From: Rhizomicrobium sp.
GTDB lineage: Bacteria > Pseudomonadota > Alphaproteobacteria > Micropepsales > Micropepsaceae
NCBI GenBank assembly: GCA_036272695.1
Contig: DATAYG010000079.1
Span: 11,214 to 75,213, forward strand
Length of the DNA stretch: 64,000 bases
Direction: 5' to 3'
Part shown: piece after piece, positions 1 to 64,000 of the stretch
How the letters are laid out: each line of letters starts with the position of its first letter
Numbering within the stretch: the stretch's first letter is position 1
Program-made: the position numbers and the translations under genes
The notes under the pieces: generated by a model
What the model was told of the DNA's origin: nothing
What the model saw: only the letters and a program-made list of their open reading frames with translations
Database searches by the model: none

Positions 1-575
1 ATCGGCAGCGGCGCAAAGCTCGGATGCAGCACCACGGGCTTCAGTGCCCGCCAGTACTTGTGCAGATCGATCACCGGGACAAAAGGGAAGAGACGGTAGC
101 CGAGCAGTGCCACAAGCAGCAGGCAAGCGACGGACTGGCCGGGCAAGAGTCCGCGAAAGGCGCGGCGCCGCTCCTCACCGACCGCCATGCCGGCCAGCCC
201 GCCGAGCCATGTCCCGAGCGTGTTGAGGTACAGATCCGACATGTTCGTGACGCGGCCCGCGTCATAGAATTGCGCGAGCTCGATACCGGTGCACAGCAGC
301 AATCCGAACAAGGTCACGGCCAGCAAACGCCGCGGCGCGCGAAGCGCCTGCACACCGAAGAAACCCAACGGCAGGTAAAGCAGGATGTTGGCGACAAGAT
401 CGCCAAAGCTTGTCGGCGGCTTTGACCAGCTCGCCAGCAATGTCGCGACCGCTCCTGCGGACGCGCGCGGAACGCGGAATGCATAGGGATAAAGCGAGCC
501 GTGCACGATCACCACAACGACGCCCATCGAGACAAGCGCGAAACCGCGGTCGAGCCCAGATCGAGCCGCTTGCAT
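1..575 (-). CDS. VanZ-family membrane protein (runs off left edge)
   Basis: Absent from the ORF track (no stop in window). Manual translation from ATG at 575, directly after the TAG of the upstream gene: MQAARSGLDRGFALVSMGVVVIVHGSLYPY...DLVANILLYLPLGFF...CTGIELAQFY...RVTNMSDLYLNTLG, the VanZ pattern. Confidence 0.75.
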   Translation of the reverse strand, partial: MQAARSGLDRGFALVSMGVVVVIVHGSLYPYAFRVPRASAGAVATLLASWSKPPTSFGDLVANILLYLPLGFFGVQALRAPRRLLAVTLFGLLLCTGIELAQFYDAGRVTNMSDLYLNTLGTWLGGLAGMAVGEERRRAFRGLLPGQSVACLLLVALLGYRLFPFVPVIDLHKYWRALKPVVLHPSFAPLP

Positions 576-1196
576 CTATCGTCGCTCCTGCGGCAAGCCG
601 ACAGCCGCCGGATTCTCGCGCACGCAATGTTCCGTAATAATCGTGTTCATCGGGCGGTCGTGGGGCTGCGGATGGATGGTTGAGAGCCGCGAGAATTCGA
701 AGCCGACACCGACAGACAGCGGCGAGGCGTCGTAGGCCGCAAGCGTGGCATCGTAATAGCCTGCACCATAGCCGAGGCGATATCCGGCATCGTCGAAACC
801 GACCAGCGGGACGATCAACGCGGGGGGCTGAACCGACGGCCCGTTCGCCGGATGGGGGATATTCCAGACGCCCGGTTCCATTTCGGCGTCTTCGTTCCAG
901 CACCGGAACTCAAGCGGCCGGCCGCGGCCGATGACAACCGGAAGCGCCACGCGGCCGCCGCTGCGGAGCACCTCGCGCATATAGGGGACAGAGTTGAACT
1001 CCCGCCGAAAGGGCCAGTAACAGCCAATCAATTCGTGGCTGTCGGGCGGCAGGACGGTGAGAAGCGCACTCATGATCATCTCACCGGCGCAGCGATGCTC
1101 GGCGGGCGTCATGGCTCTGCGGCGATCGAGCAGGCGCGCGCGCTCCTGCTTCCGCCATTCCCGAACATTGAATGGTTGTTCGGAGCCCTGGGTCAT
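576..1196 (-). CDS. ygfA: 5-formyltetrahydrofolate cyclo-ligase (YgfA/Fau family)
   Basis: YWPFRREF, VALPVV and LIVPLVGFDDAGYRLGYGAGYYDATL...HDRPMNTIITE motifs. Confidence 0.9.
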   Translation of the reverse strand: MTQGSEQPFNVREWRKQERARLLDRRRAMTPAEHRCAGEMIMSALLTVLPPDSHELIGCYWPFRREFNSVPYMREVLRSGGRVALPVVIGRGRPLEFRCWNEDAEMEPGVWNIPHPANGPSVQPPALIVPLVGFDDAGYRLGYGAGYYDATLAAYDASPLSVGVGFEFSRLSTIHPQPHDRPMNTIITEHCVRENPAAVGLPQERR

Positions 1197-1606
1197 GAAT
1201 CGAGATTGCCCCAGGACCGTATGTGCCGAATGCGTATGACGATGACCGCCGACAGGTGCATCGCCGCATATTGCTTATAACGGCTCCGAAGCAGCCGGAT
1301 CGCCTCGGTACGTTGCGGTCCGTCGGAAAGCAGTTCTGCCGTGCCGTCAATTCGGATCCAGCCGAGACGCGACCAGTCTTCCTCGTAGTGATCCGCGAGA
1401 AATGTCACGTTTGGATTTTCGAGGATATTCCGCAGCCGCCTGAGCAACTGCCCGCTTTTCGGCTTCTCGTCTATCGCCGTGTAGAGCGCTTGTTCATGCA
1501 CGACAAAACAGACGGGCACCAGATGCGGGTTGCCGGAATGACCGGCGGTTGCCAGATGGCCGATGCGGCGGTGCGTCAGGAATTCGCGTTCGATGTCAGA
1601 CAGCAT
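1193..1606 (-). CDS. PPOX-class (pyridoxamine 5'-phosphate oxidase-like) putative F420-dependent oxidoreductase
   Basis: Likely start ATG 1606 (MLSDIEREFLTHRRIGHLATAG); PHLVPVCFV...LYTAIDEKPK...RRLRNILENPNV...DHYEEDWSRLGWIRIDG. Confidence 0.75.
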   Translation of the reverse strand: MLSDIEREFLTHRRIGHLATAGHSGNPHLVPVCFVVHEQALYTAIDEKPKSGQLLRRLRNILENPNVTFLADHYEEDWSRLGWIRIDGTAELLSDGPQRTEAIRLLRSRYKQYAAMHLSAVIVIRIRHIRSWGNLDS

Positions 1607-1607
1607 T

Positions 1608-2351
1608 TCATCCGCGCAGATTCTGTTTGGCGATATTGACCCATTCGCGCTGGCGCCGGCGATAATAGCCAGGCGCATCGCGCATGGCGTCGACGATTTC
1701 GCGGAATAGCTTTTCCGCACCGGCCCGGTCGCCCATGTCCTGCAGGAGCAAGGCATAGCGGCACCGAGCCTCCTCGCCGGGATAGACCGGGATGAGTGAC
1801 TGATATTCGGCCGTTGCCGCTTCATCCTTGCCTTGCAGCGCTAGTGCGCGCGCATAGTCGAGCCTTGCATCGACGGTGAAATCCGCCGGCGATACGGATT
1901 TCAGGGATTCGAACGCCGTCTGTGCGCCGGAGGCGTCGCCGGCGAGCAATCTGGCGCGCGCAAGCCCGTGCAACAGCGCCGGGTCCTCGGAATGCGCGCC
2001 CCCGATTGCACTCGCATAAAGGTCAACCGCCTCCTGATACCGGCCGCGCTTGATGCATTCCTCTGCGAACACGCGTTTGGACTGCGCCGAGCCGATCGTC
2101 TCGACATCGCGCTTCTTGCGGCTGTAAGTCGCTCCGGAATCGGCCAGGCCGGCCGCGTCGTCAAATATGCGCCGCACCGGCGCATGTCCGCGCACCGCAT
2201 CCGGCAGCACCCCAAATAACATGTAGGCGATACATCCCAACCATGGCACAAACATGATCGGCAAAATCCAGATCCAGGGGCGATCGGTGCGGATCACATG
2301 CGCCGCACAGCCGAGCTGTACCAACAGGGTGATGATATAAAAATACGACAT
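1608..2351 (-). CDS. Membrane-anchored tetratricopeptide-repeat protein
   Basis: Two N-terminal hydrophobic helices (HVIRTDRPWIWILPIMFVPWLGCIAY), then TPR-like A/L/Y helical repeats. Confidence 0.7.
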   Translation of the reverse strand: MSYFYIITLLVQLGCAAHVIRTDRPWIWILPIMFVPWLGCIAYMLFGVLPDAVRGHAPVRRIFDDAAGLADSGATYSRKKRDVETIGSAQSKRVFAEECIKRGRYQEAVDLYASAIGGAHSEDPALLHGLARARLLAGDASGAQTAFESLKSVSPADFTVDARLDYARALALQGKDEAATAEYQSLIPVYPGEEARCRYALLLQDMGDRAGAEKLFREIVDAMRDAPGYYRRRQREWVNIAKQNLRG

Positions 2352-2377
2352 TCCCTCGGTCCGGTTTTACCGTCTTC

Positions 2378-2839
2378 TCAGGCCTGTTTTTCCCAGCGGC
2401 CGCCCGCCGACTGCCGCCAATAGGTGGCGTCATGCCCGCTCTGCCGTGCAGCGGACCAGGCCGTCCGCGCCCCCGAAAGCGCGGATGCATCGCGACCGTC
2501 GAATAAAACAACTATTCGTTTGAACTCCGTCGCTTCGCCATCCCACGATCGGGGCGCCATGCCGCCGACGAGGAACAGCACATCCGCCCGGCCGGGATTG
2601 ACGTCCTCGACCGCGATCAGCACAGGTTGCTTCGCCGGATCGCCGTCACCGGCTTGCGCATGCGGCAGGAAACTCTCTTCACTCCATGTCCATAAGAGAT
2701 TGTCGATCGCCTGCGCGCGCTCGGCCGAATCCGCGCGGATCAGCGCGCGCCAGCCCCGCGCCAGGGTGCGTTCGACAAGCCCGGGCAGAACTTCGTCGAG
2801 AGACTGCCGTTCGAGATGATAGAAGAGCACTTCACTCAT
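2378..2839 (-). CDS. holC: DNA polymerase III subunit chi
   Basis: MSEVLFYHLER...LWTWSEESFLPH...WRQSAGGRWEKQA; adjacent to pepA as usual. Confidence 0.92.
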   Translation of the reverse strand: MSEVLFYHLERQSLDEVLPGLVERTLARGWRALIRADSAERAQAIDNLLWTWSEESFLPHAQAGDGDPAKQPVLIAVEDVNPGRADVLFLVGGMAPRSWDGEATEFKRIVVLFDGRDASALSGARTAWSAARQSGHDATYWRQSAGGRWEKQA

Positions 2840-2877
2840 ATGGTGACTTCAAGGCGCATCGCGGCGCGGTCGCCCTG

Positions 2878-4374
2878 CTATTTCTCGTAATTATCGGCGA
2901 TCAGGCGATCTAACACCCGCACGCCCCATCCCGTGCCCCAGGACGGTGCCAGTTCCTTGTGCTCGCCATCCTGCCAGGCGACGCCGGCGATATCGAGATG
3001 CGCCCAGGGGGTCTTGTTCACGAAGCGCTGGAGGAATTGCGCGGCGGTGATCGAGCCCGCGTTCGGACCGCCGATATTCTTCATGTCGGCGATCTTCGAC
3101 TTGAGCAGTTTGTCATAGCCATCGCCGAGCGGAAGACGCCAGGCGGGCTCGCCGACCGCCCGCGCCGCGTTGGTAATCTGCTCTGCGAGCGCGTCGTCGT
3201 TGGAAAATAGTCCGGCATGCTCGTGCCCAAGCGCCACCAGGATGGCGCCGGTGAGCGTAGCGAGATCGATCACGCATTTCGGTTTGAGCTGCGATTGCGC
3301 GTACCAGAGCGCGTCGGCAAGGACCAGACGCCCCTCCGCATCCGTATTCAGGACCTCTATCGTCTGCCCCGACATCGACTTCACGACGTCGTCGGGACGC
3401 TGCGCTTTGCCGTCGGGCATATTCTCGACGAGCCCGACCACGCCCACCACATTCGCGCGCGCCTTGCGCGCCGCAAGCGCCTGGATTGTCCCGGCGACGG
3501 CCGCGGCACCACCCATATCGCCCTTCATGCCCATCATCCCGGCGCCGCTCTTGAGCGACAGACCGCCGGAATCGAAGCAGACGCCCTTGCCGACGAGCGC
3601 GACTGGCGCCGCCTCGGCCTTCTTCGCGCCGTTCCACTGCATCACGACGAGCTTGCTCTCGCGCTCGCTGCCCTGCCCGACTCCCAGCAGCGCCCCCATG
3701 CCGAGCTTTTTCATTTCCGCTTCGCCGAGGACACGCACCTCTACGCCAAGCTTCGACAGCGACTGCACCCGCTTCGCGAATTCCTCGGGCGAGAGCACAT
3801 TGGGGGGCTCGTTGACGAGATCGCGCGCCAAGAACACTCCTTCCGCGACCGCATCCATCGCGGCGAAGGTGCGCTTCGCGGCCTGCGGATCGGACGTCGC
3901 AACCGCAATTTCCTTCAGCGTCGGTTCGTGTTCGTCCCGGTCTTTCGTGCGGTACCGGTTGAAGGTGTAGCAGCGCAATCGCGCGCCCATAGCGAGATGC
4001 GATGCCAGCATCACCCCCTCGGCAGGAGCTCCCTCCGGAGCGTCGATTGCAAAGGTGAGCGCCGTTTCCCCGTTCGCGAACAGTTTTCCCACCACGCCGG
4101 CCGCGACCCGCTCGGCCGCCAGCGCGTCGAATTTTTCCGGCTTGCCGAGACCGGCAAGCAGCAGCCGCGACGCCTTGAGCCCGGCCGGCGCAACGACCTC
4201 CAGAATCTGTCCGGGCTTTCCCGAAAACCGGCTGACAGCCATGGCCCTCTTGATTGCACCGCCCGACAGACGGTCGGCTTCCGACGCCTGACCCGAAAGC
4301 TTGCCGCCTTCAGGTACCCCCAACGCGATGGCTCCGGTGCCGGTCAGTGACGGCGGCACGAACTTTATTTGCAT
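2878..4374 (-). CDS. pepA: Leucyl aminopeptidase (M17)
   Basis: LVGKGVCFDSGGLSLK, MKGDMGGAA and NTDAEGRLVLAD motifs. Confidence 0.97.
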   Translation of the reverse strand: MQIKFVPPSLTGTGAIALGVPEGGKLSGQASEADRLSGGAIKRAMAVSRFSGKPGQILEVVAPAGLKASRLLLAGLGKPEKFDALAAERVAAGVVGKLFANGETALTFAIDAPEGAPAEGVMLASHLAMGARLRCYTFNRYRTKDRDEHEPTLKEIAVATSDPQAAKRTFAAMDAVAEGVFLARDLVNEPPNVLSPEEFAKRVQSLSKLGVEVRVLGEAEMKKLGMGALLGVGQGSERESKLVVMQWNGAKKAEAAPVALVGKGVCFDSGGLSLKSGAGMMGMKGDMGGAAAVAGTIQALAARKARANVVGVVGLVENMPDGKAQRPDDVVKSMSGQTIEVLNTDAEGRLVLADALWYAQSQLKPKCVIDLATLTGAILVALGHEHAGLFSNDDALAEQITNAARAVGEPAWRLPLGDGYDKLLKSKIADMKNIGGPNAGSITAAQFLQRFVNKTPWAHLDIAGVAWQDGEHKELAPSWGTGWGVRVLDRLIADNYEK

Positions 4375-4570
4375 GAACGACCTCGCGAGATGTTCTAAGG
4401 TTGGGGATTGCGGGTGAATGGCGGGACGGTGCTAGTTTAGAGCCAATTGCAAACCGGGCGAAAGAGCGGGTTTTCCGCCTGCACCCGGGCTGCGGTGGAC
4501 ATGGATATCCTCCGGACCCTGCCGCAGCTTCAGCGAAAGCAGGCAGGCAGCCTCGCCCAAAGGTCAGTTT

Positions 4571-5797
4571 ATGCCGCATCTCTCCCGTTATGTGCTGCGT
4601 CAGCTGGTCGGCCCGGTCGCCCTTTTCATTTTTCTTCTGACCTGCGTGATCTGGCTTTCACAATCGCTGCGATTGCTCGACCTCGTGATCAACCGCGGCC
4701 AGTCGGCGCCCACATTCTTCTATCTCACACTGCTGATGCTGCCGAGCCTTCTGGTCGTAATCCTGCCCATCGCCTATTTTGCCGGGACGCTTTATGGCCT
4801 TCACAAGCTCAACGCCGACAGCGAGCTGACGGTCATGTCGGCCGCAGGCTTCAGCCGCAGCCAGCTCCTGACCCCGATTTTGATCGCAGCCACCGTGGTG
4901 ATGATGGCGACCTTGTTTTGCAGCCTTTATCTCATGCCGTTCTGCCAGCGCCTGATGAAGGACAAGGAGATCGATATCCGTGCCGATATCGGCGCCGCCA
5001 TTCTCAATGAAGGGCAGTTCAACACGCCCGCGCAGGGACTCACGGTTTTCATGCGCGAGCTGTCGCCCGATGGACATCTCCGCGGCGTGCTCGTGCATGA
5101 CGAGCGCGATAGACTGCATCCTACAACTTACCTCGCCGAGAGCGGCGCTCTGGCTCAGACCCCCGCCGGCGCCAGGCTTATCATGCTCGATGGCACGATC
5201 GAGCAAAGCACGCCTGAAGGACCCTGCCGCAATGCTGCGCCGCCACGCCCGCACGCCCCTCACAGCCTTCACGGGAACCTTCCGAAATGCCCGCCCGGGT
5301 TGCGTCACGCGCCGCCGTCGCTCTCGGTGCTGAAATTTCAACGCTACGTGTTTGATCTCGATCAGTTCGGCGGACGCCAGCAGGATGCCGAGCTGCGCAC
5401 CAGCGAGCGCTATCTGGGCGAATTGCTATGGCCCAGTTCGACAAAGCCCCTGAAGCCGGAAGCCCGCCGCGTCTATTTCGCGGAAGCCAATAACCGTCTG
5501 GCGGCGCCGCTATATTGCCCCGCCTTCGCGCTGATCGCCTTCGCGGCCGTGACGCTCGGCCGGCGCGGCCGCGGCGTCTATGCCTTGCGGCTGGTCTCGG
5601 CATCGATGCTCGCGGCGGGATTGCGTATCGCCGGCTACGGCGTACTGGGGCTCGGCGTGCGATCGCCTATATTGTGCGCGCTGTTCTATCTTATTCCGTT
5701 GCTCGCCGGAGCCGCGGCTTTGGCCGAGATCGCCGGCTATGATCTCGCCTGGATTCGCGCCCGTCTTCGTCCCCGGATTCTCGAGCCCGTTACATGA
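4571..5797 (+). CDS. lptF: LPS export ABC transporter permease LptF
   Basis: YVLRQL...WLSQSLRLLDL...DSELTVMSAAGFS; divergent from pepA and first of lptF-lptG-lptD. Confidence 0.9.
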   Translation: MPHLSRYVLRQLVGPVALFIFLLTCVIWLSQSLRLLDLVINRGQSAPTFFYLTLLMLPSLLVVILPIAYFAGTLYGLHKLNADSELTVMSAAGFSRSQLLTPILIAATVVMMATLFCSLYLMPFCQRLMKDKEIDIRADIGAAILNEGQFNTPAQGLTVFMRELSPDGHLRGVLVHDERDRLHPTTYLAESGALAQTPAGARLIMLDGTIEQSTPEGPCRNAAPPRPHAPHSLHGNLPKCPPGLRHAPPSLSVLKFQRYVFDLDQFGGRQQDAELRTSERYLGELLWPSSTKPLKPEARRVYFAEANNRLAAPLYCPAFALIAFAAVTLGRRGRGVYALRLVSASMLAAGLRIAGYGVLGLGVRSPILCALFYLIPLLAGAAALAEIAGYDLAWIRARLRPRILEPVT

Positions 5798-6885
5798 GCT
5801 GGTCCTGGACTCTCTATCAGTATCTGGCGCGCCAGTTCCTGGTGGCGGTCGGCATCATGTTCGCCGGCTTTGCCTTCCTGTCCTTTTCCATCGATCTCGT
5901 CGATCTTCTCGACCGGACGGGCGACAGACATGTCCCCACGATTGCTGTCGTCGCCATGGCTTTGCTGCAGCTGCCTGACCTGGCGCTGAAGCTATTGCCG
6001 TTCGCCGTTCTTCTCGGGGGCATCTTTGCTTTCGTTCGACTCTCACGCAGCCATGAGCTGCAGGCGATCCGCGCCGCCGGCGTCTCCGCCTGGAATCTTC
6101 TCGTTGCTCCGCTCAGTGTGGCGCTTGCTTTAGGCGTAGTCGCGGTCGTGGCATTTACGCCGCTCGCGTCGGGCCTTCTTGTGCAGTATTCGGAAATGGA
6201 AGCCAGGTTGATCCGGGGACAGGCTTCGCAGCTCGCCATTTCGTCGAACGGTCTGTGGCTGCGGCAGGGCGACGCAAAGGCGCAGTCGGTGATCCACGCC
6301 TTGCGCGTCTCCGATCAGGGCGTGAAGCTCGAAGATGTAACGATCTTCCTTTACGGCGCCGCCGACAATTTCCTGGGCCGCATCGATGCGCGCTCGGCTG
6401 CGCTCGGCAAAGGCAGCTGGACGCTTGACGATGCCTGGATCAGCGGCACGACCGCGCAGCTCCACCACTACCCGACCTATCATCTTCCGACCAGGCTTAC
6501 GCCCACGCGCATTCAGGAAAGTTTCGCGGCGCCGGATACGCTGTCGTTCTGGGCATTGCCGGGATTCATCGAAACCGCGCGCCAGGCCGGCTTCTCTGCG
6601 ACGCGCTATCTGCTCTACTATGATTCGCTGCTGATGCTGCCGGCGATGTTCGCCGCCATGGTCCTGATCGCCGCAAGTTTCTCGCTGCGGCTTGCCCGGC
6701 TTGGCGGCCTTGGGCGGATCATTATCCTTGGTACGCTTGCGGGTTTTGGTGTCTATTTTCTCAGCGCGCTAACGCGGGCGTTGGGTGAATCCGGAATACT
6801 GCCTGTTCCGCTTGCCGCGGCAGCACCGGCCAGCGTTGCAATCCTTCTGGGAATGACGCTCCTGTTCCACCAGGAGGATGGCTGA
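5794..6885 (+). CDS. lptG: LPS export ABC transporter permease LptG
   Basis: LYQYLARQF...RLSRSHELQAIRAAGVSAW...LWLRQG...LLFHQEDG; ATGA overlap with lptF. Confidence 0.92.
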   Translation: MSWSWTLYQYLARQFLVAVGIMFAGFAFLSFSIDLVDLLDRTGDRHVPTIAVVAMALLQLPDLALKLLPFAVLLGGIFAFVRLSRSHELQAIRAAGVSAWNLLVAPLSVALALGVVAVVAFTPLASGLLVQYSEMEARLIRGQASQLAISSNGLWLRQGDAKAQSVIHALRVSDQGVKLEDVTIFLYGAADNFLGRIDARSAALGKGSWTLDDAWISGTTAQLHHYPTYHLPTRLTPTRIQESFAAPDTLSFWALPGFIETARQAGFSATRYLLYYDSLLMLPAMFAAMVLIAASFSLRLARLGGLGRIIILGTLAGFGVYFLSALTRALGESGILPVPLAAAAPASVAILLGMTLLFHQEDG

Positions 6886-6887
6886 CG

Positions 6888-9185
6888 ATGCGTCGCGGGG
6901 GGGCGTTTGCCCTGGCCGGATTGCTGCTCCTATCGGCTTCCGTCCAGGGTGCGCAGACGCCGGGGAACGGCACGCAGCAGCAAACCGTCTTTTCGAGCCG
7001 GACGATTCTGGGTAACGGCAACGGAGAGATGCTGCTCAAGGCCGACCACGTCGATTACGACCTGAACACGGGCGTGGCGACCGCGACCGGCAATGTTGAG
7101 ATCAACTACAACGGCCGCACACTGCTCGCCGACCGCGTGGTAAGCGACAAGAAAAATGACACCGTCACCGCGAGCGGCCATGTCGTGATCATGGCGCCCA
7201 ACGGCGATGTCGTCTTTGCCGAGCAGGCGCGGCTCTCCGATCGCATGAAAGACGGCGTCATCGAGAGTTTCTCGGCGCTGATCGGCCAGAACGGCCGGCT
7301 CGTTGCCGCGCGCGCGACGCGCATAGGTGGCGTACGGACCATCGCCAGCAATGCCGCCTATACGCCGTGCAAAATCTGCAATCAGCCGGGACAGCGCACG
7401 CCGGACTGGGAGGTGCTTGCGCCGCATGTCGTCTATGACGAGATACATCACCGCATCAACTACACGAACGCGGAAGTAAAACTCGAGGGCATCCCGGTGC
7501 TCTACACGCCGTTTTTCTCCAATGCCGATCCCACGGTGAAGCACCAGACCGGCCTGCTGATGCCGGATCTCGGCAGCAAGAGCACACTCGGTTATTACGC
7601 GCGCCTTCCCTATTACATCGCCTTCAACGACTCGCAGGACATGACGCTGGCGCCGCTGTTTTCCACGTTCGGCGGCGAGCAGCTCGAGGGAGAGTATCGT
7701 CAGCGCTGGGACGATGGCGGCATGTGGCTGCAGGGCAGCATCGCCAACGACCCCCATGCCGGCTCCAGGGAAAACCTCACCCAGAACTATGGGTCGTTGT
7801 TCGGCGCGGGTACCATTCCGATCGACAACATCTGGCATTTCGGCTATCAGGCCCAGCTCACCTCCTATGCGAGCTACCTCCAGCGCTACAGCATCAGCGA
7901 TTCCGACCGGCTGAACAATGATCTGTTCATCGAGGCGCTCGACGGCCGCAGCCGGTTCGCGATCACCGGCTATTTCTTCCAGGGCCTGCGCACGACCGAC
8001 GACAACAACCTGTTCCCGGTCGCGCTGCCGCTAATCGAATATAATTATATCCCGAGGCAGGACGTGTTCGGTGGAGATTTCCGTTTCGACCTCAGCACGA
8101 TCGCCATTTCGCGCCATGCCGGAGAGGACGACCAGCGGTTGACGGGCAATACACAATGGAGCCTGCCCTTCGTCACCGGCGACGGCCAGCTGATTACATT
8201 CCGGGCGGATGCGCGCGGCGACGTCTATCATACCGACAATGTCAACGCGTTCGGCGATACCGGCCTGTCCGACAGCCAGTACATCACCCGCGGCGCGCCC
8301 TATGCCGCGCTCGACTGGCGCTGGCCGTTTGTTTCGCCGGGCGCCTGGGGCATGACGGGCTTCGTTGTCGAGCCCATCGCCCAGGTGATTGCCGCGCCCT
8401 ATGGCGACAATCCGCAGGCCATTGCCAATGAAACCGGCTACAGCATCCTGCCCGCCGACTCGCTCACGACCGATTTCCAGCTCGACGCGACAAATATTTT
8501 CGATCTCGATCGCCTGAACTCGCACGATCTGGTCGAGAGCGGACCGAATGCGAATGTCGGGTTCCGCAGCCAGGCGCTGTTCCCGACCGGCTCGGTCGAT
8601 TTCCTGCTGGGCCAGGCCTACCGCCTCAAGCCCGATCCCGTCTTCGCCCCGGATTCGGGCTACGACGGAAAAACCTCCGATCTCGTCAGCAGCCTGGTGG
8701 TGAATTTTCAGCCCAATCTCAGCCTGAGCGACCGCATCGACGTGGATTCTTCGTCCGGAACGCTCGAGCGCAACGAAGCCTCGGTCAATGCGGTCTACGG
8801 ACGTTCATCTCTGGAAGTGAGTTACCTGAAGCTGCCTTCGGAAGAAGTCACGCTCGGCCTTGGCGCGCGCGAAGAAGTGAAGGCCCAGCTGCTGCTTGGC
8901 CTTTGGGGCCACTGGCTCGCCTACGCCGCGGGCGAGCGCGACCTTCATCCAATTCCATTGGAACCGAACGCCAAGACGACGAACATGATATCCCAGGAAT
9001 TGGGCTTCGGCTATGACGACGAGTGTCTCGGCTTCTCGCTATCCTACGAGCGCAATTTCACTGAGTTCCGCGAACTGCCGGCCTCGAGCTCGGTCCTGTT
9101 CCGCTTCACCCTGAAGACAAGCGAGGTTCCGGCGCAGCGTTCCGGCATTTTCCCGCAACATCTTTACGCTGCCACCCCGCTTTGA
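6888..9185 (+). CDS. lptD: LPS assembly protein LptD
   Basis: Signal peptide, OstA-like N-domain (ADHVDYD...ATGNVE), YTPCKIC, and C-terminal YDDECLGFSL barrel strand. Confidence 0.92.
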   Translation: MRRGGAFALAGLLLLSASVQGAQTPGNGTQQQTVFSSRTILGNGNGEMLLKADHVDYDLNTGVATATGNVEINYNGRTLLADRVVSDKKNDTVTASGHVVIMAPNGDVVFAEQARLSDRMKDGVIESFSALIGQNGRLVAARATRIGGVRTIASNAAYTPCKICNQPGQRTPDWEVLAPHVVYDEIHHRINYTNAEVKLEGIPVLYTPFFSNADPTVKHQTGLLMPDLGSKSTLGYYARLPYYIAFNDSQDMTLAPLFSTFGGEQLEGEYRQRWDDGGMWLQGSIANDPHAGSRENLTQNYGSLFGAGTIPIDNIWHFGYQAQLTSYASYLQRYSISDSDRLNNDLFIEALDGRSRFAITGYFFQGLRTTDDNNLFPVALPLIEYNYIPRQDVFGGDFRFDLSTIAISRHAGEDDQRLTGNTQWSLPFVTGDGQLITFRADARGDVYHTDNVNAFGDTGLSDSQYITRGAPYAALDWRWPFVSPGAWGMTGFVVEPIAQVIAAPYGDNPQAIANETGYSILPADSLTTDFQLDATNIFDLDRLNSHDLVESGPNANVGFRSQALFPTGSVDFLLGQAYRLKPDPVFAPDSGYDGKTSDLVSSLVVNFQPNLSLSDRIDVDSSSGTLERNEASVNAVYGRSSLEVSYLKLPSEEVTLGLGAREEVKAQLLLGLWGHWLAYAAGERDLHPIPLEPNAKTTNMISQELGFGYDDECLGFSLSYERNFTEFRELPASSSVLFRFTLKTSEVPAQRSGIFPQHLYAATPL

Positions 9186-9259
9186 CGGGCGGCCGGAAAT
9201 GCTTATTCTGCCTTCGCGATTCAGCCCTGCCGCGAGTTCGGCGGGACGGAGTTGATCGC

Positions 9260-10684
9260 GTGGAGCAACAGCGTCGAAAGCCGGAATTGACCTCTCGTTT
9301 TGCCAAGCCAGTCCTGTTCGGGGTGTGTGTGTTTGCGTTGGCCGCGGTTCCCGCCGCCATCGGCCAGTCCCAGACCAAGGAAGCCGTCACCGAGGCTCCC
9401 GCCCCTGCCGCCGCGGCATCGCAGATGAATGCGGCCGATCTCGCGGCCACGGTCGTCCATCATGGCGACGGGGTGGCGGCCATCGTGAACGATGCGGTGA
9501 TCTCCGATTTCGATCTGAAACAGCGCGTCGCGCTTTTCATCGCCACATCGGGCGTGAAGCCGTCGGCCGACGCGCTCAACGCCATTCGCGACCAGGTGCT
9601 CAAGCAGCTTGAAACCGAACAGATGGAGCTGCAGGAGGCGAAAAAAGACAACATCTCGGTTTCCGCCGCCGAGGTCGACAAGGCGATCAACGATATCATC
9701 AAGAGCAATCACATCTCGCTCGACCAGCTCAAATCCGTCCTCGCGCAGGGCGGCGTCGACATCGCGACGCTGCGATCGCAGATCAGCGTGCAGATCGTGT
9801 GGTCGAAACTGGTGCAGGACCAGTTGGGCGACCGCGTCCGCGTCACGCCTGAGGATGTCGATGCGGAGCTGGCGAAGGTAAAGGCGGGAGCGGACAAGCC
9901 GCGCTATCTCGTCGGCGAGATTTTCGAGTCCGTCGATTCGCCGGAGCAGGACGCGAAGGTCCAGAAGGACATGGCCGATCTGGACAATCAGATCCAGCTG
10001 GGTGCGCCTTTTGCCGCCGTGGCGCGCCAGTTCAGCCAGAACCCCACGGCCGCGCAGGGCGGCGATCTCGGATGGGTGCAGGAAGGCCAGCTTCCGCCGG
10101 AACTGATGAACCGCATCAAGACGATGAATGTCGGCGATGTGAGCGAGCCGATACGCGCCACGGGCGGTTATTACATCATCACGCTGCATGACAGACAGCA
10201 GCCGGTGGGCACGAAGATCGCGGAGGCGGCGCCGGACCCTGCGACCCCGGCCGGTACGCTGCCGCTGGTGCGCGTGCTGTTTCCGATCGGCAGCAAGCCC
10301 GACAAGGCCCTCAGCGACCGCGCGCTTCAGGTCGCCACTGTAGTCCGCTCGCGAATTCACGATTGCGGACAGGCCCGCGACGCCGTCGCCAAGATGCCCG
10401 GCGTGCTCTACATGAATCTCGGCACGATGAAGCTCACCGATCTGAGCGCCGAGCTGCAGAGCGCCATCGCCAAAACCCCCGCCGGAGGAACAACCGATCC
10501 GCTCGTATCCTCTGCCGGCGTGGAACTGATCATGCGTTGCGACAAGGCGGTCCCGAAGGAATCGGTCATGGTCATTCCGACGAAGGACCAGATCGAGGAG
10601 CAGCTCTATGAAGCGCAGATGACGGTCCTCGCCCGCCGCTACCTGCGCGATCTGCGGCGCGAAGCCGATGTCGAGACGCGCTGA
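9260..10684 (+). CDS. surA: SurA-type peptidyl-prolyl isomerase/chaperone
   Basis: AIVNDAVISDFD, parvulin [38 protein letters not shown]. Start placed at GTG 9260 (GGAG upstream); the track ORF starts at 9182. Confidence 0.88.
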   Translation: MEQQRRKPELTSRFAKPVLFGVCVFALAAVPAAIGQSQTKEAVTEAPAPAAAASQMNAADLAATVVHHGDGVAAIVNDAVISDFDLKQRVALFIATSGVKPSADALNAIRDQVLKQLETEQMELQEAKKDNISVSAAEVDKAINDIIKSNHISLDQLKSVLAQGGVDIATLRSQISVQIVWSKLVQDQLGDRVRVTPEDVDAELAKVKAGADKPRYLVGEIFESVDSPEQDAKVQKDMADLDNQIQLGAPFAAVARQFSQNPTAAQGGDLGWVQEGQLPPELMNRIKTMNVGDVSEPIRATGGYYIITLHDRQQPVGTKIAEAAPDPATPAGTLPLVRVLFPIGSKPDKALSDRALQVATVVRSRIHDCGQARDAVAKMPGVLYMNLGTMKLTDLSAELQSAIAKTPAGGTTDPLVSSAGVELIMRCDKAVPKESVMVIPTKDQIEEQLYEAQMTVLARRYLRDLRREADVETR

Positions 10685-11600
10685 AAATCATCCCGCGTCT
10701 CCCATTCTCATTACCATGGGCGACCCGGCAGGCATCGGGCCGGAGGTCGCCGCAAAAGCGTGGCACGCGTTCGGCGGCTGCGTCGGCCGGCGTCCGCTGA
10801 AGTTCGTCGGCGACAGCGGCGTATTCCGCGCGCATGGCGATTTTCCGGAGGATGCGTTCTGGCCGTCCGCGCCGGCAAAAAGCACCGCACAAGCCGTTAT
10901 CGGCGCCATCGAAACGGCCGTGGGTGCGGCTGTTGCGGAAGAAGCCGCCGCCGTTGTTACAGCACCGATCAACAAGGCGCGGCTGCTCGACGCCGGGTTC
11001 CGCTTCGCGGGCCACACGGAATTTCTCGCCGAACTGACGGGCGCACCGCGCGCCGTCATGATGCTCGCCGGCGCCGGCCTGCGCGTGGTGCCGCTCACCA
11101 TCCATATTCCGCTCGCGAAAGTCCCGGCAGCGATTTCCGAAAGCGCGATCGTCGGGACGGCCGGGATTGTGCTCGCGTCTCTCGCCCGCGATTTCCGCAT
11201 CGCGCAGCCGCGCCTCGCCATCGCCGGTCTCAATCCGCATGCCGGCGAGAGCGGAAAGCTGGGCACGGAAGAGGAGCAAATTATCGCGCCCGCGATCCAA
11301 ACATTGCGCGGGCGCGGCCATATCGTGTCCGGTCCGCTGCCCGGCGACACCATGTTCCACGAATCGGCGCGGGCGCAATACGACGCGGCGCTCTGCATGT
11401 ATCATGACCAGGCATTGATACCTCTGAAGACGCTCGCCTTCTGGGACGGCGTGAACGTCACGCTCGGCTTGCCGATTGTGCGCACCTCGCCCGATCACGG
11501 CACCGCGTTCGACATTGCCGGCCAGGGCATCGCCGATCCGCGCAGCATGATCGCCGCGATCCGGCTCGCGGCGGAGATGGCGGATGCACGAAACCTCTGA
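10668..11600 (+). CDS. pdxA: 4-hydroxythreonine-4-phosphate dehydrogenase
   Basis: [36 protein letters not shown] and [14 protein letters not shown] motifs. Confidence 0.96.
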
Positions 11601-12492
11601 CGGATTGCCGCCGCTGCGCGAGGTGATCGCCGCGCATGGCCTCAGCGCGAAGAAATCGCTCGGCCAGAATTTTCTTCTCGATTTCAATCTCACGCGCAAG
11701 ATCGCGCGCGCGGCTGGTCCGCTCGAGAACGCCACCATCTATGAAGTGGGCCCCGGCCCCGGCGGGCTGACGCGTGCGCTGCTCGCCGAAGGCGCCGGGC
11801 ACGTGATCGCGGTCGAACGGGATCGCCGCTGCATCGCCGCGCTGGAAGAGATCGGGCTGGTATTTCCCGGGCGTCTGGCAATCGTCGCCGCCGACGCCAT
11901 GGCGCTCGACGAAGGGGAATTGCTCCGTGAACGGAACATCCCGTCGCCGGTGCGCGTGGCCGCCAACCTGCCCTACAATGTGGGCACGGCGCTGCTGGTG
12001 AAATGGCTCACCGCTCCGACATGGCCGCCCTTCTGGGAGAGCCTGACGCTCATGTTTCAGAAGGAAGTGGCGGCGCGGATCGTCAGCGCGCCCGGCTCTG
12101 CCGAGTACGGACGCCTCGCGGTGCTTGCGCAATGGCGCGCCGAGCCGCGAATCCTGTTCGATGTCGACCGCCGCGCCTTCACGCCCTCGCCCAGCGTGAC
12201 GTCCGCGCTGCTGCGCGTCGAACCGCTCGCCGAACCGCGCGCCGCTGCCCGCCTCGAAGATCTCGAGCGCGTTACGGCCGCTTCCTTTGGCCAGCGCCGC
12301 AAGATGCTGCGCCAGAGTTTGAAACAACTTGCGCCCGACGCCGAAGCCCGCGTCCGTGCCGCGGACGTCGATCCCGAATCCCGTCCGCAGGATCTCACCA
12401 TCACCCAATTCGCCGCGCTGGCCCGCGCGTTTTCTCCCTCACCCCCGCGGAGCGGGGGCGGTAGCGACAGAGTAGCCCGACGGCTGGGGTGA
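11584..12492 (+). CDS. rsmA: 16S rRNA m6(2)A dimethyltransferase
   Basis: [45 protein letters not shown]. Confidence 0.97.
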
Positions 12493-12520
12493 GAGGTGGC
12501 GACGCGCGGGGGCGAGGGAA
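12431..12520. repeat. Imperfect GC-rich palindromic (REP-like) element overlapping the rsmA 3' end
   Basis: TTCTCCCTCACCCCCGCGGAGCGGGGGCGG...GGGGTGAGAGG...GGGGGCGAGGGAA, nested inverted repeats; encodes the atypical tail [19 protein letters not shown]. Confidence 0.5.
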
Positions 12521-14047
12521 TTACTCCCGCGGCGGGTTGTTGATCAGGTAGGGGAAACCGCCATTGATCTTCGGGTCCTCCGCCCAAACTTTCGGATCGA
12601 ACCCCGAGGGTAGCCCGGATTGAAGCTGCTCAGTCGTCAGGCCGGTGATGCCGGGATCGTTCTTCGGCGTGCCAGCGCCTTCGTTCAGCTTCTTTATACG
12701 GCTTGTCGATGTGTCCCAATAGTCGGAACTATTGCCACCAGCCTTGTCCACTCCGATCAGGCCGCCGGCATCATGGTTCTTGTGACCGAGGTCTTTCAAA
12801 GCGGTGGTGGAATAAGCCTGCGTGATCATGCCATTTGCACCGGTCAGGCCGCCGACCCATGTGCCATCGCCGCCCGCGACGCTTCCCATCGAATAAGATT
12901 GCGTGATCGGTCCGGCATTACTTCCCACAAGTCCGCCGAGTCCTCCATCATCTCCGCTCGACACGACGCAATCCGCATAGGACTGTGTAATGCTCCCGTT
13001 GAAATTGTATCCTACCAACCCACCGCCCGTGGTGCCAAATTGATCACTGCCTATGGTCCCCGTTGCGTGGCTACGCGTGATCATCCCGCTATTATATCCT
13101 ACCAATCCCCCGATATACGCGCCACCATTTTGAACACTCGATATCAGCGTGCCGCTTACGAAATCGTTGCTGATAAAACCGAAGCTCACCGCTGCAATCC
13201 CACCCACGTCCCCCGCATTTCCACTGATACTTAGCTTTAACAGGCGGGTGTTTTCGACGGTACTTCCCGAGGCAGGTCTGGCAAACAGGCCAACATAATC
13301 CGCATTTTCTGGATCATCGATCGACAGGCGCGAGATTGTGTTGCCGAGTCCCTCAAAATTGCCGCCAAATTCAGTTGGTATCGGGGAGGTTGCGTAGATG
13401 CCATCAATTTTTGCATCGTAGTCGTTTGCGAGCGCGTAATCGCCGGCCGGGTTCTGTGCAATGTCCGCGGCGAGGGTGGCGATGTCTCCAACCAGCGTAT
13501 AAGCCGAGCCGCTGATTGTAAGCATATCCGAAAGATTCGCGAAGGTCACATGCCCTTTGCCCAGAAATCCGAAATAGCCGTTCTTGCCGCCATCGTCTGT
13601 GGCCACCGACAAGCCGCCCGCGCCCGAAACGGAAACGGGCTTTTCCACAAGGACGGACTGCCAGGCGTCAAGCGCAAGCACATTCGCGCCCGACCAACCG
13701 AGTGACGCATCGACAATTATATCATCCGCCTGCACGCCGGAGCCAGTCGTTGTCACCTTGACATCGCCAGACGCAAGCAACGATTCGAGATCGCCGACAT
13801 TGAGGACTGCCTTCTTGGCCGTCGGCGCGCAGACACCTCCTGTACAATTTATGTTCGCAGTTGGGGAAGAGGAGATCGTCACGGCCGCGTGAGCCGTGGA
13901 TGCGATCATTGAAATTGCGAGTGCTGCGAGGGCAGCACTCCCGGGCCAAGGCGCCGGAAGCGGAAAACGAACCCAAGAGTTGAAATCCGCAAATGAATTG
14001 CTCGACTCAGGCCGCTTATACAAGGCCGGCTGATCCAGGAACTGCAT
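12521..14047 (-). CDS. Secreted GLUG-motif/beta-helix-like surface protein (paralog 1)
   Basis: AHA-AVTIS signal cleavage, repeated (I/V)GGLVG(Y/S)N...ITxSYA-type motifs; paralogous to 15249..16727. Start uncertain. Confidence 0.7.
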   Translation of the reverse strand: MQFLDQPALYKRPESSNSFADFNSWVRFPLPAPWPGSAALAALAISMIASTAHAAVTISSSPTANINCTGGVCAPTAKKAVLNVGDLESLLASGDVKVTTTGSGVQADDIIVDASLGWSGANVLALDAWQSVLVEKPVSVSGAGGLSVATDDGGKNGYFGFLGKGHVTFANLSDMLTISGSAYTLVGDIATLAADIAQNPAGDYALANDYDAKIDGIYATSPIPTEFGGNFEGLGNTISRLSIDDPENADYVGLFARPASGSTVENTRLLKLSISGNAGDVGGIAAVSFGFISNDFVSGTLISSVQNGGAYIGGLVGYNSGMITRSHATGTIGSDQFGTTGGGLVGYNFNGSITQSYADCVVSSGDDGGLGGLVGSNAGPITQSYSMGSVAGGDGTWVGGLTGANGMITQAYSTTALKDLGHKNHDAGGLIGVDKAGGNSSDYWDTSTSRIKKLNEGAGTPKNDPGITGLTTEQLQSGLPSGFDPKVWAEDPKINGGFPYLINNPPRE

Positions 14048-14302
14048 CTGATTTTACTTCCGCTCATAACCCGGCTCAATCTACCACGCCGCACGCGAAT
14101 AGCCAATCATTTATCCACAGATTTCTTGAATCGGGAATCGAGTCGTTAAATCAAGAACTTGGAAAGGGGCCAGAGGAAATATGGCGGAATTTCATTCCGC
14201 CGGGGCCAAGAAAACAATTGAGCGAGATCGAGAAACGAAGCGTAGTTTCCGGGCGTCGCGGCGCAACGGAACTCTTTGTGACGCGGCGGAAAGTGAGAAG
14301 GT

Positions 14303-15111
14303 ATCGGGGTCAGAGTTGCAATTCGCGGCGGTGGTGTTATGGTGGCACCGGGTCTTTGGTGATATTCCCATGGCGCGGCGGAAGCGGTTCTTTCTCGACG
14401 GTCAGCCGCTGCATGTGATCCAGCGCGGAAACAATCGGCAGGCGGTGTTCTTCGCCGCGGACGACTACGCGCAATATATCGCCTGGCTCGCCGAGGCCGC
14501 CCGCGAATACGGTCTTGCCGTTTACGCCTATGTGCTGATGACCAATCATGTTCATCTGCTGGCGGCGCCCGCCGGACCGGACAGTCTCTCCCGCACCGTG
14601 CAATCGCTCGGCCGCCGCTATGTGCGCTACGTGAACGGCTGCTACGGCCGGACGGGCACGCTGTGGGAAGGGCGCTATCGCGCCGCACCGGTCGACAGCG
14701 ACGCGTATTTCTTCGATTGCTGCCGCTATATCGAACGCAACCCGGTGCGGGCGCGCATGGTGGCGCGGGCCCGCGACTGGCGCTGGTCGAGCTATCGCGC
14801 CCATGCCTCGGGCGACGCCGATGCGCTGCTGAGCGAGCACCCGCTCTATCGCGCACTCGGCCGGACTGCCGCCCAGCGGCAGGAGGAATACCGGTTGCGC
14901 TTCAGGGCGCCGGACGACGAGGAATTCGTCTCGGCGCTCAGGCAGGGGACGAATGGCGGATGGCCTGTCGGCGGCGACCGCTTCAAGCGCGAAATCGCCA
15001 AGGCCCTGAAATGCCGCGTCACCCCGCTGCCGCCCGGACCGAAACCGCAAACGCCGCCGGACAAACGTCAGTTGAGGTTTCTGTAACGGAAGTTACAACT
15101 CTGACCCCGAT
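14303..15111 (+). mobile_element. RAYT/REPtron-like unit bounded by inverted repeats
   Basis: ATCGGGGTCAGAGTTG (14303-14318) and CAACTCTGACCCCGAT (15096-15111) form a perfect 16-bp IR (19/21 when extended) around the RAYT gene. Confidence 0.75.
14370..15086 (+). CDS. REP-associated tyrosine transposase (RAYT, Y1 HUH family)
   Basis: MARRKR...HVIQRGNNRQAVF, AYVLMTNHVHLL (HUH), GTLWEGRY, YIERNPVRA, WRWSSY. Start ATG 14370. Confidence 0.9.
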   Translation: MARRKRFFLDGQPLHVIQRGNNRQAVFFAADDYAQYIAWLAEAAREYGLAVYAYVLMTNHVHLLAAPAGPDSLSRTVQSLGRRYVRYVNGCYGRTGTLWEGRYRAAPVDSDAYFFDCCRYIERNPVRARMVARARDWRWSSYRAHASGDADALLSEHPLYRALGRTAAQRQEEYRLRFRAPDDEEFVSALRQGTNGGWPVGGDRFKREIAKALKCRVTPLPPGPKPQTPPDKRQLRFL

Positions 15112-15248
15112 TATCCGCGCCGCAACCCGTGTCAAGCATTTGATTTGCAGCAGCAAAATAGTATGCTATTCCTCGCATATGGAAGATAATTCGAAGTTCC
15201 GTAATCCGACGCGGCTTCGATGCTCCGGTTTGGGAAAGGGGGCTTATC

Positions 15249-16727
15249 ATGCAGAGCCGTGAAGGTGTGCGCCAAACGTCAGCGGTGCTGACTGCTGGTC
15301 TGTTTGTTCTTGTTGCACCGACAGCGCAGGCGGCAGTGGTGATTTCGAGTGATGCGACGCAGGACATGAGCTGCTCGAATGGCGTGTGCGCGCCGACGGC
15401 GAGCGATGCAGTCCTGAATGTGGCGGACCTGGAGAGCCTGCTCGGTTCCGGCAGCGTCGAAGTAACTAGCACCGGTTCGGGAGGTGTGCAGGCGAACGAC
15501 GTGAACGTTGAAGCCGCACTATCCTGGTCTAACCAGAACCTCCTCTACATTGTGGCGCTGAATTGGATCGGGATTGACAAAAAGATTGCTCTCGCCGGAC
15601 AGGGCGGGTTGTCGCTCGCGACAGGGGCCGATGGTGCGCTGTCTTTCGGAACGAAGGGCAGCGTGACGTTTGCCGATCTTTCAAGCGCGCTCACGATCAA
15701 CGGGATCGCCTATACGCTCGTGAACAATATCACCACACTTGCGAGTGATATTGCATCCAACCCCGCCGGCAGCTATGCGCTCGCGAACAGTTACGATGCC
15801 TCAAAGGACGGGACCTATTCCAATTCACCGATTGCAACAGAGTTGACCGGGACCGTGCATGGCCTCGGGAATACGCTCTCCAATCTTTCCGTCAACCATT
15901 CGAAGGGAAAGGTCAGTGTCGGGCTTTTCGAGTATGTCGCAAAAACCGGTTCAGTCGACAGTCTTCGGTTGCAGAAGCTCACTATCATTTCCCGCAACGG
16001 CCAGTTTGGCGTCGGAGGTCTGGTCGGCTCCAATGACGGCCTTCTATTTGGAGATACAGTTGACGGGTCAATCAGTTCCAAAGGCGGTAATGCGGGCACT
16101 GTCGGCGGCGTCGTGGGCGGCAATGGCGGCACTGTTACTTCCTCTTCAGCAGATGTGGACTTAAAAGGACCAGGAACCGCAATGCAGGGTGGCCTTGCGG
16201 GACTTAATGAGGGCACAATCAACTTTTCGCACGCCACTGGGAATGTGGAAAGTTTCCTGGCCGGCGGCCTCGTCGGTATTAATACCGGCGACATCGACCA
16301 AAGTTACGCAACGGGCTCGATAGCCGGGGGATGGCCTGGCGGACTCGCCGGGAGCAGCGGAGGCACGATCACCAATTCATATTCGACCGGAACTGCCGGC
16401 GGCAAAACTGAGTCCGATGCTGGGTTGATCAGCGACGACGAAGGCGCCACGGTGACGAGTTCCTATTCGGCTGGAGCGGTTAAGACAGGGGGCGGCTTCG
16501 TTTGCCAGCACATTGACGAGCCTGTTTTCACGAACGACTACTGGGACACGACCACCAGCGGGCAGGTGAACGGGGCGTGCCATGGCAACGTTGGAGGAGT
16601 TACCGGCGTGACGAGCAAGCAACTCAAATCCGGCCTCCCGTCGGGCTTCGATCCCAGCATTTGGGCGGAAGACAAAAAGATCAATAACGGTTTCCCCTAC
16701 CTCATCAACAACCCGCCGGCGAAGTGA
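15249..16727 (+). CDS. Secreted GLUG-motif/beta-helix-like surface protein (paralog 2)
   Basis: AQA-AVVIS signal cleavage, CSNGVCAPTA, GGLVG repeats; C-terminus SGLPSGFDPSIWAEDKKINNGFPYLINNPP nearly matches paralog 1. Confidence 0.75.
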   Translation: MQSREGVRQTSAVLTAGLFVLVAPTAQAAVVISSDATQDMSCSNGVCAPTASDAVLNVADLESLLGSGSVEVTSTGSGGVQANDVNVEAALSWSNQNLLYIVALNWIGIDKKIALAGQGGLSLATGADGALSFGTKGSVTFADLSSALTINGIAYTLVNNITTLASDIASNPAGSYALANSYDASKDGTYSNSPIATELTGTVHGLGNTLSNLSVNHSKGKVSVGLFEYVAKTGSVDSLRLQKLTIISRNGQFGVGGLVGSNDGLLFGDTVDGSISSKGGNAGTVGGVVGGNGGTVTSSSADVDLKGPGTAMQGGLAGLNEGTINFSHATGNVESFLAGGLVGINTGDIDQSYATGSIAGGWPGGLAGSSGGTITNSYSTGTAGGKTESDAGLISDDEGATVTSSYSAGAVKTGGGFVCQHIDEPVFTNDYWDTTTSGQVNGACHGNVGGVTGVTSKQLKSGLPSGFDPSIWAEDKKINNGFPYLINNPPAK

Positions 16728-16735
16728 CGCGTCAG

Positions 16736-16765
16736 CCTCACCCTTCGACAGGCTCGGGGTGAGGG
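16736..16765. repeat. REP-like hairpin (CTTCGACAGGCTC core), copy 1
   Basis: CCTCACCC-TTCGACAGGCTCG-GGGTGAGG stem-loop just after the GLUG stop; related copy in inverse orientation at 28732-28760. Confidence 0.55.
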
Positions 16766-16983
16766 TCACTCAAATAGCGCAAATAAATTAAGTTAGGTGA
16801 CAGGTCCACCATTCACACCCCATCGCAGAACAACGGCGGGAGTCGCAGTCTTAAATGCGAACGCGGGATTTGTCATAAGGGTGTATGAAAGAGTACTGAC
16901 AAGCCAGCGCGGCGCGACTGGACTGTCGCGCGGATAATTGGCGAAAGACCGCGAACGCGTCAGATATCGGCGACCCAAACAGA

Positions 16984-17313
16984 TTATGCCGCGGCCAGTG
17001 CCCTGCGCACGCCTTCGGGGTCGGCCTTGATGGCGCGCAACAGCGTCCGTGCGGGGCCGCTCGGCTTCTTGGCGCCCCGCTCCCACTCCTGCACGGTTCG
17101 AATGCTGAACTCATAGGTGGCCGCAAACTTCGCCTGCGTCATGCCGGCGGCACGCCGGATTTCGCGCACGTCGATCTCGGGAGCCATATCCGGCGCGGCG
17201 CCGGGATTGGCGGCGATCTGTCGGGCAATGTCCGCATCCGTCATCGCATCGACCTTGCGCCAGTCCGTCGCCGCCAGCGCGGCGCGCATCGCCTTACTCG
17301 ACATTCGTGCCAT
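16984..17313 (-). CDS. XRE/Cro-C1 HTH antitoxin
   Basis: TDWRKVDAMTDADI N-terminus; VREIRRAAGMTQAKFA...TVQEWERGAKKPSGPARTLL HTH; overlaps the toxin stop region. Confidence 0.85.
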   Translation of the reverse strand: MARMSSKAMRAALAATDWRKVDAMTDADIARQIAANPGAAPDMAPEIDVREIRRAAGMTQAKFAATYEFSIRTVQEWERGAKKPSGPARTLLRAIKADPEGVRRALAAA

Positions 17314-17567
17314 AGCGATTCACTTCCCGATTGTTTGCTTTGCGAAGCGAAATAACGCGCCGTTCGCCGTCGCGGTCCGTGTAAACCCACACGAAAAGAC
17401 GATTATTGATGAGACCGAACGCAACTTCGCGAAGCTCATTGTAATCGAAACGATCGTCGGCCACGCAGATGTGCGGGCCGGCGAACAGGACTTCCGCCAA
17501 CGCAAGCGAGACACCGTGCTTCGCCCGGTTGACCGCATCCTTTGGCGGGATCGAACACGCATCTCAC
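17294..17567 (-). pseudogene. BrnT-family toxin with a +1 frameshift
   Basis: GTG 17567 reads MRCVFDPAK; one extra base at the TTT 17541-17543 shifts the frame; the other frame continues DAVNRAKHGVSLALAEVLF...DDRFDYNELREVAFG...RRVISLRKAN. Length 274 = 3n+1. Confidence 0.8.
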
Positions 17568-17777
17568 GCGGAATCCTCTACGCCTCCGGCGTATACCTGG
17601 CAAGGAGTGCCGGAAGGCGGTCAGTCCGCGAGTACCAGGATGAAGGCGAGCGCCACTTTCAACCGCCCCATTTCTCCCACGCTGAGAAAACCAGGGATCC
17701 TTCCGACCCGCTCGGGGCGGATCGTGACTGGCTGGTGCGCATGGTTTGCGATCGGAGGCGCACCTGTTCGCATCAGA

Positions 17778-18935
17778 TCAAGGGCACGGGTTATGCCGTC
17801 GCCCAGGTTTCTCAGGTTTCTCAGTTTCCCGCGCCCAGCCTGCGATGACCGAGCGGTCCACGCCGGCGGCGAAGAGCACGTTGCCGATTTCGGCGATGGA
17901 GCGCCGCGGAACGACGCAGACTCCGTCCGGTGTGACGGACCCGTGCTCATGCATCGGGGAAGTGTCGCAGATACCGCGGTAGCCGCAGCCCGTGCAGTTG
18001 CGGATTTTCCGGCGGCGGATCGCGGCCTGGCAAGCGCGATAGGTTTCCTGCCCGACAATATCGATCATGGAATCGCAGTTGATATTTCCGAGCCGGAATT
18101 GCTGGTCATAGGCGAAGGGCCGGGTGAAGACGTCGCCATTGACGTTGATCACAAAGATGTTGTCGAGCACGTCACGATCGACGTCGCCATGCGCCGTTTG
18201 TCCGGCGATCTTCAGCGCGGCAGCCTTGATGTAGTCGTCGATGGGCGCGATGGGGATGTGCTTCTTCGCAGTGGCGCGGCGCTCGAAAACCGCGACCAAT
18301 GTCCGGACGACCTCTTCTTCCGGAAGCTGCAGGCGCGCCATATTCTCTTCCGGGCCGCCCGCGAACGCCGGCAGGATGCGCCAGCCCTCGGCAAACTCCG
18401 CCACCCAGTCATAGGCGTCGGGAAGCGCGTCGCAATTATGCGCGCCGAGCACCGAGATCGCGCCGAATTTCGCGCCCGACCGGTGCAGCTCCTCGGCTGC
18501 CGCGATGACGGATTTGTTCGAATCCCTTCCGCCCGCGTTCGTGCGAATGCCTTCGGCGAAATCGATGGAAACACCAAGTTCCCAGCCCGCGTCGAGAACG
18601 AATTTCAGGCTGTCCCGATTGCTCCCAAAGAGATTGGTCTGCACGCTGTTGCGATAGGCGAAGTTGCGGATATGCGCTTGCTGTAGCTCGACGATCCGTT
18701 CGTAATAACCGGGCGGCAGCAGCAGCGGTTCGCCGCCGTGCCAGACGAAAGAGAATTTCGATGAAATACCCCGCGCAGCCAGATAGGTACCGAACCGGCC
18801 GACATCGGTGAACAGCCGCCGGACTGTCTCCGCAGGCATGACATCCCGAACCCGTAACTCGCGGTGCTCATAACAGTATGCACAATTCAGATTACAGAAT
18901 TTGGACAATTTCAGGACGAAGACGGTTTCCTGCAC
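17778..18935 (-). CDS. Radical SAM protein with partial SPASM domain (anSME/peptide-maturase-like)
   Basis: LKLSKFCNLNCAYCYE (CxxxCxxC), WHGGEPLL, SVQTN, VSIDF; C-terminal CTGCGYRGIC (Cx2Cx5C) plus further Cys. Confidence 0.85.
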   Translation of the reverse strand: MQETVFVLKLSKFCNLNCAYCYEHRELRVRDVMPAETVRRLFTDVGRFGTYLAARGISSKFSFVWHGGEPLLLPPGYYERIVELQQAHIRNFAYRNSVQTNLFGSNRDSLKFVLDAGWELGVSIDFAEGIRTNAGGRDSNKSVIAAAEELHRSGAKFGAISVLGAHNCDALPDAYDWVAEFAEGWRILPAFAGGPEENMARLQLPEEEVVRTLVAVFERRATAKKHIPIAPIDDYIKAAALKIAGQTAHGDVDRDVLDNIFVINVNGDVFTRPFAYDQQFRLGNINCDSMIDIVGQETYRACQAAIRRRKIRNCTGCGYRGICDTSPMHEHGSVTPDGVCVVPRRSIAEIGNVLFAAGVDRSVIAGWARETEKPEKPGRRHNPCP

Positions 18936-18958
18936 GTTGGTTCCACCGCCCGACCTTT

Positions 18959-19480
18959 TTACTGGTGGCCGATTTCATTCCACGATCCGGGAGTTTGCTT
19001 AAAATCGCTCGAACCGAGCACGCCATCGAGTGAATCGAGAGAATCGCTTTTCAGATAAAAATAGCCAGTAGCAGTCTCAAAATCTAGTTCTAAAGTGTGT
19101 GTTATGGTCGAGACATTGTATGTTATAGTAATTTTGGTTTTCTGCTGCGTTTTTACATTGAGATGACTAAACCAGGTATCAGTATCGAATATTATCGATG
19201 AAGATGTGGCAACTGGATACGGGTCTGTCGTCCAATAAACTTGGCACTTTGTCGGGCTATCATATGTCGGGCTGTCAAAGGTAAAAAAATACCAATGACT
19301 CTTGGTGACGTTGTATATTGCCACAGTCGATGTCGGCACCGCGAACCCGCCGCGGGAACTGCGCTCCAAAGCGTTATTTCCAGCGCCATCTGTCCCGCAT
19401 CCCGCAAGAGGAGCAACAGAAGCAATACCTAACGCCGACATGATCGAAGTCTTGAAAAGCTGCCGTCGTGTTTCCGACAT
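18959..19480 (-). CDS. Hypothetical Tat-exported lipoprotein
   Basis: TRRQLFK twin-arginine motif and LAGC lipobox; AT-richer than its neighbours; 23 bp upstream of the radical SAM gene. Confidence 0.65.
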   Translation of the reverse strand: MSETRRQLFKTSIMSALGIASVAPLAGCGTDGAGNNALERSSRGGFAVPTSTVAIYNVTKSHWYFFTFDSPTYDSPTKCQVYWTTDPYPVATSSSIIFDTDTWFSHLNVKTQQKTKITITYNVSTITHTLELDFETATGYFYLKSDSLDSLDGVLGSSDFKQTPGSWNEIGHQ

Positions 19481-19637
19481 GATTGCCCCGTCGCCCCGAA
19501 TAATACGCTTACCAGACTAGCCCAACATTGACACGCTGCCAATATAGTCTCGCCCCCCCTCGAACAATTGTACGCGGTCGAGTCGATTGTGACGAAAGGC
19601 TCATTTTCGCGTCCAAAGGCCTTGTGGCGCAAACCTC

Positions 19638-21497
19638 GTGGTCAAACTAGCATCAAGGCGTGAAGTCGGGGCTGGCGCGGTGCAAAGTCTCCTCAGGGGT
19701 ATTCAGCAGCGGAAGATCGACCGGGTCGCGGCAGCTTACGCCGTGGCGGCGTGGCTGGTGGTGCAGGGCGCCTCCATCGCGCTGCCCGCCTTCGGGGCGC
19801 CAGCCTGGGTCCTGAAGGTGCTGATCCTGGCCGCGATCGTGGGATTTCCGCTGACGCTCTGGATTGCCTGGCATCTGACGCCGGTGCCGCACCCCCGCCG
19901 GCACGGGCCGCCCCCGCCCGCGACCGCGGCCGACATGGCATTGCTCATTCTGCTGGCCGGCGTGATCCTGCTGTCGGCTGCGGAGATCGCCACCCAAAGC
20001 GGCATGTTGCCAGGCTGGCCGAACGCGGCGCCCGCTGTGCGTGCCGGCGCACCGGCGGCCGCAACCTCGCCGCCGAAAACGTCCATCGCCGTGCTGCCGT
20101 TCGCCAATATGAGCGGCGACCCATCGAAGGAGTATTTCAGCGACGGCATATCCGAGGAGCTGCTGAACCAGCTGGCGAATGCGCCCGATCTGCGGGTCGC
20201 GGCGCGCACCTCGTCGTTTGCCTTCAAGGGCAAGGAAGAGGACATCCGCAGCATTGCCCGCACGCTCGATGTGGCGTCGGTGCTCGAAGGCAGCGTGCGC
20301 GAGGACGGCCAGCACATCCGCATCACCGCGGAGCTCATCAACGCCGCCGACGGATTCCATATGTGGTCGAAGACCTATGACCGCGATCTCAGCAACATTC
20401 TCGAGGTCCAGGACGAGATCGCCCGCGCGATCACCGCGTCGCTGACGCATGGAGTTCTCGGCGTCGGACCGCGGGGCCCGGCACCGGCGCGCCCGCCGAT
20501 CGACCCCGAAGCCTATCGCCAATATCTCGAAGCCCAGTCGCTCTCCGCCCGCAAGACGCCGGAGGACGATGCGAAGGCTGTCGCGCTGTTCCAGCAGGTG
20601 ACGAAAGCCGAGCCGGACTTCGCGCCGGGCTACGCCGCGCTGGGCAGCACTTATGTCCATTTGGCCCAGTTTCAGAATCAGCGTCCCGACCTTATTGCCG
20701 CCGCGGACGCCGCACTGACCCAGGCGTTGAAACGCGATCCCCGCAATCTGCAGGCGCTCTCGTCACAGCTGCTCGTCGCGCTGATGCAATGGAAATGGCA
20801 GGGCGCGGCGGCCGATGCGCACAGGCTCGAAGCTCTCAATCCGCATAGCGTATTCACGCTGCGCGGATTGGACTCTTACTATGACAGTCTGGGTTTTCCG
20901 GAACAGCAGGCCGCAATGTTGCGCGAGGCGACGCGGCTCGACCCGCTGTCGTTCGTCGACCTCAACAATCTCGCCTCCGCTTACAACAACCGGGGGGATT
21001 ATGCGGAAGCCGAATCGGCGGCGAACGACGCGCTGGCGCTGCGTCCCGATCGCGTGCTGACCCTTTATACGCTGTGTTCGGCCTATGCCGGCATGAAGCG
21101 GGCGAGCCGCGCGCAAATCCTGATCGACCGGCTGGCTGCGCTCCGGGCGCGCGATGCCTCGCAAGGCTGCGCCGCGTTGAGCGCGGCCGCTTCCGGAGGT
21201 TTCGCGGAAGCCCGCACGCTGGCGCAGGAAATTGCGCAGCGGTTTCCCTCCTTCGTCTTCGACGAAACCGATGTCGGAAGCTTCTATCTCGCGGCCGGGG
21301 ACATGGCGGACGCCATGGCATGGTTCAACCGCGCCTATGACAGGCGCGACTACCATCTGTTCGCCATCGCCTATTTCGCGACCACATCGCCGGCGCTGCT
21401 GAAGACGCCGGGCTGGATCGCCCTCAAACGGAAGCCGGAAGCCAAAGCCTGGCAAGCCGCCCACGACCGGCTGGCAGCCGAACTGACGGGCGATTGA
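19638..21497 (+). CDS. TolB-like N-terminal-domain/TPR membrane signalling protein
   Basis: RVAAAYAVAAWLVVQ TM region, SIAVLPFANMSGDPSKEYFSDGISEELLNQLA domain, then TPRs. The true start may be GTG ~19680. Confidence 0.8.
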   Translation: MVKLASRREVGAGAVQSLLRGIQQRKIDRVAAAYAVAAWLVVQGASIALPAFGAPAWVLKVLILAAIVGFPLTLWIAWHLTPVPHPRRHGPPPPATAADMALLILLAGVILLSAAEIATQSGMLPGWPNAAPAVRAGAPAAATSPPKTSIAVLPFANMSGDPSKEYFSDGISEELLNQLANAPDLRVAARTSSFAFKGKEEDIRSIARTLDVASVLEGSVREDGQHIRITAELINAADGFHMWSKTYDRDLSNILEVQDEIARAITASLTHGVLGVGPRGPAPARPPIDPEAYRQYLEAQSLSARKTPEDDAKAVALFQQVTKAEPDFAPGYAALGSTYVHLAQFQNQRPDLIAAADAALTQALKRDPRNLQALSSQLLVALMQWKWQGAAADAHRLEALNPHSVFTLRGLDSYYDSLGFPEQQAAMLREATRLDPLSFVDLNNLASAYNNRGDYAEAESAANDALALRPDRVLTLYTLCSAYAGMKRASRAQILIDRLAALRARDASQGCAALSAAASGGFAEARTLAQEIAQRFPSFVFDETDVGSFYLAAGDMADAMAWFNRAYDRRDYHLFAIAYFATTSPALLKTPGWIALKRKPEAKAWQAAHDRLAAELTGD

Positions 21498-21508
21498 ATG
21501 GCGAAGAC

Positions 21509-21524
21509 TGTTTCACGTGAAACA
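21509..21524. promoter_or_regulatory. parS centromere-like site (perfect 16-bp palindrome)
   Basis: TGTTTCACGTGAAACA, an exact match to the canonical ParB/Spo0J parS consensus, in an intergenic region between convergent genes. Confidence 0.8.
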
Positions 21525-21708
21525 ATCGTTTGCGGTTTGGTTCGGCGATTCGTGTATTTGTTCCTGTTCCGCGGATGTGCAGCGCCTGTTGTCGCGCGTA
21601 ACAGATTTCATCGCAAGTGATTGACGGACAAGGCCGATCGCGCGTCCGGCGGCGCTTTGTTCCGCGAACCCGCGAAAACCCCCTGTATTCGCCTGATAAA
21701 ACAGGAAA

Positions 21709-22338
21709 TCAGCCGTCCTGCAACCCGCGCACGAATTGGGAAAGCCCGGTCTGGCGCGTGCGCTTCAGCCGCTCGGCGGCGAGGATGGCGGCGATGTCGG
21801 CGAGCGCGCGGGCAAGATCGTCGTTGACGATCACATAGTCATATTCGGCCCAGTGGCTGATCTCGTCATTGGCCTTGGCCATGCGCTTTGCCACGACGTC
21901 GTCGGAGTCCTGGGCGCGCGCCTTCAGCCGGCGCTCGAGTTCGGCATGAGAGGGCGGCAGCACGAAAATACTGACCAGATCCTCGCGCGCCTTCTCCTTC
22001 AGCTGCTGCGTGCCCTGCCAGTCGATGTCGAACAGCACGTCGCGGCCCTGCGCTATCGCCTGATCGACCGGCGCCTTCGGCGTGCCGTAACGATGGTCGA
22101 ACACCGTGGCGTGTTCGAGCAGTTCGCCGCCCTGCACCGCGGCATCGAACGTCGTACCATCGACAAATACGTAGTCCACGCCACGGCGCTCGCCCGCCCG
22201 CATCGGCCGCGTCGTCATGGAGACGGAAAGCGAGAGGCCGCGCTCGTTTTCGAGCAGCCGGCGCGACAGCGTGGTCTTGCCCGCGCCGGATGGCGACGAC
22301 AGCACCAGCATCAGCCCGCGGCGCGCAATCTGCGTCAT
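21709..22338 (-). CDS. gmk: Guanylate kinase
   Basis: LVLSSPSGAGKTT, SMTTRPMRAGE, YGTPK, LFDIDWQG, EYDYVIVNDDL. Start ATG 22338. Confidence 0.97.
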   Translation of the reverse strand: MTQIARRGLMLVLSSPSGAGKTTLSRRLLENERGLSLSVSMTTRPMRAGERRGVDYVFVDGTTFDAAVQGGELLEHATVFDHRYGTPKAPVDQAIAQGRDVLFDIDWQGTQQLKEKAREDLVSIFVLPPSHAELERRLKARAQDSDDVVAKRMAKANDEISHWAEYDYVIVNDDLARALADIAAILAAERLKRTRQTGLSQFVRGLQDG

Positions 22339-23222
22339 TCCACGTTTTGCGCCTGTTCGCGGAACTGATCGATGGCGGCCTTCAGCGCGAGCCCGATGCG
22401 CGTCAGTGCGATATCCGCGGACTTGGAGCATAGCGTGTTGGCTTCGCGGTTGAGCTCCTGCGACAGGAAATCGAGCTTGCGTCCCACCATTTCATTCGAC
22501 GCGATGAGCCGCTGCGCCTCCTGCATATGGGCATTGAGGCGGTCGAGCTCCTCGCGCACATCGGCGCGGGCGGCGAGCAGGGCGATTTCCTGCGCGATGC
22601 GTTCGTCGCCCGGCTCGGCTGTTTCGAGAAGCTCCGAGAGTTGCGCGCGCAATCGGTCGCGAATCGCCAGCGGCTGGGTTGCGGCAAGCCGGCGCGCGTC
22701 CTCGATCAGCCGGCCGATCTCATTGGCAGTGCGCGTCAAGACCTCGGCGAGCTTTGCGCCTTCCACAGCTCGGGCGCGCGCCAGCGCGTCGAAGACAAGC
22801 GACAAACTTTCGAGAATGGACGCATCGCGCGCGGCGCGGACCGGCGCGTCGAGCGCGAGTGTCTCCTCCTGCACCACCACGCCCTTGAGCGCGAGGATGC
22901 CGTCGACCCGGGCGGGAGCGAGCCCCGTCTTCGCGGCAATCTCGGTCGCAAGTCTGACCGCTTCCGCGAGCGCGACGGGATCGATCCGCAGGCCGCGCGC
23001 GCCGTCCTGCGATTCCATCGTCAGCGCCGCCTGGATATTGCCGCGGCGGAAGCGTTCGCCGGCCAGCACGCGGGCGGCGGCGTCCATGCCTTCGAGGCCC
23101 GGCGGAATCCGCAGCCTGATATCGAGGCTGCGGCCGTTTACGCTGCGCACTTCCCAGCGCCAGCGCAGCGTATCGAATGCGCCCTGCGCATCGGCGAAGC
23201 CCGTCATGCTGACAAGCGCCAT
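22335..23222 (-). CDS. yicC: YicC/YloC family endoribonuclease
   Basis: SMTGFA, WEVRSVNGRSLDI, DVREELDRL, GRKLDFLSQELNREANTLCSKS, EQAQNVE. Confidence 0.93.
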   Translation of the reverse strand: MALVSMTGFADAQGAFDTLRWRWEVRSVNGRSLDIRLRIPPGLEGMDAAARVLAGERFRRGNIQAALTMESQDGARGLRIDPVALAEAVRLATEIAAKTGLAPARVDGILALKGVVVQEETLALDAPVRAARDASILESLSLVFDALARARAVEGAKLAEVLTRTANEIGRLIEDARRLAATQPLAIRDRLRAQLSELLETAEPGDERIAQEIALLAARADVREELDRLNAHMQEAQRLIASNEMVGRKLDFLSQELNREANTLCSKSADIALTRIGLALKAAIDQFREQAQNVE

Positions 23223-23301
23223 CGCGTCCTCCCGAAGAGCTGCCGAGAATAGTCCGCCCCGCTCGCCAGGCAAGCGGCCTTGTTACTGGGCAAAACATTT
23301 T

Positions 23302-23420
23302 GCGGAGCCGAATGATTGAACCGCAGAGACGCAAAGGCGCAAAGGGTGTAATGCGCGCATTCGCGCGCAATTTTTTCTCAGCGTCTTTGCGTCTCTGCGG
23401 TTCGTTCTCGGCGGCTCCGC
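23302..23420. repeat. Long palindromic element with 9-bp-periodic arms, copy A
   Basis: GAACCGCAGAGACGCAAAG (23318-23336) and its perfect reverse complement (23385-23403); outer GCGGAGCCG/CGGCTCCGC pair; central GCGCGCATTCGCGCGC. Confidence 0.75.
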
Positions 23421-23439
23421 GGGCAAATTTGTTCGGCGA

Positions 23440-24429
23440 CTATGGCTTGAGGCGCAGGGCGGTGTTTTCGATCCGGCGCCAGCGGGCGACGTTGCGGTCC
23501 TGTTCGGCCTTGGTGGCGGCGAATACATGGCCGCCCGTTCCATCCGCCACGAAATACAAATCGCCGGAATGGGCGGGGTTCAACACTGCGGAAATCGAGT
23601 CCTTGCCGGGATTGCAGATCGGCGTCGGCGGCAGGCCCGCAATCATGTAAGTATTATACGGCGTGACCGAGGCAAGTTCGCTTGCCCGGATGCCGTGACC
23701 GAGGGGATAGCCCCTGCTCAACCCGTAAATCACGGTGGGATCGGATTCGAGCTTCATGCCGAGCCGCAGGCGGTTGATGAACACCGCCGCGACGTGCCGC
23801 CGTTCCGCGGGTATTGCCGTTTCCTTCTCCACAATGGACGCGAGCGTGATCGCCTCGCCGGGCGAGCGAAACGGCAGTGACCGGTCGCGCGACTGCCAGG
23901 CATGCGCGAGAAATCGCGCCTGAGCCGCCTGCATCCTTGCAAGGATGGCGCGGCGCTGTGTGCCCCTGACGAAAAGATAGGTTTCCGGCAGCAGCGAGCC
24001 TTCTTGCGGCGCCGGCTGGGGAGAGCCCGCCAGCTCACGGTCGGAATTGACGAGGCCCGTGATCATCTGGCTCGTCAGCCCCTCGGCCGCGGTGATCTTG
24101 TGCTCGACGACCCGTGCGGAGACCAGACGGTCGGCAATGTCCTGCATGCTGCTTGCGGACGGGATGGCGTATTCGCCGGCCTTCAGCAGCGCGCCCTCGC
24201 CGCGCAACCGCACACCCAGTGCAAATAGAGCCGCGTTGCGGACGGTACCGGCGTCTTCGAGTTGATGGGCGATTTTCCAAAGACCCTGGCGCTGCGGAAT
24301 ATCGATGACTGTCTCGTGTGCGCCGTTGCGTGCGGGGGGACCGGGCGCCGCATAATCCATCTGCTCCCAGATCCACGCGCCGGCAACGAGTGCCGCAAGA
24401 AGTAACAGGATGGCGAGGATGCGCGCCAT
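23440..24429 (-). CDS. mltG: Endolytic transglycosylase MltG
   Basis: LKAGEY, EGSLLPETY, LASIVEKET, VFINRL...LESDPTVIYG, PYNTY...GLPPTPICNPG, LYFVADGTGGHVF. Confidence 0.95.
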   Translation of the reverse strand: MARILAILLLLAALVAGAWIWEQMDYAAPGPPARNGAHETVIDIPQRQGLWKIAHQLEDAGTVRNAALFALGVRLRGEGALLKAGEYAIPSASSMQDIADRLVSARVVEHKITAAEGLTSQMITGLVNSDRELAGSPQPAPQEGSLLPETYLFVRGTQRRAILARMQAAQARFLAHAWQSRDRSLPFRSPGEAITLASIVEKETAIPAERRHVAAVFINRLRLGMKLESDPTVIYGLSRGYPLGHGIRASELASVTPYNTYMIAGLPPTPICNPGKDSISAVLNPAHSGDLYFVADGTGGHVFAATKAEQDRNVARWRRIENTALRLKP

Positions 24430-24487
24430 GGGAACACTTATTCTCCCGCCCGATGTTTCATTTGCACCGGCGCCGGCCGGCACGATT

Positions 24488-25750
24488 TCACTGAACCGCC
24501 GAGATCACCAGCGAGGCATTGGTGCCGCCGAAGCCGAAGGAATTCGACATCACGGCGGTGACCTTTCGTGGTTTCGCCTTGTGCGGCACGAGATCGATCG
24601 GCGTCGCCACGGCGGGATTATCGAGATTGATTGTCGGCGGGACGATCTGGTCACGAATGGCCAGCGTCGAGAAGATCGCCTCCACCGCGCCCGCTGCGCC
24701 GAGCAGATGTCCGATCGAGGATTTGGTCGACGACATCGCGACGTTTGCCGCCGCGTCGCCGAACAGCCGCTCCACCGCGCGCAGCTCGATCTCATCGCCG
24801 AGCGGCGTGGAGGTGCCATGCGCATTGATATAATCGATGTCGGCCGGTGACATCTCGGCGCGCGCCAGCGCCATCTTCATGGCCCGGAAACCGCCATCGC
24901 CATTCTCTTCCGGCGCGGTGATGTGATGCGCGTCGCCGGACATGCCATAGCCGCGCACCTCCGCGTAGATGTGCGCACCGCGCGCCTTGGCATGCTCCAA
25001 TTCCTCAAGCATGACGCAGCCCGCGCCCTCCCCCATGACGAAGCCGTCGCGGTCTCTGTCATAGGGCCGCGAAGCCTTCTCGGGGCAATCGTTGAAGCCG
25101 GTGGAGAGCGCGCGACAGGCCGCGAACCCGGCCATGCCGAGGCGTGAGATCGCTCCTTCCGCGCCGCCGGCCAGCATGCGGTCCGCATCCCCGAGCGCAA
25201 TCATGCGCGCGGCGTCGCCGATCGCGTGGGCGCCCGTGGCGCAAGCCGTTACGACCGCATGGTTCGGTCCCTTGTAGCCGAAGCGGATCGACGCGTAGCC
25301 TGAGGCAAGATTGATCAGGCGGCCCGGAATGAAGAACGGGCTGATGCGGCGCGGCCCTCTCTCGTGCAGGAGGATCGCGGCATCCTCGATACCCGGTAGT
25401 CCACCGATTCCGGAGCCGATCAGGACGCCGGTGCGATAGCGCTCCTCGTCGTCCTTCGGCACGAAGCCGGAATCGTCCACGGCCTGCTGGGCCGCGGCGA
25501 GCGCGAAGACGATGAAATCATCGACGCGCCGCTGCTCTCTGGGATCGACCCAGGCGTCCGCGTTGAATGTCCCGTCCGCGCCGTCTCCGCGTGGCACAGT
25601 GCACGCAATTCGCGCCGGCAGATCATCGGCCTTGAAGCGGGTGATGGGACGCGCGCCGGACTGGCCGGCCAGGAGTCGCGACCAGGATTCCGCGACTCCA
25701 CAGGCCAGCGGCGTGACCAGCCCCAGCCCTGTTACGACGACTCTTCGCAT
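24488..25750 (-). CDS. fabF: 3-oxoacyl-ACP synthase II
   Basis: MRRVVVTGLG, TACATGAH, YINAHGTST, SNSFGFGGTN. Confidence 0.97.
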   Translation of the reverse strand: MRRVVVTGLGLVTPLACGVAESWSRLLAGQSGARPITRFKADDLPARIACTVPRGDGADGTFNADAWVDPREQRRVDDFIVFALAAAQQAVDDSGFVPKDDEERYRTGVLIGSGIGGLPGIEDAAILLHERGPRRISPFFIPGRLINLASGYASIRFGYKGPNHAVVTACATGAHAIGDAARMIALGDADRMLAGGAEGAISRLGMAGFAACRALSTGFNDCPEKASRPYDRDRDGFVMGEGAGCVMLEELEHAKARGAHIYAEVRGYGMSGDAHHITAPEENGDGGFRAMKMALARAEMSPADIDYINAHGTSTPLGDEIELRAVERLFGDAAANVAMSSTKSSIGHLLGAAGAVEAIFSTLAIRDQIVPPTINLDNPAVATPIDLVPHKAKPRKVTAVMSNSFGFGGTNASLVISAVQ

Positions 25751-25774
25751 TCCCGAGGCGGCCGCCCCCAACAC

Positions 25775-26011
25775 TCAGCCCTGCGACTTCTCGATATATT
25801 TGACGGCATCGCCGACCGTGACGATCGACTCCGCTGCGTCGTCGGGAATCTCGATGCCGAATTCTTCTTCGAAGGCCATGACGAGCTCGACCGTGTCGAG
25901 GCTGTCCGCCCCCAGGTCCTCGATAAAAGACGCGTTATCCGTAACCTTGTCGGCATCGACGTTGAGGTGCTCGACAACGATCTTCTTCACGCGCTCGGCA
26001 GTATCGCTCAT
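25775..26011 (-). CDS. acpP: Acyl carrier protein
   Basis: [12 protein letters not shown]...[19 protein letters not shown]. Confidence 0.97.
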
Positions 26012-26173
26012 TTTCCCTTTTGAAACCTCTTGTTGGAGTTCTTCGCCGTACCTGTTGATCGTCTCCGGCTGCAGCCGGCCCGAAGCGCAAATCCCCTTTT
26101 TCAGGCCGGGACCGGCGTTTCGTAACACAAAGCGGAAAGCCCCGCTACAGCGCCCTATCCCCTGGACCGGGCA

Positions 26174-26911
26174 CTAAATCATCGCCATGCCGCCATTCAC
26201 GTGCAACGTCTGGCCGGTGACATAGGCGCCGGCCTCGCTCGCCAGATAAACCACCGCCGCGGCCACGTCGGCTGCACTACCCATGCGGCCCGCCGGAATC
26301 CGACCGAGAATCGTTTCCTTCTGGGCATCATTCAGCACGTCCGTCATGGCCGTTGCAATGAAGCCGGGCGCCACGCAGTTCACAGTGATATTGCGGCTGG
26401 CGACCTCCGCCGCAAGGGACTTCGTCATTCCGGCAAGGCCAGCCTTCGCGGCCGCGTAATTGCCCTGCCCCGGATTGCCCGTCACCCCGACAACGGAGGT
26501 GATGTTGACGATGCGTCCCCAGCGGTTTTTCATCATGCCGCGCAGCACTGCCCGGGAGAGCCGGAAGGCTGCCGTCAGATCGACCGCAATCACCTCGTCC
26601 CACTCCGCGTCTTTCATCCGCAGAAACAGGTTGTCGCGTGTGATGCCGGCATTATTGACGAGAATATCGATCTTCCCGGCTTCGGCCTCCGCGCTCCGCG
26701 GCAAAGCTTCCACCGACGTGGCGTCATGCAGGTCGCAGATGAGGGTATGCACGCGAGCGCCGAGTTCCTGCCTGAGCGCATCGAGCGCTTCGGCACGCGT
26801 GCCGGACAGTACGACTGCCGCACCCTGTGTGTGAAGCGCGCGCGCGATTTCGCCGCCGATTCCGCCGCTCGCGCCCGTCACAAGAGCGGTTCTGCCAGTC
26901 AGATCGAACAT
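26174..26911 (-). CDS. fabG: 3-oxoacyl-ACP reductase
   Basis: TGASGGIG, NNAGITRD, GQGNYAAAK, VAPGFI, HVNGGM. Confidence 0.96.
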   Translation of the reverse strand: MFDLTGRTALVTGASGGIGGEIARALHTQGAAVVLSGTRAEALDALRQELGARVHTLICDLHDATSVEALPRSAEAEAGKIDILVNNAGITRDNLFLRMKDAEWDEVIAVDLTAAFRLSRAVLRGMMKNRWGRIVNITSVVGVTGNPGQGNYAAAKAGLAGMTKSLAAEVASRNITVNCVAPGFIATAMTDVLNDAQKETILGRIPAGRMGSAADVAAAVVYLASEAGAYVTGQTLHVNGGMAMI

Positions 26912-26916
26912 TGCAC

Positions 26917-27861
26917 TCACAGGGCTTTCGCAAACGCTTCGATATCGGCCGGCGTGTCGAGTGGAACCAGCACGAGTTCCGGATCGATGCGCTTCACCAT
27001 GCCGGTCAGCACCTTGCCGCCGCCGGCCTCGACGGTCGTCTCCACACCCAGGCCACGGAACGAAAGGACGCTTTCCCGCCAGCGCACGCGCGATGTCACC
27101 TGTTCCACCAGCAGCCGGCGGATCGTATCCGGCTCGTTCGTCTCCGCCGCCGTGACGTTGGAAACGATCGGGATGGCCGGCGGGCTGATCGTCACTTCTG
27201 CGAGCGCGTCGCGCATTTTCTGCGCGGCGGGCTCCATAAGCGGTGAATGAAACGGCGCGCTGACGGCCAGCGGCATCACCCGCCGGGCACCATGTTCCTT
27301 TGCGAATTGTCCCGCGCGATCCACGGCGTCTCTGGTACCGGAAATCACAACCTGCCCCGGCGCGTTGTCATTCGCCACGACGCAGATGCCATCTTGCGCG
27401 GCCGCCTCGATGGCCGCGGCTTCCGCATCCGCCACTTCGATGCCGATGAGTGCGCTCATCGCGCCTTCGCCCGCCGGAACCGCCTCCTGCATCGCCAATC
27501 CGCGCGTCCGCAGAAGCCGGGCCGTTTCAGCAAGCGTGAAGGAACCTGCCGCGCAAAGCGCGCTGTACTCGCCCAGCGAGTGGCCGGCGACGAGGCGCGC
27601 ATGCCGCGCAAGATCGAGGCCCGCACCGCGCATCAGAACGCGTATCACCGCGAGGCTTACCGCCATGATTGCGGGTTGCGCGTTTTTCGTAAGCGTCAAT
27701 TCCGCGTCCGGGCCTTCCCACATCAGTCTGGAAAGTTTTTGATTCAACGCCTCGTCGATTTCCTCGAACACTTCGCGCGCCGCCGCAAAACTTTCCGCGA
27801 GTGCGCGTCCCATGCCGATCGTCTGGCTGCCCTGTCCGGGAAAAAGGAACGCGCGGGTCAT
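26917..27861 (-). CDS. fabD: Malonyl-CoA:ACP transacylase
   Basis: FLFPGQGSQ, AQPAI, GHSLGEYS, VSAPFHS. Confidence 0.96.
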   Translation of the reverse strand: MTRAFLFPGQGSQTIGMGRALAESFAAAREVFEEIDEALNQKLSRLMWEGPDAELTLTKNAQPAIMAVSLAVIRVLMRGAGLDLARHARLVAGHSLGEYSALCAAGSFTLAETARLLRTRGLAMQEAVPAGEGAMSALIGIEVADAEAAAIEAAAQDGICVVANDNAPGQVVISGTRDAVDRAGQFAKEHGARRVMPLAVSAPFHSPLMEPAAQKMRDALAEVTISPPAIPIVSNVTAAETNEPDTIRRLLVEQVTSRVRWRESVLSFRGLGVETTVEAGGGKVLTGMVKRIDPELVLVPLDTPADIEAFAKAL

Positions 27862-27999
27862 GTATCGAATGTTCAAATTCGCCGCCGGTCAAACCAGTGC
27901 GCAGGCCCGGCGTCAAGGCCGTCGCGGGATTTGCTGACATTGCGTCAGCCCGGGTGGTTTTCTGTTGATTCGCGGCAACGGCAGGCGGATAAGTGTTTT

Positions 28000-28124
28000 C
28001 ACCCCCGCCCTTTCGGGGCGCTGGGCTCAATGACTGGCCCGCTCGTCGGGCCGGTTGGTCTGGAGGCTAAGTCCCGGACCGTGACATCGAGGGCGCTGCT
28101 TCGGCAGCGCCCTTCGTCGTTTCT
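28000..28124 (+). ncRNA. Candidate structured small RNA (unassigned)
   Basis: Upstream TTGATT-17bp-GATAAG(T); four consecutive hairpins, the last AGGGCGCTGC-TTCG-GCAGCGCCCT (28090-28113). No family assignment possible without Rfam. Confidence 0.35.
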
Positions 28125-28560
28125 ACGGATTGTTGACGGTGATCACGGCACGACGTCCTTCCACCGAGTCGGAAACATAGCCGACGGAACCCACGAATCT
28201 TACATCGATCAGATTGCGATCGACGCCGTTACCTATCAGCGCCTCGGCGACCGTGTTCGCGCGGGCTGCGGACAAGTTTTTGTCCTGTTCGATCGTTCCC
28301 CGCGGGTCCGTGTAACCGATGACGGTCACGCGCACATGTCCGTCCCTCACGATCCGATGCGCGGCGGCGGTCACGACAGTCTTGCCGCCCGCTTCCAGAC
28401 GCGACGACCACGGCGTGAAGAACACGACATAACGCGCTTTCGCGTCCGGCAGCGGCGTCATTGTGCCTGTATGATTCGCCGTCTGTTGCGGCGTCTGGCA
28501 GCCCAGGAGAACCATCCCCGCCACCGCCACCAGAAAAATCCTGCTCGCCATCCGGGTCAT
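28123..28560 (-). CDS. OmpA-family lipoprotein
   Basis: LLGC lipobox; VTVIGYTD...NLSAARANTVAEAL...EGRRAVI OmpA C-domain. Confidence 0.85.
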   Translation of the reverse strand: MTRMASRIFLVAVAGMVLLGCQTPQQTANHTGTMTPLPDAKARYVVFFTPWSSRLEAGGKTVVTAAAHRIVRDGHVRVTVIGYTDPRGTIEQDKNLSAARANTVAEALIGNGVDRNLIDVRFVGSVGYVSDSVEGRRAVITVNNP

Positions 28561-28731
28561 GCGCATCCCCTCCAAATCACAAATTAAACCCTAAAGCCGC
28601 ATGGTGAAAGGATTGTTAAGCCCGTGAGCTGAGCCCGACCGGACCTGCACCGACACATGGCATGCTTCCACAGGCCCGGCATGAGGAAATCCGAATTTGC
28701 ATCGACACCGGCGCCGATGGCGGTAAGACGC

Positions 28732-28760
28732 CCCTCATGCTGAGCCCGTCGAAGCACGCA
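28732..28760. repeat. REP-like element (CTTCGAC.GGCTC core), copy 2, inverse orientation
   Basis: CCCTCATGCTGAGCCCGTCGAAGCACGCA; its reverse complement aligns to 16741-16765. Confidence 0.5.
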
Positions 28761-28865
28761 TATTGCCAGTCCAGGGTGATTGGGTGATCGCCTGCGCTGC
28801 CGAGTTTGCCGCGATCAGGAAGAACAATTGTCCGACGAAGATCTGGTTGCCATCCCCCTCAAACG

Positions 28866-29354
28866 AGCCGGGTGAATGGCAACGCGGAGCGCAAGCACGT
28901 TTCGACAAGCTCTGTGGACCGTCAGAACCTCAATATCCGCATGGGCAATCGGCGCACGACGCGCCTCACGAATGCCTTCTCAAAAAAGACCGCGAACCAA
29001 GCCCACATGATGGCGATCTGCTTCATGCACTGCAATTTCGTGCGAATTCACAACACCCTGAAAATCACTCCGGCAACGGCTGCGGGCGTGTCAACCAAAC
29101 TTTGGGAAATGGCCGATATGGTCACGATCCTGGAAGCCGGGGAACGAAAACAGAGCTTGTCGTGATTTCCAAGACCGGGTGGGCTTTCATTGGCGCCCTG
29201 CTTTTCGCGGCGTTCGCGGTGACCATCGCGACGAACCCCCACAGCTACTTGCATGCTTGGTTTACTGGTCAGTGCCTTACGCGGCCGCTTCCGTCAGACT
29301 GCTACCACCGGCGCCGGCTTTGGTGAGGCGGCATCTTCAAACTGACCCACTACC
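28866..29354 (+). mobile_element. Truncated IS1-like element: transposase 3' fragment + small cargo ORF + right TIR
   Basis: RVNGNAERKHVSTSSVDRQNLNIRMGNRRTTRLTNAFSKK...KLWEMADMV aligns to the C-terminus of 29863..30705; ends in TTCAAACTGACCCACTACC (29336-29354). No left TIR or 5' part found. Confidence 0.85.
29162..29326 (+). CDS. 54-aa putative membrane/secreted cargo protein of the truncated element
   Basis: GTG overlaps the transposase-fragment TGA (GTGA); MISKTGWAFIGALLFAAFAVTIATNPHSYLHAWFTGQCLTRPLPSDCYHRRRLW, hydrophobic N-terminus and two Cys. Confidence 0.4.
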   Translation: MISKTGWAFIGALLFAAFAVTIATNPHSYLHAWFTGQCLTRPLPSDCYHRRRLW

Positions 29355-29395
29355 CGCCGCGGGTAGTGGTACAGTTTGAAAACATTTCGGTTGGG

Positions 29396-29866
29396 CTACG
29401 GGACCGTAATTTCGTAATGCGCTGACCACTGCCCTTGCGTGGCAGAGCCATTGCCTATGAAGTCGGTGAAGAGTTCGATCGTGTGAGGGCCGGGCGCCAC
29501 AGAATAGGAGTCTGACCAGTTGCCACCCCCACACGGCGCGGAGTTTGTGGCTCCTTCGCCAGCGTCAACTTGCGTGCCATCGACCGTCACGATGATATAA
29601 AATTGGTCACCGTTATATTGGGCGCAGAGTTGGTCCATGACACTTAAGGCAACGGTACAGCTAAGGTTGTCCTTTGGGCAATTAATCTTTGTTTTTGCAA
29701 CGCTATTGTATCCCACGGACAGAGGGGTGCCTGGATTTCCAGAATCGAGATAGACTTTAATTATCGTGTGCGGCCCGACACGTTGCGGTTCTGCAGCTTT
29801 ACAATCTGAGTCCGCGCCACCGATCAAAAGAAAACCGCACAATAACGAATAGAAGGGTGCCTTCAT
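29396..29866 (-). CDS. Secreted Cys-containing beta-rich hypothetical protein (IS cargo)
   Basis: ATG overlaps the transposase TGA (ATGA); MKAPFYSLLCGFLLIGGA signal-like N-terminus; alternating beta pattern (FYIIVTVDG, HTIELFT, HYEITVP). Confidence 0.65.
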   Translation of the reverse strand: MKAPFYSLLCGFLLIGGADSDCKAAEPQRVGPHTIIKVYLDSGNPGTPLSVGYNSVAKTKINCPKDNLSCTVALSVMDQLCAQYNGDQFYIIVTVDGTQVDAGEGATNSAPCGGGNWSDSYSVAPGPHTIELFTDFIGNGSATQGQWSAHYEITVP

Positions 29867-30705
29867 TGCCGTAGTTCCCAATCTTCGAGCACCTTCACCA
29901 TATCCGACATTTCCCAGAGTTTCGAGGTCACGCCAGCGGCCATCGCCGGGGTGACTTTCAAGGTCTGGTGAATGCGCACGAAATTGTAGTGCATGAAGTA
30001 GATCGCCATCATATGGGCGTGGTTTGCGGCTTTCTTTGAGAAGGCGTTCGTGAGCCTCGTCATGCGCCGGTTTCCCATACGGATATTGAGGTTCTGGCGC
30101 TCCACGTAGCTTGTGGAAACGTGCTTGCGCTCCGGGTTGCCGTTCACCCGATGCTTCTGCGTCCCAACGCATTCCGGCTGGCTGTAGCGGTGCTGGCCAT
30201 CGGTCGGCTGACCGTAAATCTTCACGAGTTGCGCGTAATCGACGTCGGCGCCGAAAGCCTCTTCGACCGCGTTCAGGTACGCCTTGTGCCCGTCGCTGGT
30301 GAGCTGGACGCGATTTGCGAGGCGCGGGGCCAAATCCGTCATGAAATCAAGTGCCGCTTCGCCATCTCGGTTGCCAACATAGAACGACGCGACAAGCTTC
30401 GTGTCCGCGTCCAGACCTACCCACGTCCAGATATCGCCAGAACCGACCGGAGCGGCTTTCGCGGTCGCGAGGTTCTTCTGCTTGCAATAAGAAAACGCCC
30501 ACGCCTCATCGACCTGAAGGCGCTTGCACGGCAGGTTCACAAGCGTCCGGTCCATGTATTCGGAAAATGCCTGCCCGGCATCCTCCAGAAGCTTAATCAG
30601 CGTGGTCCGGCTGATCCCGGTGAGGCGGGTCATGGAGCGGAGCGAAATGCCTTCGGCCATCATCTGGAGGGCTTGGGCGCGTTTCTCGGTCGGCAGCTTG
30701 TTCAT
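29863..30705 (-). CDS. IS1-family DDE transposase (single ORF)
   Basis: N-terminal HTH (EGISLRSMTRLTGISRTT), LQVDEAWAF, WTWVGLDADTKL, LTSDGHKAY, VERQNLNIRMGNRRMTRLTNAFSKK. Confidence 0.88.
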   Translation of the reverse strand: MNKLPTEKRAQALQMMAEGISLRSMTRLTGISRTTLIKLLEDAGQAFSEYMDRTLVNLPCKRLQVDEAWAFSYCKQKNLATAKAAPVGSGDIWTWVGLDADTKLVASFYVGNRDGEAALDFMTDLAPRLANRVQLTSDGHKAYLNAVEEAFGADVDYAQLVKIYGQPTDGQHRYSQPECVGTQKHRVNGNPERKHVSTSYVERQNLNIRMGNRRMTRLTNAFSKKAANHAHMMAIYFMHYNFVRIHQTLKVTPAMAAGVTSKLWEMSDMVKVLEDWELRQ

Positions 30706-30830
30706 GCCGTTAAACTGGCATTTTAATGCTTGACTGTCAACAAGTATCCACAGTTTTTCTACAATTTAGACGTTTACTTCTACAACTAAGGCGCCTACTT
30801 CAATAAGTGACGCTGTTTTAGGGGTCATGT

Positions 30831-32096
30831 ATGGCGCCCAGATCACCGGACGATTGGCAAATGCTGCATTACGAGGCGATGCAGCTGTTCAGCCCGTCTG
30901 CTCCAGTGGACGAAGCGGACCTTTTTGCGGGGCGCCAAGTTCAGATTCGGAAATTAATCGAAACCGTCCTGGAGCGCGGCAAGCACGCCGTCCTATTTGG
31001 CGAGCGTGGGGTGGGGAAAACTTCACTCGCGAAAGTTTTCCGCGTTTTGTTCCCGGCCCTTGTGAGCGAAGTGCGTCTGATAAGGCAACAGTTGAATGCA
31101 GACGATTCGTTCTCGGAAGTTTGGAAAAAGATATTCAAAGAAATTGAGGTTGTCGTCCGTTCAGATGGCGAGGAAAAGCGCATCACTGCCGCCGATTTTT
31201 ACGATAGCACAATCTCTGCAGATGATGTCGTCCGAGAGATAAAAACAGCATTTGGGGGGAATGAGATTCCTGTGATTGTATTTGACGAATTTGATCGCGC
31301 CACCGAAAGCGTTCGTCGGCAGATGGCAAATGTCGTCAAGGACCTGTCCGACGATTCCGTAAATGCCACAGTTGTCATTGTCGGCGTGTCAGATGACATC
31401 GGCGGCCTCCTCGCGGAGCACGCTTCCCTGAAACGCTGCCTTGAACAAGTGCCAATGCCGAGAATGTCCAATGACGAAATGAAGGAAATCATAAACAAGA
31501 GAATTCCCCGTCTGGGAATGAAGATCGAGCCGAATGGATTGTGGAAAATAGTTATCCTGTCTCGTGGGCTGCCTTCGTATGTCCATTTGCTCGGAGTTTA
31601 TTCCGTTCAGGAAGCCATATCGGGGCGCAAATTGCTAATTACTGAAGCGCACGTTGATGCCGCGATTACTAGGGCCTTAGAAAAGTCACAGGAATCGGTA
31701 CGAAGCGATTACGCGGCTGCGATACACACGAACCGTACGGATACTCTATTCCAAGAAGTATTGTTGTCTTGCGCTCTAGCTAAGACCGATGATCGCGGGT
31801 TTTTCACGCCCCAATCCGTTGTCGACCCGTTGGCATCTATACTCAAGAAGTCCGTTAAGATCGCGAACTTTCAAAACCATTTGAAAGAATTCATCGGTAA
31901 AGATAGAGGTGCCATACTTATACGCCGTGGGAAGGAACGCGCCTACAAGTTCCGTTTCTCTGACCCTATGATGCAACCTTACATCATCATGAGGGGCGTG
32001 GAAGGTGGCCTGATTCAGACTAATGCTCTTGACGTTCTTTCTTCGCCTGAGCAGCCGCAGTTCCAGTTCCCCACCGCGCCTCAGAAGCCTTCTTAG
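30831..32096 (+). CDS. AAA+/STAND-like ATPase with probable C-terminal winged helix (IS cargo)
   Basis: LFAGRQVQIRKL, Walker A GERGVGKT, Walker B VIVFDEFD, GLPSYVHLLG; AT-richer than the host genes. Confidence 0.75.
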   Translation: MAPRSPDDWQMLHYEAMQLFSPSAPVDEADLFAGRQVQIRKLIETVLERGKHAVLFGERGVGKTSLAKVFRVLFPALVSEVRLIRQQLNADDSFSEVWKKIFKEIEVVVRSDGEEKRITAADFYDSTISADDVVREIKTAFGGNEIPVIVFDEFDRATESVRRQMANVVKDLSDDSVNATVVIVGVSDDIGGLLAEHASLKRCLEQVPMPRMSNDEMKEIINKRIPRLGMKIEPNGLWKIVILSRGLPSYVHLLGVYSVQEAISGRKLLITEAHVDAAITRALEKSQESVRSDYAAAIHTNRTDTLFQEVLLSCALAKTDDRGFFTPQSVVDPLASILKKSVKIANFQNHLKEFIGKDRGAILIRRGKERAYKFRFSDPMMQPYIIMRGVEGGLIQTNALDVLSSPEQPQFQFPTAPQKPS

Positions 32097-32304
32097 CAAT
32101 TTCTCGGCGCCTTTCTGGGGTAAGGCGTTCGGCCCTCGATTTTCCGCCCTTCAATCCACCCTTACGGGCAAATTCGTGGACACGGTCGATTGGCTTTGGA
32201 GTCGGCTCTGTGGCCTTATCCTCCACCTCTCCGGTCAAGATATCCCCGATAAGCTTGCCTAGCTGGACGGGATCGCGGGGGCGTTTGAGGCGCTTGGCTG
32301 TCAT
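32020..32304 (-). CDS. Small basic protein (KRPRDP / RKGGLKGG...RRREIAKKA motif) next to the IS end
   Basis: MTAKRLKRPRDPVQLGKLIGDILTGE...FARKGGLKGGKSRAERLTPERRREIAKKASEARW; KGG-like basic motif. Confidence 0.7.
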   Translation of the reverse strand: MTAKRLKRPRDPVQLGKLIGDILTGEVEDKATEPTPKPIDRVHEFARKGGLKGGKSRAERLTPERRREIAKKASEARWGTGTAAAQAKKERQEH

Positions 32305-32557
32305 GTTCGCAATATGGCATCCGGGGCGGCAGGATGCGAGCGTGGCTTAGGCGGGGCGGATTTCAAACTGTACCACTACCCCGCCGCGCCTTCCCTTGCC
32401 CCCCACCCCGCTTTCCTATATACGCCGCGGCCTTATGGCGGCTGCGGTCGCGGGACGCCCCTTTCGAGGCGCATGCCGGATGGTCCGGCTTCTCCGCGAG
32501 CCAATGCGAGCCTGGGCACCCTGCCCGGGTACGTACCGCAGCCCGGAAAGGGACGAG

Positions 32558-32935
32558 ATGGCTCTTTACGAGCACCTCCTGATCGCGCGCCAGGATATCA
32601 GCGCGCAACAGGTCGACGCACTGGCGACGCACCTGAAAACCATCGTCGAAGGCGAAGGCGGCAAGGTCGAGAAGCAGGAATATTGGGGCCTGCGCTCGCT
32701 CGCCTACCGTATCAAGAAGAACCGCAAGGGGCATTATGTGCTCCTGAACATCAATGCGCCGGCCAAGGCGGTGCACGAACTGGAACGGCAGCTCAGGATC
32801 AATGAAGACGTGCTGCGCTGCCTGACCGTGAAAGTCGACCAGTTCGAGCAGTCGAATTCCAACAAGGCAAGGCGGGAGCGTGACGGCGAGCGCAAGCCCG
32901 AAGGCGAAACCCAAACCCAGGAGGCCGCGATATGA
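32558..32935 (+). CDS. rpsF: 30S ribosomal protein S6
   Basis: [13 protein letters not shown]...[20 protein letters not shown]...INEDVLR. Start ATG 32558. Confidence 0.97.
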
Positions 32936-33171
32936 GCCAGGCCGGCCAGCGGCGCCCGTTTTTCCGGCGCAAGAAAACCTGTCCTTTCTCCGGCGCAAAC
33001 GCACCGCGGATCGACTACAAGGACGTCAAGCTCCTGCAGCGATTCATCTCGGAGCGCGGCAAGATCGTTCCCTCGCGCATCACCGCGGTGTCTTCGGGCA
33101 AGCAGCGCCTGCTCGCGCTCGCCATCAAGCGCGCGCGTTTCATGGCGCTTCTGCCTTACGTCGTGAAATAG
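32932..33171 (+). CDS. rpsR: 30S ribosomal protein S18
   Basis: [10 protein letters not shown]...IDYKDV...[12 protein letters not shown]...ARFMALLPY; single Cys, so probably the Zn-free type. Confidence 0.97.
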
Positions 33172-33181
33172 GAGCGGTCCC

Positions 33182-33757
33182 ATGCAAGTGATCCTGCTTG
33201 AACGGGTCGAGAAGCTCGGCCAGATGGGCGATGTGGTGAAGGTGCGGGACGGTTTCGCCCGCAACTATCTCCTGCCCAAGAAGAAGGCGCTCCGCGCCAC
33301 CGCGCAGAACCGCACTTATTTCGAGACCCAGCGCACGCAACTCGAAGCGCGCAATCTGGAGCGCAAGTCGGAAGCGCAGACGGTGGCGACAAAGCTCGAG
33401 GGCAAAATCTTCGCGCTGCTGCGCCAGGCCGGCGACCGCGGCCAGCTCTACGGCTCGGTATCGCCCCGCGATATCGCGGACATCGTGAGCGCGGGAGGTT
33501 TCAGCATCAGCCGCACCCAGGTGCCGCTCGACAAGGCGATCAAGACGATCGGTCTGTTCCCGGTCTCGGTCGTGCTGCACCCCGAGGTGCGCGTGCACGT
33601 CACGGTCAATGTGGCGCGCACCGAAGATGAGGCCGAGCGCCAGGCACGTGGCGAGGATGTGCTTGCCGAGCAGGTGCCCGAGGAAGAGACGGTGGAAGCC
33701 GCCGAGGTCTTCGAAGAAGGCGCCGTACCGGCCGAAGCCGGGGACGACGCGGAATAA
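33182..33757 (+). CDS. rplI: 50S ribosomal protein L9
   Basis: [13 protein letters not shown]...[12 protein letters not shown]...GQLYGSV. Confidence 0.97.
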
Positions 33758-33825
33758 TAGTTTTTGCTGTATGATCCGTCTGGAGTGCCGGGCCGGATGG
33801 CCCCGGCCCCATCCGGAGGACAGGC

Positions 33826-34650
33826 ATGTCCGCAGTCAGCGAACTGAAGCGCGTCACGGTTCCCGAAATCCGCGGCCACAAGGGCGGCAAGCCGGTCGTC
33901 TGCCTCACCTGTTATCATGCCCATACCGCGCGGCTGCTCGACGAGCATGTCGACCTGATGCTGGTCGGTGACTCTCTCGGCATGGTGATGCACGGGATGG
34001 AGACGACGCTCGGCGTCACGCTCGACATGATGATCCTGCACGGCAACGCGGTGATGCGCGGCTCGCGCCACGCGCTGGTCGTCGTGGACATGCCGTTCGG
34101 TTCATATGAAGAAAGTCCGCAGATCGCCTTCCGCAACGCCGCGCGAGTGATGCAGGAAACCGGCTGCGGGGCGATCAAGCTCGAAGGCGGCGCGCGAATG
34201 GCGGAGACGGTGCATTATCTGTCGCAGCGCGGCGTTCCGGTCATGGCGCATATTGGCCTGACCCCGCAGATGATCCAGGTACTGGGCGGCTTCAAGACGC
34301 AAGGCCGCACCGAAACCGAGTGGCCGGCGATCGAAGCCGATGCGCAAGCCGTGACCGAAGCGGGCGCCTTCGCCGTCGTCCTGGAAGGCATGGCCGAACC
34401 CCTGGCCGCCAGGATCACACGGCAGGTGGCCATCCCCACCATCGGCATCGGCGCTTCGGCGGAGTGCGACGGCCAGATCCTCGTTCTCGAGGATATGCTC
34501 GGTTTGAGCCCCAAGCCGCCCAAATTCGTCCGCCAATATGCCAGCCTTGGCCCCGATATCGAGACGGCGGTGAAATCCTATGCCGCCGATGTGCGGGCGC
34601 GGAGCTTCCCCGGCGCGGAAAACGTCTACGGAATGAAGCGCGCCGGATGA
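33826..34650 (+). CDS. panB: 3-methyl-2-oxobutanoate hydroxymethyltransferase
   Basis: [37 protein letters not shown]...DGQILV. Confidence 0.96.
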
Positions 34651-34816
34651 CGCGTCCTTATGTTGTCAGGCCCGCCCAAGCGGGCTAAATCATCGCCCAC
34701 CGTACAGGCCCGGGCGTAGGCTTGGCGGAGCGGGCGGGCGCTTATCCCGCTTTCGTTCCGGACCTCATTGGCAATCGGGCGGGCGCCGCTTCGGCGCCGC
34801 GCAAAGGATCGATTCA

Positions 34817-35614
34817 GTGGCCGACATTTTCCGCGAAGTCGAAGAAGAAGTACGCCGCGAGCGCTACGAGAAGCTGCTGAAGAAATATCGCGATCATCTG
34901 ATCGCGGCAGCTGCGCTCGTCATCATCGCGGTCGCGGGATTCCAGCTGTACCGCGTATACGAACAACGCGAAGCGGAAAAAGCATCGGTCGCGTATGAGG
35001 CAGCGGGACAGCTCCTCGAGGCCAATCAGCCGCGCGCGGCGGAACCGCAATTCGCCGCCCTCGCGAAGAACGCGCCTTCGGGTTACGCGAAGCTTTCGCA
35101 GCTTGCCGAGGCCGATGCGTTGTTCGCCGCCAACGATCACAATGCCGCCATCCGCCTTTACCAGCAGATCGCCAATCAGAGCGACCCCTATCTGTCCGCC
35201 GTGGCGCGCCTGCACGCCGCGTGGACGATTGTTGACGGCGCGTCCAAATCAGAAGTGGAAAACCTGCTCGCGCCGCTCACCGATCCCAGCAACGCCTGGC
35301 ACGATCTTGCGCAGGAAATTCTGGCCTATGCCGATATGCGCGCGGGCAATTCGGCGGCGGCGCTGAAATCCTTTCAGCAGCTTGCCAGGGACCCGAACGC
35401 ACCGTCCGCGCTGCACACAAGAGCGAGCGCGATGGTGCGCTTCCTGAACGGCGGCGGCGCGATCACATACGGACATGTCCCGCAGCCTCCACAGCCGACC
35501 GCGCAGAATTTGCTCCAGCGGCTCGGTCCCAAAGGGTCTCAGCCAGGGAAGCCGGCGCAGGCGGCGCCGACAACCCCCGCGGCCGCCAATTCCAAGGGTC
35601 CTCAGCCGCGATGA
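34817..35614 (+). CDS. YfgM-like TPR membrane protein (ancillary SecYEG subunit family)
   Basis: MADIFREVEEEVRRE, one TM helix, TPR-like helices; conserved synteny upstream of bamB-der. Confidence 0.8.
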   Translation: MADIFREVEEEVRRERYEKLLKKYRDHLIAAAALVIIAVAGFQLYRVYEQREAEKASVAYEAAGQLLEANQPRAAEPQFAALAKNAPSGYAKLSQLAEADALFAANDHNAAIRLYQQIANQSDPYLSAVARLHAAWTIVDGASKSEVENLLAPLTDPSNAWHDLAQEILAYADMRAGNSAAALKSFQQLARDPNAPSALHTRASAMVRFLNGGGAITYGHVPQPPQPTAQNLLQRLGPKGSQPGKPAQAAPTTPAAANSKGPQPR

Positions 35615-37026
35615 AATTTCATGCCTTGCGCGCAAGTCTTTGCGTCGCCTGCCTGCTCGCGCTCGCCGGCTGCGACACGTTCGGCGACATGGGAGATACG
35701 GTTTCCGGCTGGTTCAGCCCGACACACAAGAAATCGAACCTCAAAGGCGAGCGCATTTCGGTGATGGCCGAGGACACGTCGCTCAAGCCCGATCCCGACC
35801 TCGCAAAGACCGATGTCGTTCTGCCGCCGCCCTATGTGAACAAGGAATGGCCCGAGCCCGGCGGTTACGCCGCCAATGCCATGTATCACCTGTCCGCGAA
35901 AGGCCCGCTTCGTACCATTTGGCAGACAGATACCGGCAAAGGATCCGACGATGACTCCCGGCTGACCGCGCCGCCGGTCGTGGTCGATGGCCGGGTCTTC
36001 GTGCTGGACGCTAAGGCGCATGTCTACGCCATCAACACGCGCGACGGCCAAATACTGTGGGACAAGAATCTCGCGCCCCAGGGACCGGACGTTTCCGACA
36101 TCTGGAATGCCTTCGGGATGCTCGGCTCCGACATGGACATCGATCCGTCGAAAGGATTCGGTGGCGGCACGGCCTGTGATGCCGGGAAGCTGTTCGTAAG
36201 CACCGGCTTCGGCAGCGTGTTCGCGCTCGATGCCGCGACGGGCAAAGAGCTCTGGAAAGCCGATCTCGAAGTGCCGATCGTCAACGCGCCGGTGGCCAAT
36301 GGCGGACGGGTGTTTGTTTCCTCCGAGGACAATCACTTCGTGGCGCTCGCCCAGTCTGACGGCCGGGTGTTGTGGGACCATCAGGGTATTTCGGAATCGG
36401 CGGGCATTCTCACAAGCACCAGCGCCGCGGTCGCCGGCGACACGGTGATCGTGCCCTACACCTCTGGCGAGCTTTACGCGATCCGCATCAACACCGGCAC
36501 GCCCGAATGGAACGACATGCTGACCAAATCCGGCAATGTCACAGCACTTTCCGAACTCGACGATATCGCGGGACGGCCGGTCGTCGATCGCGACATGGTG
36601 TTCGCCATCAGCCATTCCGGCATCATGGCGGCCATCAATATCAATACCGGCGAACGCGTCTGGTCGCGCGACATCGGCGGCATCCAGACGCCGTGGGCTG
36701 CGGGCGACTACGTATATGTGCTGACCACGGAGGGCCAGGTGCTCTGCCTCCAGCGCAAGGACGGCAAGGTCAGATGGATCCACCAACTGCCGCGCTGGGA
36801 AGATCCGAAGGATCGTGACACCGCGATCGTGTGGTCCGGACCGGTACTGGTTTCCGATCGGCTGATCCTCGTGTCCTCAGGCGGCAAGGCCATTTCGCTT
36901 TCGCCCTACACGGGCGATCTGCTCGGACGCGTCGACATTCCCGACGGCACCTATATTCCTCCCGTCGTCGCGAACGGCACGCTCTATCTGCTGACGAACG
37001 ACGCGCAACTCGTCGCCATGCGCTGA
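35611..37026 (+). CDS. bamB: BamB-like PQQ-repeat beta-propeller lipoprotein
   Basis: LAGC lipobox, repeated A(L/I)(D/N)xxTG...W motifs; lies between yfgM-like and der. Confidence 0.8.
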   Translation: MKFHALRASLCVACLLALAGCDTFGDMGDTVSGWFSPTHKKSNLKGERISVMAEDTSLKPDPDLAKTDVVLPPPYVNKEWPEPGGYAANAMYHLSAKGPLRTIWQTDTGKGSDDDSRLTAPPVVVDGRVFVLDAKAHVYAINTRDGQILWDKNLAPQGPDVSDIWNAFGMLGSDMDIDPSKGFGGGTACDAGKLFVSTGFGSVFALDAATGKELWKADLEVPIVNAPVANGGRVFVSSEDNHFVALAQSDGRVLWDHQGISESAGILTSTSAAVAGDTVIVPYTSGELYAIRINTGTPEWNDMLTKSGNVTALSELDDIAGRPVVDRDMVFAISHSGIMAAININTGERVWSRDIGGIQTPWAAGDYVYVLTTEGQVLCLQRKDGKVRWIHQLPRWEDPKDRDTAIVWSGPVLVSDRLILVSSGGKAISLSPYTGDLLGRVDIPDGTYIPPVVANGTLYLLTNDAQLVAMR

Positions 37027-37048
37027 GGCGCGCCACGGGCATGTTATA

Positions 37049-38386
37049 ATGACGACGCCCGCCATCGTCATTGTCGGCCGGCCGAATGTCGGCAAATCGA
37101 CCCTGTTCAACCGGCTTGCGGGCCGGCGCGCCGCCATCGTGCACGATACGCCCGGCGTCACGCGCGACCGGCAGGAAACGCTGGTGCAGGCGGGCGATTT
37201 CGTCTTCCGGCTGATGGACACGGCCGGCTTCGACGAAGCCGAAACCGGGAGCCTTGCCGCACGGATGACCGAACAGACGCGCGGCGCACTCGGAGCCGCG
37301 GATGTTTGTCTGTTCCTGATCGACGCGCGGGCGGGCGTGACCACGGGCGATGACATTCTCGCTGACGCGATACGCCGGACAGGGAAACCCGTCATAGTCG
37401 CCGCCAACAAGAGCGAAGGCCGCACCACCGATATTTCCGACGCGCTGCGCTGGGGCTTCGGCGAGCCGGTCATGGTTTCGGCCGAACACGGCATCGGCAT
37501 TAGCGATCTGTTCGATGCGCTCGCGCCGCTGCTTGCGAAAGCGGAAGCCGCCGAGGAGATAACCGATGAAACGGCGCAGCCGCTGAAGCTCGCCATTGTC
37601 GGCCGTCCGAATGTCGGCAAATCGACTCTGTTCAATGCGCTGCTCGGCGAGGAACGCGTGTTGACAGGGCCGGAAGCAGGGATAACGCGCGATTCCATCG
37701 CGGTGGAGTTCGAAGCCGAAGGCCGCACCATCCTGCTCCATGACACCGCGGGATTGCGCAAGCGCGCCCGCGCCGCCGGACATCAGCTCGAGCAGCTCTC
37801 TATCGGCAGCGCACAGACCGCGATCCGCTTCGCCGAATGCGTGATCATCGTCATCGACGCGACCCAGGCTTTCGAAAAGCAGGACCTCGTGATCGCCGAT
37901 CTCGTGGTGCGCGAAGGCCGCGCCGTGGTGTTCGCGATCAACAAATGGGACACGATCGACGACCGCGCGGGCGCAATCACCTCGCTCAAGCAGGAACTCG
38001 ACCGGCTTCTGCCGCAGATTGCCGGCGCGCCGCTGGTCGTTGTGTCGGCGCGCACCGGCGAGGGACTGCCGCGGCTCCTGCCCGCGGTGCTCGCGGCCGA
38101 CCGCGCCTGGAACAGCCGCATTCCGACGGCCGAACTGAACCGCTTCCTCGCCCGCGCCGTCGAACGTCACCCGCCGCCGGCCGTCCGCGGCCGCCGCATC
38201 CGCATCCGTTACATGACGCAGCCCAAGGCGCGCCCGCCGGCCTTCGCGCTGTTCGGCACCCAACTCCAGGCGCTGCCGGAAAGCTGGTTGCGCTATCTCG
38301 CGAACGAACTCAGGTCGCGCTTCGATCTCTCAGGCAGCCCGATCCGGTTTTCACTGCATTCGTCGAAGAATCCCTACGCGAAGTAA
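37049..38386 (+). CDS. der: Ribosome biogenesis GTPase Der (EngA)
   Basis: Two GRPNVGKS P-loops, DTAG x2, NK(S/W) motifs, KH-like C-terminus. Confidence 0.96.
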   Translation: MTTPAIVIVGRPNVGKSTLFNRLAGRRAAIVHDTPGVTRDRQETLVQAGDFVFRLMDTAGFDEAETGSLAARMTEQTRGALGAADVCLFLIDARAGVTTGDDILADAIRRTGKPVIVAANKSEGRTTDISDALRWGFGEPVMVSAEHGIGISDLFDALAPLLAKAEAAEEITDETAQPLKLAIVGRPNVGKSTLFNALLGEERVLTGPEAGITRDSIAVEFEAEGRTILLHDTAGLRKRARAAGHQLEQLSIGSAQTAIRFAECVIIVIDATQAFEKQDLVIADLVVREGRAVVFAINKWDTIDDRAGAITSLKQELDRLLPQIAGAPLVVVSARTGEGLPRLLPAVLAADRAWNSRIPTAELNRFLARAVERHPPPAVRGRRIRIRYMTQPKARPPAFALFGTQLQALPESWLRYLANELRSRFDLSGSPIRFSLHSSKNPYAK

Positions 38387-38437
38387 TGAGAACGATCTCT
38401 GCCAAGCCGCGCATCCCCGAAGATTCCGGGCGAATAT

Positions 38438-39835
38438 TCATTCCGTATGCTCGGCCGAAACCGCCCCACCATGCGGCGCGACCACCACCGTCTTGATGTT
38501 CACGAATTCGTGGATGCCGAAGCTTGAGAGTTCGCGGCCATACCCGCTTTCCTTGATGCCGCCGAAGGGGAGTTTCGGATTCGACTCCACCGGCGCGTTG
38601 ACAAAGACGAGGCCGGATTCCATCTGCTCGGACGCGAGCTTCTCGCCGCGCGCGAGATCGCGGGTGAAGATGCCGCCGCCGAGACCGAATTCGGAATCGT
38701 TGGCGAGGCGGATCGCATCCTGTTCGTCGCGCGCGGAAATGATGGCCGCGACCGGACCAAACATTTCCTCGTCATGCGCCGGCATGCCTTTGCGCACATC
38801 CGTGAGCACCGTCGGCGGATAGAACGCGGCCCTGCCATCGGGAATCTCGCCGCCGAGGAGGCAGTGCGCCCCGTGCTCGACGCTCTTTCGCACCTGTTCA
38901 TGCAACGAGTCGCGCAGATCATGGCGCGCCATGGGACCGAGCGTGGTTGTTTCATCCAGCGGATCGCCCATCTTCGCTTTCGCCATTTCGGCGGCGAGCG
39001 CGCGCTCGAATTCCGCGCGGCGGCTCTCGATGACGATGAAGCGCTTGGCGGCGATGCAGCTCTGCCCCCCATTGACGAGACGGCCCTTCGCGCCCTGCGC
39101 CGCGGCGAAACCGACGTCCGAATCCTCCAGCACCAGATAGGCGTCGCTGCCGCCGAGTTCGAGCACGGTTTTCTTGAGGCAGCGGCCGGCCGTGCTCGCG
39201 ACCGCGCGGCCCGCCCCCGAACTGCCGGTCAGCGACACGGCGCGGATAAGCGGATGTTCGATCACATGCTCGACCGCCTTGTTGCCGATCAGCAGCGCGC
39301 GGAACAGATGTTCGGGAAATCCCGCATCGCGGAACAATTGTTCGAGCGCCAGCGCGCAGCCCGGCACGTTCGCCGCGTGTTTCAGCACGCCGGCATTGCC
39401 GGCCATCAGCGCCGGCGCGGCGAAGCGGATCACCTGCCAGAAGGGAAAATTCCACGGCATCACCGCGAGCAGCACGCCCAGCGGATTGAACACCACGCGC
39501 GCCTGCCGCCCGTCCAGTTCGACGTGCTGCGGAGTGAGAAATTGCTCCGCATGCTCCGCGTAGAAATTGCAGCCGAGCGCACATTTCTTTGCTTCCCCGA
39601 TCCCGTCGCGGATTGGCTTGCCCATCTCGACGGCCATCAGGCGGCCATACCCTTCCGCGCGCGCGTCGAGCAGCTCGGCCGCGCGGCGCATGAGCTCCGC
39701 GCGGTGCGCAAAGCCCGTTCCGCGCCATGCGAGATACGCTTGCTGCGCGTTTCCAATCGCCGCGTCCACTTCCTCGCGGGTCATTTCATGGTGACGCTGC
39801 ACGGTCTCGCCGGTGAAGGGATTTACGGATTCCAT
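38438..39835 (-). CDS. NAD(P)-dependent succinate-semialdehyde dehydrogenase
   Basis: VMPWNFPFWQV, LTGSSGAG, LELGGSD, GQSCIAAK, EEMFGPV, PFGGIKESGYGRE. Start ATG 39835. Confidence 0.88.
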   Translation of the reverse strand: MESVNPFTGETVQRHHEMTREEVDAAIGNAQQAYLAWRGTGFAHRAELMRRAAELLDARAEGYGRLMAVEMGKPIRDGIGEAKKCALGCNFYAEHAEQFLTPQHVELDGRQARVVFNPLGVLLAVMPWNFPFWQVIRFAAPALMAGNAGVLKHAANVPGCALALEQLFRDAGFPEHLFRALLIGNKAVEHVIEHPLIRAVSLTGSSGAGRAVASTAGRCLKKTVLELGGSDAYLVLEDSDVGFAAAQGAKGRLVNGGQSCIAAKRFIVIESRRAEFERALAAEMAKAKMGDPLDETTTLGPMARHDLRDSLHEQVRKSVEHGAHCLLGGEIPDGRAAFYPPTVLTDVRKGMPAHDEEMFGPVAAIISARDEQDAIRLANDSEFGLGGGIFTRDLARGEKLASEQMESGLVFVNAPVESNPKLPFGGIKESGYGRELSSFGIHEFVNIKTVVVAPHGGAVSAEHTE

Positions 39836-39945
39836 TGTGTTCCAGCCTTTCTGCACAGACGCCGTCATGCATGAGTGAATGCGGCCCGTAAAGCGGCACA
39901 TCGCATTCCTCCCCCGCGCGGAGGCGCGGCGGGACGAAAATTGCT

Positions 39946-41391
39946 TCACGCCCAACGATATCCGCGCCGCGCAACGAGCACATCGGCGCCGGCTGGTCCG
40001 CGCGAGCCGGCTGGGTAGGGCTCCGCAGCGAGGCTCGTCTGCTCCCAGGCCGCGGCGATGCCGTCGATCCAGGCCCAGGCGGATTCCACTTCGTCGGCGC
40101 GGACGAAGAGCGTCGGATTTCCGGCGAGCGCGTCGAGAATGAGCCGCTCATAGGCGATACGCCGCCTTTGCGCGCGGAATGCCTCGGTGAGGCTCAGATC
40201 GAGCGACAGCGGGCTGAGCCGCATACCTTCCGCCGTCAGCCCCGGCGTCTTGTTCATCAGCTGCAGCGAGATGCGCTCTTCGGGCTGCAGCGTGATAGTG
40301 AGACGGTTTGGAATGAGATCGCCCTGCCCGAATGCGGAGTGCGGCACGCATTTGAACTGGATGACGATCTGGGTGTGACGGTCGGCGAGCCGCTTGCCGG
40401 TGCGCAGATAGAACGGCACGCCTTCCCAGCGCCAGTTCTGCACCTCCGCTTCGATGGCGACGAAGGTCTCCGTCTCGCTCGCAGCACCGCCCGCTTCCTC
40501 CGTGTAGCCCGGAACGGGATGCCCGTCTGCGCGGCCTTCGACATATTGTCCGCGCACGGTCCTGGCTGATACGTCCGCCGGCCCGATTGGCCTGAGCGAA
40601 CGCAGCACCTTGGCCTTCTCGTCGCGCACCGCGTCGGGATCGAGCCGCGCCGGGGGCTCCATCGCCACGAGACACAGGAGCTGGAGCACATGGTTCTGCA
40701 CCATGTCGCGCAACGCGCCATAGGCGTCGTAATAACTCCAGCGTCCCTCGATGCCGATGGATTCGGCGACAATTATCTGCACGTGATCGATGCACGACCT
40801 GTTCCACAGCGGCTCGAACAGCACATTGGCGAAGCGCAGCGCGAGCAGGTTCTGCACCGTCTCCTTGCCGAGATAATGATCGACGCGGAAAATGCGGCTC
40901 TCGTCGAAGGCCCGGCCGAGACAGGTGTTGATGGCGCGGCAGCTGGCCAGATCATGCCCGATCGGCTTCTCCACCACGATCCGGCTCAAGGGCGTCGCGA
41001 GCCCGGCCGCATGCAGATTGGCGCAGGCCGCGCCATAATGCTGCGGCGACAGCGAGAGGTAATAGACGTTCCTGTCGCCCGTCATGCGCGAGAGATTTTC
41101 GAAGTCGCCGCGCGCGCCCGCATCGACCCGGCAATAGTCGAGGCGGTTGCCGAAACTGCGCCAGGCCGCGTCGTCCAATTTCTCGCCGCGTTCGACGAGC
41201 ACGTCGCGCACGAGCGCACGGAATCCGCTGTCGTCGAGTTCGGCGCGCGCCGCCCCGATGATGCGCAGCCGGCCGTCGAGCAGCCCGTCCCGTTCGAGGT
41301 AATAAAGCGACGGCAGCAGCATCCGTCGCGACAAGTCCCCTGTCGCGCCGAAAATGATCAGCGTATCCGCCGCCGCATCCATGTCTGCCAT
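39946..41391 (-). CDS. zwf: Glucose-6-phosphate 1-dehydrogenase
   Basis: IFGATGDL, RVDHYLGKETVQN, RDMVQNH, WEGVPFYLRTGKRL, AYERL. Confidence 0.97.
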   Translation of the reverse strand: MADMDAAADTLIIFGATGDLSRRMLLPSLYYLERDGLLDGRLRIIGAARAELDDSGFRALVRDVLVERGEKLDDAAWRSFGNRLDYCRVDAGARGDFENLSRMTGDRNVYYLSLSPQHYGAACANLHAAGLATPLSRIVVEKPIGHDLASCRAINTCLGRAFDESRIFRVDHYLGKETVQNLLALRFANVLFEPLWNRSCIDHVQIIVAESIGIEGRWSYYDAYGALRDMVQNHVLQLLCLVAMEPPARLDPDAVRDEKAKVLRSLRPIGPADVSARTVRGQYVEGRADGHPVPGYTEEAGGAASETETFVAIEAEVQNWRWEGVPFYLRTGKRLADRHTQIVIQFKCVPHSAFGQGDLIPNRLTITLQPEERISLQLMNKTPGLTAEGMRLSPLSLDLSLTEAFRAQRRRIAYERLILDALAGNPTLFVRADEVESAWAWIDGIAAAWEQTSLAAEPYPAGSRGPAGADVLVARRGYRWA

Positions 41392-41440
41392 CCCTCGTTA
41401 AACGCGTTGCTGCTCGGTCCGTTCAAGTGGGATAAGACGG

Positions 41441-41867
41441 TTACGAGCCGCGCGCGGCTTGGTAGAGCGGCTGCACCAGATGCGAGAACTTTGTTCCGCG
41501 CATTTTGCGGCATAAGCGCTCGTCCGCTGTAACCAGCATGCAGCTTTCCTGCTCCGCTAGCGCAAGGTAAAGGCAATCGTAAATCGAATGGTCGAGTTCA
41601 ATGGCAATCTGCCCGGCACGCATTGCGATAATCTGCGAAGGAACGATCGCAAAGAAATGCTTCGGAAGCGCTTCGGCAACGAACGCAATCTGCGTGGGCA
41701 CGACCCGTTTAAGCCTCACGTTTTTTCCAGATCGTATTGAGAACCTCCGGAATGAGAAGATCCGAAGCAATGACGTCATCGCGCAGTTGTAAGGCCTCCG
41801 CCTCGGCAGAACCGCTCTCCTCGAGAAACCATTTTGCGGCGACGCTCGAGTCGATGACCAACGTCAT
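41441..41867 (-). pseudogene. vapC: VapC (PIN-domain) toxin with a +1 frameshift
   Basis: ATG 41867: MTLVIDSSVAAKWFLEE...LIPEVLNTIWKK then a premature stop; a shift at the T6 run 41721-41726 restores VRLKR...HSIYDCLYLALAE...LVTADERL. Length 427 = 3n+1. Confidence 0.82.
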
Positions 41868-42100
41868 CGCGAATCACGATCTTCGCGAATCAAATCCTCC
41901 GAGAATGGCCGCTCCGTAATTGGCGGTGACATGGCGCGAATGCGCCGCATCTCCGCGATCAGTTCATCCCTGGATGGTCGCACCAGCTGCGCCAATGCCT
42001 GCCTGAGCGACTCTTCAAGCGACAACCCCTGATCCGCCGCCTGCTTCTTGAGCCGCCTGACAACGTAATCATCAACATTGCGGATCAGTATTTCTCCCAT
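41864..42100 (-). CDS. FitA/VapB-like ribbon-helix-helix antitoxin
   Basis: MGEILIRNVDDYVVRRLKKQAADQGLSLEESLRQAL...DLIREDRDSR; ATGA overlap with vapC. Confidence 0.85.
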   Translation of the reverse strand: MGEILIRNVDDYVVRRLKKQAADQGLSLEESLRQALAQLVRPSRDELIAEMRRIRAMSPPITERPFSEDLIREDRDSR

Positions 42101-42176
42101 GGTCGGACCTGCTTTCAGCCATTAGACTGCCATCATATCGCGCAACAGCGGTCCCGCAAAGCCAGTCAAGCGCCAG

Positions 42177-46200
<4,024 letters not shown>

Positions 46201-46286
46201 GCCCGTCGCGGATCACAGAGCGGCCGAATCGAGTTTAATGCCCCTGGCCCCGCTCACGGAAGCAGCAAAACCTCGCGAACTCCTCT

Positions 46287-47195
46287 TTACCCCCTCAGGC
46301 TCTGAACGATAGGCTCGCGTTTCGCCACCTTATAAGTCGAAGCGATGATGGGCTCGGCCCAGAAGCTCGCAAACCATTTGCGGAGCCAGGGGTCGTTGCC
46401 GGTGAAGGCCGTCGCGTCGGCGTTAACGTTCACTTTCGACTGCACCTCCGCGAGCGTGAGCCCCTGTTTCGTCGGCGGTGCAACCTGCACCTCCACATTC
46501 CTCGAGGCCGAAATAATCCTGTCGATCTGCGCGCGATCTTTCTGCGGCATACCGTGACCGGGAACCAGAATGCGGAACGGCATGCGCGCAGCTTTTCGAG
46601 CACGTGGATCCATTCGGCGGGATAGCTTTCGCAGCCATAGGGAAACGGCAGAATCACCGTTTCGCCAGCTATGACGATCTGCTGTTTCGCCAGCCAGACA
46701 ACCGCATCGCCGTCCGTGTTTGCCCGTCCCAGGAACAGTATCTGCACGGGGCGAACGGAATCATCGATGACAAGCTTGTCGGTAAAGCTTTCCTTCGTCG
46801 TCAGTGTAACTGCCCGTCGAGGTCGCGCGCCCATTGCCGCAGATCGAACAGCAACGCCGCATAGTGGAGCTGCAAGTCCGGGTCGTCGATCTTCGCGGCC
46901 TGTTCCCAGATGCGATCCTCGTATCGCCGCAGAAGCTTCTGATATTTGTCATTCGCCGCCAGATCGGCATGGCCCGGCGTGTTCATCGTAACAGGATCGG
47001 CGAGACGCCGTTGCGTTGCCACCGTCGAAATGGTCCGCGCATTCGGCCAGGCCTTGAGAATCTCCGACAGCCCCTGCGGCTTGTCCCCATGCCATTGACT
47101 GATGATAATGGTCTTGACCGGCTTCGTACTTAGCGAATGTACGATTTCGACGATGCGCACGCCGGCACCTTTGGATCCGGCGGCATCTACAAGCT
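46287..47195 (-). pseudogene. Metallo-beta-lactamase-fold hydrolase pseudogene
   Basis: Three consecutive frames give IISQWHGDKPQG (degenerate HxHxDH), ANTDGDAVVW and LVPGHG; frameshifts near 46815 and 46586; N-terminus missing. Confidence 0.75.
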
Positions 47196-47543
47196 TTTCG
47201 CCGTTCCCCTCGCCCTTCTTTTCCCGGCCGTTATCCTATCCAGAACCGCGCGGTAACCCTGATGCGGCTCCTGCCTCAGGAACCGCGCAACGCGGGTGAT
47301 CGTCGCCAGGCTGGCGCCGGTGCGGTCATGGATTTCGCGATAAGACAGCGCACCCTCATTGAGCAGGCGCGCGATCTTCCACCGCTCGGCAAGGGCCGAA
47401 ATCTCCGCCGGCGTGCACAGATCGAGCAGGAACAGCCTGCATTCTTCCGGCGTCTTCAGCTGAAAGAACGCTTCGCAAAGCGCGTCGAGGCCGGAGGACT
47501 GACCGGCATTGCGGGCCGCAAGACCGCGGACGCTGCTCTTCAT
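47187..47543 (-). CDS. YerC/YecD (TrpR-like) repressor, candidate his regulator
   Basis: EECRLFLLDLCTPAEISALAERWKIARLL...SYREIHDRTGASLATITRVARFL; divergent from hisG. Confidence 0.88.
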   Translation of the reverse strand: MKSSVRGLAARNAGQSSGLDALCEAFFQLKTPEECRLFLLDLCTPAEISALAERWKIARLLNEGALSYREIHDRTGASLATITRVARFLRQEPHQGYRAVLDRITAGKRRARGTAKSL

Positions 47544-47556
47544 GGTTCCCACGCCC

Positions 47557-47601
47557 TTGCCTTTCCCGGTTCTTGTGCTATTGTTCTAGCATGATAGAAC
47601 A
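47557..47601 (+). promoter_or_regulatory. Predicted his promoter overlapped by a TrpR-type operator
   Basis: TTGCCT (47557-62) - 16 bp - TGn-TATTGT (47579-84); palindrome TGTTCTA-N6-TAGAACA at 47582-47601 covering the -10 end and the ATG at 47591. Confidence 0.65.
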
Positions 47602-48520
47602 TGCAATCGATAACCGAACCAGAAATGCGCCGCGCCTCGCGGGCGACCGCGTCCGCATGGCGGTGCAGAGAAGCGGCCGCCTCGCCGAAGACAGTGTCGC
47701 GTTGCTCCGCAATTGCGGACTGCACGTCGACCGCAGCAAGGACCAGCTCTTCTGCCGGATCAAGGAGCTGCCGATCGATGTCCTGCGTGTGCGCGACGAC
47801 GACATACCGGGCTTTGTCAGCAGCGGCATCTGCGATCTCGGCATCGTCGGCGAAAACGTATTCGCCGAGCTGAAAGAAGTCGGAAACGGCAGCTTCGGCG
47901 CGGACATACTCGAGCGGCTGGGGTTCTCGCTGTGCCGGCTTGCGATTGCCGTACCGGAAGACGCCGCCGTCAACGCCATCTCCGATCTCGACGGAGCAAC
48001 CATCGCAACGTCATATCCCCATCTGCTGAAACGATTTCTACGTGCGAATGGCATATCGGCCAAGACCCTGCTGATGACGGGTTCGGTCGAGGTCGCCCCC
48101 CGCCTCAGGATCGCCGACGCCATCTGCGATATTGTTTCCTCGGGCGCGACGCTCGCGGCCAATGGATTGCGGGAACTGGCGGTCGTGTTGCGCAGCGAAG
48201 CCCTGCTGATTCGTTCCGCCCAGCGATTGTCGCCGGGGAAGGAGGAAACGGCATATCGCCTTCTCGAGCGCATGCGCGGCGCACTGCTGGCGGAGGACAG
48301 CAAATACATCATGCTCAACGCGCCGCGCGCCGCGGTCGACGAGATCGCTCGGCTTCTGCCGGGCTGCGACGCACCTACAATCATGGATCTGAACAGGGAG
48401 AACATGGTCGCCATACACGCCGTCTGCAAGGAAGCCGTATTCTGGGAAACCATGGAACAAATCCGCGCCGCCGGCGGCAAGGCAATCCTGGTGCTGCCGA
48501 TCGAAAAGATGATGGCGTGA
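47591..48520 (+). CDS. hisG: ATP phosphoribosyltransferase, long form
   Basis: AVQRSGRL, RDDDIPGFV, DLGIVGEN, IATSYP, GSVEVAP...ADAICDIVSSGATL, C-terminal regulatory domain ending VLPIEKM. Confidence 0.95.
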   Translation: MIEHAIDNRTRNAPRLAGDRVRMAVQRSGRLAEDSVALLRNCGLHVDRSKDQLFCRIKELPIDVLRVRDDDIPGFVSSGICDLGIVGENVFAELKEVGNGSFGADILERLGFSLCRLAIAVPEDAAVNAISDLDGATIATSYPHLLKRFLRANGISAKTLLMTGSVEVAPRLRIADAICDIVSSGATLAANGLRELAVVLRSEALLIRSAQRLSPGKEETAYRLLERMRGALLAEDSKYIMLNAPRAAVDEIARLLPGCDAPTIMDLNRENMVAIHAVCKEAVFWETMEQIRAAGGKAILVLPIEKMMA

Positions 48521-48536
48521 ATTTCCGGGCGAAGCC

Positions 48537-49835
48537 ATGAGAACGGTTGTCTGGAATGAGATTTCGGATGCGGAACGCCGGCTGGTCCTGGGCCGGCCGG
48601 CCCGCAGCTACGATGCTGATCTGCGTGAGACGGTCGCCGCGATACTGCGCGATGTGAAAGTCCGTGGCGACGAGGCCGTAAAAGATTTTGCAAGATCCCT
48701 CGACGACTTCGCGGATTCCGATTTCCGGGTTCAGAGTTCCGAAATCATGGAATCGCCCGAGGGTATTGACCGGCAGCTGCGCGGAGCCATGGAACGCGCC
48801 ATTGCCAACCTCTCGGCCTTTCACGCGGCACAACTGCCCCGGACCATCCGCGTGGAAACCATGCCTGGCATTACCTGTGAATTGCATTGGCACCCTGTGG
48901 AGCGAGTCGGCTTCTATGTTCCTGGCGGAACGGCGCCGCTGTTTTCCTCACTTCTGATGCAGGCCATTCCGGCACGAATCGCCGGCTGCACGGACTCCAT
49001 TCTTTGCACGCCGCCGCAGCGCGACGGAAGAGTACATCCCGCCATACTGGCAGCCGCGAAGCTCTGCGGCATCGAGAACATCTATGCCATTGGCGGCGCA
49101 CAGGCCATCGCGGCCATGGCCTACGGGACGGCGACGATTCCCAAAGTCGACAAGATATCCGGGCCCGGCAATGCGTTCGTGACATCGGCGAAACAGATGG
49201 TGGCGCAGGATCCGGCAGGCGCCGCCATCGATCTGCCGGCGGGTCCTTCGGAAGTCATGGTCGTTGCGGAAGTTTCTGCCCGGCCCGATTGGATCGCGGC
49301 GGATCTTCTCGCCCAGGCGGAACATGGATTGGATGCACACGCATTGTTTGTCACCACGAGCGCAACCCTCGCCGCTTCGGTTCAAGCGGATATTCATGCG
49401 CAGACCGCCGGGCTGCGCCGCCGCGCCATCGTGGAGACGAGCCTCAACAGCGGCTCCATCATCGTCGTTCCAAATATGCAAACGGCGATCGGAATCGTGA
49501 ACCGCTACGCGCCCGAGCATCTCATTTTGCACGATGACGACGCCGATAGCTGGCTGCCGGAAATCCGGCATGCCGGTTCGATATTTCTCGGCCGCTATTC
49601 GCCGGAAACGGCGGGCGATTATGCCAGCGGAGCGAATCACGTTCTGCCGACCGGCGGGCTCGCGCGGGCCTATGGTGGCATCACAGTGTTCAGCTTCCTG
49701 AAAAGCATGACCGTACAGAGGCTGCAACCCGAAGGCCTGCAAAACCTGGGGCCAGCTCTGATCGCGATGGCCGAGGCCGAGGGATTGCAGGCGCATGCCA
49801 ATGCCGTGTCGATCCGACTGAGGGCGGCGGCATGA
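48537..49835 (+). CDS. hisD: Histidinol dehydrogenase
   Basis: GFYVPGGTAPLFS, GGAQAIAAMAYG, GPGNAFV, PAGPSEV, QAEHG, APEHL, GDYASGANHVLPT. Confidence 0.96.
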   Translation: MRTVVWNEISDAERRLVLGRPARSYDADLRETVAAILRDVKVRGDEAVKDFARSLDDFADSDFRVQSSEIMESPEGIDRQLRGAMERAIANLSAFHAAQLPRTIRVETMPGITCELHWHPVERVGFYVPGGTAPLFSSLLMQAIPARIAGCTDSILCTPPQRDGRVHPAILAAAKLCGIENIYAIGGAQAIAAMAYGTATIPKVDKISGPGNAFVTSAKQMVAQDPAGAAIDLPAGPSEVMVVAEVSARPDWIAADLLAQAEHGLDAHALFVTTSATLAASVQADIHAQTAGLRRRAIVETSLNSGSIIVVPNMQTAIGIVNRYAPEHLILHDDDADSWLPEIRHAGSIFLGRYSPETAGDYASGANHVLPTGGLARAYGGITVFSFLKSMTVQRLQPEGLQNLGPALIAMAEAEGLQAHANAVSIRLRAAA

Positions 49836-51490
49836 ACTGGCTGGAAGAACTGATACGTCCCGACTTGCGCTCATTGGCCCCCTATCGCTCCGCGCGCAGC
49901 GAAGGCGATGCACTGCCGATAAGCATCGACGCCAACGAATTTCCCTGGCCGCCCTTCGGCTCCGCAGCCGCACATTGGAAGCCCAACCGATATCCGGAAG
50001 CGCAACCCCGAGAACTCGTCCGGCGCCTGACCGAAATCTGGAATGCCGGTCCCGATTCCATCTTGCTGACACGCGGCAGCGATGAAGGAATCGACATGCT
50101 GTTGCGACTGTTTTGTCGGGCCGGCCGCGATCAGGTCCTTATCTGTCCGCCCACTTACGGGATGTACAGTGTAGCGGCCGGCATACAGGGCGCAGATGTT
50201 CTCGAAATCCCGTTGACGCACGATTGGCAGCTTGATGTTGCCGTCATCATCGAGGCCTGCACGCCGGCAACAAAGCTGATCTTCATTCCGTCGCCCAATG
50301 CTCCGATGGGGCATTTGATGGCGCGCGCGGACATACTTGCCCTCTGCATGGCACGCGCCGGCAAGAGCCTCGTCGTCATCGACGAGGCCTATGTCGAATT
50401 CACGCTCACGCCCGAGGGATTGCTGCCGGACCTCGCGCGTTGCTCGAATCTCGTCGTGCTTCGGACCCTCTCTAAGGCGCACGCGCTCGCGGGTGAGCGC
50501 ATCGGCGCAGTGATCGCAGCACCTGGCCTGATCAATAATCTACAGAAGATTCTCGCGCCCTACCCGCTTGCACGGAGCAGCATCGGCGTGGCGCTTGATG
50601 CTCTCGGCCCGAACGGATTCATACAAAACGCCGAGCGCCGGCGGCTGCTGATTTCCGAGCGGGAGCGGATGGCGGAGCTTCTTCCGCAGTCGCCATGGAT
50701 CAAAAGCATATTCCCCAGCGTCGCAAATTTTGTCCTGGTGCGGACAGCAAGCTCCGAATCTCTTGTCCGGCATCTCCGGCAATTCGGCATTCTGGCGCGC
50801 GCCCGAAATCGCGATATCCCCGATACGGTGCGCCTGTCGGTCGGAACGCCGGAAGAGAACGACGTCGTGCTGCAGGCGCTTGACATCGGGATCGGCCAAA
50901 CGGCGCGTCAGCCACAGAGGCTCTTCTCCATCAGGCGCAGGACGAAGGAAACGGCCATTGATGTCACGGTCAATCTGGACGGGCGCAGCTTTCTCAGGAT
51001 CAACAGCGGGATCGGCTTTTTCGACCACATGCTGTCGCAGCTTGCGATGCATGGCGGTTTCGGGCTGGAGCTGCATTGCAACGGCGACCTCGAAATCGAC
51101 CAGCATCATACAATCGAAGACAGCGCGCTTGCGCTGGGCGAGGCGCTAAAGAATGCGCTCGGCACCAAGACCGGTATCGCACGCTTCGGCTTTAATGCGC
51201 CGCTGGATGAGGCGATGGCACAGGTCACAGTCGATCTGTGCGGGCGGCCTTATCTTGTATTTGCCGGTGTTCTACCGGCCGAGAACATCGGTCAGATGAG
51301 CTCGGAAATGGTGCCCCATTTCTTCCGGTCGCTGGCAACCGCGCTTGGCGCAACCATTCACATCAGCGTTCAGGGCGCGAATACCCATCACATGGCCGAA
51401 GCAATCTTCAAGGCGACGGGACGCGCCCTGCGCCAGGCGTTCCGGCACGAGGGCCGCTCCGGCGTCCCGTCGACCAAGGGCGTGTTATGA
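49832..51490 (+). CDS. HisC-HisB fusion: histidinol-phosphate aminotransferase + imidazoleglycerol-phosphate dehydratase
   Basis: N-part: NRYP, RGSDEGID, VIDEAYVEF, RTLSKAHALAGERIG. C-part: RRTKETAI, FFDHML, DQHHTIED, NTHHMAEAIFKA, PSTKGVL. One 552-aa ORF with no internal stop. Confidence 0.9.
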   Translation: MNWLEELIRPDLRSLAPYRSARSEGDALPISIDANEFPWPPFGSAAAHWKPNRYPEAQPRELVRRLTEIWNAGPDSILLTRGSDEGIDMLLRLFCRAGRDQVLICPPTYGMYSVAAGIQGADVLEIPLTHDWQLDVAVIIEACTPATKLIFIPSPNAPMGHLMARADILALCMARAGKSLVVIDEAYVEFTLTPEGLLPDLARCSNLVVLRTLSKAHALAGERIGAVIAAPGLINNLQKILAPYPLARSSIGVALDALGPNGFIQNAERRRLLISERERMAELLPQSPWIKSIFPSVANFVLVRTASSESLVRHLRQFGILARARNRDIPDTVRLSVGTPEENDVVLQALDIGIGQTARQPQRLFSIRRRTKETAIDVTVNLDGRSFLRINSGIGFFDHMLSQLAMHGGFGLELHCNGDLEIDQHHTIEDSALALGEALKNALGTKTGIARFGFNAPLDEAMAQVTVDLCGRPYLVFAGVLPAENIGQMSSEMVPHFFRSLATALGATIHISVQGANTHHMAEAIFKATGRALRQAFRHEGRSGVPSTKGVL

Positions 51491-52080
51491 TCGCCCTTGT
51501 AGATAGCGGCGTCGCCAATCTCGCGTCCGTCCTCGCAGCCCTCTCCCGTCTTGGCCATAGCGCCGAAGTAACGGCCAATCCGGGATTTGTACGACGTGCC
51601 GACCGGATCATCCTGCCCGGCGTCGGCGCCGCCGCCGCGGCCATGGAGCAGCTGCGCAAAAGGGGTCTCGTCGATGCTCTGCGCGTGGTGAACCAGCCGG
51701 TTCTCGGTATCTGTCTCGGCATGCAGCTCCTTTTCGCCCGGTCGGACGAAGGAGAAGGCGTTGATTGTCTTGGCGTCATCCCGGGAAGGATAAAGCCGCT
51801 GAAAGCCCTGCGGGCCTATCCGATCCCGCATATGGGCTGGAACCGTATTCGCGTCGACGGGGCCGGGCATCCATTGCTGCGCGGCATTGCCGACGGCACC
51901 TTCATGTATTTCGCGCACAGTTTTGCCGCGCCGAAAGGTCGCCACGCTTTGGCGTTCGCCGAGCATGGCGAACAGTTCCCCGCTGTGGTCGCTCATGGAA
52001 ATTATATCGGCTGTCAGTTCCATCCGGAACGTTCAGGAGCGCCGGGGCTCAAACTGATCGAAAATTTCCTTGGCCTGTGA
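51487..52080 (+). CDS. hisH: IGP synthase glutaminase subunit
   Basis: ILPGVG, GICLGMQ, PHMGWN, YFAHSF, QFHPERS. Start ATG 51487. Confidence 0.95.
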   Translation: MIALVDSGVANLASVLAALSRLGHSAEVTANPGFVRRADRIILPGVGAAAAAMEQLRKRGLVDALRVVNQPVLGICLGMQLLFARSDEGEGVDCLGVIPGRIKPLKALRAYPIPHMGWNRIRVDGAGHPLLRGIADGTFMYFAHSFAAPKGRHALAFAEHGEQFPAVVAHGNYIGCQFHPERSGAPGLKLIENFLGL

Positions 52081-52081
52081 T

Positions 52082-52825
52082 ATGGACATTATTCCGGCCA
52101 TCGATCTCAGGAATGGCCAGTGCGTGCGCCTGACCCGGGGAGACTTCTCGCAAATCGAAGTCTACGAGAGAGATCCGATCCTGCAGGCGCTGCGCTTCGC
52201 ACAAGCGGGCGCGCAATGGCTTCATATCGTCGATCTCGACGGTGCGAGGGAAGGCGGCAGCCGGCAGCGCGATATAATAGAGCGCATGGCACAAAGCGTT
52301 CCGCTGAAATTGCAGGTCGGCGGCGGCATACGCGATGAAATCGATTTGAAGGCATTGCTCGACCGCGGCATTGAACGCGTCGTGATCGGCAGCCTCGCCG
52401 TTCAGGCGCCGGCGCGCGTCAGGGATTGGCTCCGGCGTTTCGGATCCGCCCGCATCGCTGTGGCTCTCGATGTGCGCCCGGATGAAAGGGGCGAACCGCG
52501 GGTTCTTACCCAGGCCTGGCAAAAAGAAACCGGTACCAGCCTGTGGGCGCTTCTGGACATTTATGAGAATGACGGTCTCAAGACGGTTCTCTGCACCGAT
52601 GTCGGGCGCGACGGAATGTTGGCCGGACCAAACCTTGAACTGTATCGGAGAATTCACAGCCTGAACCCCAAACTTGAACTTCTTGCGTCAGGAGGCGTGA
52701 GGAATGTCGATGATTTGAACGACCTGGCGCAACTCGGCATAAGCGGCGCAATCATCGGCAAAGCCATCTACGCGGGGCATGTCGACCTCGCCGGCGCGAT
52801 AATGCAGGTCAAGCATGCTTGCTAG
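52082..52825 (+). CDS. hisA: ProFAR isomerase
   Basis: [49 protein letters not shown]. Confidence 0.95.
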
Positions 52826-53582
52826 GCGCATCATCCCCTGCCTCGACGTCAGAGACGGCGTGGTCGTCAAGGGCGTCAAATTCCGCAATCATGAGGTCGT
52901 GGGCGACATCGTCGATCTTGCATGGCGCTATCGGGACGAAGGCGCCGACGAACTTGTGCTTTACGATATCACCGCGAGCAGCGACGGGCGCAGTGTGGAT
53001 CGAAGCTGGATCGCGCGTATCGCAGCGGTCCTCGACATACCCTTTTGCGTCGCGGGCGGCATTCGCAGCATCGAAGATGCGCGCGGAATACTGGCCCGGG
53101 GCGCCGACAAAATCTCGATCAACTCGCCGGCGCTCGAAAATCCCGATCTGATCGACAAATTGGCAGATGAGTTCGGCAGCCAGTGCGTAGTGGTCGGAAT
53201 CGACAGCCGCCGGATCGGCAGCGAGTATCGCGTCCATCAATATACCGGCGATGTCGCGCGCACGCGGACGACGCCGCGCAACACGCTGGCATGGGCAGCG
53301 GAAGCCGAGAGGCGCGGCGCAGGCGAGATCGTGCTGAACTGCATGGACAAGGACGGCACGCGCGACGGATATGACATCGTACAGCTACGCGCCCTACGCG
53401 ATACCATCTCGATTCCACTCATCGCCTCCGGCGGTGCGGGAAGAAGGGAACATTTCCTGGAGGCATTCCGCGAGGGGCGGGTCGATGGAGCTCTGGCGGC
53501 CGGCATTTTTCACCGGCGCGTCGTTACGATCGAAGACGTGAAGCATTATCTCGCGCAACAGGAAATAGTCGTGCGGATATGA
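52815..53582 (+). CDS. hisF: IGP synthase cyclase subunit
   Basis: [52 protein letters not shown]. Confidence 0.96.
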
Positions 53583-54211
53583 CCTCCATTACTTGCGCAG
53601 CCGAGGTGGATGCCGTCGATTGGGCGAAAGGCGGCGGGCTGGTTCCCGCCATTGTGCAGGACGTTCCGTCGCTGCGCGTTCTCATGCTCGGATATATGAA
53701 TCGGGCCGCCCTGCAGCAGACGCTGGAAACGAGACACGTCACCTTCTACAGCCGCGGCAAACACCGGCTGTGGGAAAAAGGCGAAACCTCCGGCAATACC
53801 CTGGTCTGCCGGGAAATCAGGCTGGACTGCGATCGCGACACGTTGCTGGTGTTGGCCGAACCGAACGGGCCCACTTGTCATCTGGGTACGCCGACCTGCT
53901 TTGGCGATCACGCGTCACCGGGACTTGCCATATTGGCCGATCTGGCGGCCACGATCCGGCAGCGACGTCGCGACGCGCCTGCCGACAGTTACACGGCCAC
54001 GCTCTTTGCATCCGGTATGCGGCGGATCGCGCAGAAGGTCGGCGAAGAAGGTGTCGAAGTGGCCCTGGCGGCCGGAAACGCGGAAGAACTCGCTGCGGAA
54101 TCCGCCGATCTGCTTTATCATCTGCTGGTCCTGCTCGAAGCGGGTGGCGTCAGCCTGCAGGATGTGATGACTGTCCTTCGCGATCGGGCGCAGACCAGGG
54201 GACCGTCCTGA
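53579..54211 (+). CDS. hisIE: Bifunctional PR-AMP cyclohydrolase / PR-ATP pyrophosphatase
   Basis: [36 protein letters not shown]; SYTATL...[10 protein letters not shown]...ADLLYHL. Confidence 0.95.
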
Positions 54212-54213
54212 CG

Positions 54214-54999
54214 ATGGATTACGGGCGTGAGTTTGCCGGCTTTTTCGACCGGATGGCCGACGCAGCGGGTGAAATTGCGCTGAGATATTTCCGCACCGAT
54301 GTCGCCATCGACGAGAAAGATGACCATTCCCCGGTCACGCAAGCAGATCGCGAGATCGAAGCCAAGCTGCGGGCCATGATTGGGGCGGAGCATCCGTCGC
54401 ATGGCATCGTGGGCGAAGAATACGGAAGCGAACACGAAGACGCCGAATTCATCTGGTACATCGATCCCATCGACGGCACGAAATCCTTTGCCATCGGGCG
54501 CCCGTTGTTTGGTACCATCATCGGGCTCACCCATGCGGGCCAGCCGGTCGCCGGCGTCGTCGATCAGGCTTTCACCAGGGAGCGCTGGTTCGGTATCACC
54601 GGCGCTTTCTGCACGCATAATGGCAGGCGCGTGACGGTTGCCGCGCCGCGCGACCTGAAGGAGGCGCGCCTCTATGTCGGTTCGCCTTCAACCTTTCGCG
54701 ACAAGATCTGTTTCACCGGCTATGAATCACTCTGCCAAGCGGCAAAATGGACGCAGTACAGCGGCGATTGCTACGCCTATGGCCTTCTGGCATCCGGCTG
54801 GATCGATCTGATCGTCGAATGCGATCTCAAGGCGCATGATGTCGTCGGTATCGTCCCCATCGTCAGCGGCGCGGACGGCTTCATTAGCGACTGGGCCGGA
54901 CGCGGCGTCGACGCCGCTACGGACGGCACCGTCGTCGCTGCAAGTTCGAAACAGCTGGCGATGGACGCTTTGCGCATAATGGGAAGCCGATCGCGCTGA
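54214..54999 (+). CDS. hisN: Inositol-monophosphatase-family histidinol-phosphatase
   Basis: SPVTQADRE, IVGEEYG, WYIDPIDGTKSF, GDCYAYG, DWAG; last gene of the his operon. Start ATG 54214. Confidence 0.85.
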   Translation: MDYGREFAGFFDRMADAAGEIALRYFRTDVAIDEKDDHSPVTQADREIEAKLRAMIGAEHPSHGIVGEEYGSEHEDAEFIWYIDPIDGTKSFAIGRPLFGTIIGLTHAGQPVAGVVDQAFTRERWFGITGAFCTHNGRRVTVAAPRDLKEARLYVGSPSTFRDKICFTGYESLCQAAKWTQYSGDCYAYGLLASGWIDLIVECDLKAHDVVGIVPIVSGADGFISDWAGRGVDAATDGTVVAASSKQLAMDALRIMGSRSR

Positions 55000-55009
55000 T
55001 CGAACGTTC

Positions 55010-55900
55010 TTATCTGCTCCCGTGCCGCAGTTCGTCGGCCAGCGCCAATACTCGCCGCGCCTGCTTCAGATGAGGGATATCGAGCATGCGGCCCTCGAGT
55101 TGCAGCGTCCCGGCACCGGGATTAGCGGCGAACAGGTCGCACACGCGGCGGGCATGCGCGATTTCGGCCTCCGTGGGCGAGAACGCCTGATTGATGATTT
55201 CAACCTGGTCGGGATGAATCGCGAGCTTGCCGCGGAAGCCGTCGCGCCGGGCTTCGTCACAGACCCGTTTCAGGCCAGCGGAATCGCCGATGCCCATATG
55301 CGCCCCGTCGATCGGCTCCACTTCGGCGGCCGCAGCTGCGGCCAGGCACAACGCGCGCGCCATCCGGTAGAGCAGCGTGCGTTCTCCGCTTTCATCGCTG
55401 TTCGAGGACGCACCAACCGCTGCGGCGAGGTCTTCCGCGCCCCAGGTCAATCCGGCAAGGCGGGGCGTCGATTTCGAATAGGTTCCAAGTCCGAACATCG
55501 CCGCGCCGGTTTCGGTGGCGATTACGACGACCTTTATCCCCCCGCGCGGCAGTCCCTCGCTGACTTCGAGTGCGCTCAAGTAATGATCAAGAACGGCCAC
55601 ATCCTGGGCGCCTGGCGCTTTGGGAAGCACGACTCCGTCGGGACGCCCGGGAATGATTGCCGCCAAGTCCGTCAAAGCTTCCACGGTGTCGAGCGGATTG
55701 ATCCGTACCCAGAGCCGCCGCGCGCGCGGGCCCGGATGCGCGAGCAGATATTCGCGCAGCGTGTCGCGCGCCAGCGTCTTGCGCTCCGCGGCCACCGAGT
55801 CCTCGAGATCGAGGATCAGCGCGTCGGCGGCGCTTTCCGCGACCTTGGCGAGTTTCTTCTCGCTGTCGCCCGGAACGAACAGCAGGGAGCGGAGCGTCAT
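55010..55900 (-). CDS. CitE/HpcH-family CoA-ester lyase
   Basis: RSLLFVPGD, DALILDLEDSV, WVRIN, WGAEDL, GKLAIHPDQV. Confidence 0.9.
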   Translation of the reverse strand: MTLRSLLFVPGDSEKKLAKVAESAADALILDLEDSVAAERKTLARDTLREYLLAHPGPRARRLWVRINPLDTVEALTDLAAIIPGRPDGVVLPKAPGAQDVAVLDHYLSALEVSEGLPRGGIKVVVIATETGAAMFGLGTYSKSTPRLAGLTWGAEDLAAAVGASSNSDESGERTLLYRMARALCLAAAAAAEVEPIDGAHMGIGDSAGLKRVCDEARRDGFRGKLAIHPDQVEIINQAFSPTEAEIAHARRVCDLFAANPGAGTLQLEGRMLDIPHLKQARRVLALADELRHGSR

Positions 55901-56355
55901 TCCGGCGCCGCCTTCTTGTACATCAGCGCCGAACGCAGGCAGGTTCCCACGATCTCGCCCCGCTGATTATAACAGACATGCCTGAACACGACGATGCCGG
56001 TGTCGGGCCGCGACTTGCTCTCGCGCTTCTCCACAACTGTCGTTTCGACATGCAGCGTGTCGCCGACGAACACCGGCTTCGGGAAACGGACCTCGTCCCA
56101 CCCCAGATTGGCGACGGTGGTGCCGAGGGTGGTGTCGCCGACCGTGACGCCGGTCATGAAGCCGAGCGTCCAGGTGCTATTGACGAGCGGGCGGCCATAG
56201 GGCGTCGATTTGCAATATTCCGCGTCAAGATGAATCGCCGCGGGATTGTGCGTGAGCGTCGTGATCAGCACATTGTCGGTTTCGGTGACCGTCCGGCGGA
56301 TTTCGTGTCTGAAAACACGCCCGACCTCGAATTCCTCGTACCAGAGACCCGCCAC
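55897..56355 (-). CDS. MaoC-family dehydratase
   Basis: GLWYEEFEVG...RTVTETDN...THNPAAIHLD...NLGWDEVRFPKPVFVGDTL. Start GTG 56355 (GAGGG upstream). Confidence 0.88.
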   Translation of the reverse strand: MAGLWYEEFEVGRVFRHEIRRTVTETDNVLITTLTHNPAAIHLDAEYCKSTPYGRPLVNSTWTLGFMTGVTVGDTTLGTTVANLGWDEVRFPKPVFVGDTLHVETTVVEKRESKSRPDTGIVVFRHVCYNQRGEIVGTCLRSALMYKKAAPE

Positions 56356-56602
56356 AACCTGCCCTCTTCGACCGCCCTGCGCGACTACGCCCGCACGGCA
56401 CAACATTCCAGCCTGCGACTGGTCTGGCAAGGACGGCCCGATCATTCTCAAGCCGGCCGCCGCATGCGACCAAAACGTAAACAAAAAACCATACCTGCAA
56501 TTTTAACAGCGACTATCCGGTATTATGGCGCGCAAACCTCGGCGCGCTTCATTCTGCCGCTGTCGGAACGCGGAGACTCGGACAGGCGAAAAAGGAATAA
56601 TG

Positions 56603-56681
56603 AACCGCAAAGGCGCCAAGCATGCGAAGGGTTCCCGGCGCGCCTTCGCGCGAAATCTTCTTCCTGGCGCCTTGGCCGTTC
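56603..56681. repeat. Degenerate palindromic element, copy C (same family as A/B)
   Basis: AACCGCAAAGGCGCCAAG...GCGCGCCTTCGCGCG...CTGGCGCCTTGGCCGTT. Confidence 0.45.
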
Positions 56682-56786
56682 TTCTCTGTGCGATGACGCT
56701 GCCGGCCGGGCGAGGTGGATAAGGACACCGTGACGGGAGGAGAAAAAACGCAGTTGTGGAGGGAAATGATAATGATGGGGGATAAC

Positions 56787-58979
56787 ATGCGTCTGCTCGC
56801 GGCTGTCGGAGTAGCAATCATGCTTGTGTCCGGGGTTGCCGTGACGGCAAAGGGATCATGCTTCGAGGATGTGGCCGCGACGCGTTCCTGGTCCCTCGGC
56901 ATTCCCATCAAGCCAATGCCGACGCCCGACGGCAAGGCCATACTGTATCTGCGCAGCGGTCCCAGAGACACCGTGCAGCGGCTCTATGAATATGACCTCG
57001 AGACCGGCCACGAGCGCGAACTGGTTACCCCTGAGGCGCTGCTCGGCGGAAAGCCGGAACAGCTGAGCGCCGAAGAGAAGGCGCGGCGTGAACGCGCGCG
57101 TGTCAGCGTGGCGGGTTTCACCGATTTCGAACTGTCGCGCGATGGCCGCCGCGTGCTCGTTTCGCTCGACGGACGGCTTTACGCGGTCGAACGGCCGGGC
57201 GCAGTAATTACTCCGCTGCCGGGCGAGGGCTTCATCGCGCCGCGGCTCTCGCCGGACGGAATGCGGGTCGCCGCGGTCCGCGACCACGATCTGCACATCC
57301 TCGACATCGCGAGCCGCGCGGATCGCGCCCTCACGCAGGGCGGAAGCGACACGCTGCTGCACGGCGAGGCGGAATTCGTCGCCCAGGAAGAGATGGATCG
57401 CCGAGACGGTTTCTGGTGGTCGCCGGATTCGCGCTTTCTAGCCTACGAGGAGGCCGATCTCTCGCCGGTCGAGATTCATTACGTCGCCGATCCGTTGCAT
57501 CCTCAATCCCCGCCGGTCGCGTTCCGCTATCCGCGCGCCGGCAATGCGAATGCCAATGTTCGCCTCGGCATCATCGCCGCGGACGGCGGACCGACGGTAT
57601 GGGCGCATTGGGACGAACGCGCTTTTCCTTATCTCGCGCGCGTCGCATGGCAGAAAGGCGGCCCGCTGACGATCCTGGTGATGAACCGGAGGCAGACCGA
57701 AGAACAATTGCTTTCGGTCGACGTGAAAACCGGCGCGACGCGTCTACTCTGGACCGAGCGCGATCAAGACTGGCTGGAGCTGCCGCCTCCAGAACCGTTT
57801 GAGCTGCCCCACTGGCTCACGGACGGCAGCGGATTCCTGTGGGCCAGCGAAAGGAATGGGGACTGGCAGCTCGAGCTTCACGGCGCGGACGGCGCTTTGA
57901 AGAACGCCATCACGCCGGCCGGCTTCCGCTTCGATGCGATTGTCGATGTCGATCCCGCCTCTGCAAGTGTGGTCGTTGAGGGCGGCACCGACAGGCTCTC
58001 GCGCGGGCTTTACCGCGTGCCGTTCGCAGGCGGCGCGCCCGCGCCGCTTGCGGCTGCGCCCGGCATCAATATGGGCGAATTCGGCCATCAGCATGCGGTG
58101 TTTGCGCATACTTATAATCTCGCAGACGGCAGCCAGGGCGCGGATGTACGCCGCGCCGATGGAAGTCTGCTCGCGACGTTGCCCGCAAAGGCGGCGGTGC
58201 CGCCCGCCCTGCCCGTTATCACTTACACGACAGCGGGGCCGCTCGGCTTCGATGCGCAAATCGTCCGTCCAAGGAATTTCGCCACGGGTACGAAGTATCC
58301 CGTCATTCTTTCCGTATACGGAGGACCTGCGGCAAAGCTCGTGTGGGCGGCGCCGCGCCTCGCCTTCCCGAACCAGTGTCTGGCCGATGAGGGCTTCATC
58401 GTCGCCACGCTCGACAATCGCGGCACGCCCGGTCGGGGGCGGGACTGGTTCCGCACGATCAAGGACAATGCGATCGACATACCGCTCGCCGACCAGGTCG
58501 CGGGACTTCAGGCGCTCGGCGCGAAATATCCCGAGATGGATCTTTCCCGCATCGGCGTCACCGGCTGGTCCTTCGGCGGCTATTTCACGGCGATGGCGGT
58601 GCTCCGCCGCCCCGATATCTTTGCTGCCGGCGTCGCCGGCGCGCCGGTGGTCGACTGGCAGGATTACGACACGTTCTACACGGAACGTTACATGGGCCTG
58701 CCGCAGGACAACGAAGCCGGCTACCGCGCCAGCAATGCACTTACTTACGCGGACCGGCTCGCGCGTCCGCTCCTCATCGTTCACGGCGTCACCGACGACA
58801 ATGTCTATTTCGAGCACACCATGAAACTCACGCTGGCGTTGCTCAAGGCCGGCAAGCCCTATGAGCTGATGCTGCTTCCCGGCACCCACATGCTCGCCGA
58901 CCCCAAACTCCGCGCCAGCGAAAGCGCCCGCCTTGCGGACTTCTTCCGCAAGCATCTGGGCGTGCCGCAGCCTCGCTGA
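56787..58979 (+). CDS. S9B dipeptidyl-peptidase IV-like serine peptidase
   Basis: Signal peptide; AQEEMDR..GFWWSPD, YPRAG, GWSFGG nucleophile, HGVTDDNV, LPGTH. Confidence 0.9.
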   Translation: MRLLAAVGVAIMLVSGVAVTAKGSCFEDVAATRSWSLGIPIKPMPTPDGKAILYLRSGPRDTVQRLYEYDLETGHERELVTPEALLGGKPEQLSAEEKARRERARVSVAGFTDFELSRDGRRVLVSLDGRLYAVERPGAVITPLPGEGFIAPRLSPDGMRVAAVRDHDLHILDIASRADRALTQGGSDTLLHGEAEFVAQEEMDRRDGFWWSPDSRFLAYEEADLSPVEIHYVADPLHPQSPPVAFRYPRAGNANANVRLGIIAADGGPTVWAHWDERAFPYLARVAWQKGGPLTILVMNRRQTEEQLLSVDVKTGATRLLWTERDQDWLELPPPEPFELPHWLTDGSGFLWASERNGDWQLELHGADGALKNAITPAGFRFDAIVDVDPASASVVVEGGTDRLSRGLYRVPFAGGAPAPLAAAPGINMGEFGHQHAVFAHTYNLADGSQGADVRRADGSLLATLPAKAAVPPALPVITYTTAGPLGFDAQIVRPRNFATGTKYPVILSVYGGPAAKLVWAAPRLAFPNQCLADEGFIVATLDNRGTPGRGRDWFRTIKDNAIDIPLADQVAGLQALGAKYPEMDLSRIGVTGWSFGGYFTAMAVLRRPDIFAAGVAGAPVVDWQDYDTFYTERYMGLPQDNEAGYRASNALTYADRLARPLLIVHGVTDDNVYFEHTMKLTLALLKAGKPYELMLLPGTHMLADPKLRASESARLADFFRKHLGVPQPR

Positions 58980-58982
58980 AAT

Positions 58983-59693
58983 ATGTGTCGTGTCTCGCAG
59001 TTCACTGCCCTTTGCCAGCAGCAGGACTGCACCGACGGCCAGAATCTGAAAGCTGCTCCGATCGCTGTGAAGGGCACTCTCTACGGCACGACTGCTTTTG
59101 GCGGCATTGGTGGCGGCCTGGGCGGCGGTGGCGGTGGCGTGATGTTTTCGATCGATCCGACCACCGGAACGGAGAAACCGCTCTATGCCTTTTGCCGTCT
59201 CGACAATTGCCAGGACGGCGGAAATCCTCGTGGAAGCGTGATCGATGTGAACGGCACGATGTTCGGCGTGACCTCAGGGGGCGGGGCACAGGGGGCGGGG
59301 CACAGGGGGCGGCGGCTATGGTTGCGGGACGGTGTTTTCCATCGACCAGAATACCGGTGCAGAGAAGGTGATTCATTCGTTTTGCAGTCAGCAGAACTGC
59401 ACTGACGGCGCGACGCCCTTCGCCAGTTTGACCGCAGTGAAAGGCGTGCTGTACGGCACAACCCAAAATGGCGGCATTGCGGGCTGCGGCAACTATGGGT
59501 GCGGCACAGTGTTCTCCACGATCCGAATACAGGCGCCGAGAAGGTGCTCTATTCCTTTTGCAGCCTGACGAATTGCACGGACGGCGCGACCCCCTTTGCG
59601 AACTTGATCGCCGTGAACGGCGTACTGTATGGCACCACGTATACCGGAGGCACTAATGGAGACGGCGCGGTATTCGCCCTCATGAAGCGTTGA
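58983..59693 (+). pseudogene. GloVer (TIGR03803-type) tandem-repeat protein, 5'-truncated and frameshifted
   Basis: Repeats LYGTT..GG...GTVFSID..TG.EKV.YSFC...C.DG..P spread over three frames; the first shift coincides with a 14-bp tandem duplication GCGGGGCACAGGGG (59281-59308). Confidence 0.75.
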
Positions 59694-59831
59694 GCGCAGT
59701 CGTCAACAAATCATGACTTCAGCAGCAAAGATGCGCGGGCCCATTTGACGTGCGGGGGCGGATACCCGTACCCGACACTGCTATCTTGTTCGTGCACGTA
59801 TCGCCAACAGAAAAATCAGCCGTGCCAGAGA

Positions 59832-61035
59832 CTAATTTTTCTCCAACCTGAATAAAGTCCCGTGACCGTAGGCACCGCCCTCCTCTGTTGTTCCGTATAG
59901 CGTGCCACCGACATTGATCAGGCCAGCGATGGGCATGCTGCCGATGCAAAAATCGATTGTCCCGCTGGCCGTGAAGTACCCTGCTGTAGAGGCGCTAATC
60001 GACAGCTCCGCAGTGCCATTTTGCAGCAGTGAGTATGCTCCGGCCCCTAACCGTAGCTGTGATGTAGGTGGTGAAATTCGAAGCCGTCAAATCATACGGA
60101 ACCAACCCAGTAGCGCGGGGTACACTGCCCCCTGTAAGATCGGCCTCCTGACCACCGAAGAGCGAAGTGTAGGTCGTAAATCCGGACGGAATATTGACCG
60201 GCACGCCATTGGACCCGCCGATCATGCAGTATGAGGGGTTGCTCGCGAGAAAATGCGCGCCGATCCAGGTCAAGTCCACGCTGTGGGACGGGCTGTTCGG
60301 CACAACAATCGCGTAATTCAACTTGTCATCGACGCTGACAGAATCGCTGTGCGAGGTATCCTCGAAATAACCGGTTGTCTCAATGGAAGAGGTCGATATT
60401 GCCATTGATCCGTTGGCGGAGCCAATTCGATTGTGGATTGTAACGGAACTGCTGCTGAACGTGTTGCTGTCGATATAGCAGGCCATGTTCTGCCACACAC
60501 CTGCAGTCAGACACTGGAACTGCTGGTCGGTTTCGGTCGAATCCGGTTCCAGAACTCCCAAAAAGTTGAAATACGATGGCGAGGCACTTCCGCTGATCGA
60601 AGCTGTCCCGACCGCAGCCAGCAGCTGCGCGCTGTCCGTCGTGGCATCAAACCGGGCGGAGATGCAATAAAAGGCTGTGTCGTAGTCCCCGGACGCTTCC
60701 ACAGCGAAATCCAGCACATCCCCGCTCGACACGTCGACAATGTCGGTGCTGCTGCTGGTCACCCAGCCGCTGGTATCATTGATGGTTATAGCCAGGTCCG
60801 AATTCGCCGAATTCTGCCTCAAAACAAGTGTCAGCTCACTCTCGACCGCCGTTTCGAATCGCCACGAAAGAAGCGAGACCGTTCCCGGCACGCGAATGAT
60901 CTGGCTGACTTGGGACTCTGTCGTAAAGGCCACCCCCATGGGGCATCGACCCAGGCCGACATTCGCATAGTAGGTCCCGTCGTACATCCCGCCCAAGCCA
61001 TGTCCGCTCGTTCCCAGAAGAGTGGGATTGGTCAT
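59832..61035 (-). pseudogene. Ser/Thr-rich three-repeat beta protein (phage-structural-like), frameshifted and fused to a GloVer tail
   Basis: ATG 61035; repeats TESQVSQ...LRQNSANSDLAITI / TETDQQF...NRIGSANGSMAIS...GYFED. After a shift near 60040 it continues AYSLLQNGTAELSISASTAGYF...GLINVGGTLYGTTEEGGAYGHGTLFRLEKN* (stop 59832). Confidence 0.55.
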
Positions 61036-61528
61036 CGGGCGCCCTCCGAAGCCGGTTTGAGCAACACGACGGCATCGCCGAATTTGGCGAGTTTCGCAGC
61101 CAGGTCGCAATGCGTTGCTTCGTCGATGCCGGGGACCGTGAATTCGTACCGGCCGCCTCCCAGATGGCTGAATTGTGGCTTGTGTTTGGCCTTGGCCGTC
61201 AGCCTCGGCTGGCCCGCTTCGTCCAGGACCGGATCGCCGTCACTGTCGAGCACGGCCTTCTTCATGCCGTCGGGAAGGGAGCGGACGATCAGCCTGTAAG
61301 CGCGGTTCTTTACGACATGCTCGGCAAGCAGTTTCCGGTAGTGCTCCTGCACCGAGTCAGCCCCGTGCGTATCGCGGTGAACGAACGTGCCGTCGGGGTA
61401 ACGCAGCGACACGCAGCGGTGCTCGCGCCCGTATCGCGGCGCGTCTCCCTGTCGTATTCCCACTCAACCTCGACAATGTGACCGGGATGCGTGTCCGGCC
61501 GCCAAATCTGGAGCTTCAGCATCGGCAT
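61032..61528 (-). pseudogene. Hypothetical (phage-like) protein with a frameshift
   Basis: MPMLKLQIWRPDTHPGHIVEVEWEYDRET in one frame joins GREHRCVSLRYPDG...VLLKPASEGAR in another near 61430; its stop overlaps the next ATG. Confidence 0.5.
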
Positions 61529-61841
61529 TGTTCGATTCCTCATGGGGAGAGCAGGAATTGGGCGCCGCCGGGAGCATATCTCGCCTGGCGGAATTGTGCC
61601 ACTCCAGTGCGGATGTGCCCGCCACGGGACGCAGTCCTGTCGAAGCTAGGATCGAACACGGATCCGGCGCGATCCCTGTAAGCTGCGCCAGGATCGCGGG
61701 ATTTAACTATCCCGCCGTGTGAGCGTCTGTTAAGCGTCCCAGGCTGGCGCGGTTGGGGCCGAGATTTCGGCGCATGACCAGGACAGGGGCAGATCGCCGG
61801 GCATCCATTGGCGGAAGATCCGCACACACAGAGGTAATGAC

Positions 61842-62804
61842 ATGACTGAGACTGCAGCCGGGCGGGCACGACCGAACCCGGGACATGGAACGACACTCGC
61901 GCGCCGTATGGCATGGGCGCTGATGCTGGGCGGGGCTTGCGCGTTCGCCGGCGCGGCTACCGCACAGACAGCACCGTCAAAGACCGGCTATGTCGGCATT
62001 CTCGGAGGCGGGCCGGTTTACAAGCACATCCCGAAAAACATCGATGAACTCAAGAAATCGGGATTCAATGAACTGATCGTGTGGAGCGTCGAGGTCAACG
62101 GTTCGGGCGATCTGAACCTGAACGGCGAATTTCCGCTGACATCGGCGGGCTCCTATATCGGGAACAACACGTACCCCGATTTTCCCACCGATCTGAAGAA
62201 GATCAAACGCGGCACGGTCACGCGCATCACGCTCAGCATCGGGTCGTCCAACTATGGTGACTGGGAGGACATCAAGGCGCTGATCGATGCGCAGGGGACC
62301 GGACCAGACAGCATTCTCTACAAGGATTTCGCCGCACTGAAGCAGGCGTTGCCAATCGACGCGATCGATTTCGACGACGAGAACAGCTATGATTCGACGA
62401 CCACGGTCGAATTCGCGGTGATGCTCGGGAACCTTGGCTACAAGGTCACCATGAACCCCTATACAAATAACAGCTACTGGACGTCGGTGGTGTCGCAAAT
62501 CAACGACCAGCTCCCCAAGACGGTGGACGGCATTCACCTGCAGACCTTTGCCGGCGGCGAAGGCAACAATCCGTGCTCGGGCTGGGATTTCGGCAGCGTG
62601 CCGGTTTACCCCGGCATATCGGACCAGACCGCAGCGCCGCCCTATACGTCGCCGGCGGAGGCGAAGGTGAAGTTCAAGAACTGGCACTCGGAATGCGGCA
62701 TCTCGGGCGGCTGGGTGTGGATCTTTGACCAGATCGCGGGCACCAAACAGGTTCGGCAATACGCCCACGCAATCACCAAAGGCGTCGGCGGAAAGATACA
62801 ATAA
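61842..62804 (+). CDS. Secreted GH18-like glycoside hydrolase
   Basis: Signal peptide (MAWALMLGGACAFAGAATA); LSIGS; IDAIDFDDE matches the GH18 DxxDxDxE motif; GGWVW C-terminal strand. Start may be downstream. Confidence 0.7.
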   Translation: MTETAAGRARPNPGHGTTLARRMAWALMLGGACAFAGAATAQTAPSKTGYVGILGGGPVYKHIPKNIDELKKSGFNELIVWSVEVNGSGDLNLNGEFPLTSAGSYIGNNTYPDFPTDLKKIKRGTVTRITLSIGSSNYGDWEDIKALIDAQGTGPDSILYKDFAALKQALPIDAIDFDDENSYDSTTTVEFAVMLGNLGYKVTMNPYTNNSYWTSVVSQINDQLPKTVDGIHLQTFAGGEGNNPCSGWDFGSVPVYPGISDQTAAPPYTSPAEAKVKFKNWHSECGISGGWVWIFDQIAGTKQVRQYAHAITKGVGGKIQ

Positions 62805-63087
62805 CAGCGATGCGGCCCGGCAGGTCTCGAACGGCGCCGGGCCGCTCACCTTCCGGAGTTCCGGGGCATGGCTCTATCATCGCGTACCGGTTATCATCCC
62901 GGCAGGGGCCCCTCGGCGGCCCCGGATGACACCAAAATACTCCGCCGGGTAGATTTGGGCCGGGAATAACCCCAGGCCCAATACCGTCCAATGGGGACTC
63001 GGCCGATGGCGGTCGGACGGATCCCGGGGCGAAGGCCCGTTACATCGCCCAAAATCCGACTTCGCTGTTCGGGCCGGAGGAAACGCT

Positions 63088-63351
63088 ATGAAAATAAGCC
63101 GCCGCCATGCATTCGGTCTCGGCGCGACCGCTGCAATCGGCTCCGCCATGTTCGGAGCGGCCCTTGCGGGCCCGGAGCGCGTTGCCGCAGCGCAGGTCAC
63201 ACAGGAGGCCGCGGGCTATCAGACCCAGCCGAACAATGATCAGCGTTGCGCGTTCTGCGCACATTTTCAGGCGCCTGCGGCATGCGAGGTCGTGCAGGGC
63301 ACGATTGTGCCGAACGGCTGGTGCAAGCTGTTCCGCGCCAAGGCCTCCTGA
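63088..63351 (+). CDS. High-potential iron-sulfur protein (HiPIP), Tat-exported
   Basis: SRRHAF Tat signal; AGYQ...RCAFCAHF...C.VVQG.I.PNGWCKLF with four Cys. Confidence 0.9.
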   Translation: MKISRRHAFGLGATAAIGSAMFGAALAGPERVAAAQVTQEAAGYQTQPNNDQRCAFCAHFQAPAACEVVQGTIVPNGWCKLFRAKAS

Positions 63352-63353
63352 TT

Positions 63354-64000
63354 TCAGGTACCGCGATTACCGGCATTCGTCGGGGCCAGGGGACCGGCCG
63401 CCGTCACGACAGGCGCAGTGCCTGCCGTGCCGCCGAAGCGCCGGCGTATCGCGTCATAGGGGCGGAAATACATACCAAGCGCGGCCGCGAGCCCGCCGCC
63501 GAAAAAGAACACGAAAACCCCTACGATAAGAGGATTGGGCCACGCCGGTCGGGAGGGTGTTACAGGCGGATCGTTGACGTCCGCCGAAAATGGCAGGTTC
63601 ACCGAAGCGGCCATCAGGAAGTTTTCCTGCTGCAGGCGCAGCCGGAGCATCGCCTGTCTCTGGTCGACATCGGTAATGGACGGCAGCTTTTGATCGAGAT
63701 AGCGGACATAGGCCATTGCCCGTGCAAGTTTCTGCTGCTTCAGGTAATTGTCGGAAATCGTCAGCACGCGCGAGAGGAAATAACGCGCGAACTCCGCATC
63801 CCTGTTCGAATAGCTGACGGAATAAAGTTCGGAGATGCCGATCTCCTTCGGGACAATATTGTGGCTGAGATAACGCTGCATATCGGCAGCCGTGGGGGGA
63901 CGCCAGGAATCGAGCCCCAGCGCGGCCTTTGCAACCCGCTTGACCTGAGTGATAAATCCCGGCGGCGGATGAAACGTCCTGGTGCTCGGATCCCAGCTTG
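63354..64000 (-). CDS. Wzz/FepE-type polysaccharide chain-length determinant, C-terminal part (runs off right edge)
   Basis: Frame open to the window edge; ELYSVSY, coiled coil, VNDPPVTPSRPAWPNPLIVG Pro-rich motif followed by a TM helix. Confidence 0.75.
   Translation of the reverse strand, partial: SWDPSTRTFHPPPGFITQVKRVAKAALGLDSWRPPTAADMQRYLSHNIVPKEIGISELYSVSYSNRDAEFARYFLSRVLTISDNYLKQQKLARAMAYVRYLDQKLPSITDVDQRQAMLRLRLQQENFLMAASVNLPFSADVNDPPVTPSRPAWPNPLIVGVFVFFFGGGLAAALGMYFRPYDAIRRRFGGTAGTAPVVTAAGPLAPTNAGNRGT

Follow-up and report, generated by a model that had tools for sequence, protein, structure and literature searches.

A three-gene set conserved among soil Alphaproteobacteria links a partial-SPASM radical SAM enzyme to a predicted Tat-exported protein and a TPR membrane protein

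The genes for a small protein with a predicted twin-arginine (Tat) signal, a radical SAM (rSAM) enzyme and a TPR membrane protein were found together in 15 of 15 distinct loci, and the genes flanking them are unrelated. This three-gene set is undescribed so far and is linked in every locus examined. We found no literature that joins a SPASM radical SAM enzyme to a twin-arginine precursor, and Tat and signal peptides are unmentioned in a RiPP compendium of 15,000 rSAM enzymes. The conservation pattern suggests that the rSAM enzyme most likely cross-links or otherwise alters the C-terminal tail of the small protein before export. The whole reading is offered tentatively, at slightly short of an even chance: cytoplasmic modification of the tail, probably to a Trp-Glu three-residue cyclophane, followed by Tat export of the protein and possibly its docking to the TPR protein.

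The set was analyzed in a window of 64,000 nucleotides, the whole stretch of DNA under study, from Rhizomicrobium sp. The host is a soil alphaproteobacterium. No RNA runs carrying the locus sequence were found, and the only runs that carry it are two soil metagenome DNA runs. The features are collected in Table 1. The small-protein ORF and the rSAM gene are both on the minus strand, with the small ORF first and a 23-bp gap between them. As the initial annotation had described, a 173-aa ORF with Tat and lipobox motifs precedes the rSAM gene at this distance; both motifs and the gap were confirmed by direct reading. The GTG start of the rSAM gene was backed by the homologue alignment. The neighbors of the locus are a BrnT/HTH pair, an IS200-like transposase, two GLUG proteins, the TPR protein, gmk and yicC-like genes. 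Neither a sulfatase nor a short precursor ORF was present within about 6 kb, as had been claimed for the adjacent genes. Promoter-like sites were no more numerous than in shuffled sequence, and the terminator scan was likewise not above chance.

Table 1. Coordinates of the genes, motifs and domains discussed in the text (positions in the window)
Feature	Position	Strand	Basis
Small protein, predicted to be exported (173 aa, presumed substrate)	18959..19480	-	ORF reading and family of 76 representatives
Twin-arginine motif T-R-R-Q-L-F-K in the signal peptide	19451..19471	-	Direct reading
Lipobox L-A-G-C, predicted lipidation at Cys28	19397..19408	-	Direct reading
C-terminal motif W167-N-E169-I-G171, candidate site of modification; H-Q and the stop come next	18968..18982	-	Family alignment
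Radical SAM/partial-SPASM enzyme (385 aa, GTG start, cytoplasmic)	17778..18935	-	Pfam PF04055 and PF13186
CX3CX2C (C14, C18, C21), ligands of the SAM-cleaving [4Fe-4S] cluster	18873..18896	-	Alignment, direct reading
G-D-V-F-T-R, at the position of anSME G-S-V-Y-P-C276; ligand replaced by invariant R272	18120..18137	-	Alignment to anSMEcpe
AuxII site kept: C314-x2-C317-x5-C323 ... C340	17916..17996	-	Alignment to anSMEcpe
P-M-H329-E330-H331-G loop, invariant, family-specific, inside the AuxII region	17943..17951	-	Family alignment
Sigma-70-like promoter candidate 5' of the small gene (weak)	19567..19595	-	Consensus scan
TPR membrane protein, transcribed divergently	19680..21497	+	Pfam TPR families, hydropathy; 605 aa from GTG at 19680
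TolB-N/CadC-periplasmic-like domain of the TPR protein	~20076..20447	+	Weak NCBIfam matches to CadC and TolB

The linkage between the small protein and the enzyme was strict. Orthologues of the rSAM enzyme (51-82% identity) were directly 3' of a small-ORF homologue in 15/15 distinct loci, with a gap of -4 to +33 bp; in L099 the two genes overlap. The co-conservation check set by the initial annotation thus turned out in favor of the pair. When loci were retrieved by the N-terminus of the small protein alone, the rSAM gene was downstream in all of them. The order from small gene to rSAM gene was retained even where the TPR gene changes strand. The families are of similar size, with 76 representatives for the small protein and about 85 clusters for the rSAM enzyme. 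Identity across the loci was 51-82% for the rSAM enzyme and 54-85% for the TPR protein, and just 25-42% for the small protein. The small protein is otherwise divergent, yet its N-terminus and its W-x-E-[I/V] tail are nearly invariant.

The small protein opens with a Tat signal and a linker; residues 50-156 or so form a folded, beta-rich domain, and residues 157-173 a disordered tail. In the AF2 model, pLDDT was about 90 at residues 50-156 and ran from 57 to 41 along the tail. The protein belongs to no Pfam or NCBIfam family, and Foldseek of the model against the PDB gave no fold match (best E 0.65). A word-index search gave only three homologues, and an exhaustive HMM search recovered the family (135-195 aa). 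Many public gene calls for the homologues start too late. At the N-terminus, R6 is invariant and conservation at T4, R5, F9 and S12 reaches 90% or more (56 representatives), and the RR motif is kept across the 65 representatives with an N-terminus present. By direct reading, a 17-residue hydrophobic stretch accompanies the Tat motif and the lipobox, and the protein matches, as motifs, the Tat-lipoprotein pattern ([S/T]-R-R-x-F-L-K, hydrophobic region, [LVI][ASTVI][GAS]C). No Tat-signal profile of Pfam or NCBIfam matched it at E<=1; such short models are weak. Tat export and lipidation are thus predicted from pattern matches. Tat export had been said to suit a protein matured in the cytoplasm, and this fits the rSAM enzyme, which has neither a signal peptide nor a membrane segment. 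The designation of the small protein as a lipoprotein holds for this member by its L-A-G-C lipobox, but not for the family: a lipobox occurs in 33 of the 65 full-length representatives, an A-x-A site takes its place in 24, and the remaining 8 lack both.

The C-terminal peptide runs ...QTPGSWNEIGHQ, also written ...FKQTPGSWNEIGHQ. The W and E of the tail motif never vary, its fourth position takes I or V, and WNEIG is present in 55/76 representatives. Exactly two residues follow the motif in 50/73 representatives, which places W 7 residues from the C-terminus. The motif sits in a region predicted to be disordered (AF2), and each small protein has one copy of an aromatic-X-X motif (W167-N-E169). 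No related literature for 'WNEIG' was found among the matches listed. The initial annotation had proposed the small protein as the substrate, with its aromatic clusters or its internal Cys as sites. The substrate proposal survived the co-occurrence test (15/15 loci), whereas the sites did not prove to be conserved. All the listed aromatic strings are present in the protein, but only the last (SWNEIG) is conserved, with partial conservation of the WY.F strand. The only cysteines are C28 and C79, and C79 is not conserved in the family; thioether formation to Cys79 was rejected on this ground. The conserved candidate site is the disordered C-terminal tail, not the internal aromatic clusters or Cys.

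The rSAM enzyme matched Radical_SAM PF04055 (44.3 bits, cut-off 29.5) and SPASM PF13186 (26.5 bits, cut-off 21.5) in Pfam; the NCBIfam SPASM model TIGR04085 gave 22.7 bits, under its cut-off of 27. Its top NCBIfam model was the dynobactin maturase DynA (NF041298; 137.3 bits, cut-off 450), followed by anSME (TIGR03942; 111.3 bits, cut-off 349.45) and further by DarW/DarE, the cyclophane-forming AmcB, GrrM and YhhB. Triceptide synthase models gave 65.9 (TIGR04261), 43.9 (TIGR04269), 22.9 (TIGR04496), 58.2 (NF041707) and 76.6 bits (NF041718), with cut-offs of 310-450. None of the curated family cut-offs was reached by the enzyme. The AF2 model (pLDDT 82.5) had anSMEcpe and ChlB as its nearest folds, and the same two proteins are the nearest solved sequences. 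Among known enzymes, the rSAM enzyme stands nearest to the dynobactin maturase, anSME and the triceptide synthase ChlB. PADLOC gave weak, generic viperin-like rSAM matches and nothing for the small or TPR proteins, and a reading as a defense system was dropped.

The auxiliary clusters were compared using the AuxI/AuxII ligand list of anSME (PMC5491770). The AuxI ligands of anSME, C255, C261, C276 and C330, are all non-Cys in the rSAM enzyme, the last three being L257, R272 and P327; P327 replaces the fourth Cys, that of CX3C. The initial annotation had pointed to GDVFTR in place of G.VYPC, and the alignment to anSMEcpe (GSVYPC) agrees and extends the loss to all four AuxI positions. Two auxiliary clusters of a SPASM domain take 7 or 8 Cys, and the enzyme has the AuxII positions only. 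The loss of AuxI is common to the whole rSAM family and its sister clade. In addition, one further cysteine, C302, is invariant in the family, as is an H-E-H loop that follows C323.

An anSME-type reaction, the conversion of Cys or Ser to formylglycine in an exported protein, was among the precedents of the initial annotation, and anSME indeed ranks second among the HMMs (111 bits) and first among the solved structures. However, this score is far under the cut-off of 349, no sulfatase is nearby, and a C/S-x-P/A-x-R motif is absent from the small protein by direct reading. Moreover, the sole internal Cys (C79) is not conserved and the AuxI ligands are absent. Since sulfatase and motif are lacking and the score is below the cut-off, this reaction is excluded in practice.

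The tail may instead undergo a chemistry other than cross-linking, such as L-to-D epimerization of Ile/Val (as with YydG/EpeE, with C302 as H-atom donor), beta-hydroxylation, decarboxylation or another change of Glu or Trp. With the AuxI ligands gone, the usual oxidant of cross-linking SPASM enzymes is missing. The invariant C302 and H-E-H loop also point in this direction, as does the restriction of motif position 4 to I or V; in CteB, the loop after the ligand equivalent to C323 faces the active site. However, Foldseek gave E ~1e-6 and TM 0.44 to EpeE, against E ~1e-16 and TM 0.70 to anSME and ChlB, and no epimerase model was among the best 25 of the 48 NCBIfam matches. Furthermore, an invariant W and E two residues apart better suit an i/i+2 link. 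We consider a different chemistry on the same tail to be unlikely.

A contig scan with the rSAM alignment on generic patterns (WHGGEPLL, CNLRCxYCY) returned only relatives of at most 33% identity, and these were later used as the sister clade. The sister-clade enzymes (28-33% identity, without AuxI) adjoin precursors with Nif11 leaders and a GG cleavage site, in which aromatic-x-[D/E]-x repeats stand in tandem. One of these precursors reads FNEI-YNRV-YNEV, matching WNEI. In a shuffle test, the aromatic-x-[D/E] enrichment was significant in only 2 of 9 sister precursors, and therefore the motif is taken as a mere hint. The DynA model scored 98-157 bits with orthologues and sister-clade members.

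These relatives bear on the possibility that the small protein is a carrier for a RiPP. In such a case, the folded domain and Tat signal would act as leader or vehicle, and a periplasmic protease would free a cyclophane of about 7 residues (W-N-E-I-G-x-x) as a signal or antibiotic. The sister-clade enzymes serve true RiPP precursors, the top HMM is the dynobactin maturase, and W keeps a constant distance of 7 residues to the C-terminus in the 50/73 representatives described above. Darobactin and dynobactin cores start with W-N, as the core of the small protein does, and about 7 residues is the size of darobactin. At one locus an S9 peptidase is encoded directly 3' of the rSAM gene, and S9 proteases process cyclophane RiPPs. 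On the other hand, the 15 loci share no conserved protease or transporter. RiPP precursors are short and come with a protease or exporter of their own, whereas the proteins here are of 135-195 aa with a folded domain; a lipid-anchored, confidently folded domain of about 100 residues is an odd leader. The core is nearly invariant between lineages, contrary to antibiotic RiPP cores, and the co-inheritance with an equally conserved TPR protein suggests an internal partner. A carrier function of this kind seems rather improbable.

The TPR protein is the third co-inherited member of the module and was overlooked by the initial annotation. It has about 600 aa, and its ORF is open from 19638. Three N-terminal hydrophobic segments with positive-inside loops are followed by the bulk of the protein, TPR repeats included. 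The bulk is predicted to be periplasmic, and it is similar to CadC and TolB in their periplasmic parts. Its orthologues (54-85% identical) adjoin every rSAM orthologue examined, and paralogues occur without the small gene or the rSAM gene. At E<1e-60, the TolB-like/TPR membrane protein family counts over 2,600 relatives in soil Alphaproteobacteria.

TPR domains commonly bind C-terminal peptides, and so the small protein and the TPR protein might form a periplasmic pair that docks through an unmodified WNEIG tail. The rSAM enzyme would then act on a different target, be it a small molecule, the TPR protein or some other protein, and its gene would be linked to the others by co-regulation only. 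The constant distance from the motif to the C-terminus would suit recognition of a free carboxylate. However, the spacing of the small and rSAM genes is operon-like, overlapping in L099, and their order survives the strand switch of the TPR gene. All relatives of the enzyme act on adjacently encoded peptides or proteins, and TPR paralogues exist without either gene. It is thus very unlikely that the small protein is not the substrate.

For the preferred reading, a modification of the tail before export, we suggest the following course. The small protein would be made with its twin-arginine signal, and from the sequence features and the AF2 model its middle would fold while the last ~17 residues stay flexible. 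The cytoplasmic rSAM enzyme would bind it and modify the W-N-E-I-G tail, as strict gene linkage and the conservation pattern suggest. With chemistry most likely as in the nearest relatives, the 5'-deoxyadenosyl radical would take the beta-hydrogen of Glu169 (i+2), and the carbon radical would join the indole of Trp167 to give a three-residue cyclophane (-2 Da). Triceptide synthases bond the aromatic residue at i to the C-beta at i+2, Trp to Asn/Asp included, and in dynobactin Trp(i) is joined to Asn(i+3) (PMC11002830). Because this C-C link of dynobactin spans i to i+3, a dynobactin-like link of Trp to Ile/Val is conceivable as a second choice. Known triceptide precursors usually have several motifs, whereas one is present here, an observation that speaks against a cyclophane. 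AuxI is the proposed oxidant in the Lys-Trp cyclase SuiB, and its loss makes oxidative C-C closure less straightforward for the present enzyme. Since the AuxI cluster is absent, the final one-electron oxidation would need another route, for which the AuxII that is kept, C302 or the H-E-H loop (the latter two invariant) may serve. The folded and matured protein would then be exported by Tat and, judging from the motifs, lipid-anchored at Cys28 here and in about half of the family. Most speculatively, the rigidified tail might be the conserved ligand of the periplasmic TolB-N/TPR protein, with the fast-evolving domain as a carrier or variable surface. The TPR paralogues that occur apart from the module speak against this last step. 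The most specific form of this proposal, in which the Tat signal doubles as leader, the AuxI-less enzyme places a Trp-Glu or Trp-Ile cyclophane on the tail and the rigid tail is the ligand of a dedicated TolB-N/TPR receptor, is doubtful.

To our knowledge, SPASM rSAM enzymes, cyclophane-forming ones included, are known almost solely for small secreted peptides, anSME and QhpD excepted. If the proposal is true, the same chemistry acts on the tail of a folded, Tat-exported and often lipid-anchored protein, with a secretion signal in the place of a RiPP leader. The product would be a protein-borne 'triceptide' for envelope signaling or assembly, not a free natural product. If the module works as proposed, a specific recognition event in the periplasm is indicated by the almost unchanging WNEIG tail and by the TolB-N/TPR protein inherited with it, and this may be the first functional handle on the very large uncharacterized TolB-like/TPR family. 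Because the whole clade is without AuxI, it would then be a clean natural test case for the function that requires AuxI.

Among known systems, the triceptide synthases (XncB/XyeB, OscB/GrrM, MscB/FxsB, YhhB, AmcB and ChlB) share several features with the present enzyme: they are of rSAM/SPASM type, have no N-terminal RRE domain and are encoded directly after the substrate. ChlB and anSMEcpe are the solved structures nearest to the enzyme (for ChlB, sequence E 1e-13 and fold TM 0.70), and W-N-E of the small protein fits the aromatic-X-X motif of these synthases. In contrast, triceptide precursors have several motifs in a short leader-core peptide, and the small protein has a single motif at the C-terminal end of a folded Tat (lipo)protein of about 170 aa. 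Glu as the i+2 acceptor would set the small protein apart. The co-inherited TPR membrane protein is a feature of the present module, and so is the absence of AuxI from its enzyme, which was read against anSME only.

In the daropeptide systems, with the dynobactin and darobactin maturases DynA, DarE and DarW, the core is near the C-terminus of the precursor, as here. However, the present module has no ABC exporter, its precursor is a signal-peptide-bearing protein, and its motif is conserved over many lineages instead of varying. Daropeptides are found in Enterobacterales, and the present module in soil Alphaproteobacteria (Rhizomicrobium-like MAGs). With anSMEcpe (PDB 4K36-4K39), the closest solved structure (TM 0.71-0.75), the proposed system shares a whole export-bound protein as substrate and the lack of an RRE domain. 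It differs in having no sulfatase and no C/S-x-P-x-R motif, and in the replacement of all AuxI ligands.

Tat redox enzymes have their cofactor inserted in the cytoplasm before the folded protein is exported. Their maturation and the proposed one thus have in common a cytoplasmic step before twin-arginine export; here no dedicated chaperone gene is present, and the step would be a covalent change by the rSAM enzyme, not a cofactor insertion. The QhpD-QhpC system is a further precedent. QhpD, a SPASM rSAM enzyme, cross-links the small protein QhpC in the cytoplasm via an N-terminal leader, and translocation to the periplasm follows (PMC7876137). The QhpD model was not among the best 25 of the 48 NCBIfam matches of the rSAM enzyme, and the present locus has no dehydrogenase subunits. 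QhpD forms thioethers from Cys to Asp/Glu, QhpE removes the leader of QhpC, and an ABC transporter carries out the export, as against Tat for the small protein. By analogy, the Tat signal of the small protein could take the role that the leader has in QhpC.

The initial annotation placed the small Tat-signal ORF 23 bp upstream of the radical SAM enzyme gene (rSAM), and ORF reading showed this arrangement on the minus strand. Co-conservation of the upstream ORF with the rSAM had been set as the refuting test, and the pair was found in 15 distinct loci, the window included. About 85 close relatives of the rSAM (50-82% identity) were collected, nearly all from soil or peat metagenomes and Rhizomicrobium-like or unclassified alphaproteobacterial MAGs; the window sequence itself comes from a soil metagenome. 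A word-index search with the small ORF yielded only three weak homologues. In the DNA upstream of the rSAM orthologues, a homologue was always present, often mis-started by gene callers. When the N-terminal pattern of the small protein or a homologue was used for the reverse search, an rSAM gene lay directly downstream in all loci found. The spacing of the two genes ranges from -4 to +33 bp, and from one locus to another the flanking genes bear no relation. That the rSAM acts on something other than the small protein seems very unlikely. With an exhaustive HMM search for the small protein, 78 hits were obtained after clustering at 50%. Of these, two large unrelated proteins that match the middle region only were removed, and 76 representatives remained, the window protein being counted once; their lengths are mostly 135-195 aa, and some are shorter through truncated gene calls. 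The public call of the rSAM (353 aa) lacks CX3CX2C and that of the small protein (160 aa) lacks the RR motif. Since mis-starts of both genes affect P0001, P0005 and many homologues, the family is hidden from annotation-based mining.

Positions of the features described in the text
Feature	Position	Strand or location	Basis or remark
rSAM, 385 aa, GTG start	17778..18935	minus	ORF reading
Small ORF, 173 aa	18959..19480	minus	ORF reading
TPR protein	19680..21497	plus	adjoins small-rSAM pair
Signal helix	residues 4-21	small protein	AF2 with family alignment
Linker, low confidence	between signal helix and domain	small protein	AF2
Beta-rich domain, confident	about residues 50-156	small protein	AF2, pLDDT about 90
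Disordered tail bearing WNEIG	residues 157-173	small protein	AF2
BrnT-like/HTH_3 pair	16984..17500	minus	
GLUG-motif paralogue	12521..14047	minus	
IS200/Y1-type transposase gene	14181..15086	plus	
GLUG-motif paralogue	15249..16727	plus	
Lowest GC of window	28001..32000		
Peptidase_S9 gene	7156..9372	L083	
TPR/TolB-like paralogues	3870..6797; 4033..6785	L100; L101	
Sister-clade examples	5503..5859; 5521..5862; 4102..4446; 5428..5703	L004; L005; L010; L001	

The small protein has the sequence MSETRRQLFKTSIMSALGIASVAPLAGC... and, by direct reading, carries a twin-arginine consensus (TRRQLFK), a hydrophobic stretch of 17 residues and then the lipobox LAGC; it has no cysteines besides C28 and C79. 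By the RR motif and LAGC, the term Tat lipoprotein suits the window protein but not the family, because a lipobox was detected in only 33 of the 65 full-length representatives, with an A-x-A site in 24 and neither in 8. Thus, predicted export, not lipidation, is common to the family. Among 56 aligned representatives, R6, W167 and E169 were invariant, and M1, T4, R5, F9, S12, G18, P93 and D99 were at least 90% conserved. The internal aromatic strings and C79, which the initial annotation had pointed out, were not conserved, save for a partly conserved WY.F strand. The tail reads W-x-E-[I/V] in 73 of the 76 representatives, the remaining three being truncated gene calls. WNEIG is the spelling in 55/76, and WTEIE, WAEVG and WGEIH were observed in more distant orthologue loci. 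The five-residue motif is followed by exactly two residues in 50 of the 73. A carrier-protein RiPP, from which a 7-mer would be released, is an unlikely reading of the small protein.

No match was obtained in a PDB fold search with the domain model, and Pfam and NCBIfam searches gave no family for the small protein, whose identity across loci is 25-42%. The GC content of its gene is 46% (GC3, 47%), that of the rSAM gene 61% (74%), that of the TPR gene 66% and that of the window 62%. In 10 of 12 related loci, too, the small gene had a lower GC content than its partners; fast evolution and repeated replacement are both possible.

The rSAM possesses CX3CX2C at C14/C18/C21 and passed the Pfam thresholds for both Radical_SAM and SPASM. 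The auxiliary clusters AuxI and AuxII were assigned by profile alignment to anSMEcpe, an anaerobic sulfatase-maturating enzyme (anSME) of solved structure, read against the ligands listed in PMC5491770 (AuxI: C255, C261, C276 and C330). All four AuxI positions are non-Cys in the rSAM, C261, C276 and C330 being replaced by L257, R272 and P327. The alignment confirmed that GDVFTR stands in place of G.VYPC, as initially described. The four AuxII ligands (C314, C317, C323 and C340) are kept. In addition, the family has two invariant features of its own, the extra cysteine C302 and the loop P-M-H-E-H-G following C323.

The top NCBIfam match was the dynobactin maturase DynA (137 bits; cut-off, 450), and lower scores were given by cyclophane-forming AmcB (77 bits), DarW (75), GrrM/OscB (66), DarE (59) and YhhB (58). 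No curated NCBIfam cut-off was reached by the rSAM, and its orthologues and remoter relatives likewise stayed below them. Formylglycine formation of the anSME type is effectively excluded, since the anSME model scored 111 bits against a cut-off of 349 and ORF and domain reading found no sulfatase near the pair. A short precursor ORF was not found there either, and both results agree with the initial annotation. Among proteins of solved structure, those closest in sequence are anSMEcpe and ChlB, of which the latter is a multiple cyclophane (triceptide) synthase. These also gave the best superpositions on the AF2 model (pLDDT 82.5; TM 0.71-0.75 and 0.70, respectively), ahead of CteB, SuiB, EpeE and PqqE. 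No N-terminal RRE-like extension, signal peptide or hydrophobic segment was found in the rSAM. These features point to a cytoplasmic member of the anSME/cyclophane-synthase neighbourhood, in an unnamed clade.

The AuxI cysteines are also absent from a sister clade of rSAMs at 28-33% identity (L001-L015) from cyanobacteria, actinomycetes, myxobacteria and other Alphaproteobacteria. Their genes are preceded by those of precursors of about 90-160 aa, some of which have a Nif11-type leader and GG site and others a Sec/Tat-type signal peptide. In three of nine precursors, aromatic-x-[D/E or R]-x repeats stand in tandem with a period of 4 (FRDAFRDSFKE, FKDGFHESFQE and FNEIYNRVYNEV), the x-N-E-I string of WNEI recurring in the last; a shuffle test for the motif was significant in 2/9, and RYPWG occurs three times in L007. 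From their sequences, the repeats appear to be a signature of triceptide-type substrates. Triceptide enzymes join aromatic residue i to C-beta of i+2, Trp to Asn/Asp included, and in dynobactin the bond runs from Trp(i) to Asn(i+3) (PMC11002830). Since no sister-clade rSAM reached an NCBIfam cut-off, the clade looks like an uncharacterised triceptide-like group.

A TPR protein of ~600 aa adjoins the small-rSAM pair in every locus. Its orthologues are 54-85% identical to that of the window, and this identity tracks that of the rSAM. The TPR gene is divergent in the sub-clades with rSAM at least 62% identical, and the order TPR, small, rSAM is co-directional at 59% or less. At the N-terminus lie three hydrophobic segments, whose cytoplasmic loops are positively charged, followed by a region similar to CadC (periplasmic part) and to the TolB N-domain and then by TPR repeats; from these features, the bulk of the protein is predicted to be periplasmic. 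The wider family comprises 2,606 proteins at E<1e-60, and contig-sharing with the rSAM is limited to the TPR clade at 52% identity or more. Two paralogues (47-48% identity; L100 and L101) have no rSAM or small gene nearby. Directly upstream of both lies a divergent unannotated gene of 259-284 aa, which may encode a different partner.

Directly downstream of the rSAM, a 68-aa BrnT-like toxin ORF is paired with an overlapping 109-aa HTH_3 antitoxin-like ORF. The former looks N-terminally short, because the match covers only positions 20-77 of PF04365. The pair is not kept here in other loci, and L081 has a different Gp49/HTH pair at the same place. In L083 only, the gene next after the rSAM encodes a Peptidase_S9; S9 proteases (WprP) process cyclophane RiPP precursors. 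Elsewhere in the window, inverted GLUG-motif paralogues (46% identical, full length) flank an IS200/Y1-type (RAYT-like) transposase gene, and the lowest GC is 0.53-0.575, compared with about 0.62.

As the best explanation, we tentatively propose that the small protein bears a tail cross-link made by the rSAM. The cytoplasmic enzyme would modify the tail ahead of export, and the likeliest product would be a Trp167-Glu169 three-residue cyclophane (-2 Da), with a Trp-Ile170 link as second choice. Export by Tat would follow, with the protein already folded and modified, and in this organism a lipid at Cys28 would anchor it. The near-invariant tail, rigidified by the link, may dock on the co-inherited periplasmic TolB-N/TPR protein, and the fast-diverging domain may be a carrier or a variable surface. 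The main difficulty for the cross-link is that AuxI is absent; in SuiB, this cluster has been proposed to act as the oxidant (PMC10114670). Because AuxI is missing, a different chemistry on the same WNEIG tail, such as epimerisation of Ile/Val in which C302 would donate the H atom, has to be considered, and we regard it as doubtful. In the QhpD-QhpC system, rSAM cross-linking occurs in the cytoplasm before periplasmic translocation, and the N-terminal leader of QhpC is needed for binding by QhpD (PMC7876137). By analogy, the unusually conserved Tat signal could be a leader for the rSAM.

The rSAM falls outside every named family tried, and no model in Pfam, NCBIfam or PADLOC, nor any description in the literature searched, covers the small protein or the trio that it forms with the rSAM and the TPR protein. 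We rate the trio as a probable rSAM/SPASM maturase with a genetically linked presumed substrate. In this presumed pairing, it is similar to the triceptide/daropeptide maturase-substrate pairs, and its proposed order of events is that of QhpD-QhpC. The features that appear new are the Tat-exported folded (lipo)protein as putative substrate, the one invariant C-terminal W-N-E-I-G candidate site, the rSAM with an AuxII-only SPASM remnant, and the putative role of a dedicated TPR partner.

Follow-up and report, generated by a model that had tools for sequence, protein, structure and literature searches.

Passenger-bearing IS-like elements (tIS) are an established category. Described in the IS1595 and IS66 families and in an isolated IS6 example, they enclose passenger genes besides the transposase between their terminal inverted repeats (TIRs), and the unit is flanked by target-site duplications (TSDs) (PMC7986276, PMC9330008, 10.1101/2021.05.26.445724). 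Toxin–antitoxin (TA) or defence cargo is described for Tn3-family and Tn7-like transposons in two reports (PMC7157771, PMC8649781). Classical IS1 carries no passengers, as a first-pass annotation of the DNA analysed here had rightly pointed out.

The DNA analysed is a 64,000-nucleotide stretch of a Rhizomicrobium sp. contig (the window). Its positions 28848–32388 are likely to hold two members of a large IS1-family tIS clade whose cargo turns over by ordinary processes, with no dedicated cassette system. Like known tIS, these are IS-like, TIR-bounded units with passengers, and the whole unit lies between target duplications. Unlike the IS1595, IS66 and IS6 examples, they have an IS1-type transposase, a conserved second core gene (SML), two defined slots, hypervariable cargo with single-ORF packing in slot 2, and insertions flush against resident ends. 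Passenger-bearing insertion sequences being already known as tIS, the IS1-type version is, judged from its sequence, a variant of that kind with SML and two slots.

Classical IS1 is similar in transposase family (PF03400 above cut-off; best NCBIfam match IS1) and in carrying a small gene immediately inward of the left end and before the catalytic gene. The TIR tip GGTAGTG fits the IS1-family pattern GGnnnTG, and IS1-family TSDs are 8–9 bp (ISfinder values). In contrast to classical IS1, the present elements measure 1.9–4.9 kb rather than 0.77 kb, possess two cargo intervals, have a predicted transposase promoter region that is internal rather than in the left TIR, and encode the transposase in a single ORF without the insA/insB′ frameshift. 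In the IS1 model (NF033558), the InsA-like segment at positions 42–169 is already matched by the N-terminal HTH of this transposase. SML is thus an extra gene and no InsA homologue.

Integron gene cassettes are likewise mostly promoter-less, extremely diverse single ORFs that occupy a set position behind a resident promoter. However, the present elements have no IntI-type recombinase, attI or attC, and their cargo borders are not defined by sequence; membership among integron cassettes was rejected on these grounds. Tn3-family and Tn7-like transposons share the cargo classes of TA pairs, restriction-modification and defence ATPases, but the machinery here is different and much simpler (a single 280-aa DDE transposase, with neither resolvase nor TnsABC) and the elements are ten-fold smaller.

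Two abutting elements in the window

The features of the locus, in window coordinates, are as follows.

28848–29354: element A, an older 5′-truncated relative of element B
28848–29165, plus strand: C-terminal remnant of the A transposase, equivalent to residues 179–280
29162–29326, plus strand: orf54, a 54-aa hydrophobic candidate gene in the right slot of A
29336–29354, minus strand: right TIR of A (GGTAGTGGGTCAGTTTGAA on the minus strand), exact pattern match
29354–29361: left copy of the B TSD, CCGCCGCG; its first base doubles as the last base of A's TIR
29362–32380: element B, intact, 3019 bp, with 19-bp TIRs that match perfectly and a TSD of 8 bp, CCGCCGCG
29362–29380, plus strand: right-arm (transposase-distal) TIR of B, exact match
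29396–29866, minus strand: orf156, slot-2 cargo of B, 156 aa with an N-terminal signal-like segment
29863–30705, minus strand: B transposase, 280 aa, single ORF, N-terminal HTH and IS1-type DDE domain
30706–30770, minus strand: predicted promoter/operator-like region (TTGACA, short palindromes) directly upstream of the transposase start
30831–32096, plus strand: slot-1 cargo of B, a 421-aa P-loop NTPase (nSTAND1/AAA_22/ORC-Cdc6-like)
32020–32304, minus strand: SML, a small, basic and conserved helical protein of 94 aa in this element (~80 aa in the core)
32362–32380, minus strand: left (SML-end) TIR of B, exact match
32381–32388: right copy of the B TSD, CCGCCGCG, ~170 bp upstream of rpsF

On re-reading, every coordinate given in the first-pass annotation was found to be correct. 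A pattern search with the 19-bp TIR GGTAGTGnnnCAGTTTGAA returned exactly three exact matches, the TIRs listed above. With up to three mismatches it returned four against 0.2 expected, a count reached by zero shuffles. In element B, SML is followed by a STAND/ORC-like ATPase, then by the single-ORF transposase of the IS1 family and last by a 156-aa secreted-protein gene. GC content forms a mosaic of cargo (0.51–0.52; orf156, 0.52), transposase (0.586) and host (0.62–0.64).

The survivors of element A are the last ~100 transposase codons, the 54-aa ORF and a TIR. Its remnant is 75% identical to residues 179–280 of the B transposase (tblastn), and sequence, pattern and homology searches upstream of it found no SML, left TIR or N-terminal transposase part. 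Element B sits flush at A's right end, having inserted into the 8 bp abutting that end of its older relative. The A/B junction is also spanned by an independent soil-metagenome assembly, and in the source metagenome the same end of B also occurs next to a different flank.

A conserved scaffold with two variable slots

Element B was compared with ~165 related loci, including 49 complete elements of 1944–4946 bp; a right-arm set comprised 98 arms, 80 filled and 18 empty. The relatives in all comparisons are metagenomic or at the level of species, and their synonymous sites have diverged heavily (81% nucleotide versus 95% amino-acid identity). The fixed scaffold postulated in the first-pass annotation, TIR–SML–slot–transposase–slot–TIR, holds in 48 of the 49 complete elements, and 45 are bounded as whole units by TIRs and perfect TSDs of 8 bp. 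Mobility of the unit is illustrated by two 100% identical 1944-bp copies (L023 and L024) at different sites in one MAG, with different TSDs. SML and the transposase are conserved, as are the first ~75 nt, a stretch of ~55 nt directly before the transposase gene and the final ~18 nt; the rest varies. The two intervals are hypervariable: slot 1 runs from the SML stop to the transposase promoter, slot 2 from the C-terminal tail of the transposase to the right TIR.

By its Pfam and NCBIfam matches, the transposase belongs to the IS1 family. The B protein scores 26.1 bits against DDE_Tnp_IS1 (PF03400; cut-off 24.1), also matches HTH families, and scores 50.8 bits over residues 6–149 against the NCBIfam IS1 model and 26.4 against IS1595. 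Its homologues form at least 8000 clusters, and those named by their source are all ‘IS1 family transposase’. On sequence grounds, the ~165 loci are a coherent clade of IS1-family elements, very large and little described, which may already be catalogued in ISfinder. The ISfinder IS1 subgroup ISMhu11 (long single-ORF members, presumably of roughly 0.9–4.6 kb) is possibly the same or a neighbouring group; its primary description is reportedly that of Siguier et al. in Res Microbiol in 2009.

SML, on the transposase strand, is present in 48 of the 49 complete elements and is recognized by the motifs KRLKRPRDPVQLGKLIGDILTGQVED and GGLKGGKARA..L.PE.R.EIA.KAA..RW. Its homologues form 1026 clusters; representatives number 10,630 at E<=1e-3, falling to 1,717 when the cut-off is E<=1e-10. 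The predicted structure is helical (pLDDT 79), and Pfam, PDB and Foldseek searches returned no match. From its position and conservation, SML is probably a DNA-binding regulator or an accessory transposition factor.

Cargo genes and their assortment

The first-pass annotation had seen different genes in A and B, and variable cargo proved general: across the 80 filled right arms the main ORFs represent 66 families, cargo ORFs group into ~90 clusters, and close backbones carry unrelated cargo. Restriction-modification, TA, candidate phage-defence ATPases, proteases and nucleases are represented, along with many small secreted proteins and lipoproteins. Slot contents assort independently of each other. 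The methylase–Mrr cargo K1 occurs with four different slot-1 contents, and the combination K0+K2 with four slot-2 states (three unrelated cargos or none).

Close pairs illustrate this turnover. L010 and L011 have unrelated slot-2 cargo behind 95% identical transposases, and the transposase 3′ ends of L014 and L025, from the same MAG, are 92% identical with wholly different cargo. Among the closest transposase relatives examined (87–90% identity), slot 2 holds BglII plus MT-A70, a 97-aa ORF or Mrr_N. L048 and L058 have 94% identical transposases, 92% identical SML and nucleotide flanks at 88–93%, but K3 cargo at only 41%. Element B and L160 have the ATPase (77%) and the SML tail in common and are unrelated in slot 2. 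The species-level and metagenomic relatives compared did not yield a recent swap whose junction could be mapped.

In element B, the slot-1 ATPase gene lies between the transposase and SML genes, diverging from the former and overlapping the 3′ tail of the latter by 77 nt. The region at 30706–30770 is also the divergent intergenic region toward the ATPase gene (GC 0.39); ~55 nt upstream of the transposase are kept across elements with unrelated slot-1 cargo. A promoter-like site for the ATPase lies on the plus strand at 30737–30765, and the gene would be expressed from this divergent promoter of its own. The protein matches nSTAND1 (1.5e-13) and AAA_22 (5e-9) in Pfam and has no PADLOC match. 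Homologues in the same slot and orientation occur in L007, L082 and L113 (34–39% identity) and L160.

Passengers could in principle be transposition machinery, for example if the ATPase helped to select targets in the manner of TniB/IstB/MuB and the slot-2 protein served as an accessory factor. The ATPase falls slightly under the TniB cut-off (22.1 bits against 22.4) and has a winged-helix-like C-terminal tail; moreover, slot 1 of minimal elements is nearly always a 145–190-aa coiled-coil and winged-helix-like ORF, and these ORFs are weakly interrelated (hhalign P 5e-5 to 3e-3). We nonetheless regard this role as very improbable. ATPase homologues occur at only ~5 distinct relatives among the ~165 loci, and most complete elements lack one, including the actively copied 1944-bp pair. 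Of the 98 arms, 18 have nothing in slot 2, slot 1 is nearly empty in L135, and cargo families are mutually unrelated and include restriction-modification, TA and proteases.

Gene packing behind the transposase

Slot 2 usually contains a single, tightly packed, same-strand ORF. One plus-strand ORF covers a median 0.86 of the right arm, and 53% of arms are filled to >=0.85, versus 0.4% of shuffles. Cargo stops lie 0–20 nt from the TIR. In element B, the minus-strand ATGA read from TCAT at 29863–29866 joins the transposase stop to the ATG of orf156, whose own stop is 15 nt from the TIR. No Pfam, NCBIfam or PADLOC match was found for orf156, but homologues occupy the same slot in L010 (41–49% identity) and in the mini-element L166 (50%), which keeps the ATGA overlap and the adjacent TIR. 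These same-slot homologues mark orf156 as a real gene.

The case for orf54 is more tentative. GTGA at 29162–29165 overlaps the stop of the remnant ORF (28806–29165) with the orf54 GTG, and orf54 ends 9 nt short of A's TIR. It suits the family pattern of one ORF filling the arm and may be a gene; it occupies 97% of the arm, like verified cargo, has a GC3 of 0.745, and intact cargo can persist in truncated elements (L166). Even so, it is quite possible that orf54, and perhaps other very short slot-2 ORFs, is a non-gene open frame in the decaying spacer of a dead element. All homology searches made returned zero homologues, element A is a truncated copy that cannot move, a GTG arises wherever G precedes TGA, and an accidental open frame of this length in that arm has, by our rough estimate, a ~10% chance.

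The overlaps at A and B had been read in the first-pass annotation as cargo starts anchored at, and coupled to, the transposase stop. This does not extend to the clade: the 4-nt overlap occurs in only ~13 of 66 cargo families, other same-strand starts are spread between −21 and +74 nt relative to the stop, and all three frames are used (~17:17:9 by hand tally). Some cargo is convergent (K3; an RES–Xre pair in Acidiphilium). ATGA is present in cargo-less elements too, and a TGA stop that follows A, G or T creates a start codon automatically.

Because slot-2 ORFs are packed from the stop to 0–20 nt from the TIR, they leave no room for a promoter, and co-transcription with the transposase gene is most likely. 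Judging from spacing, slot-2 genes would often be translated by re-initiation, with the codons of the LEDWE motif (GAGGATTGGGAA) supplying a Shine–Dalgarno-like sequence. The conserved/variable break falls right after LEDWE, 3–10 codons ahead of the transposase stop, at the point where the transposase ceases to be under functional constraint.

Routes of cargo turnover

A gene-capture or exchange mechanism, also put forward in the first-pass annotation, would insert or swap promoter-less single ORFs at one set position, the transposase stop, much as integrons do, with translational coupling built in as a means of expression. The single ORF from stop to TIR, the 66 families among 80 filled arms, the unrelated cargo behind 90–95% identical transposase 3′ ends, the break always directly after LEDWE and the ~13 families with the 4-nt overlap favour it, and the extreme ORF-exact packing together with the recurrent break could also reflect a specific mechanism. 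Yet the scatter of starts over three frames, the convergent cargo and the ATGA seen where cargo is absent argue against it, as do multi-gene or nested-insertion arms (a restriction-modification pair in L080; L013, L026 and L027). Borders fall where SML and the transposase cease to be under coding constraint, and slot 1 behaves alike without any coupling. At cargo borders and in the elements compared, we found no integrase or recombinase gene, no attC-like or other att-like motif, no conserved hairpin and no other capture signature. Dedicated capture therefore appears improbable.

A second route would be driven by the transposase itself. In abutted pairs the transposase could use non-cognate outer ends, or recombination within its gene could resolve the pair, either way giving hybrid slot-1/slot-2 combinations, and modular shuffling would then be a by-product of target choice. 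Insertion flush to resident ends was seen in eight independent cases, the window included, with a 7–8 bp gap equal to the TSD length, far more than random insertion would yield by chance. Diverged relatives share one genome (L014/L025; L001/L030/L075), and the two slots assort independently. Still, no hybrid was found to retain abutted ends as an internal relic, the abutment partners are often tiny or solo-end remnants, and end swapping would shuffle existing cargo without explaining its first acquisition. We consider it unlikely, though less so than dedicated capture.

Cargo would instead change by ordinary processes rather than by a site-specific cassette system. One such process would be homologous recombination between diverged relatives co-resident in a genome, eased where one has inserted beside an end of the other. 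Further contributions would come from illegitimate recombination, from nested insertions and from strong compaction by deletion. Under such turnover, selection would retain just the two core modules and the ends.

Two abutting elements in the window

Element B, the intact IS1-family unit, is 3019 bp long and is read on the minus strand of the window. Its right end adjoins element A, a 5′-truncated relative that predates it and whose left part has been lost. The sequence and an ORF listing of positions 28000-33500 agree to the base with the anatomy given in the first-pass annotation: two elements, gene starts overlapping the transposase stops, and an ATPase between the transposase and a small basic gene (here SML). 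The interval between SML and the transposase is referred to as slot 1, and that between the transposase and the right inverted repeat as slot 2, or the right arm.

29362-32380, minus strand: element B, beginning in element orientation with the left inverted repeat; both ends are exact 19-bp inverted repeats, GGTAGTGGTACAGTTTGAA
29354-29361 and 32381-32388: 8-bp direct repeat on both sides of B, CCGCCGCG
32020-32304: SML of B, 94 aa, basic
30831-32096: P-loop NTPase of B (the window ATPase, slot 1), 421 aa, divergent orientation
29863-30705: transposase of B, 280 aa, a single ORF
29396-29866: orf156 of B (slot 2), 156 aa; its ATG overlaps the transposase stop (ATGA), and 15 nt separate its own stop from the right inverted repeat
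28848-29165: transposase remnant of A, the last ~100 codons, 75% identical to the B transposase
29162-29326: orf54 of A (slot 2), 54 aa, hydrophobic, starting at an overlapping GTGA
29336-29354: inverted repeat of A

In the host the two elements are bordered by an OmpA-like lipoprotein gene and, at the opposite end, by rpsF-rpsR-rplI; B lies upstream of rpsF and ~170 bp from it (interval 32381-32559). GC content is mosaic, at 0.51-0.52 in the cargo, 0.586 in the transposase gene and 0.62-0.64 in host DNA. An Rfam search of positions 28000-33000 gave no match. The inverted-repeat pattern occurs four times within three mismatches, against 0.2 expected. A weak repeat-like match with three mismatches at 40294-40312 (GATAGTGAGACGGTTTGGA) is probably a chance occurrence. 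The A/B junction is spanned by the Logan assembly of a soil-metagenome run, and in the same assembly the right end of B is also joined to another flank (from window position 29363). Separately, a variant in soil-metagenome contigs departs inside the transposase N-terminus (window position 30681); further copies or relatives are present in that soil sample.

A conserved scaffold and its mobility

Relatives were gathered from a genome-collection scan (79 loci), a metagenome scan (80 loci) and closest-relative look-ups (six loci), and 49 complete elements, including that of the window, were delimited. These range from 1944 to 4946 bp, and 45 of them have perfect 8-bp target-site duplications (TSDs) around the whole unit. 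The distance from the left end to the transposase start varies from 1068 to 2951 nt, and that from the transposase stop to the right end from 9 to 2973 nt. At DNA level, elements with unlike cargo share only the first ~75 nt and SML, ~55 nt 5′ of the transposase, the transposase gene and the last ~18 nt. The fixed scaffold proposed earlier (repeat, small gene, slot, transposase, slot, repeat) is therefore correct: 48/49 complete elements have SML, which lies just inside the left end and, among the alphaproteobacterial members, shares a strand with the transposase.

Two 1944-bp copies in one MAG (L023 3933-5876 and L024 3933-5876) are 100% identical at different sites with different 8-bp TSDs, so the minimal form was recently active. 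No element other than this minimal one, which has a slot-1 ORF, was seen in identical copies at two sites; for cargo-rich elements, the signs of movement are the TSDs and one alternative flank in reads. A 1223-bp derivative whose deletion joins the left repeat to transposase codon ~80 recurs in several samples (L043, L115-L117, L123). It was considered as a mobilised non-autonomous copy and rejected, as its flanks are all alike and mark one orthologous locus.

Minimal ~2-kb elements (L006, L017, L023, L036, L066, L130, L142 and others) almost always carry a slot-1 ORF of 145-190 aa whose N-terminal part resembles a coiled coil and whose C-terminus has a winged-helix-like motif. These families are weakly linked (hhalign P of 5e-5 to 3e-3 for several pairs, up to 0.6 overall) and may represent a fast-evolving third semi-core gene. 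Slot 1 is nearly empty in L135. An extra ORF of ~60-78 aa lies between the left repeat and SML in L084, L089, L119, L113, L039 and L018, and this gap may be a third, small variable interval.

A distant member of the IS1 family

The B transposase passes the cut-off of the Pfam model DDE_Tnp_IS1 (PF03400; 26.1 bits against 24.1), and its N-terminal HTH is matched as well. The best NCBIfam model is IS1 (NF033558; E=1.9e-13), with transposase residues 6-149 aligned to model positions 42-169. The score of 50.8 bits lies below the equivalog cut-off of 100, which makes the transposase a distant IS1 member. IS1 ranks ahead of IS1595 and IS6 among NCBIfam models; the IS1595 model NF033547 reached 26.4 bits against a cut-off of 75, and Pfam DDE_Tnp_IS1595 gave no match at E<=0.1. 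In a search of 5.8 billion proteins, clustered at 90% identity, at least 8000 clusters match the transposase, all scored ones at E<=1e-5. Where a homologue has a source name, NCBI and JGI give it as 'IS1 family transposase'. Relatives 57-59% identical reside on plasmids of the cultured strains Mesorhizobium loti 582, Methylocapsa polymorpha, Acidiphilium multivorum JZ-6 and Hoeflea sp.

In ISfinder, IS1-family elements end in inverted repeats tipped GGnnnTG and duplicate 8-9 bp of target; the tip found here, GGTAGTG, and the 8-bp TSD fit this pattern. Classical IS1, however, joins insA and insB' by a -1 frameshift, measures about 0.74-1.2 kb and has no passengers, whereas clade elements encode the transposase in a single ORF (280 aa in B) and span 1.9-4.9 kb with passengers. 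The clade thus falls outside classical-type IS1 and is compatible with single-ORF IS1 subgroups.

An AT-rich stretch of ~55-60 nt immediately 5′ of the transposase start is conserved in the window (30706-30770) and at the same place in about 27 loci. It contains a TTGAC box and short palindromes, either GGCATGAT..ATCATGCC or GCAT..ATGC. In only 15/49 elements, a motif close to AAACTGT and similar to the inner inverted repeat sits exactly at -53, against a background of 1% per scan window. The region may be an operator or a transposase-binding site, and the transposase mRNA may be leaderless. A sigma-70 consensus scan of the window found no convincing site for the transposase gene.

SML, a second conserved gene

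The SML core comprises about 80 basic residues with the invariant motifs R-P, G-K..GDILT and GG.KGG..R. A word search recovered 1026 clusters, and an exhaustive profile search recovered 10,630 representatives at E<=1e-3, of which 1,717 reach E<=1e-10. The profile matches are all small, and in some other small proteins the C-terminal half (GG.KGG..ARA...RW) forms 2-4 tandem repeats. The AlphaFold2 model is helical (pLDDT 79). Searches of Pfam, NCBIfam and PDB profiles, and Foldseek of the model against PDB, gave no match. The names 'histone H1' and 'general stress protein YciG' attached to SML relatives (P0207, P0374 and L168 1575-1784, the last on the Mesorhizobium loti 582 plasmid) look composition-driven and were set aside. 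In position SML mirrors insA of IS1, yet the InsA-like HTH is already part of this transposase, so that SML is an additional core gene. Its putative role is regulatory or accessory.

Cargo content

Greedy ORF calling in the 49 elements, followed by clustering, sorted the cargo ORFs into about 90 clusters. The recognisable passengers include an HTH and ImmA/IrrE peptidase with a partner ORF, an AAA_21/AAA_15 ATPase, a MazF toxin with a partner, a DUF4258 and HTH pair, the RES-Xre toxin-antitoxin pair, N6/N4 methylase fused to Mrr, a proteasome-like protein, ClpP, DUF3800 and DUF6998. Acyltransferase_3, NYN nuclease, T5orf172/MUG113, deaminase, OmpA and glyoxalase also occur, and loci of the closest relatives add BglII endonuclease with MT-A70 methylase, and Mrr_N. 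Most cargo has no Pfam match, and many slot-2 proteins are small and family-less, with signal-peptide or lipoprotein-like N-termini. PADLOC recognised HEC-04, PD-Lambda-2_B and type II methylases (MTase_II) in the cargo of relatives, and found no match for the window ATPase, orf156 or SML. Transposase genes of the IS256 (Mutator) and IS3 (rve) families are nested in elements (L016 58-1314 in element coordinates, slot 2 of L027 and of L013); in L027 an IS256 copy splits the methylase-Mrr gene.

The window ATPase was weighed against transposons that require a conserved AAA+ helper encoded beside the transposase (IS21 IstB, Tn7 TnsC, Tn5053 TniB, Mu MuB). Among ~165 loci, no more than about 5 distinct relatives were found to have a homologue, most complete elements lack one, and the TniB score is below cut-off; membership was rejected on these grounds.

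Variable cargo on similar backbones

The cargo had been suspected of varying against a fixed backbone, and the comparison of relatives upholds this: near-alike backbones carry unlike cargo, and the two slots assort independently. For example, the methylase-Mrr cargo (cluster K1) was found with four different slot-1 contents, and the HTH-peptidase pair is accompanied in slot 2 by one of three unrelated cargos, or none. The window ATPase family is paired with orf156 in the window and with ORFs of 217 aa (L007), 97 aa (L082) and 236 aa (L160) elsewhere; the orf156 family is paired with the ATPase in the window and with two other genes in L010.

Close pairs show the same. L048 and L058 are 94% identical in transposase, 92% in SML and 88-93% in flanking DNA; their slot-2 genes are 41% identical. 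Slot 2 is unrelated in L010 and L011 despite 95% identical transposases, and also between the window and L160, which have a 77% identical ATPase and an unusual SML tail in common. Slot-2 cargo also differs among the three relatives examined whose transposases are closest (87-90% identity), and within a single genome L014 and L025 have 92% identical transposase 3′ ends and wholly different cargo. An apparent case of one protein, P0004, in two contexts (L084, L085) was discarded as one sequence with differing gene calls.

Slot 2 and the transposase stop

Of 98 non-redundant right arms, 18 are empty and 80 filled; in the latter, the principal ORFs form 66 clusters. Packing was compared with shuffles for 58 cluster representatives with arms <=1.1 kb. 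The median arm cover by one plus-strand ORF was 0.86, and cover was >=0.85 in 53% of arms as against 0.4% of shuffles. The cargo stop lies 0-20 nt from the inverted repeat.

The first-pass annotation had placed cargo starts exactly at the transposase stop, translationally coupled to it. About 13 cargo families offer a 4-nt start/stop overlap. As a general rule the proposal fails, however: the remaining same-strand starts fall between -21 and +74 nt, all frames are used (roughly 17:17:9 by hand tally, with no preference for the overlap frame), cargo may be convergent (cluster K3, RES-Xre), and some arms hold two or more genes. ATGA at the transposase stop also occurs in elements with no cargo. 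In alignments of close pairs, homology stops just past the ...VLEDWE codons, 3-10 codons ahead of the stop; the variable segment takes in the end of the transposase, the stop codon and the start of the cargo. The SML border is alike, with conservation ending past ...RW and a varying tail. The borders therefore fall at the limits of coding constraint and not at a sequence-defined site. A dedicated mechanism of gene capture, also suggested earlier, gained no support, as cargo borders have no conserved motif or hairpin and no recombinase is found among the core genes.

Because slot-2 genes have no room for a promoter, they are probably co-transcribed with the transposase gene. They would often be translated by re-initiation, with the LEDWE codons (GAGGATTGGGAA) supplying a Shine-Dalgarno-like sequence 10-20 nt upstream.

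Conservation identifies orf156 as a real gene. A homologue 41-49% identical occupies slot 2 of L010, and another (P0242, 50% identical) lies in L166. Only one homologue emerged from the 5.8-billion-protein search. L166 3881-4490 is a decayed 610-bp mini-derivative among ordinary chromosomal genes, in which a degenerate left repeat is followed by the final 35 codons of the transposase gene, by the orf156 homologue with its ATGA overlap and, 3 nt past its stop, by the right repeat. Since this homologue keeps both tail and overlap, the tie of orf156 to this transposase tail is old; and since it persists with no transposase, truncated elements can keep cargo, as A may. For orf54, no homologue was found in the 79 genome loci, the 80 metagenome loci or the window, and the nearest relatives of the A transposase tail reach at most 77% identity. 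It is a candidate gene that matches the family pattern and is not significant alone.

Insertion beside resident ends

At eight places, including the window, an element end lies 7-8 bp, the TSD length, from the end of another family member, a miniature or a solo-end remnant:

Window, 29336-29380
L002, 1647-1692
L010, 6356-6401
L030, 6021-6066
L073, 3041-3085 and 3172-3217
L129, 3203-3248
L135, 4298-4343

Such abutments are far beyond chance for random insertion, and in L010 the 8 bp between the ends are the element's own TSD. The TSD-length gap, found in the window and at seven other places, points to a recurrent preference of incoming copies for the 8 bp next to a resident end. Abutment, together with co-resident diverged relatives, offers a plausible route to hybrids. 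These would form by recombination within the transposase gene or by the use of non-cognate outer ends; no hybrid with an internal relic was found among the elements compared.

A more ambitious reading, which we regard as improbable, is that the clade is a platform that shuffles genes as modules with a transposase alone. Copies targeted to the 8 bp beside the end of a resident relative would then form abutted pairs and, through these, give rise to hybrids that combine slots anew. Slot 2, lacking a promoter, would express a single ORF from the transposase promoter, with the LEDWE codons as its Shine-Dalgarno-like sequence, and SML would be a new class of transposition or target-selection factor. 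The whole would be the functional counterpart of an integron in soil bacteria, holding defence, conflict and surface genes and needing no site-specific recombinase.

Relation to known systems

Integrons are built on the IntI tyrosine recombinase, attI and attC cassettes, whereas none of these occurs among the core genes or cargo borders of the clade. ISfinder includes a long IS1 subgroup, ISMhu11, of up to about 4.6 kb, and Siguier and colleagues reportedly noted passengers in IS1595 and IS1 relatives in 2009. In cultured-strain records the transposase is an 'IS1 family transposase', SML is 'histone H1' or hypothetical, and a mobile-element feature is absent. Transporter IS (tIS), IS-like elements with passengers, are an accepted category (PMC7986276, PMC9330008). 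Here, inverted repeats and TSDs enclose restriction-modification, toxin-antitoxin, protease and other passengers, and we class the clade as an IS1-family tIS with a second conserved gene, two intervals, hypervariable packed cargo and end-directed insertion. This extends the tIS category to the IS1 family, which is unlisted in a curators' overview.

If this is true, one of the simplest transposon types, made up of a 280-aa DDE enzyme and a small protein, is a major vehicle for the accessory genes of soil Alphaproteobacteria, Acidobacteriota and Bacteroidota, and its restriction-modification, toxin-antitoxin, candidate defence and surface passengers are replaced fast. The clade also provides leads: a plentiful supply of easily delimited, uncharacterised conflict-system candidates, an apparent end-directed target choice, and a compact natural scaffold that tolerates arbitrary ORFs in two slots.

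Follow-up and report, generated by a model that had tools for sequence, protein, structure and literature searches.

Abutting IS1-family cargo elements point to insertion beside resident terminal inverted repeats

The window, by which we mean the whole 64 kb stretch of Rhizomicrobium sp. DNA that was analysed, harbours two related elements that together fill the space separating two divergent genes, an OmpA-family gene and rpsF, and lie about 170 bp upstream of the latter (Table 1). The left element is a relic that ends in a single terminal inverted repeat (TIR), while the right element is intact, with TIRs that are perfect over 19 bp (21 bp; inverted repeat I13). The two meet tip to tip. Only the letters CGCCGCG (29355–29361) lie between the relic TIR and the TIR of the intact element, such that the abutting ends form a 22/22-nt palindrome with 91% complementarity. 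The intact element is bordered by a perfect 8 bp target-site duplication (TSD), CCGCCGCG, and no alternative register yields a duplication. When the TIR 19-mer is searched with up to three mismatches, only three sites are picked up in the 64 kb, these being the relic TIR and both ends of the intact element; the same search in 100 shuffles, used as a control, found none. The coordinates, the TIRs, the 8 bp TSD and the 7 bp gap given in the original prediction all proved correct on re-reading the window, as did its remark that the TSD takes in the last base of the old TIR, which corresponds to an overlap of one base.

Table 1. Features of the window and, in the last row, short derivatives of the family at other loci (coordinates there refer to the locus named).
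Feature	Coordinates	Strand	Basis or remark
OmpA-family lipoprotein, flanking host gene	28123..28575	-	Pfam OmpA, E = 4.3e-11
Truncated relative (relic, 'old' element): last ~100 transposase codons, 54-aa ORF, terminal TIR	28867..29354	+	Homology, tblastn
Relic TIR, TTCAAACTGACCCACTACC on the plus strand, GGTAGTGGGTCAGTTTGAA on the minus strand, 'GGGTC' subtype	29336..29354	-	Identical 19-mer in many other elements
Junction: TIR, 7 bp spacer, TIR; quasi-palindromic, 45 bp	29336..29380	.	Inverted repeat I16
TSD CCGCCGCG, 8 bp, left copy	29354..29361	.	First base is the tip of the relic TIR
Intact IS1-family cargo-carrying IS, 3019 bp ('new' element)	29362..32380	-	TIRs (I13), 8 bp TSD
Tail TIR of the intact element, GGTAGTGGTACAGTTTGAA	29362..29380	+	19-mer search
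Passenger ORF, 156 aa, hydrophobic N-terminus, overlaps the transposase stop	29396..29866	-	Called as gene
Transposase, 280 aa, N-terminal HTH, conserved D66, D138, E202	29863..30705	-	Pfam, NCBIfam, 82-sequence comparison
Passenger gene, nSTAND1-type STAND NTPase, 421 aa, divergent from the transposase	30831..32096	+	Pfam PF20703, E = 1.5e-13
Small basic ORF, 94 aa, at the element head	32020..32304	-	ORF call
Head TIR of the intact element, inverted copy of GGTAGTGGTACAGTTTGAA	32362..32380	-	19-mer search
TSD CCGCCGCG, right copy	32381..32388	.	Sequence reading
rpsF (ribosomal protein S6), flanking host gene	32558..32935	+	Pfam Ribosomal_S6, E = 1.8e-31; gene call
MITE-like derivatives	L010:7383-7574; L073:4067-4190; L096; L118; L152		

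The transposase of the intact element is recognised weakly by the Pfam model DDE_Tnp_IS1 (PF03400; 26.1 bits, cutoff 24.1) and by the NCBIfam IS1 model NF033558 (E = 1.9e-13), where its score of 50.8 bits lies below the equivalog cutoff of 100. Homologues with 57–92% identity are labelled as IS1 family transposases (JGI, NCBI), a label that thousands of homologues in soil bacteria carry. D66, D138 and E202 followed by an RxNL motif are conserved across 82 sequences, down to 48% identity. The tip of the TIR reads GGTAGTG, compared with GGTAATG and GGTGATG in IS1A, and agrees with the IS1 pattern GGT(A/G)(A/G)TG. The classical arrangement of InsA plus an InsAB' protein made by -1 frameshifting is absent, and in its place stands a single uninterrupted ORF of 280 aa that has an N-terminal HTH of its own. 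Single-ORF IS1 members are recognised by ISfinder, so that the missing frameshift excludes the element from the classical subgroup and not from the IS1 family.

Between its TIRs the element carries passengers, in agreement with the description of a transporter IS (tIS): the nSTAND1 NTPase, the 156-aa ORF and the 94-aa ORF are all contained within 29362–32380. Family searches gave no match for the 156-aa ORF, and no family match was obtained for the basic 94-aa ORF in Pfam, NCBIfam and PADLOC. A PADLOC search of the cargo, the nSTAND1 NTPase included, did not result in a significant match. A second copy of the intact element is present in the same metagenome, where one Logan assembly contains a loose end at 29363 that is joined to another flank. 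In both the intact element and the relic, the ORF downstream of the transposase starts on its stop codon (29863–29866 and 29162–29165, with ATGA and GTGA overlaps, respectively), and these two downstream ORFs are unrelated to each other.

The homology of the relic to all of its relatives begins at 28867–28872. Nucleotides 28869–29145 are 83% identical to 30150–29874 of the intact element, and in tblastn the relic covers residues 179–280 of the transposase with 75% identity and without a stop codon. At the breakpoint at 28867 no TIR and no other IS was found that explains the truncation. The relic TIR is not a decayed copy: at both positions where it differs, it agrees with another common subtype, GGTAGTGGGTCAGTTTGAA with the GGGTC core, which it matches perfectly. 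The approximately 20 bp just inside this TIR (29316–29354) resemble the head of the intact element (32344–32380), with 83% identity over 47 bp including the TIR; this end with head-like subterminal sequence nevertheless adjoins the 3' end of the relic transposase gene. Gene conversion was dismissed as an explanation since the match is too short to support it. The heads of the family carry a common GC-rich subterminal motif, and the likeness may stem from this shared motif or from chance.

The rules followed by the family were derived from 79 loci picked by transposase similarity only, together with the window. In this set, conservation of the family TIR extends across Alphaproteobacteria, Acidobacteriota and Bacteroidota. 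A perfect 8 bp TSD is present in 52 of the 57 elements that could be delimited, within the range of 8 or 9 bp given for IS1 (PMC12428005). Two cultured species, Mesorhizobium loti and Acidiphilium multivorum, show the same 8 bp TSD in their finished plasmids, and long-read MAG chromosomes follow this rule as well. The family has a symmetric but weak target preference, with CAA 8–10 bp before the TSD and TTG 8–10 bp after it (CAA-N7-TSD-N7-TTG). The ends of the TSD favour G/C, as they do in IS1 itself, and the whole target motif amounts to about 4 bits (52 reconstructed sites from L001–L077 and the window). The elements range from about 1.2 to 4.9 kb in length and differ in their interiors, which makes them transporter ISs in the sense cited in PMC3129680. 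Related elements in finished plasmids (L201, Methylocapsa polymorpha pRX1; L202, an Acidiphilium multivorum plasmid) have as neighbours a gene for a Shedu nuclease, a pair of genes for an AAA ATPase and a UvrD helicase, and a toxin–antitoxin pair of the RES-Xre type; the position of these neighbours inside or outside the elements was judged only roughly, from the positions of the TIRs.

The junction in the window is present without any difference in two independent Logan assemblies of soil-metagenome runs (contigs corresponding to 28712–29812 and 28400–29937), although these runs may be the source samples. The cruciform-prone character of the junction is only a prediction: as DNA, the 45 bp are predicted to fold into a hairpin with -19.4 kcal/mol (z = -7.9).

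Six pairs of outward-facing TIRs in the transposase-selected loci and the window are 7–8 bp apart (one each in the window, L002, L010 and L030, and two in L073), such that 12 of the 169 TIR ends in the 79 loci plus the window are part of such a junction. By our own estimate about 0.03 junctions are expected by chance (Poisson p ~1e-12). In every case that could be resolved, the spacer behaves as a TSD. In L010 the 8-mer CGGGGGTA flanks the full element, and its right copy directly abuts the TIR of a 192 bp MITE-like element. The latter is in turn flanked by the same CGGGGGTA, which here overlaps the next TIR by 4 bp. The arrangement in L030 is similar, with GCCGGGTC flanking a unit and abutting the neighbouring TIR. 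In L073 an old TIR is followed by a 124 bp MITE-like element and a full element, with GAATTTA and CGAATTTA as separators; the full element ends with CGAATTTA, and this 8-mer is common to three consecutive elements. Arrays of three or four elements are present at eight loci, in keeping with the original prediction that targeting of this kind builds arrays. MITE-like derivatives of about 90–420 bp with family TIRs and 8 bp TSDs are common partners in these arrays (Table 1).

The unit at L030:5398-7039, which has the perfect TSD GCCGGGTC, is made up of two tail fragments that join head to head at about position 6003. Residues 277–216 of the transposase (minus strand) here meet residues 38–279 (plus strand), and the TIR subtypes differ. 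It appears to be a chimera of two elements that moved as one unit.

Metagenome contigs were scanned for two outward-facing TIR cores with any gap from 0 to 30 bp; this selects for junctions and hence yields a gap distribution, not a frequency. At least 120 contigs matched, and at least 115 unique junctions were obtained. For the 115 listed, gaps of 4, 5, 6, 7, 8, 9, 10, 11 and 26 bp are found in 3, 2, 4, 8, 88, 7, 1, 1 and 1 cases, respectively, so that 103 of them fall at 7–9 bp. The TIR subtypes on the two sides differ in 67 of the 115 listed junctions, meaning that two different elements meet there. Not all of the junction loci are distinct, since some represent one locus that is shared by related organisms; the spacers of L010 and L153, for example, are reverse complements of each other. 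The junction pattern was also searched for in viral contigs and was not found there.

Whether the spacer equals the TSD of one of the partners can be read from the flank of its far end. Among the matches listed, 41 far ends are assessable. The flank matches the spacer exactly in 15 of these (chance 1.5e-5 for each) and with one mismatch in six, giving 21 of 41 in addition to the window, L010, L030 and L073. In 19 of the 41 the flank is unlike the spacer, which may be due to a wrongly paired end, to decay or to another route to the junction. Junctions of 7 and 9 bp fit too, with the TSD moved by one base (L173, L171, L192 and L162). At L176:3440-6065 the junction spacer CTCTTAGT and the 8-mer at the far end of that element, ACTAAGAG, are exact reverse complements. 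This single case would fit an inversion of the spacer within the TIR–spacer–TIR quasi-palindrome.

Either end of an element can abut. Heads do so in 20 cases and tails in 33 among the matches listed, and tandem, head-to-head (L149) and tail-to-tail (window) pairs all occur. The tail-to-tail palindrome that was highlighted in the original prediction is therefore present in the window as described, but it is one outcome among several and does not represent a rule. The central claim, that the transposase targets sites beside cognate TIRs, is supported by the six junctions found where about 0.03 are expected and by the 88 of 115 listed junctions in which the gap is precisely 8 bp. To check this claim, it was proposed to measure for many insertions how far away the nearest family TIR lies, and this distance is far from random in both data sets.

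As the data are mostly metagenome assemblies, in which short repeats can cause misjoins, one may ask whether the junctions arose by chance or through misassembly at a short inverted repeat. We consider this hardly credible. The junction in the window is reproduced by two further assemblies, and the triplet of TIRs appears in none of the shuffles. The 8 bp peak is sharp among 31 allowed gap values, and the same TSD rule holds in long-read MAG chromosomes. No foldbacks were found among the junctions listed: their interiors reach a mirror identity of no more than 0.44, which rules out foldback artefacts as their source, and most of the listed junctions join different TIR subtypes.

The arrangement is best explained by insertion of one member of a large soil clade of cargo-carrying IS1-family elements into the 8 bp directly outside the TIR of another. 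On the basis of the junctions described above, we regard it as probable that the tip-to-tip pair in the window arose in this way and that such insertion is a habit of the entire clade.

The weak target preference of the family provides a different way to arrive at abutted ends. After a first insertion into an unusually favourable target, each flank would retain one half-site (CAA 8–10 bp outside the TSD) that could guide a second, independent insertion into the same 8-mer, and a hot spot would then be re-used without any recognition of the TIR. The required symmetric preference CAA-N7-[8 bp]-N7-TTG indeed exists, and in the window, L010 and L030 an in-register CAA is found on the side facing away from the resident TIR. 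However, over half of all sites have this CAA, and its presence at junctions is thus uninformative. With a motif of about 4 bits, a genome of 4 Mb offers in the order of 1e5 equally good sites, so that one would not expect about 60 elements to show re-use at six junctions. Where the gap is 7 or 9 bp, which corresponds to an offset of -1 or +1 from the resident tip, the TSD logic is retained, as expected if it is the tip that sets the position. Such re-use of a hot spot is consequently quite improbable. In a variant of this idea, the resident TIR would act as a mimic of the target. This was rejected, as TTG is located at positions 15–17 of the TIR while the motif needs it 8–10 bp outside the TSD; the generic target motif is absent from the resident TIR in the right register.

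Alternatively, separate elements may have been joined end to end through an IS-dimer or IR–IR junction as in IS30, in which case the spacer is the flank of one of the partners and the arrangement is a by-product of rearrangement. Assemblies that are circular or tandem, with TIRs 6–8 bp apart, are in line with this idea. L089, L097, L138 and L150 have terminal overlaps of 127 nt and correspond to circular assemblies of complete elements of about 2.3–3.4 kb. Across the closed circle the TIRs are spaced by 8 bp in L089, L097 and L150 and by 6 bp in L138. These assemblies are either IS circles or tandem dimers, between which the assembly cannot distinguish. The 19 of 41 far ends (among the matches listed) with a flank unlike the spacer, as well as the truncation of the left element in the window, which a rearrangement might leave behind, also agree with end joining. 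On the other hand, the intact element has the same 8-mer at its far end (32381–32388), just as an ordinary insertion of both ends leaves it, and a matching far-end 8-mer is likewise seen in L010, L030, L073 and at least 21 metagenome cases. In addition, the two elements of the window are 83% identical and inverted relative to each other and are therefore not sister copies. Taken together, joining of separate elements is an improbable source of these junctions, and insertion beside the resident TIR remains our preferred reading.

We infer the protein-level mechanism of this TIR-directed insertion from the sequences as follows. The transposase would make cuts with an 8 bp stagger, and a resident TIR of the family would steer these such that one strand transfer takes place at, or at most one base from, the resident tip, while the other takes place 8 bp further out on the opposite strand. 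The spacer between the two TIRs would then be one copy of the TSD of the incoming element. Transposase bound to the resident TIR may be drawn into the incoming transpososome, or may recruit it, with the resident end being handled like a partner end. The flank of this end would as a consequence become the target, following the logic that is proposed for IR targeting by IS30 and IS911 (PMC9333248). In its geometry, a flush insertion would involve the same two positions as the joining of an element's two ends to each other across a spacer of TSD length, as in the four circular or tandem assemblies (6–8 bp). IS1 is listed among the copy-out-paste-in families, which form junctions of this kind (PMC9333248; bioRxiv 10.1101/2023.06.07.543989), and the preprint cites circular forms of IS1 (its refs 7 and 8). 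Repeated insertion into the same 8-mer would generate arrays of full elements, MITE-like derivatives and relics.

Within the window, the intact and recently active 3019 bp element is most likely the later arrival, an order that is favoured by the presence of its second copy in the community. For a simple insertion the expected state prior to this event would be the relic alone, with CGCCGCGC and then rpsF after it. No empty-site allele was found when the exact proteins encoded by rpsF and the OmpA-like gene were looked up; the contigs recovered either carry the allele of the window or break off at the elements. Since the junction is symmetrical, a truncated element that inserts beside an intact one gives the same sequence, and the order is not proven.

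Classical IS1 was compared using 5,426 E. coli genomes and gave no obvious excess of abutted ends. In 312 of 9,406 records the two types of end lie no more than about 545 bp apart. No abutment at 8–9 bp is present among the 40 records listed of these 312, which makes this a weak test. Given this outcome, docking at TIRs may be confined to the present clade. We favour, with moderate confidence, the wider reading that an IS1-family clade spanning Alphaproteobacteria, Acidobacteriota and Bacteroidota docks at the tips of resident TIRs in either orientation and across TIR subtypes, thereby stacking its members into cargo arrays rather than hitting genes. TIR-directed insertion that would be new for the IS1 family, is free of an orientation rule and is common in nature is the best reading of the genomic evidence. 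The benefit of a 'safe site' that was part of the original prediction is one that we only infer.

Insertion adjacent to a cognate IR has so far been a laboratory observation in IS30 and IS911. Here it would be encountered in a third family, in natural genomes, with base-pair precision and without an orientation rule. If true, IR-directed insertion would here be seen for the first time in nature and on a genome scale in a family other than IS3 and IS30, and it would provide a simple route by which small mobile cargo can cluster into islands. It would explain how relics, MITE-like derivatives and full elements become stacked in this family, and passengers such as STAND NTPases and toxin–antitoxin pairs could gather at a single locus while host genes are spared. 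It further offers a testable handle on target choice by IS1-family transpososomes. For annotation it suggests the rule that a TIR–8 bp–TIR arrangement is to be read as an element boundary and not as a palindromic regulatory site.

In Tn3, Tn7 and Mu, target immunity causes resident ends to repel further insertions. The present family has in common with these systems that a resident end affects the site chosen by a second copy, with the difference that here the end attracts. E. coli IS1 (IS1A; InsA, InsAB') resembles our elements in its DDE transposase with IS1-type motifs and in its similar TIR tips. It differs from them in that the latter have a single 280-aa ORF without the InsA/InsB frameshift, are 2–5 kb long and carry passenger genes. 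The tISs of the IS1/IS1595 group (Siguier, Gagnevin and Chandler 2009, as cited in PMC3129680) are likewise IS-like elements with short TIRs and interior passengers that are unrelated to transposition. Homing to TIRs is not part of the tIS description which, as far as found, is silent on target choice.

In IS911 the spacer and the TSD are both 3 bp long. Both IS30 and IS911 are documented to insert beside a cognate IR, and dual target specificity is described for these two only (PMC9333248). As in these systems, a copy lands beside a resident cognate IR, which leads to abutted IRs (PMC9333248), and the length of the spacer equals that of the family TSD both in IS30 (2 bp; PMC9333248) and here (8 bp). 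A further likeness is that this spacing is seen again where the two ends of a single element meet in a circle or dimer (PMC9333248; 6–8 bp here). The transposase family is different, being IS1 in our case, and our evidence is genomic while that for IS30 and IS911 is experimental. IS30 exclusively forms IRL–IRR junctions (PMC9333248), whereas tail-to-tail, head-to-head and tandem arrangements are all observed here. Finally, the junctions of IS30 are highly reactive and short-lived in the laboratory, while those described here persist in genomes across several phyla and accumulate as arrays, and this persistence in many genomes would argue against strong instability.

Follow-up and report, generated by a model that had tools for sequence, protein, structure and literature searches.

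A predicted HisR operator centred on the hisG start codon, between divergent hisR and his operon genes of Rhizomicrobium

The window analysed here, a 64-kb stretch of Rhizomicrobium DNA, carries on its minus strand a gene for a YerC/YecD-type histidine repressor of the TrpR family, hisR, and on its plus strand, divergent from it, a complete histidine biosynthesis operon. We estimate at roughly 80 % the probability that the 20-bp palindrome between the two is the single operator of HisR, through which the histidine-loaded protein would repress hisG-D-(CB)-H-A-F-IE. The family of the regulator, its linkage to his genes, the conservation and position of the operator and the reading-frame relations are directly observed. 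Repression, the transcription start site and autoregulation in Rhizomicrobium are what we deduce from them. The system as such was already described in 2022, when the YerC-type TrpR homologue was named HisR (Ashniev, Rodionov et al. 2022, BMC Genomics; PMC9413887), and the window locus belongs to the HisR regulon as an ordinary member. What it adds is modest: a lineage outside the 2022 study, the divergent arrangement, and an operator centred on a start codon.

The hisR gene (47187-47543, minus strand) probably starts with the ATG at 47543 and then encodes 118 aa, as does the recorded form; the open reading frame extends to an alternative GTG at 47552 (47187-47552, minus strand). The gene recN lies beyond hisR. 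The HisR protein matches PF01371, the Trp_repressor fold, with E = 4e-24 and 84.9 bits (cut-off 27), and TIGR02531, the YerC/YecD subfamily, with 72.1 bits compared to a cut-off of 42.2, in agreement with the sequence-only reading of this DNA, which had taken the gene for a divergent TrpR-like regulator of the YerC type. The score against the TrpR equivalog TIGR01321 was 35 bits, below the cut-off of 67.25, and no trp genes adjoin hisR among the open reading frames and domains of the locus. Based on these profile scores the window protein is classed as a member of the HisR family, distinct from TrpR proper. Its nearest solved structures are the YerC-type proteins 3G1C, 3FRW and 3KOR (E = 4e-14 to 8e-12), the first of which is the HisR structure used in the 2022 study (PMC9413887), and in a tree it falls in a clade with 99/92 support among alphaproteobacterial HisR proteins. 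Alignment to E. coli TrpR showed that the DNA-contact residues R69, A80, T81, T83 and R84 are kept.

A gap of 47 bp separates hisR from the operon hisG-D-CB-H-A-F-IE, all genes of which are on the plus strand. The first gene, hisG (47591-48520), encodes a long-form ATP phosphoribosyltransferase of 309 aa with HisG and HisG_C domains, and it is followed by hisD for histidinol dehydrogenase (48537-49835; PF00815, E = 1.9e-160). A hisC::hisB fusion (49832-51490) combines histidinol-phosphate aminotransferase and IGP dehydratase (PF00155 and PF00475; TIGR01141, 299 bits), and such a (CB) fusion is also written for Asticcacaulis and Brevundimonas in supplement 3 of the 2022 study (PMC9413887). The remaining genes are hisH (51487-52080), encoding the glutamine amidotransferase subunit with its GATase domain, hisA (52070-52825; PF00977, E = 1.8e-74), hisF (52815-53582; PF00977, E = 4.7e-72) and hisIE (53579-54211; PRA-CH and PRA-PH domains). 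The start of hisH overlaps the stop codon of hisCB (ATGA).

The palindrome TGTTCTAGCATGATAGAACA occupies positions 47582-47601 and is assigned to neither strand. Nine of its ten base pairs are complementary: the arms TGTTCTA and TAGAACA match perfectly, and the inner CATG is symmetric too. The pattern TGTTCTA-N6-TAGAACA occurs once in the 64 kb and was matched in 0 of 100 shuffles, while nine 20-mers, most of them GC-rich, reach 9/10 pairs in the whole window. The palindrome is identical to the symmetric E. coli trp operator at 13 of 20 positions, and this identity, the sequence and the coordinates all agree with what the sequence-only reading had reported. The resemblance to the trp operator is explained by the TrpR DNA-contact residues retained in the window HisR. 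That reading had also suggested that conservation be checked upstream of hisG orthologues and that the site be compared with HisR motifs. Both comparisons came out in its favour: the palindrome is kept in all nine orthologous divergent loci of the clade, and it fits the published proteobacterial HisR motif (PMC9413887), agreeing with 10 of the 14 positions specified in the motif as printed and departing from it by a symmetric A-to-T change at position 4.

Relatives of the window HisR were surveyed at 160 loci, half of them from species genomes and half from metagenomes (80 each). In 133 of these hisR is directly upstream of, and co-directional with, a long-form hisG; in six it is divergent from hisG, and in 21 no hisG is in reach. 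Altogether hisR adjoins long-form hisG in 139 of the 160 related loci. Nearly all of the loci are linked to histidine biosynthesis or to amino-acid uptake genes, and linkage of hisR to trp genes was never seen among them. In host-associated lineages of low GC content, hisR of the same clade is instead the first gene of amino-acid ABC transporter operons, which ties the family once more to histidine supply. A palindromic matrix derived de novo from the regions upstream of hisR in 156 loci, with the window left out, had the consensus TGTAtTArCrYGyTAaTACA. In 148 of these loci, belonging to several orders, the operator upstream of hisR scored above the 99th percentile of coding-region controls, and the best matrix sites in three cases (L014, L035 and L068/L071) coincided letter for letter with those published for HisR in Asticcacaulis, Oceanicaulis and Brevundimonas. 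In the window itself the palindrome was the top match in the 64 kb, with 21.9 bits. Taken together, motif, matrix and conservation identify it as a predicted proteobacterial HisR operator of the published type. The next-best matrix score, 10.7 bits at 21684-21703, was considered as a second operator, but this site is located between two convergent gene ends, after gmk, and is probably due to chance.

The Micropepsaceae/Rhizomicrobium clade to which the window belongs consists of nine distinct loci, all of them divergent, with HisR identities of 66-87 %, and it branches from within alphaproteobacterial HisR whose genes are co-directional with hisG. This suggests that hisR was inverted out of an ancestral operon with hisG. 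The gap between hisR and hisG is exactly 47 bp in 9/9 clade loci, and within it CCCTTG and TGCTAyTGTTCTAnCATGATAnnACA are invariant. Public gene calls in six related loci likewise give a 309-aa HisG and a 47-bp gap. The central ATG of the operator is in frame with hisG in every one of the nine loci; in the window this is the ATG at 47591, which lies at the dyad centre and is in frame with the long-form HisG.

It is also this ATG to which the predicted promoter points. The -35 element TTGCCT (47557-47562, plus strand), in the invariant CCCTTG, sits 16 nt upstream of the -10, and the extended -10 TGcTATTGT (47576-47584, plus strand) runs into the operator by three bases. Counting on from the -10 hexamer, the seventh base is the A of the ATG, hence the predicted +1 at 47591. 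The sequence-only reading had likewise described an extended -10 that overlaps the palindrome and would place +1 on this A, and both the overlap and the spacing were confirmed. A simple scan of 47350-47800 for sigma-70 promoters (threshold 9 of 12 consensus positions) and terminators called nothing. Since the two hexamers match 8 of 12 positions, below this threshold, the predicted hisG promoter rests on conservation and not on match strength: the arrangement CCCTTG-N-TGCTAyTGT is conserved in the nine clade loci, and TAyTGT ends 6 nt before the ATG in all of them. A half-site of the tandem TrpR style, TGTGCTA at 47574, 8 bp upstream of the palindrome, was also considered. In L081 and L162 an A replaces its key G, and the conserved TGCTA is therefore better read as part of the extended -10.

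We consider it fairly probable that the hisG mRNA is leaderless and that its transcription starts on the A of the central ATG. An AUG start, a -10 ending about 6-7 nt upstream and the lack of a Shine-Dalgarno sequence, as in leaderless transcripts, are found together in 9/9 loci; no Shine-Dalgarno-like sequence (GGAG/AGGA-like) precedes the hisG ATG in the window or in the nine clade loci. Alphaproteobacteria often have leaderless mRNAs that begin with AUG: 375 of them have been described in Caulobacter (PMC4117421) and 171 leaderless transcripts, all AUG-initiated, in S. meliloti (PMC3616915). Searches of sequencing runs for this stretch gave matches in three soil-metagenome runs, all of them DNA.

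Translation from the central ATG would give HisG an N-terminal extension particular to this clade. The TIGR00070 match starts 20 residues after the ATG, and the extension comprises codons 2-18 (47594-47644, plus strand), i.e. 18 codons counting the ATG. Codons 2-4 are set by the right half of the operator, codon 6 (ATC) is invariant, and the remainder is a variable linker. For the invariant ATA at codon 2, the idea that the operator preserves a rare codon was given up, as ATA makes up 17 % of the Ile codons in the operon.

It is possible, although on the present evidence rather unlikely, that the same HisR and operator act on a hisG that is not leaderless. The transcript would then have another origin, such as a promoter within hisR or a -10 at the centre of the operator (TAGCAT, which would put +1 near 47599), or translation would begin at another, possibly non-canonical, codon nearer to the conserved DRVR core, so that the extension would be an untranslated leader. 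The composition of the linker fits such an arrangement. It is freely variable, and its 12 codons resemble non-coding DNA, with GC1, GC2 and GC3 about equal and a GC2 of 0.67 compared to 0.44 in the gene body. A second in-frame ATG is present 3-10 codons before the core in L001, L004 and L165, and the predicted promoter is weak. At the divergent locus L002, which is more distant, an ATG 36 nt downstream with a Shine-Dalgarno sequence of its own serves hisG, and from the better promoter there, TTGACA-N17-TATCAT, the transcript would begin past the central ATG. The operator-embedded start is therefore not general. Within the clade, however, the distance from the ATG to the core, DRVR(I/M)A, varies by whole codons only. 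It is 18 codons in eight loci and 19 in L001, and the sole indel is thus in frame. The linker is open in frame 0, which is weakly significant, as compared to five stops in the 18 frame-sequences of the other two frames. No other in-frame ATG, GTG or TTG is found upstream of the HisG core in L081, L167 or the window, and no Shine-Dalgarno-like motif precedes any alternative start. The TTG at 47573, at which the listed hisG open reading frame begins, was rejected as a start, since it is not conserved and lies inside the promoter. The -35 region that a -10 at the operator centre would need is not conserved, whereas CCCTTG-N-TGCTAyTGT is invariant. The position of the -10, the in-frame ATG, the lack of an alternative start in L081 and L167 and the lack of a Shine-Dalgarno sequence thus make a leaderless hisG the most economical reading.

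No His attenuator, i.e. a leader open reading frame with consecutive His codons and alternative hairpins, was found upstream of hisG, nor was any terminator-like site. As the 47-bp gap between hisR and hisG is filled by the promoter and the operator, there is no space for a leader peptide and an attenuator, a point already made in the sequence-only reading. The proposal of that reading, that a YerC/TrpR-like protein provides histidine-responsive repression in place of attenuation, gains support from the comparative data and from the 2022 study (PMC9413887), and we adopt it as the probable mode of control.

Counted from the hisR ATG, the operator occupies positions 39-58 nt upstream, and the hisG promoter fills the 38 bp in between. 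Any promoter of hisR must therefore overlap the operator or lie beyond it. A tentative, low-confidence candidate on the minus strand (47583-47610) combines a -35 TCGATT (47605-47610), a 16-nt spacer and a -10 TAGAAC (47583-47588). The scan calls nothing here, and TAGAAC is without the usual final T. TAGAAC is invariant in the nine loci, and so is GAT, the complement of hisG codon 6 (ATC), TyGAT forming the -35-like element; no other candidate hisR promoter elements are conserved. This candidate promoter would contain the operator. In about half of the published genomes a site upstream of hisR indicates autoregulation (PMC9413887), and the geometry of the operator relative to the hisR ATG suggests that hisR of the window is probably autoregulated as well.

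The following mechanism is proposed. When histidine is plentiful, the histidine-loaded HisR dimer would bind the operator, which would extend at the hisG promoter from about -9 to about +11; the bound dimer would thus cover the 3' end of the -10 as well as the transcription start and the initiation codon, and block RNA polymerase there. When histidine falls, HisR would leave the operator and the his operon would be transcribed. The right half of the operator would also encode residues 1-4 of HisG. Pushed furthest, one HisR site would serve as operator, as the 3' part of the hisG -10, as transcription start and as the first four codons of a leaderless hisG, with the hisR -10 TAGAAC on the opposite strand, so that two mutually exclusive promoters would be governed by a single repressor, the whole having arisen by the inversion of hisR. 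This full combination is put forward as a tentative model, and we would rather expect one or another of its parts to differ. If true, it would be an unusually compact bidirectional switch, and the HisG N-terminus MI(A/E)(Q/H) would be dictated by an operator half-site.

That histidine is the co-repressor of the window HisR is extrapolated from Ruminococcus gnavus HisR, which in vitro bound its site only with histidine present, at 0.75 mM (PMC9413887). It is quite improbable that the window HisR binds the operator but answers to another ligand, such as tryptophan, histidinol or a pathway intermediate, or that it acts as an activator. Biochemical validation of HisR covers one Firmicutes species only; furthermore, of all HisR branches that of the window stands nearest to TrpR, whose DNA-contact residues it retains. 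On the other hand, HisR proteins throughout the family carry other residues at the Trp-contacting positions (PMC9413887), and the sub-threshold TrpR equivalog score and the linkage to histidine biosynthesis and amino-acid uptake, never to trp genes, speak against this reading. An operator lying over the -10, +1 and start codon is in the position of a repressor site. A fortuitous palindrome, an RNA hairpin or the site of some other regulator, with hisR nearby by coincidence, is very improbable, as nothing specific favours it beyond the AT-rich promoters expected in GC-rich genomes, while the shuffles, the score from the independent matrix and the homologous sites in several orders oppose it and the site co-varies with a protein that keeps the DNA-reading residues of TrpR.

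Histidine-dependent repression by HisR thus stays the favoured reading of the locus, and it adds a further alphaproteobacterial family, one of soil bacteria, to the lineages with a HisR regulon, the repressor having been predicted in 2022. The 2022 study covered 395 genomes of Firmicutes and 97 others in its reconstruction of HisR regulons; Micropepsaceae and Rhizomicrobium are outside its genome set and leaderless transcripts are not mentioned in it (PMC9413887). The link between hisR and long-form hisG in 139 of the sampled loci is far above the 11 published genomes and shows how widespread the system is in Alphaproteobacteria. The clade layout provides a compact test case of a dual constraint on one stretch of DNA and hints at a simple reporter design. 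No new question is opened by these results, which a specialist in amino-acid regulons would have expected.

Among known systems, the proteobacterial HisR regulon (PMC9413887; RegPrecise HisR) is the closest. It shares with the window the YerC/TrpR fold, a 20-bp operator of the type TGTAnTA-N6-TAnTACA, local control, and the target, a his operon in which hisG is long-form and hisC and hisB are fused (CB). The window differs in that hisR is inverted and that one operator lies between the divergent genes, with its centre at the hisG start codon. The Firmicutes HisR proteins (B. subtilis YerC and R. gnavus HisR; PDB 3G1C, 3FRW and 3KOR) belong to the same family and include the best structural matches. 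Their operator consensus is a different one, cacTTTA-N6-TAAAgtg, and in the alignment they differ from the window HisR in the residues at the positions matching TrpR R69, I79 and T83.

E. coli TrpR and its trp operator resemble the window system in fold, in DNA-contact residues, in the 20-bp palindrome placed over the -10 and start site, and in the use of an amino-acid end product as co-repressor; TrpR is itself autoregulated. In contrast to TrpR, the window HisR is linked to his genes, and the ligand-pocket residues differ (PMC9413887). E. coli trp also has an attenuator, for which the window his locus has no room. Enterobacterial his attenuation, with its His-rich leader peptide, concerns the same pathway and a gene order that likewise begins hisG-D, but in the window a DNA-binding repressor is proposed to replace the attenuator. 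Leaderless, repressor-controlled transcripts with the start codon at +1, beside or inside an operator, are exemplified by lambda cI transcribed from PRM and by Tn1721 tetR. Both of these are regulator genes, whereas in the window it is a biosynthetic gene, the first of its operon, that is predicted to be leaderless, and its ATG is the dyad centre of the operator.

Among the loci surveyed that encode relatives of the histidine repressor HisR, the HisR operator is commonly placed very close to the hisR start codon where hisR and hisG are co-directional. In many loci of the Sphingomonadales and Caulobacterales only 0-10 nt separate the end of the operator from the hisR ATG, and the start codon lies at +20 to +32, counted from operator base 1. 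Such short distances were found in loci L025, L028, L037, L059, L066 and L084 and in many other co-directional ones, and it therefore seems that HisR sites in Alphaproteobacteria generally tend to overlap the start of translation. In the Sphingomonadales operators the right half-site has decayed to TTGGAACA, which may also serve as a ribosome-binding site.

In four loci (L012, L016, L027 and L034, about 2900-5900 in each), hisR has no his genes beside it and heads an ABC amino-acid transporter operon, in which it is followed by SBP_bac_3 or ABC_sub_bind, a permease and an ATPase, in this order. These loci belong to low-GC, host-associated lineages, namely Babeliales MAGs and Rickettsiales-like alphaproteobacteria. 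The operator is located immediately 5' of the transporter operon and its centre, TATCATGATA, is identical to that of the window operator; in L034 hisR is in frame with the central ATG of the operator. In the divergent locus L003 (2130-3000) the distance between hisG and hisR is about 870 bp, the wide gap apparently being due to an inserted gene, and two operator-like sites are present near hisG, TGTAATAGCGCGATATTACA at 2219 and TGTAATATCGTGATATTACA at 2327.

When the window was scanned with the HisR matrix, which was trained upstream of hisR without the window, the runner-up was TGTATTCGCCTGATAAAACA (21684-21703, 10.7 bits). This site lies between convergent gene ends, after gmk, and as a HisR operator it is probably a chance match.

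The HisR proteins of the Micropepsaceae clade have a C-terminal tail of about 12-15 residues rich in lysine and arginine, in the window AGKRRARGTAKSL (47187-47230), which may provide additional DNA contacts. Most other alphaproteobacterial HisR proteins are without such a tail. About 1 kb (46200-47186) separates recN from the hisR stop codon in the window. It contains two minus-strand ORFs (46430-46834 and 46801-47160), neither of which had a match in Pfam or NCBIfam. It has the look of an insertion specific to the lineage, since in two related loci, L167 and L168, recN directly follows hisR.

The his operon of the window includes a HisC::HisB (IGPD) fusion (49832-51490), a gene arrangement already on record, at least in annotation. 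The operons of Asticcacaulis and Brevundimonas are given as hisR-hisGD(CB)FAH(IE) in the 2022 study of the HisR regulon (PMC9413887, supplement 3).
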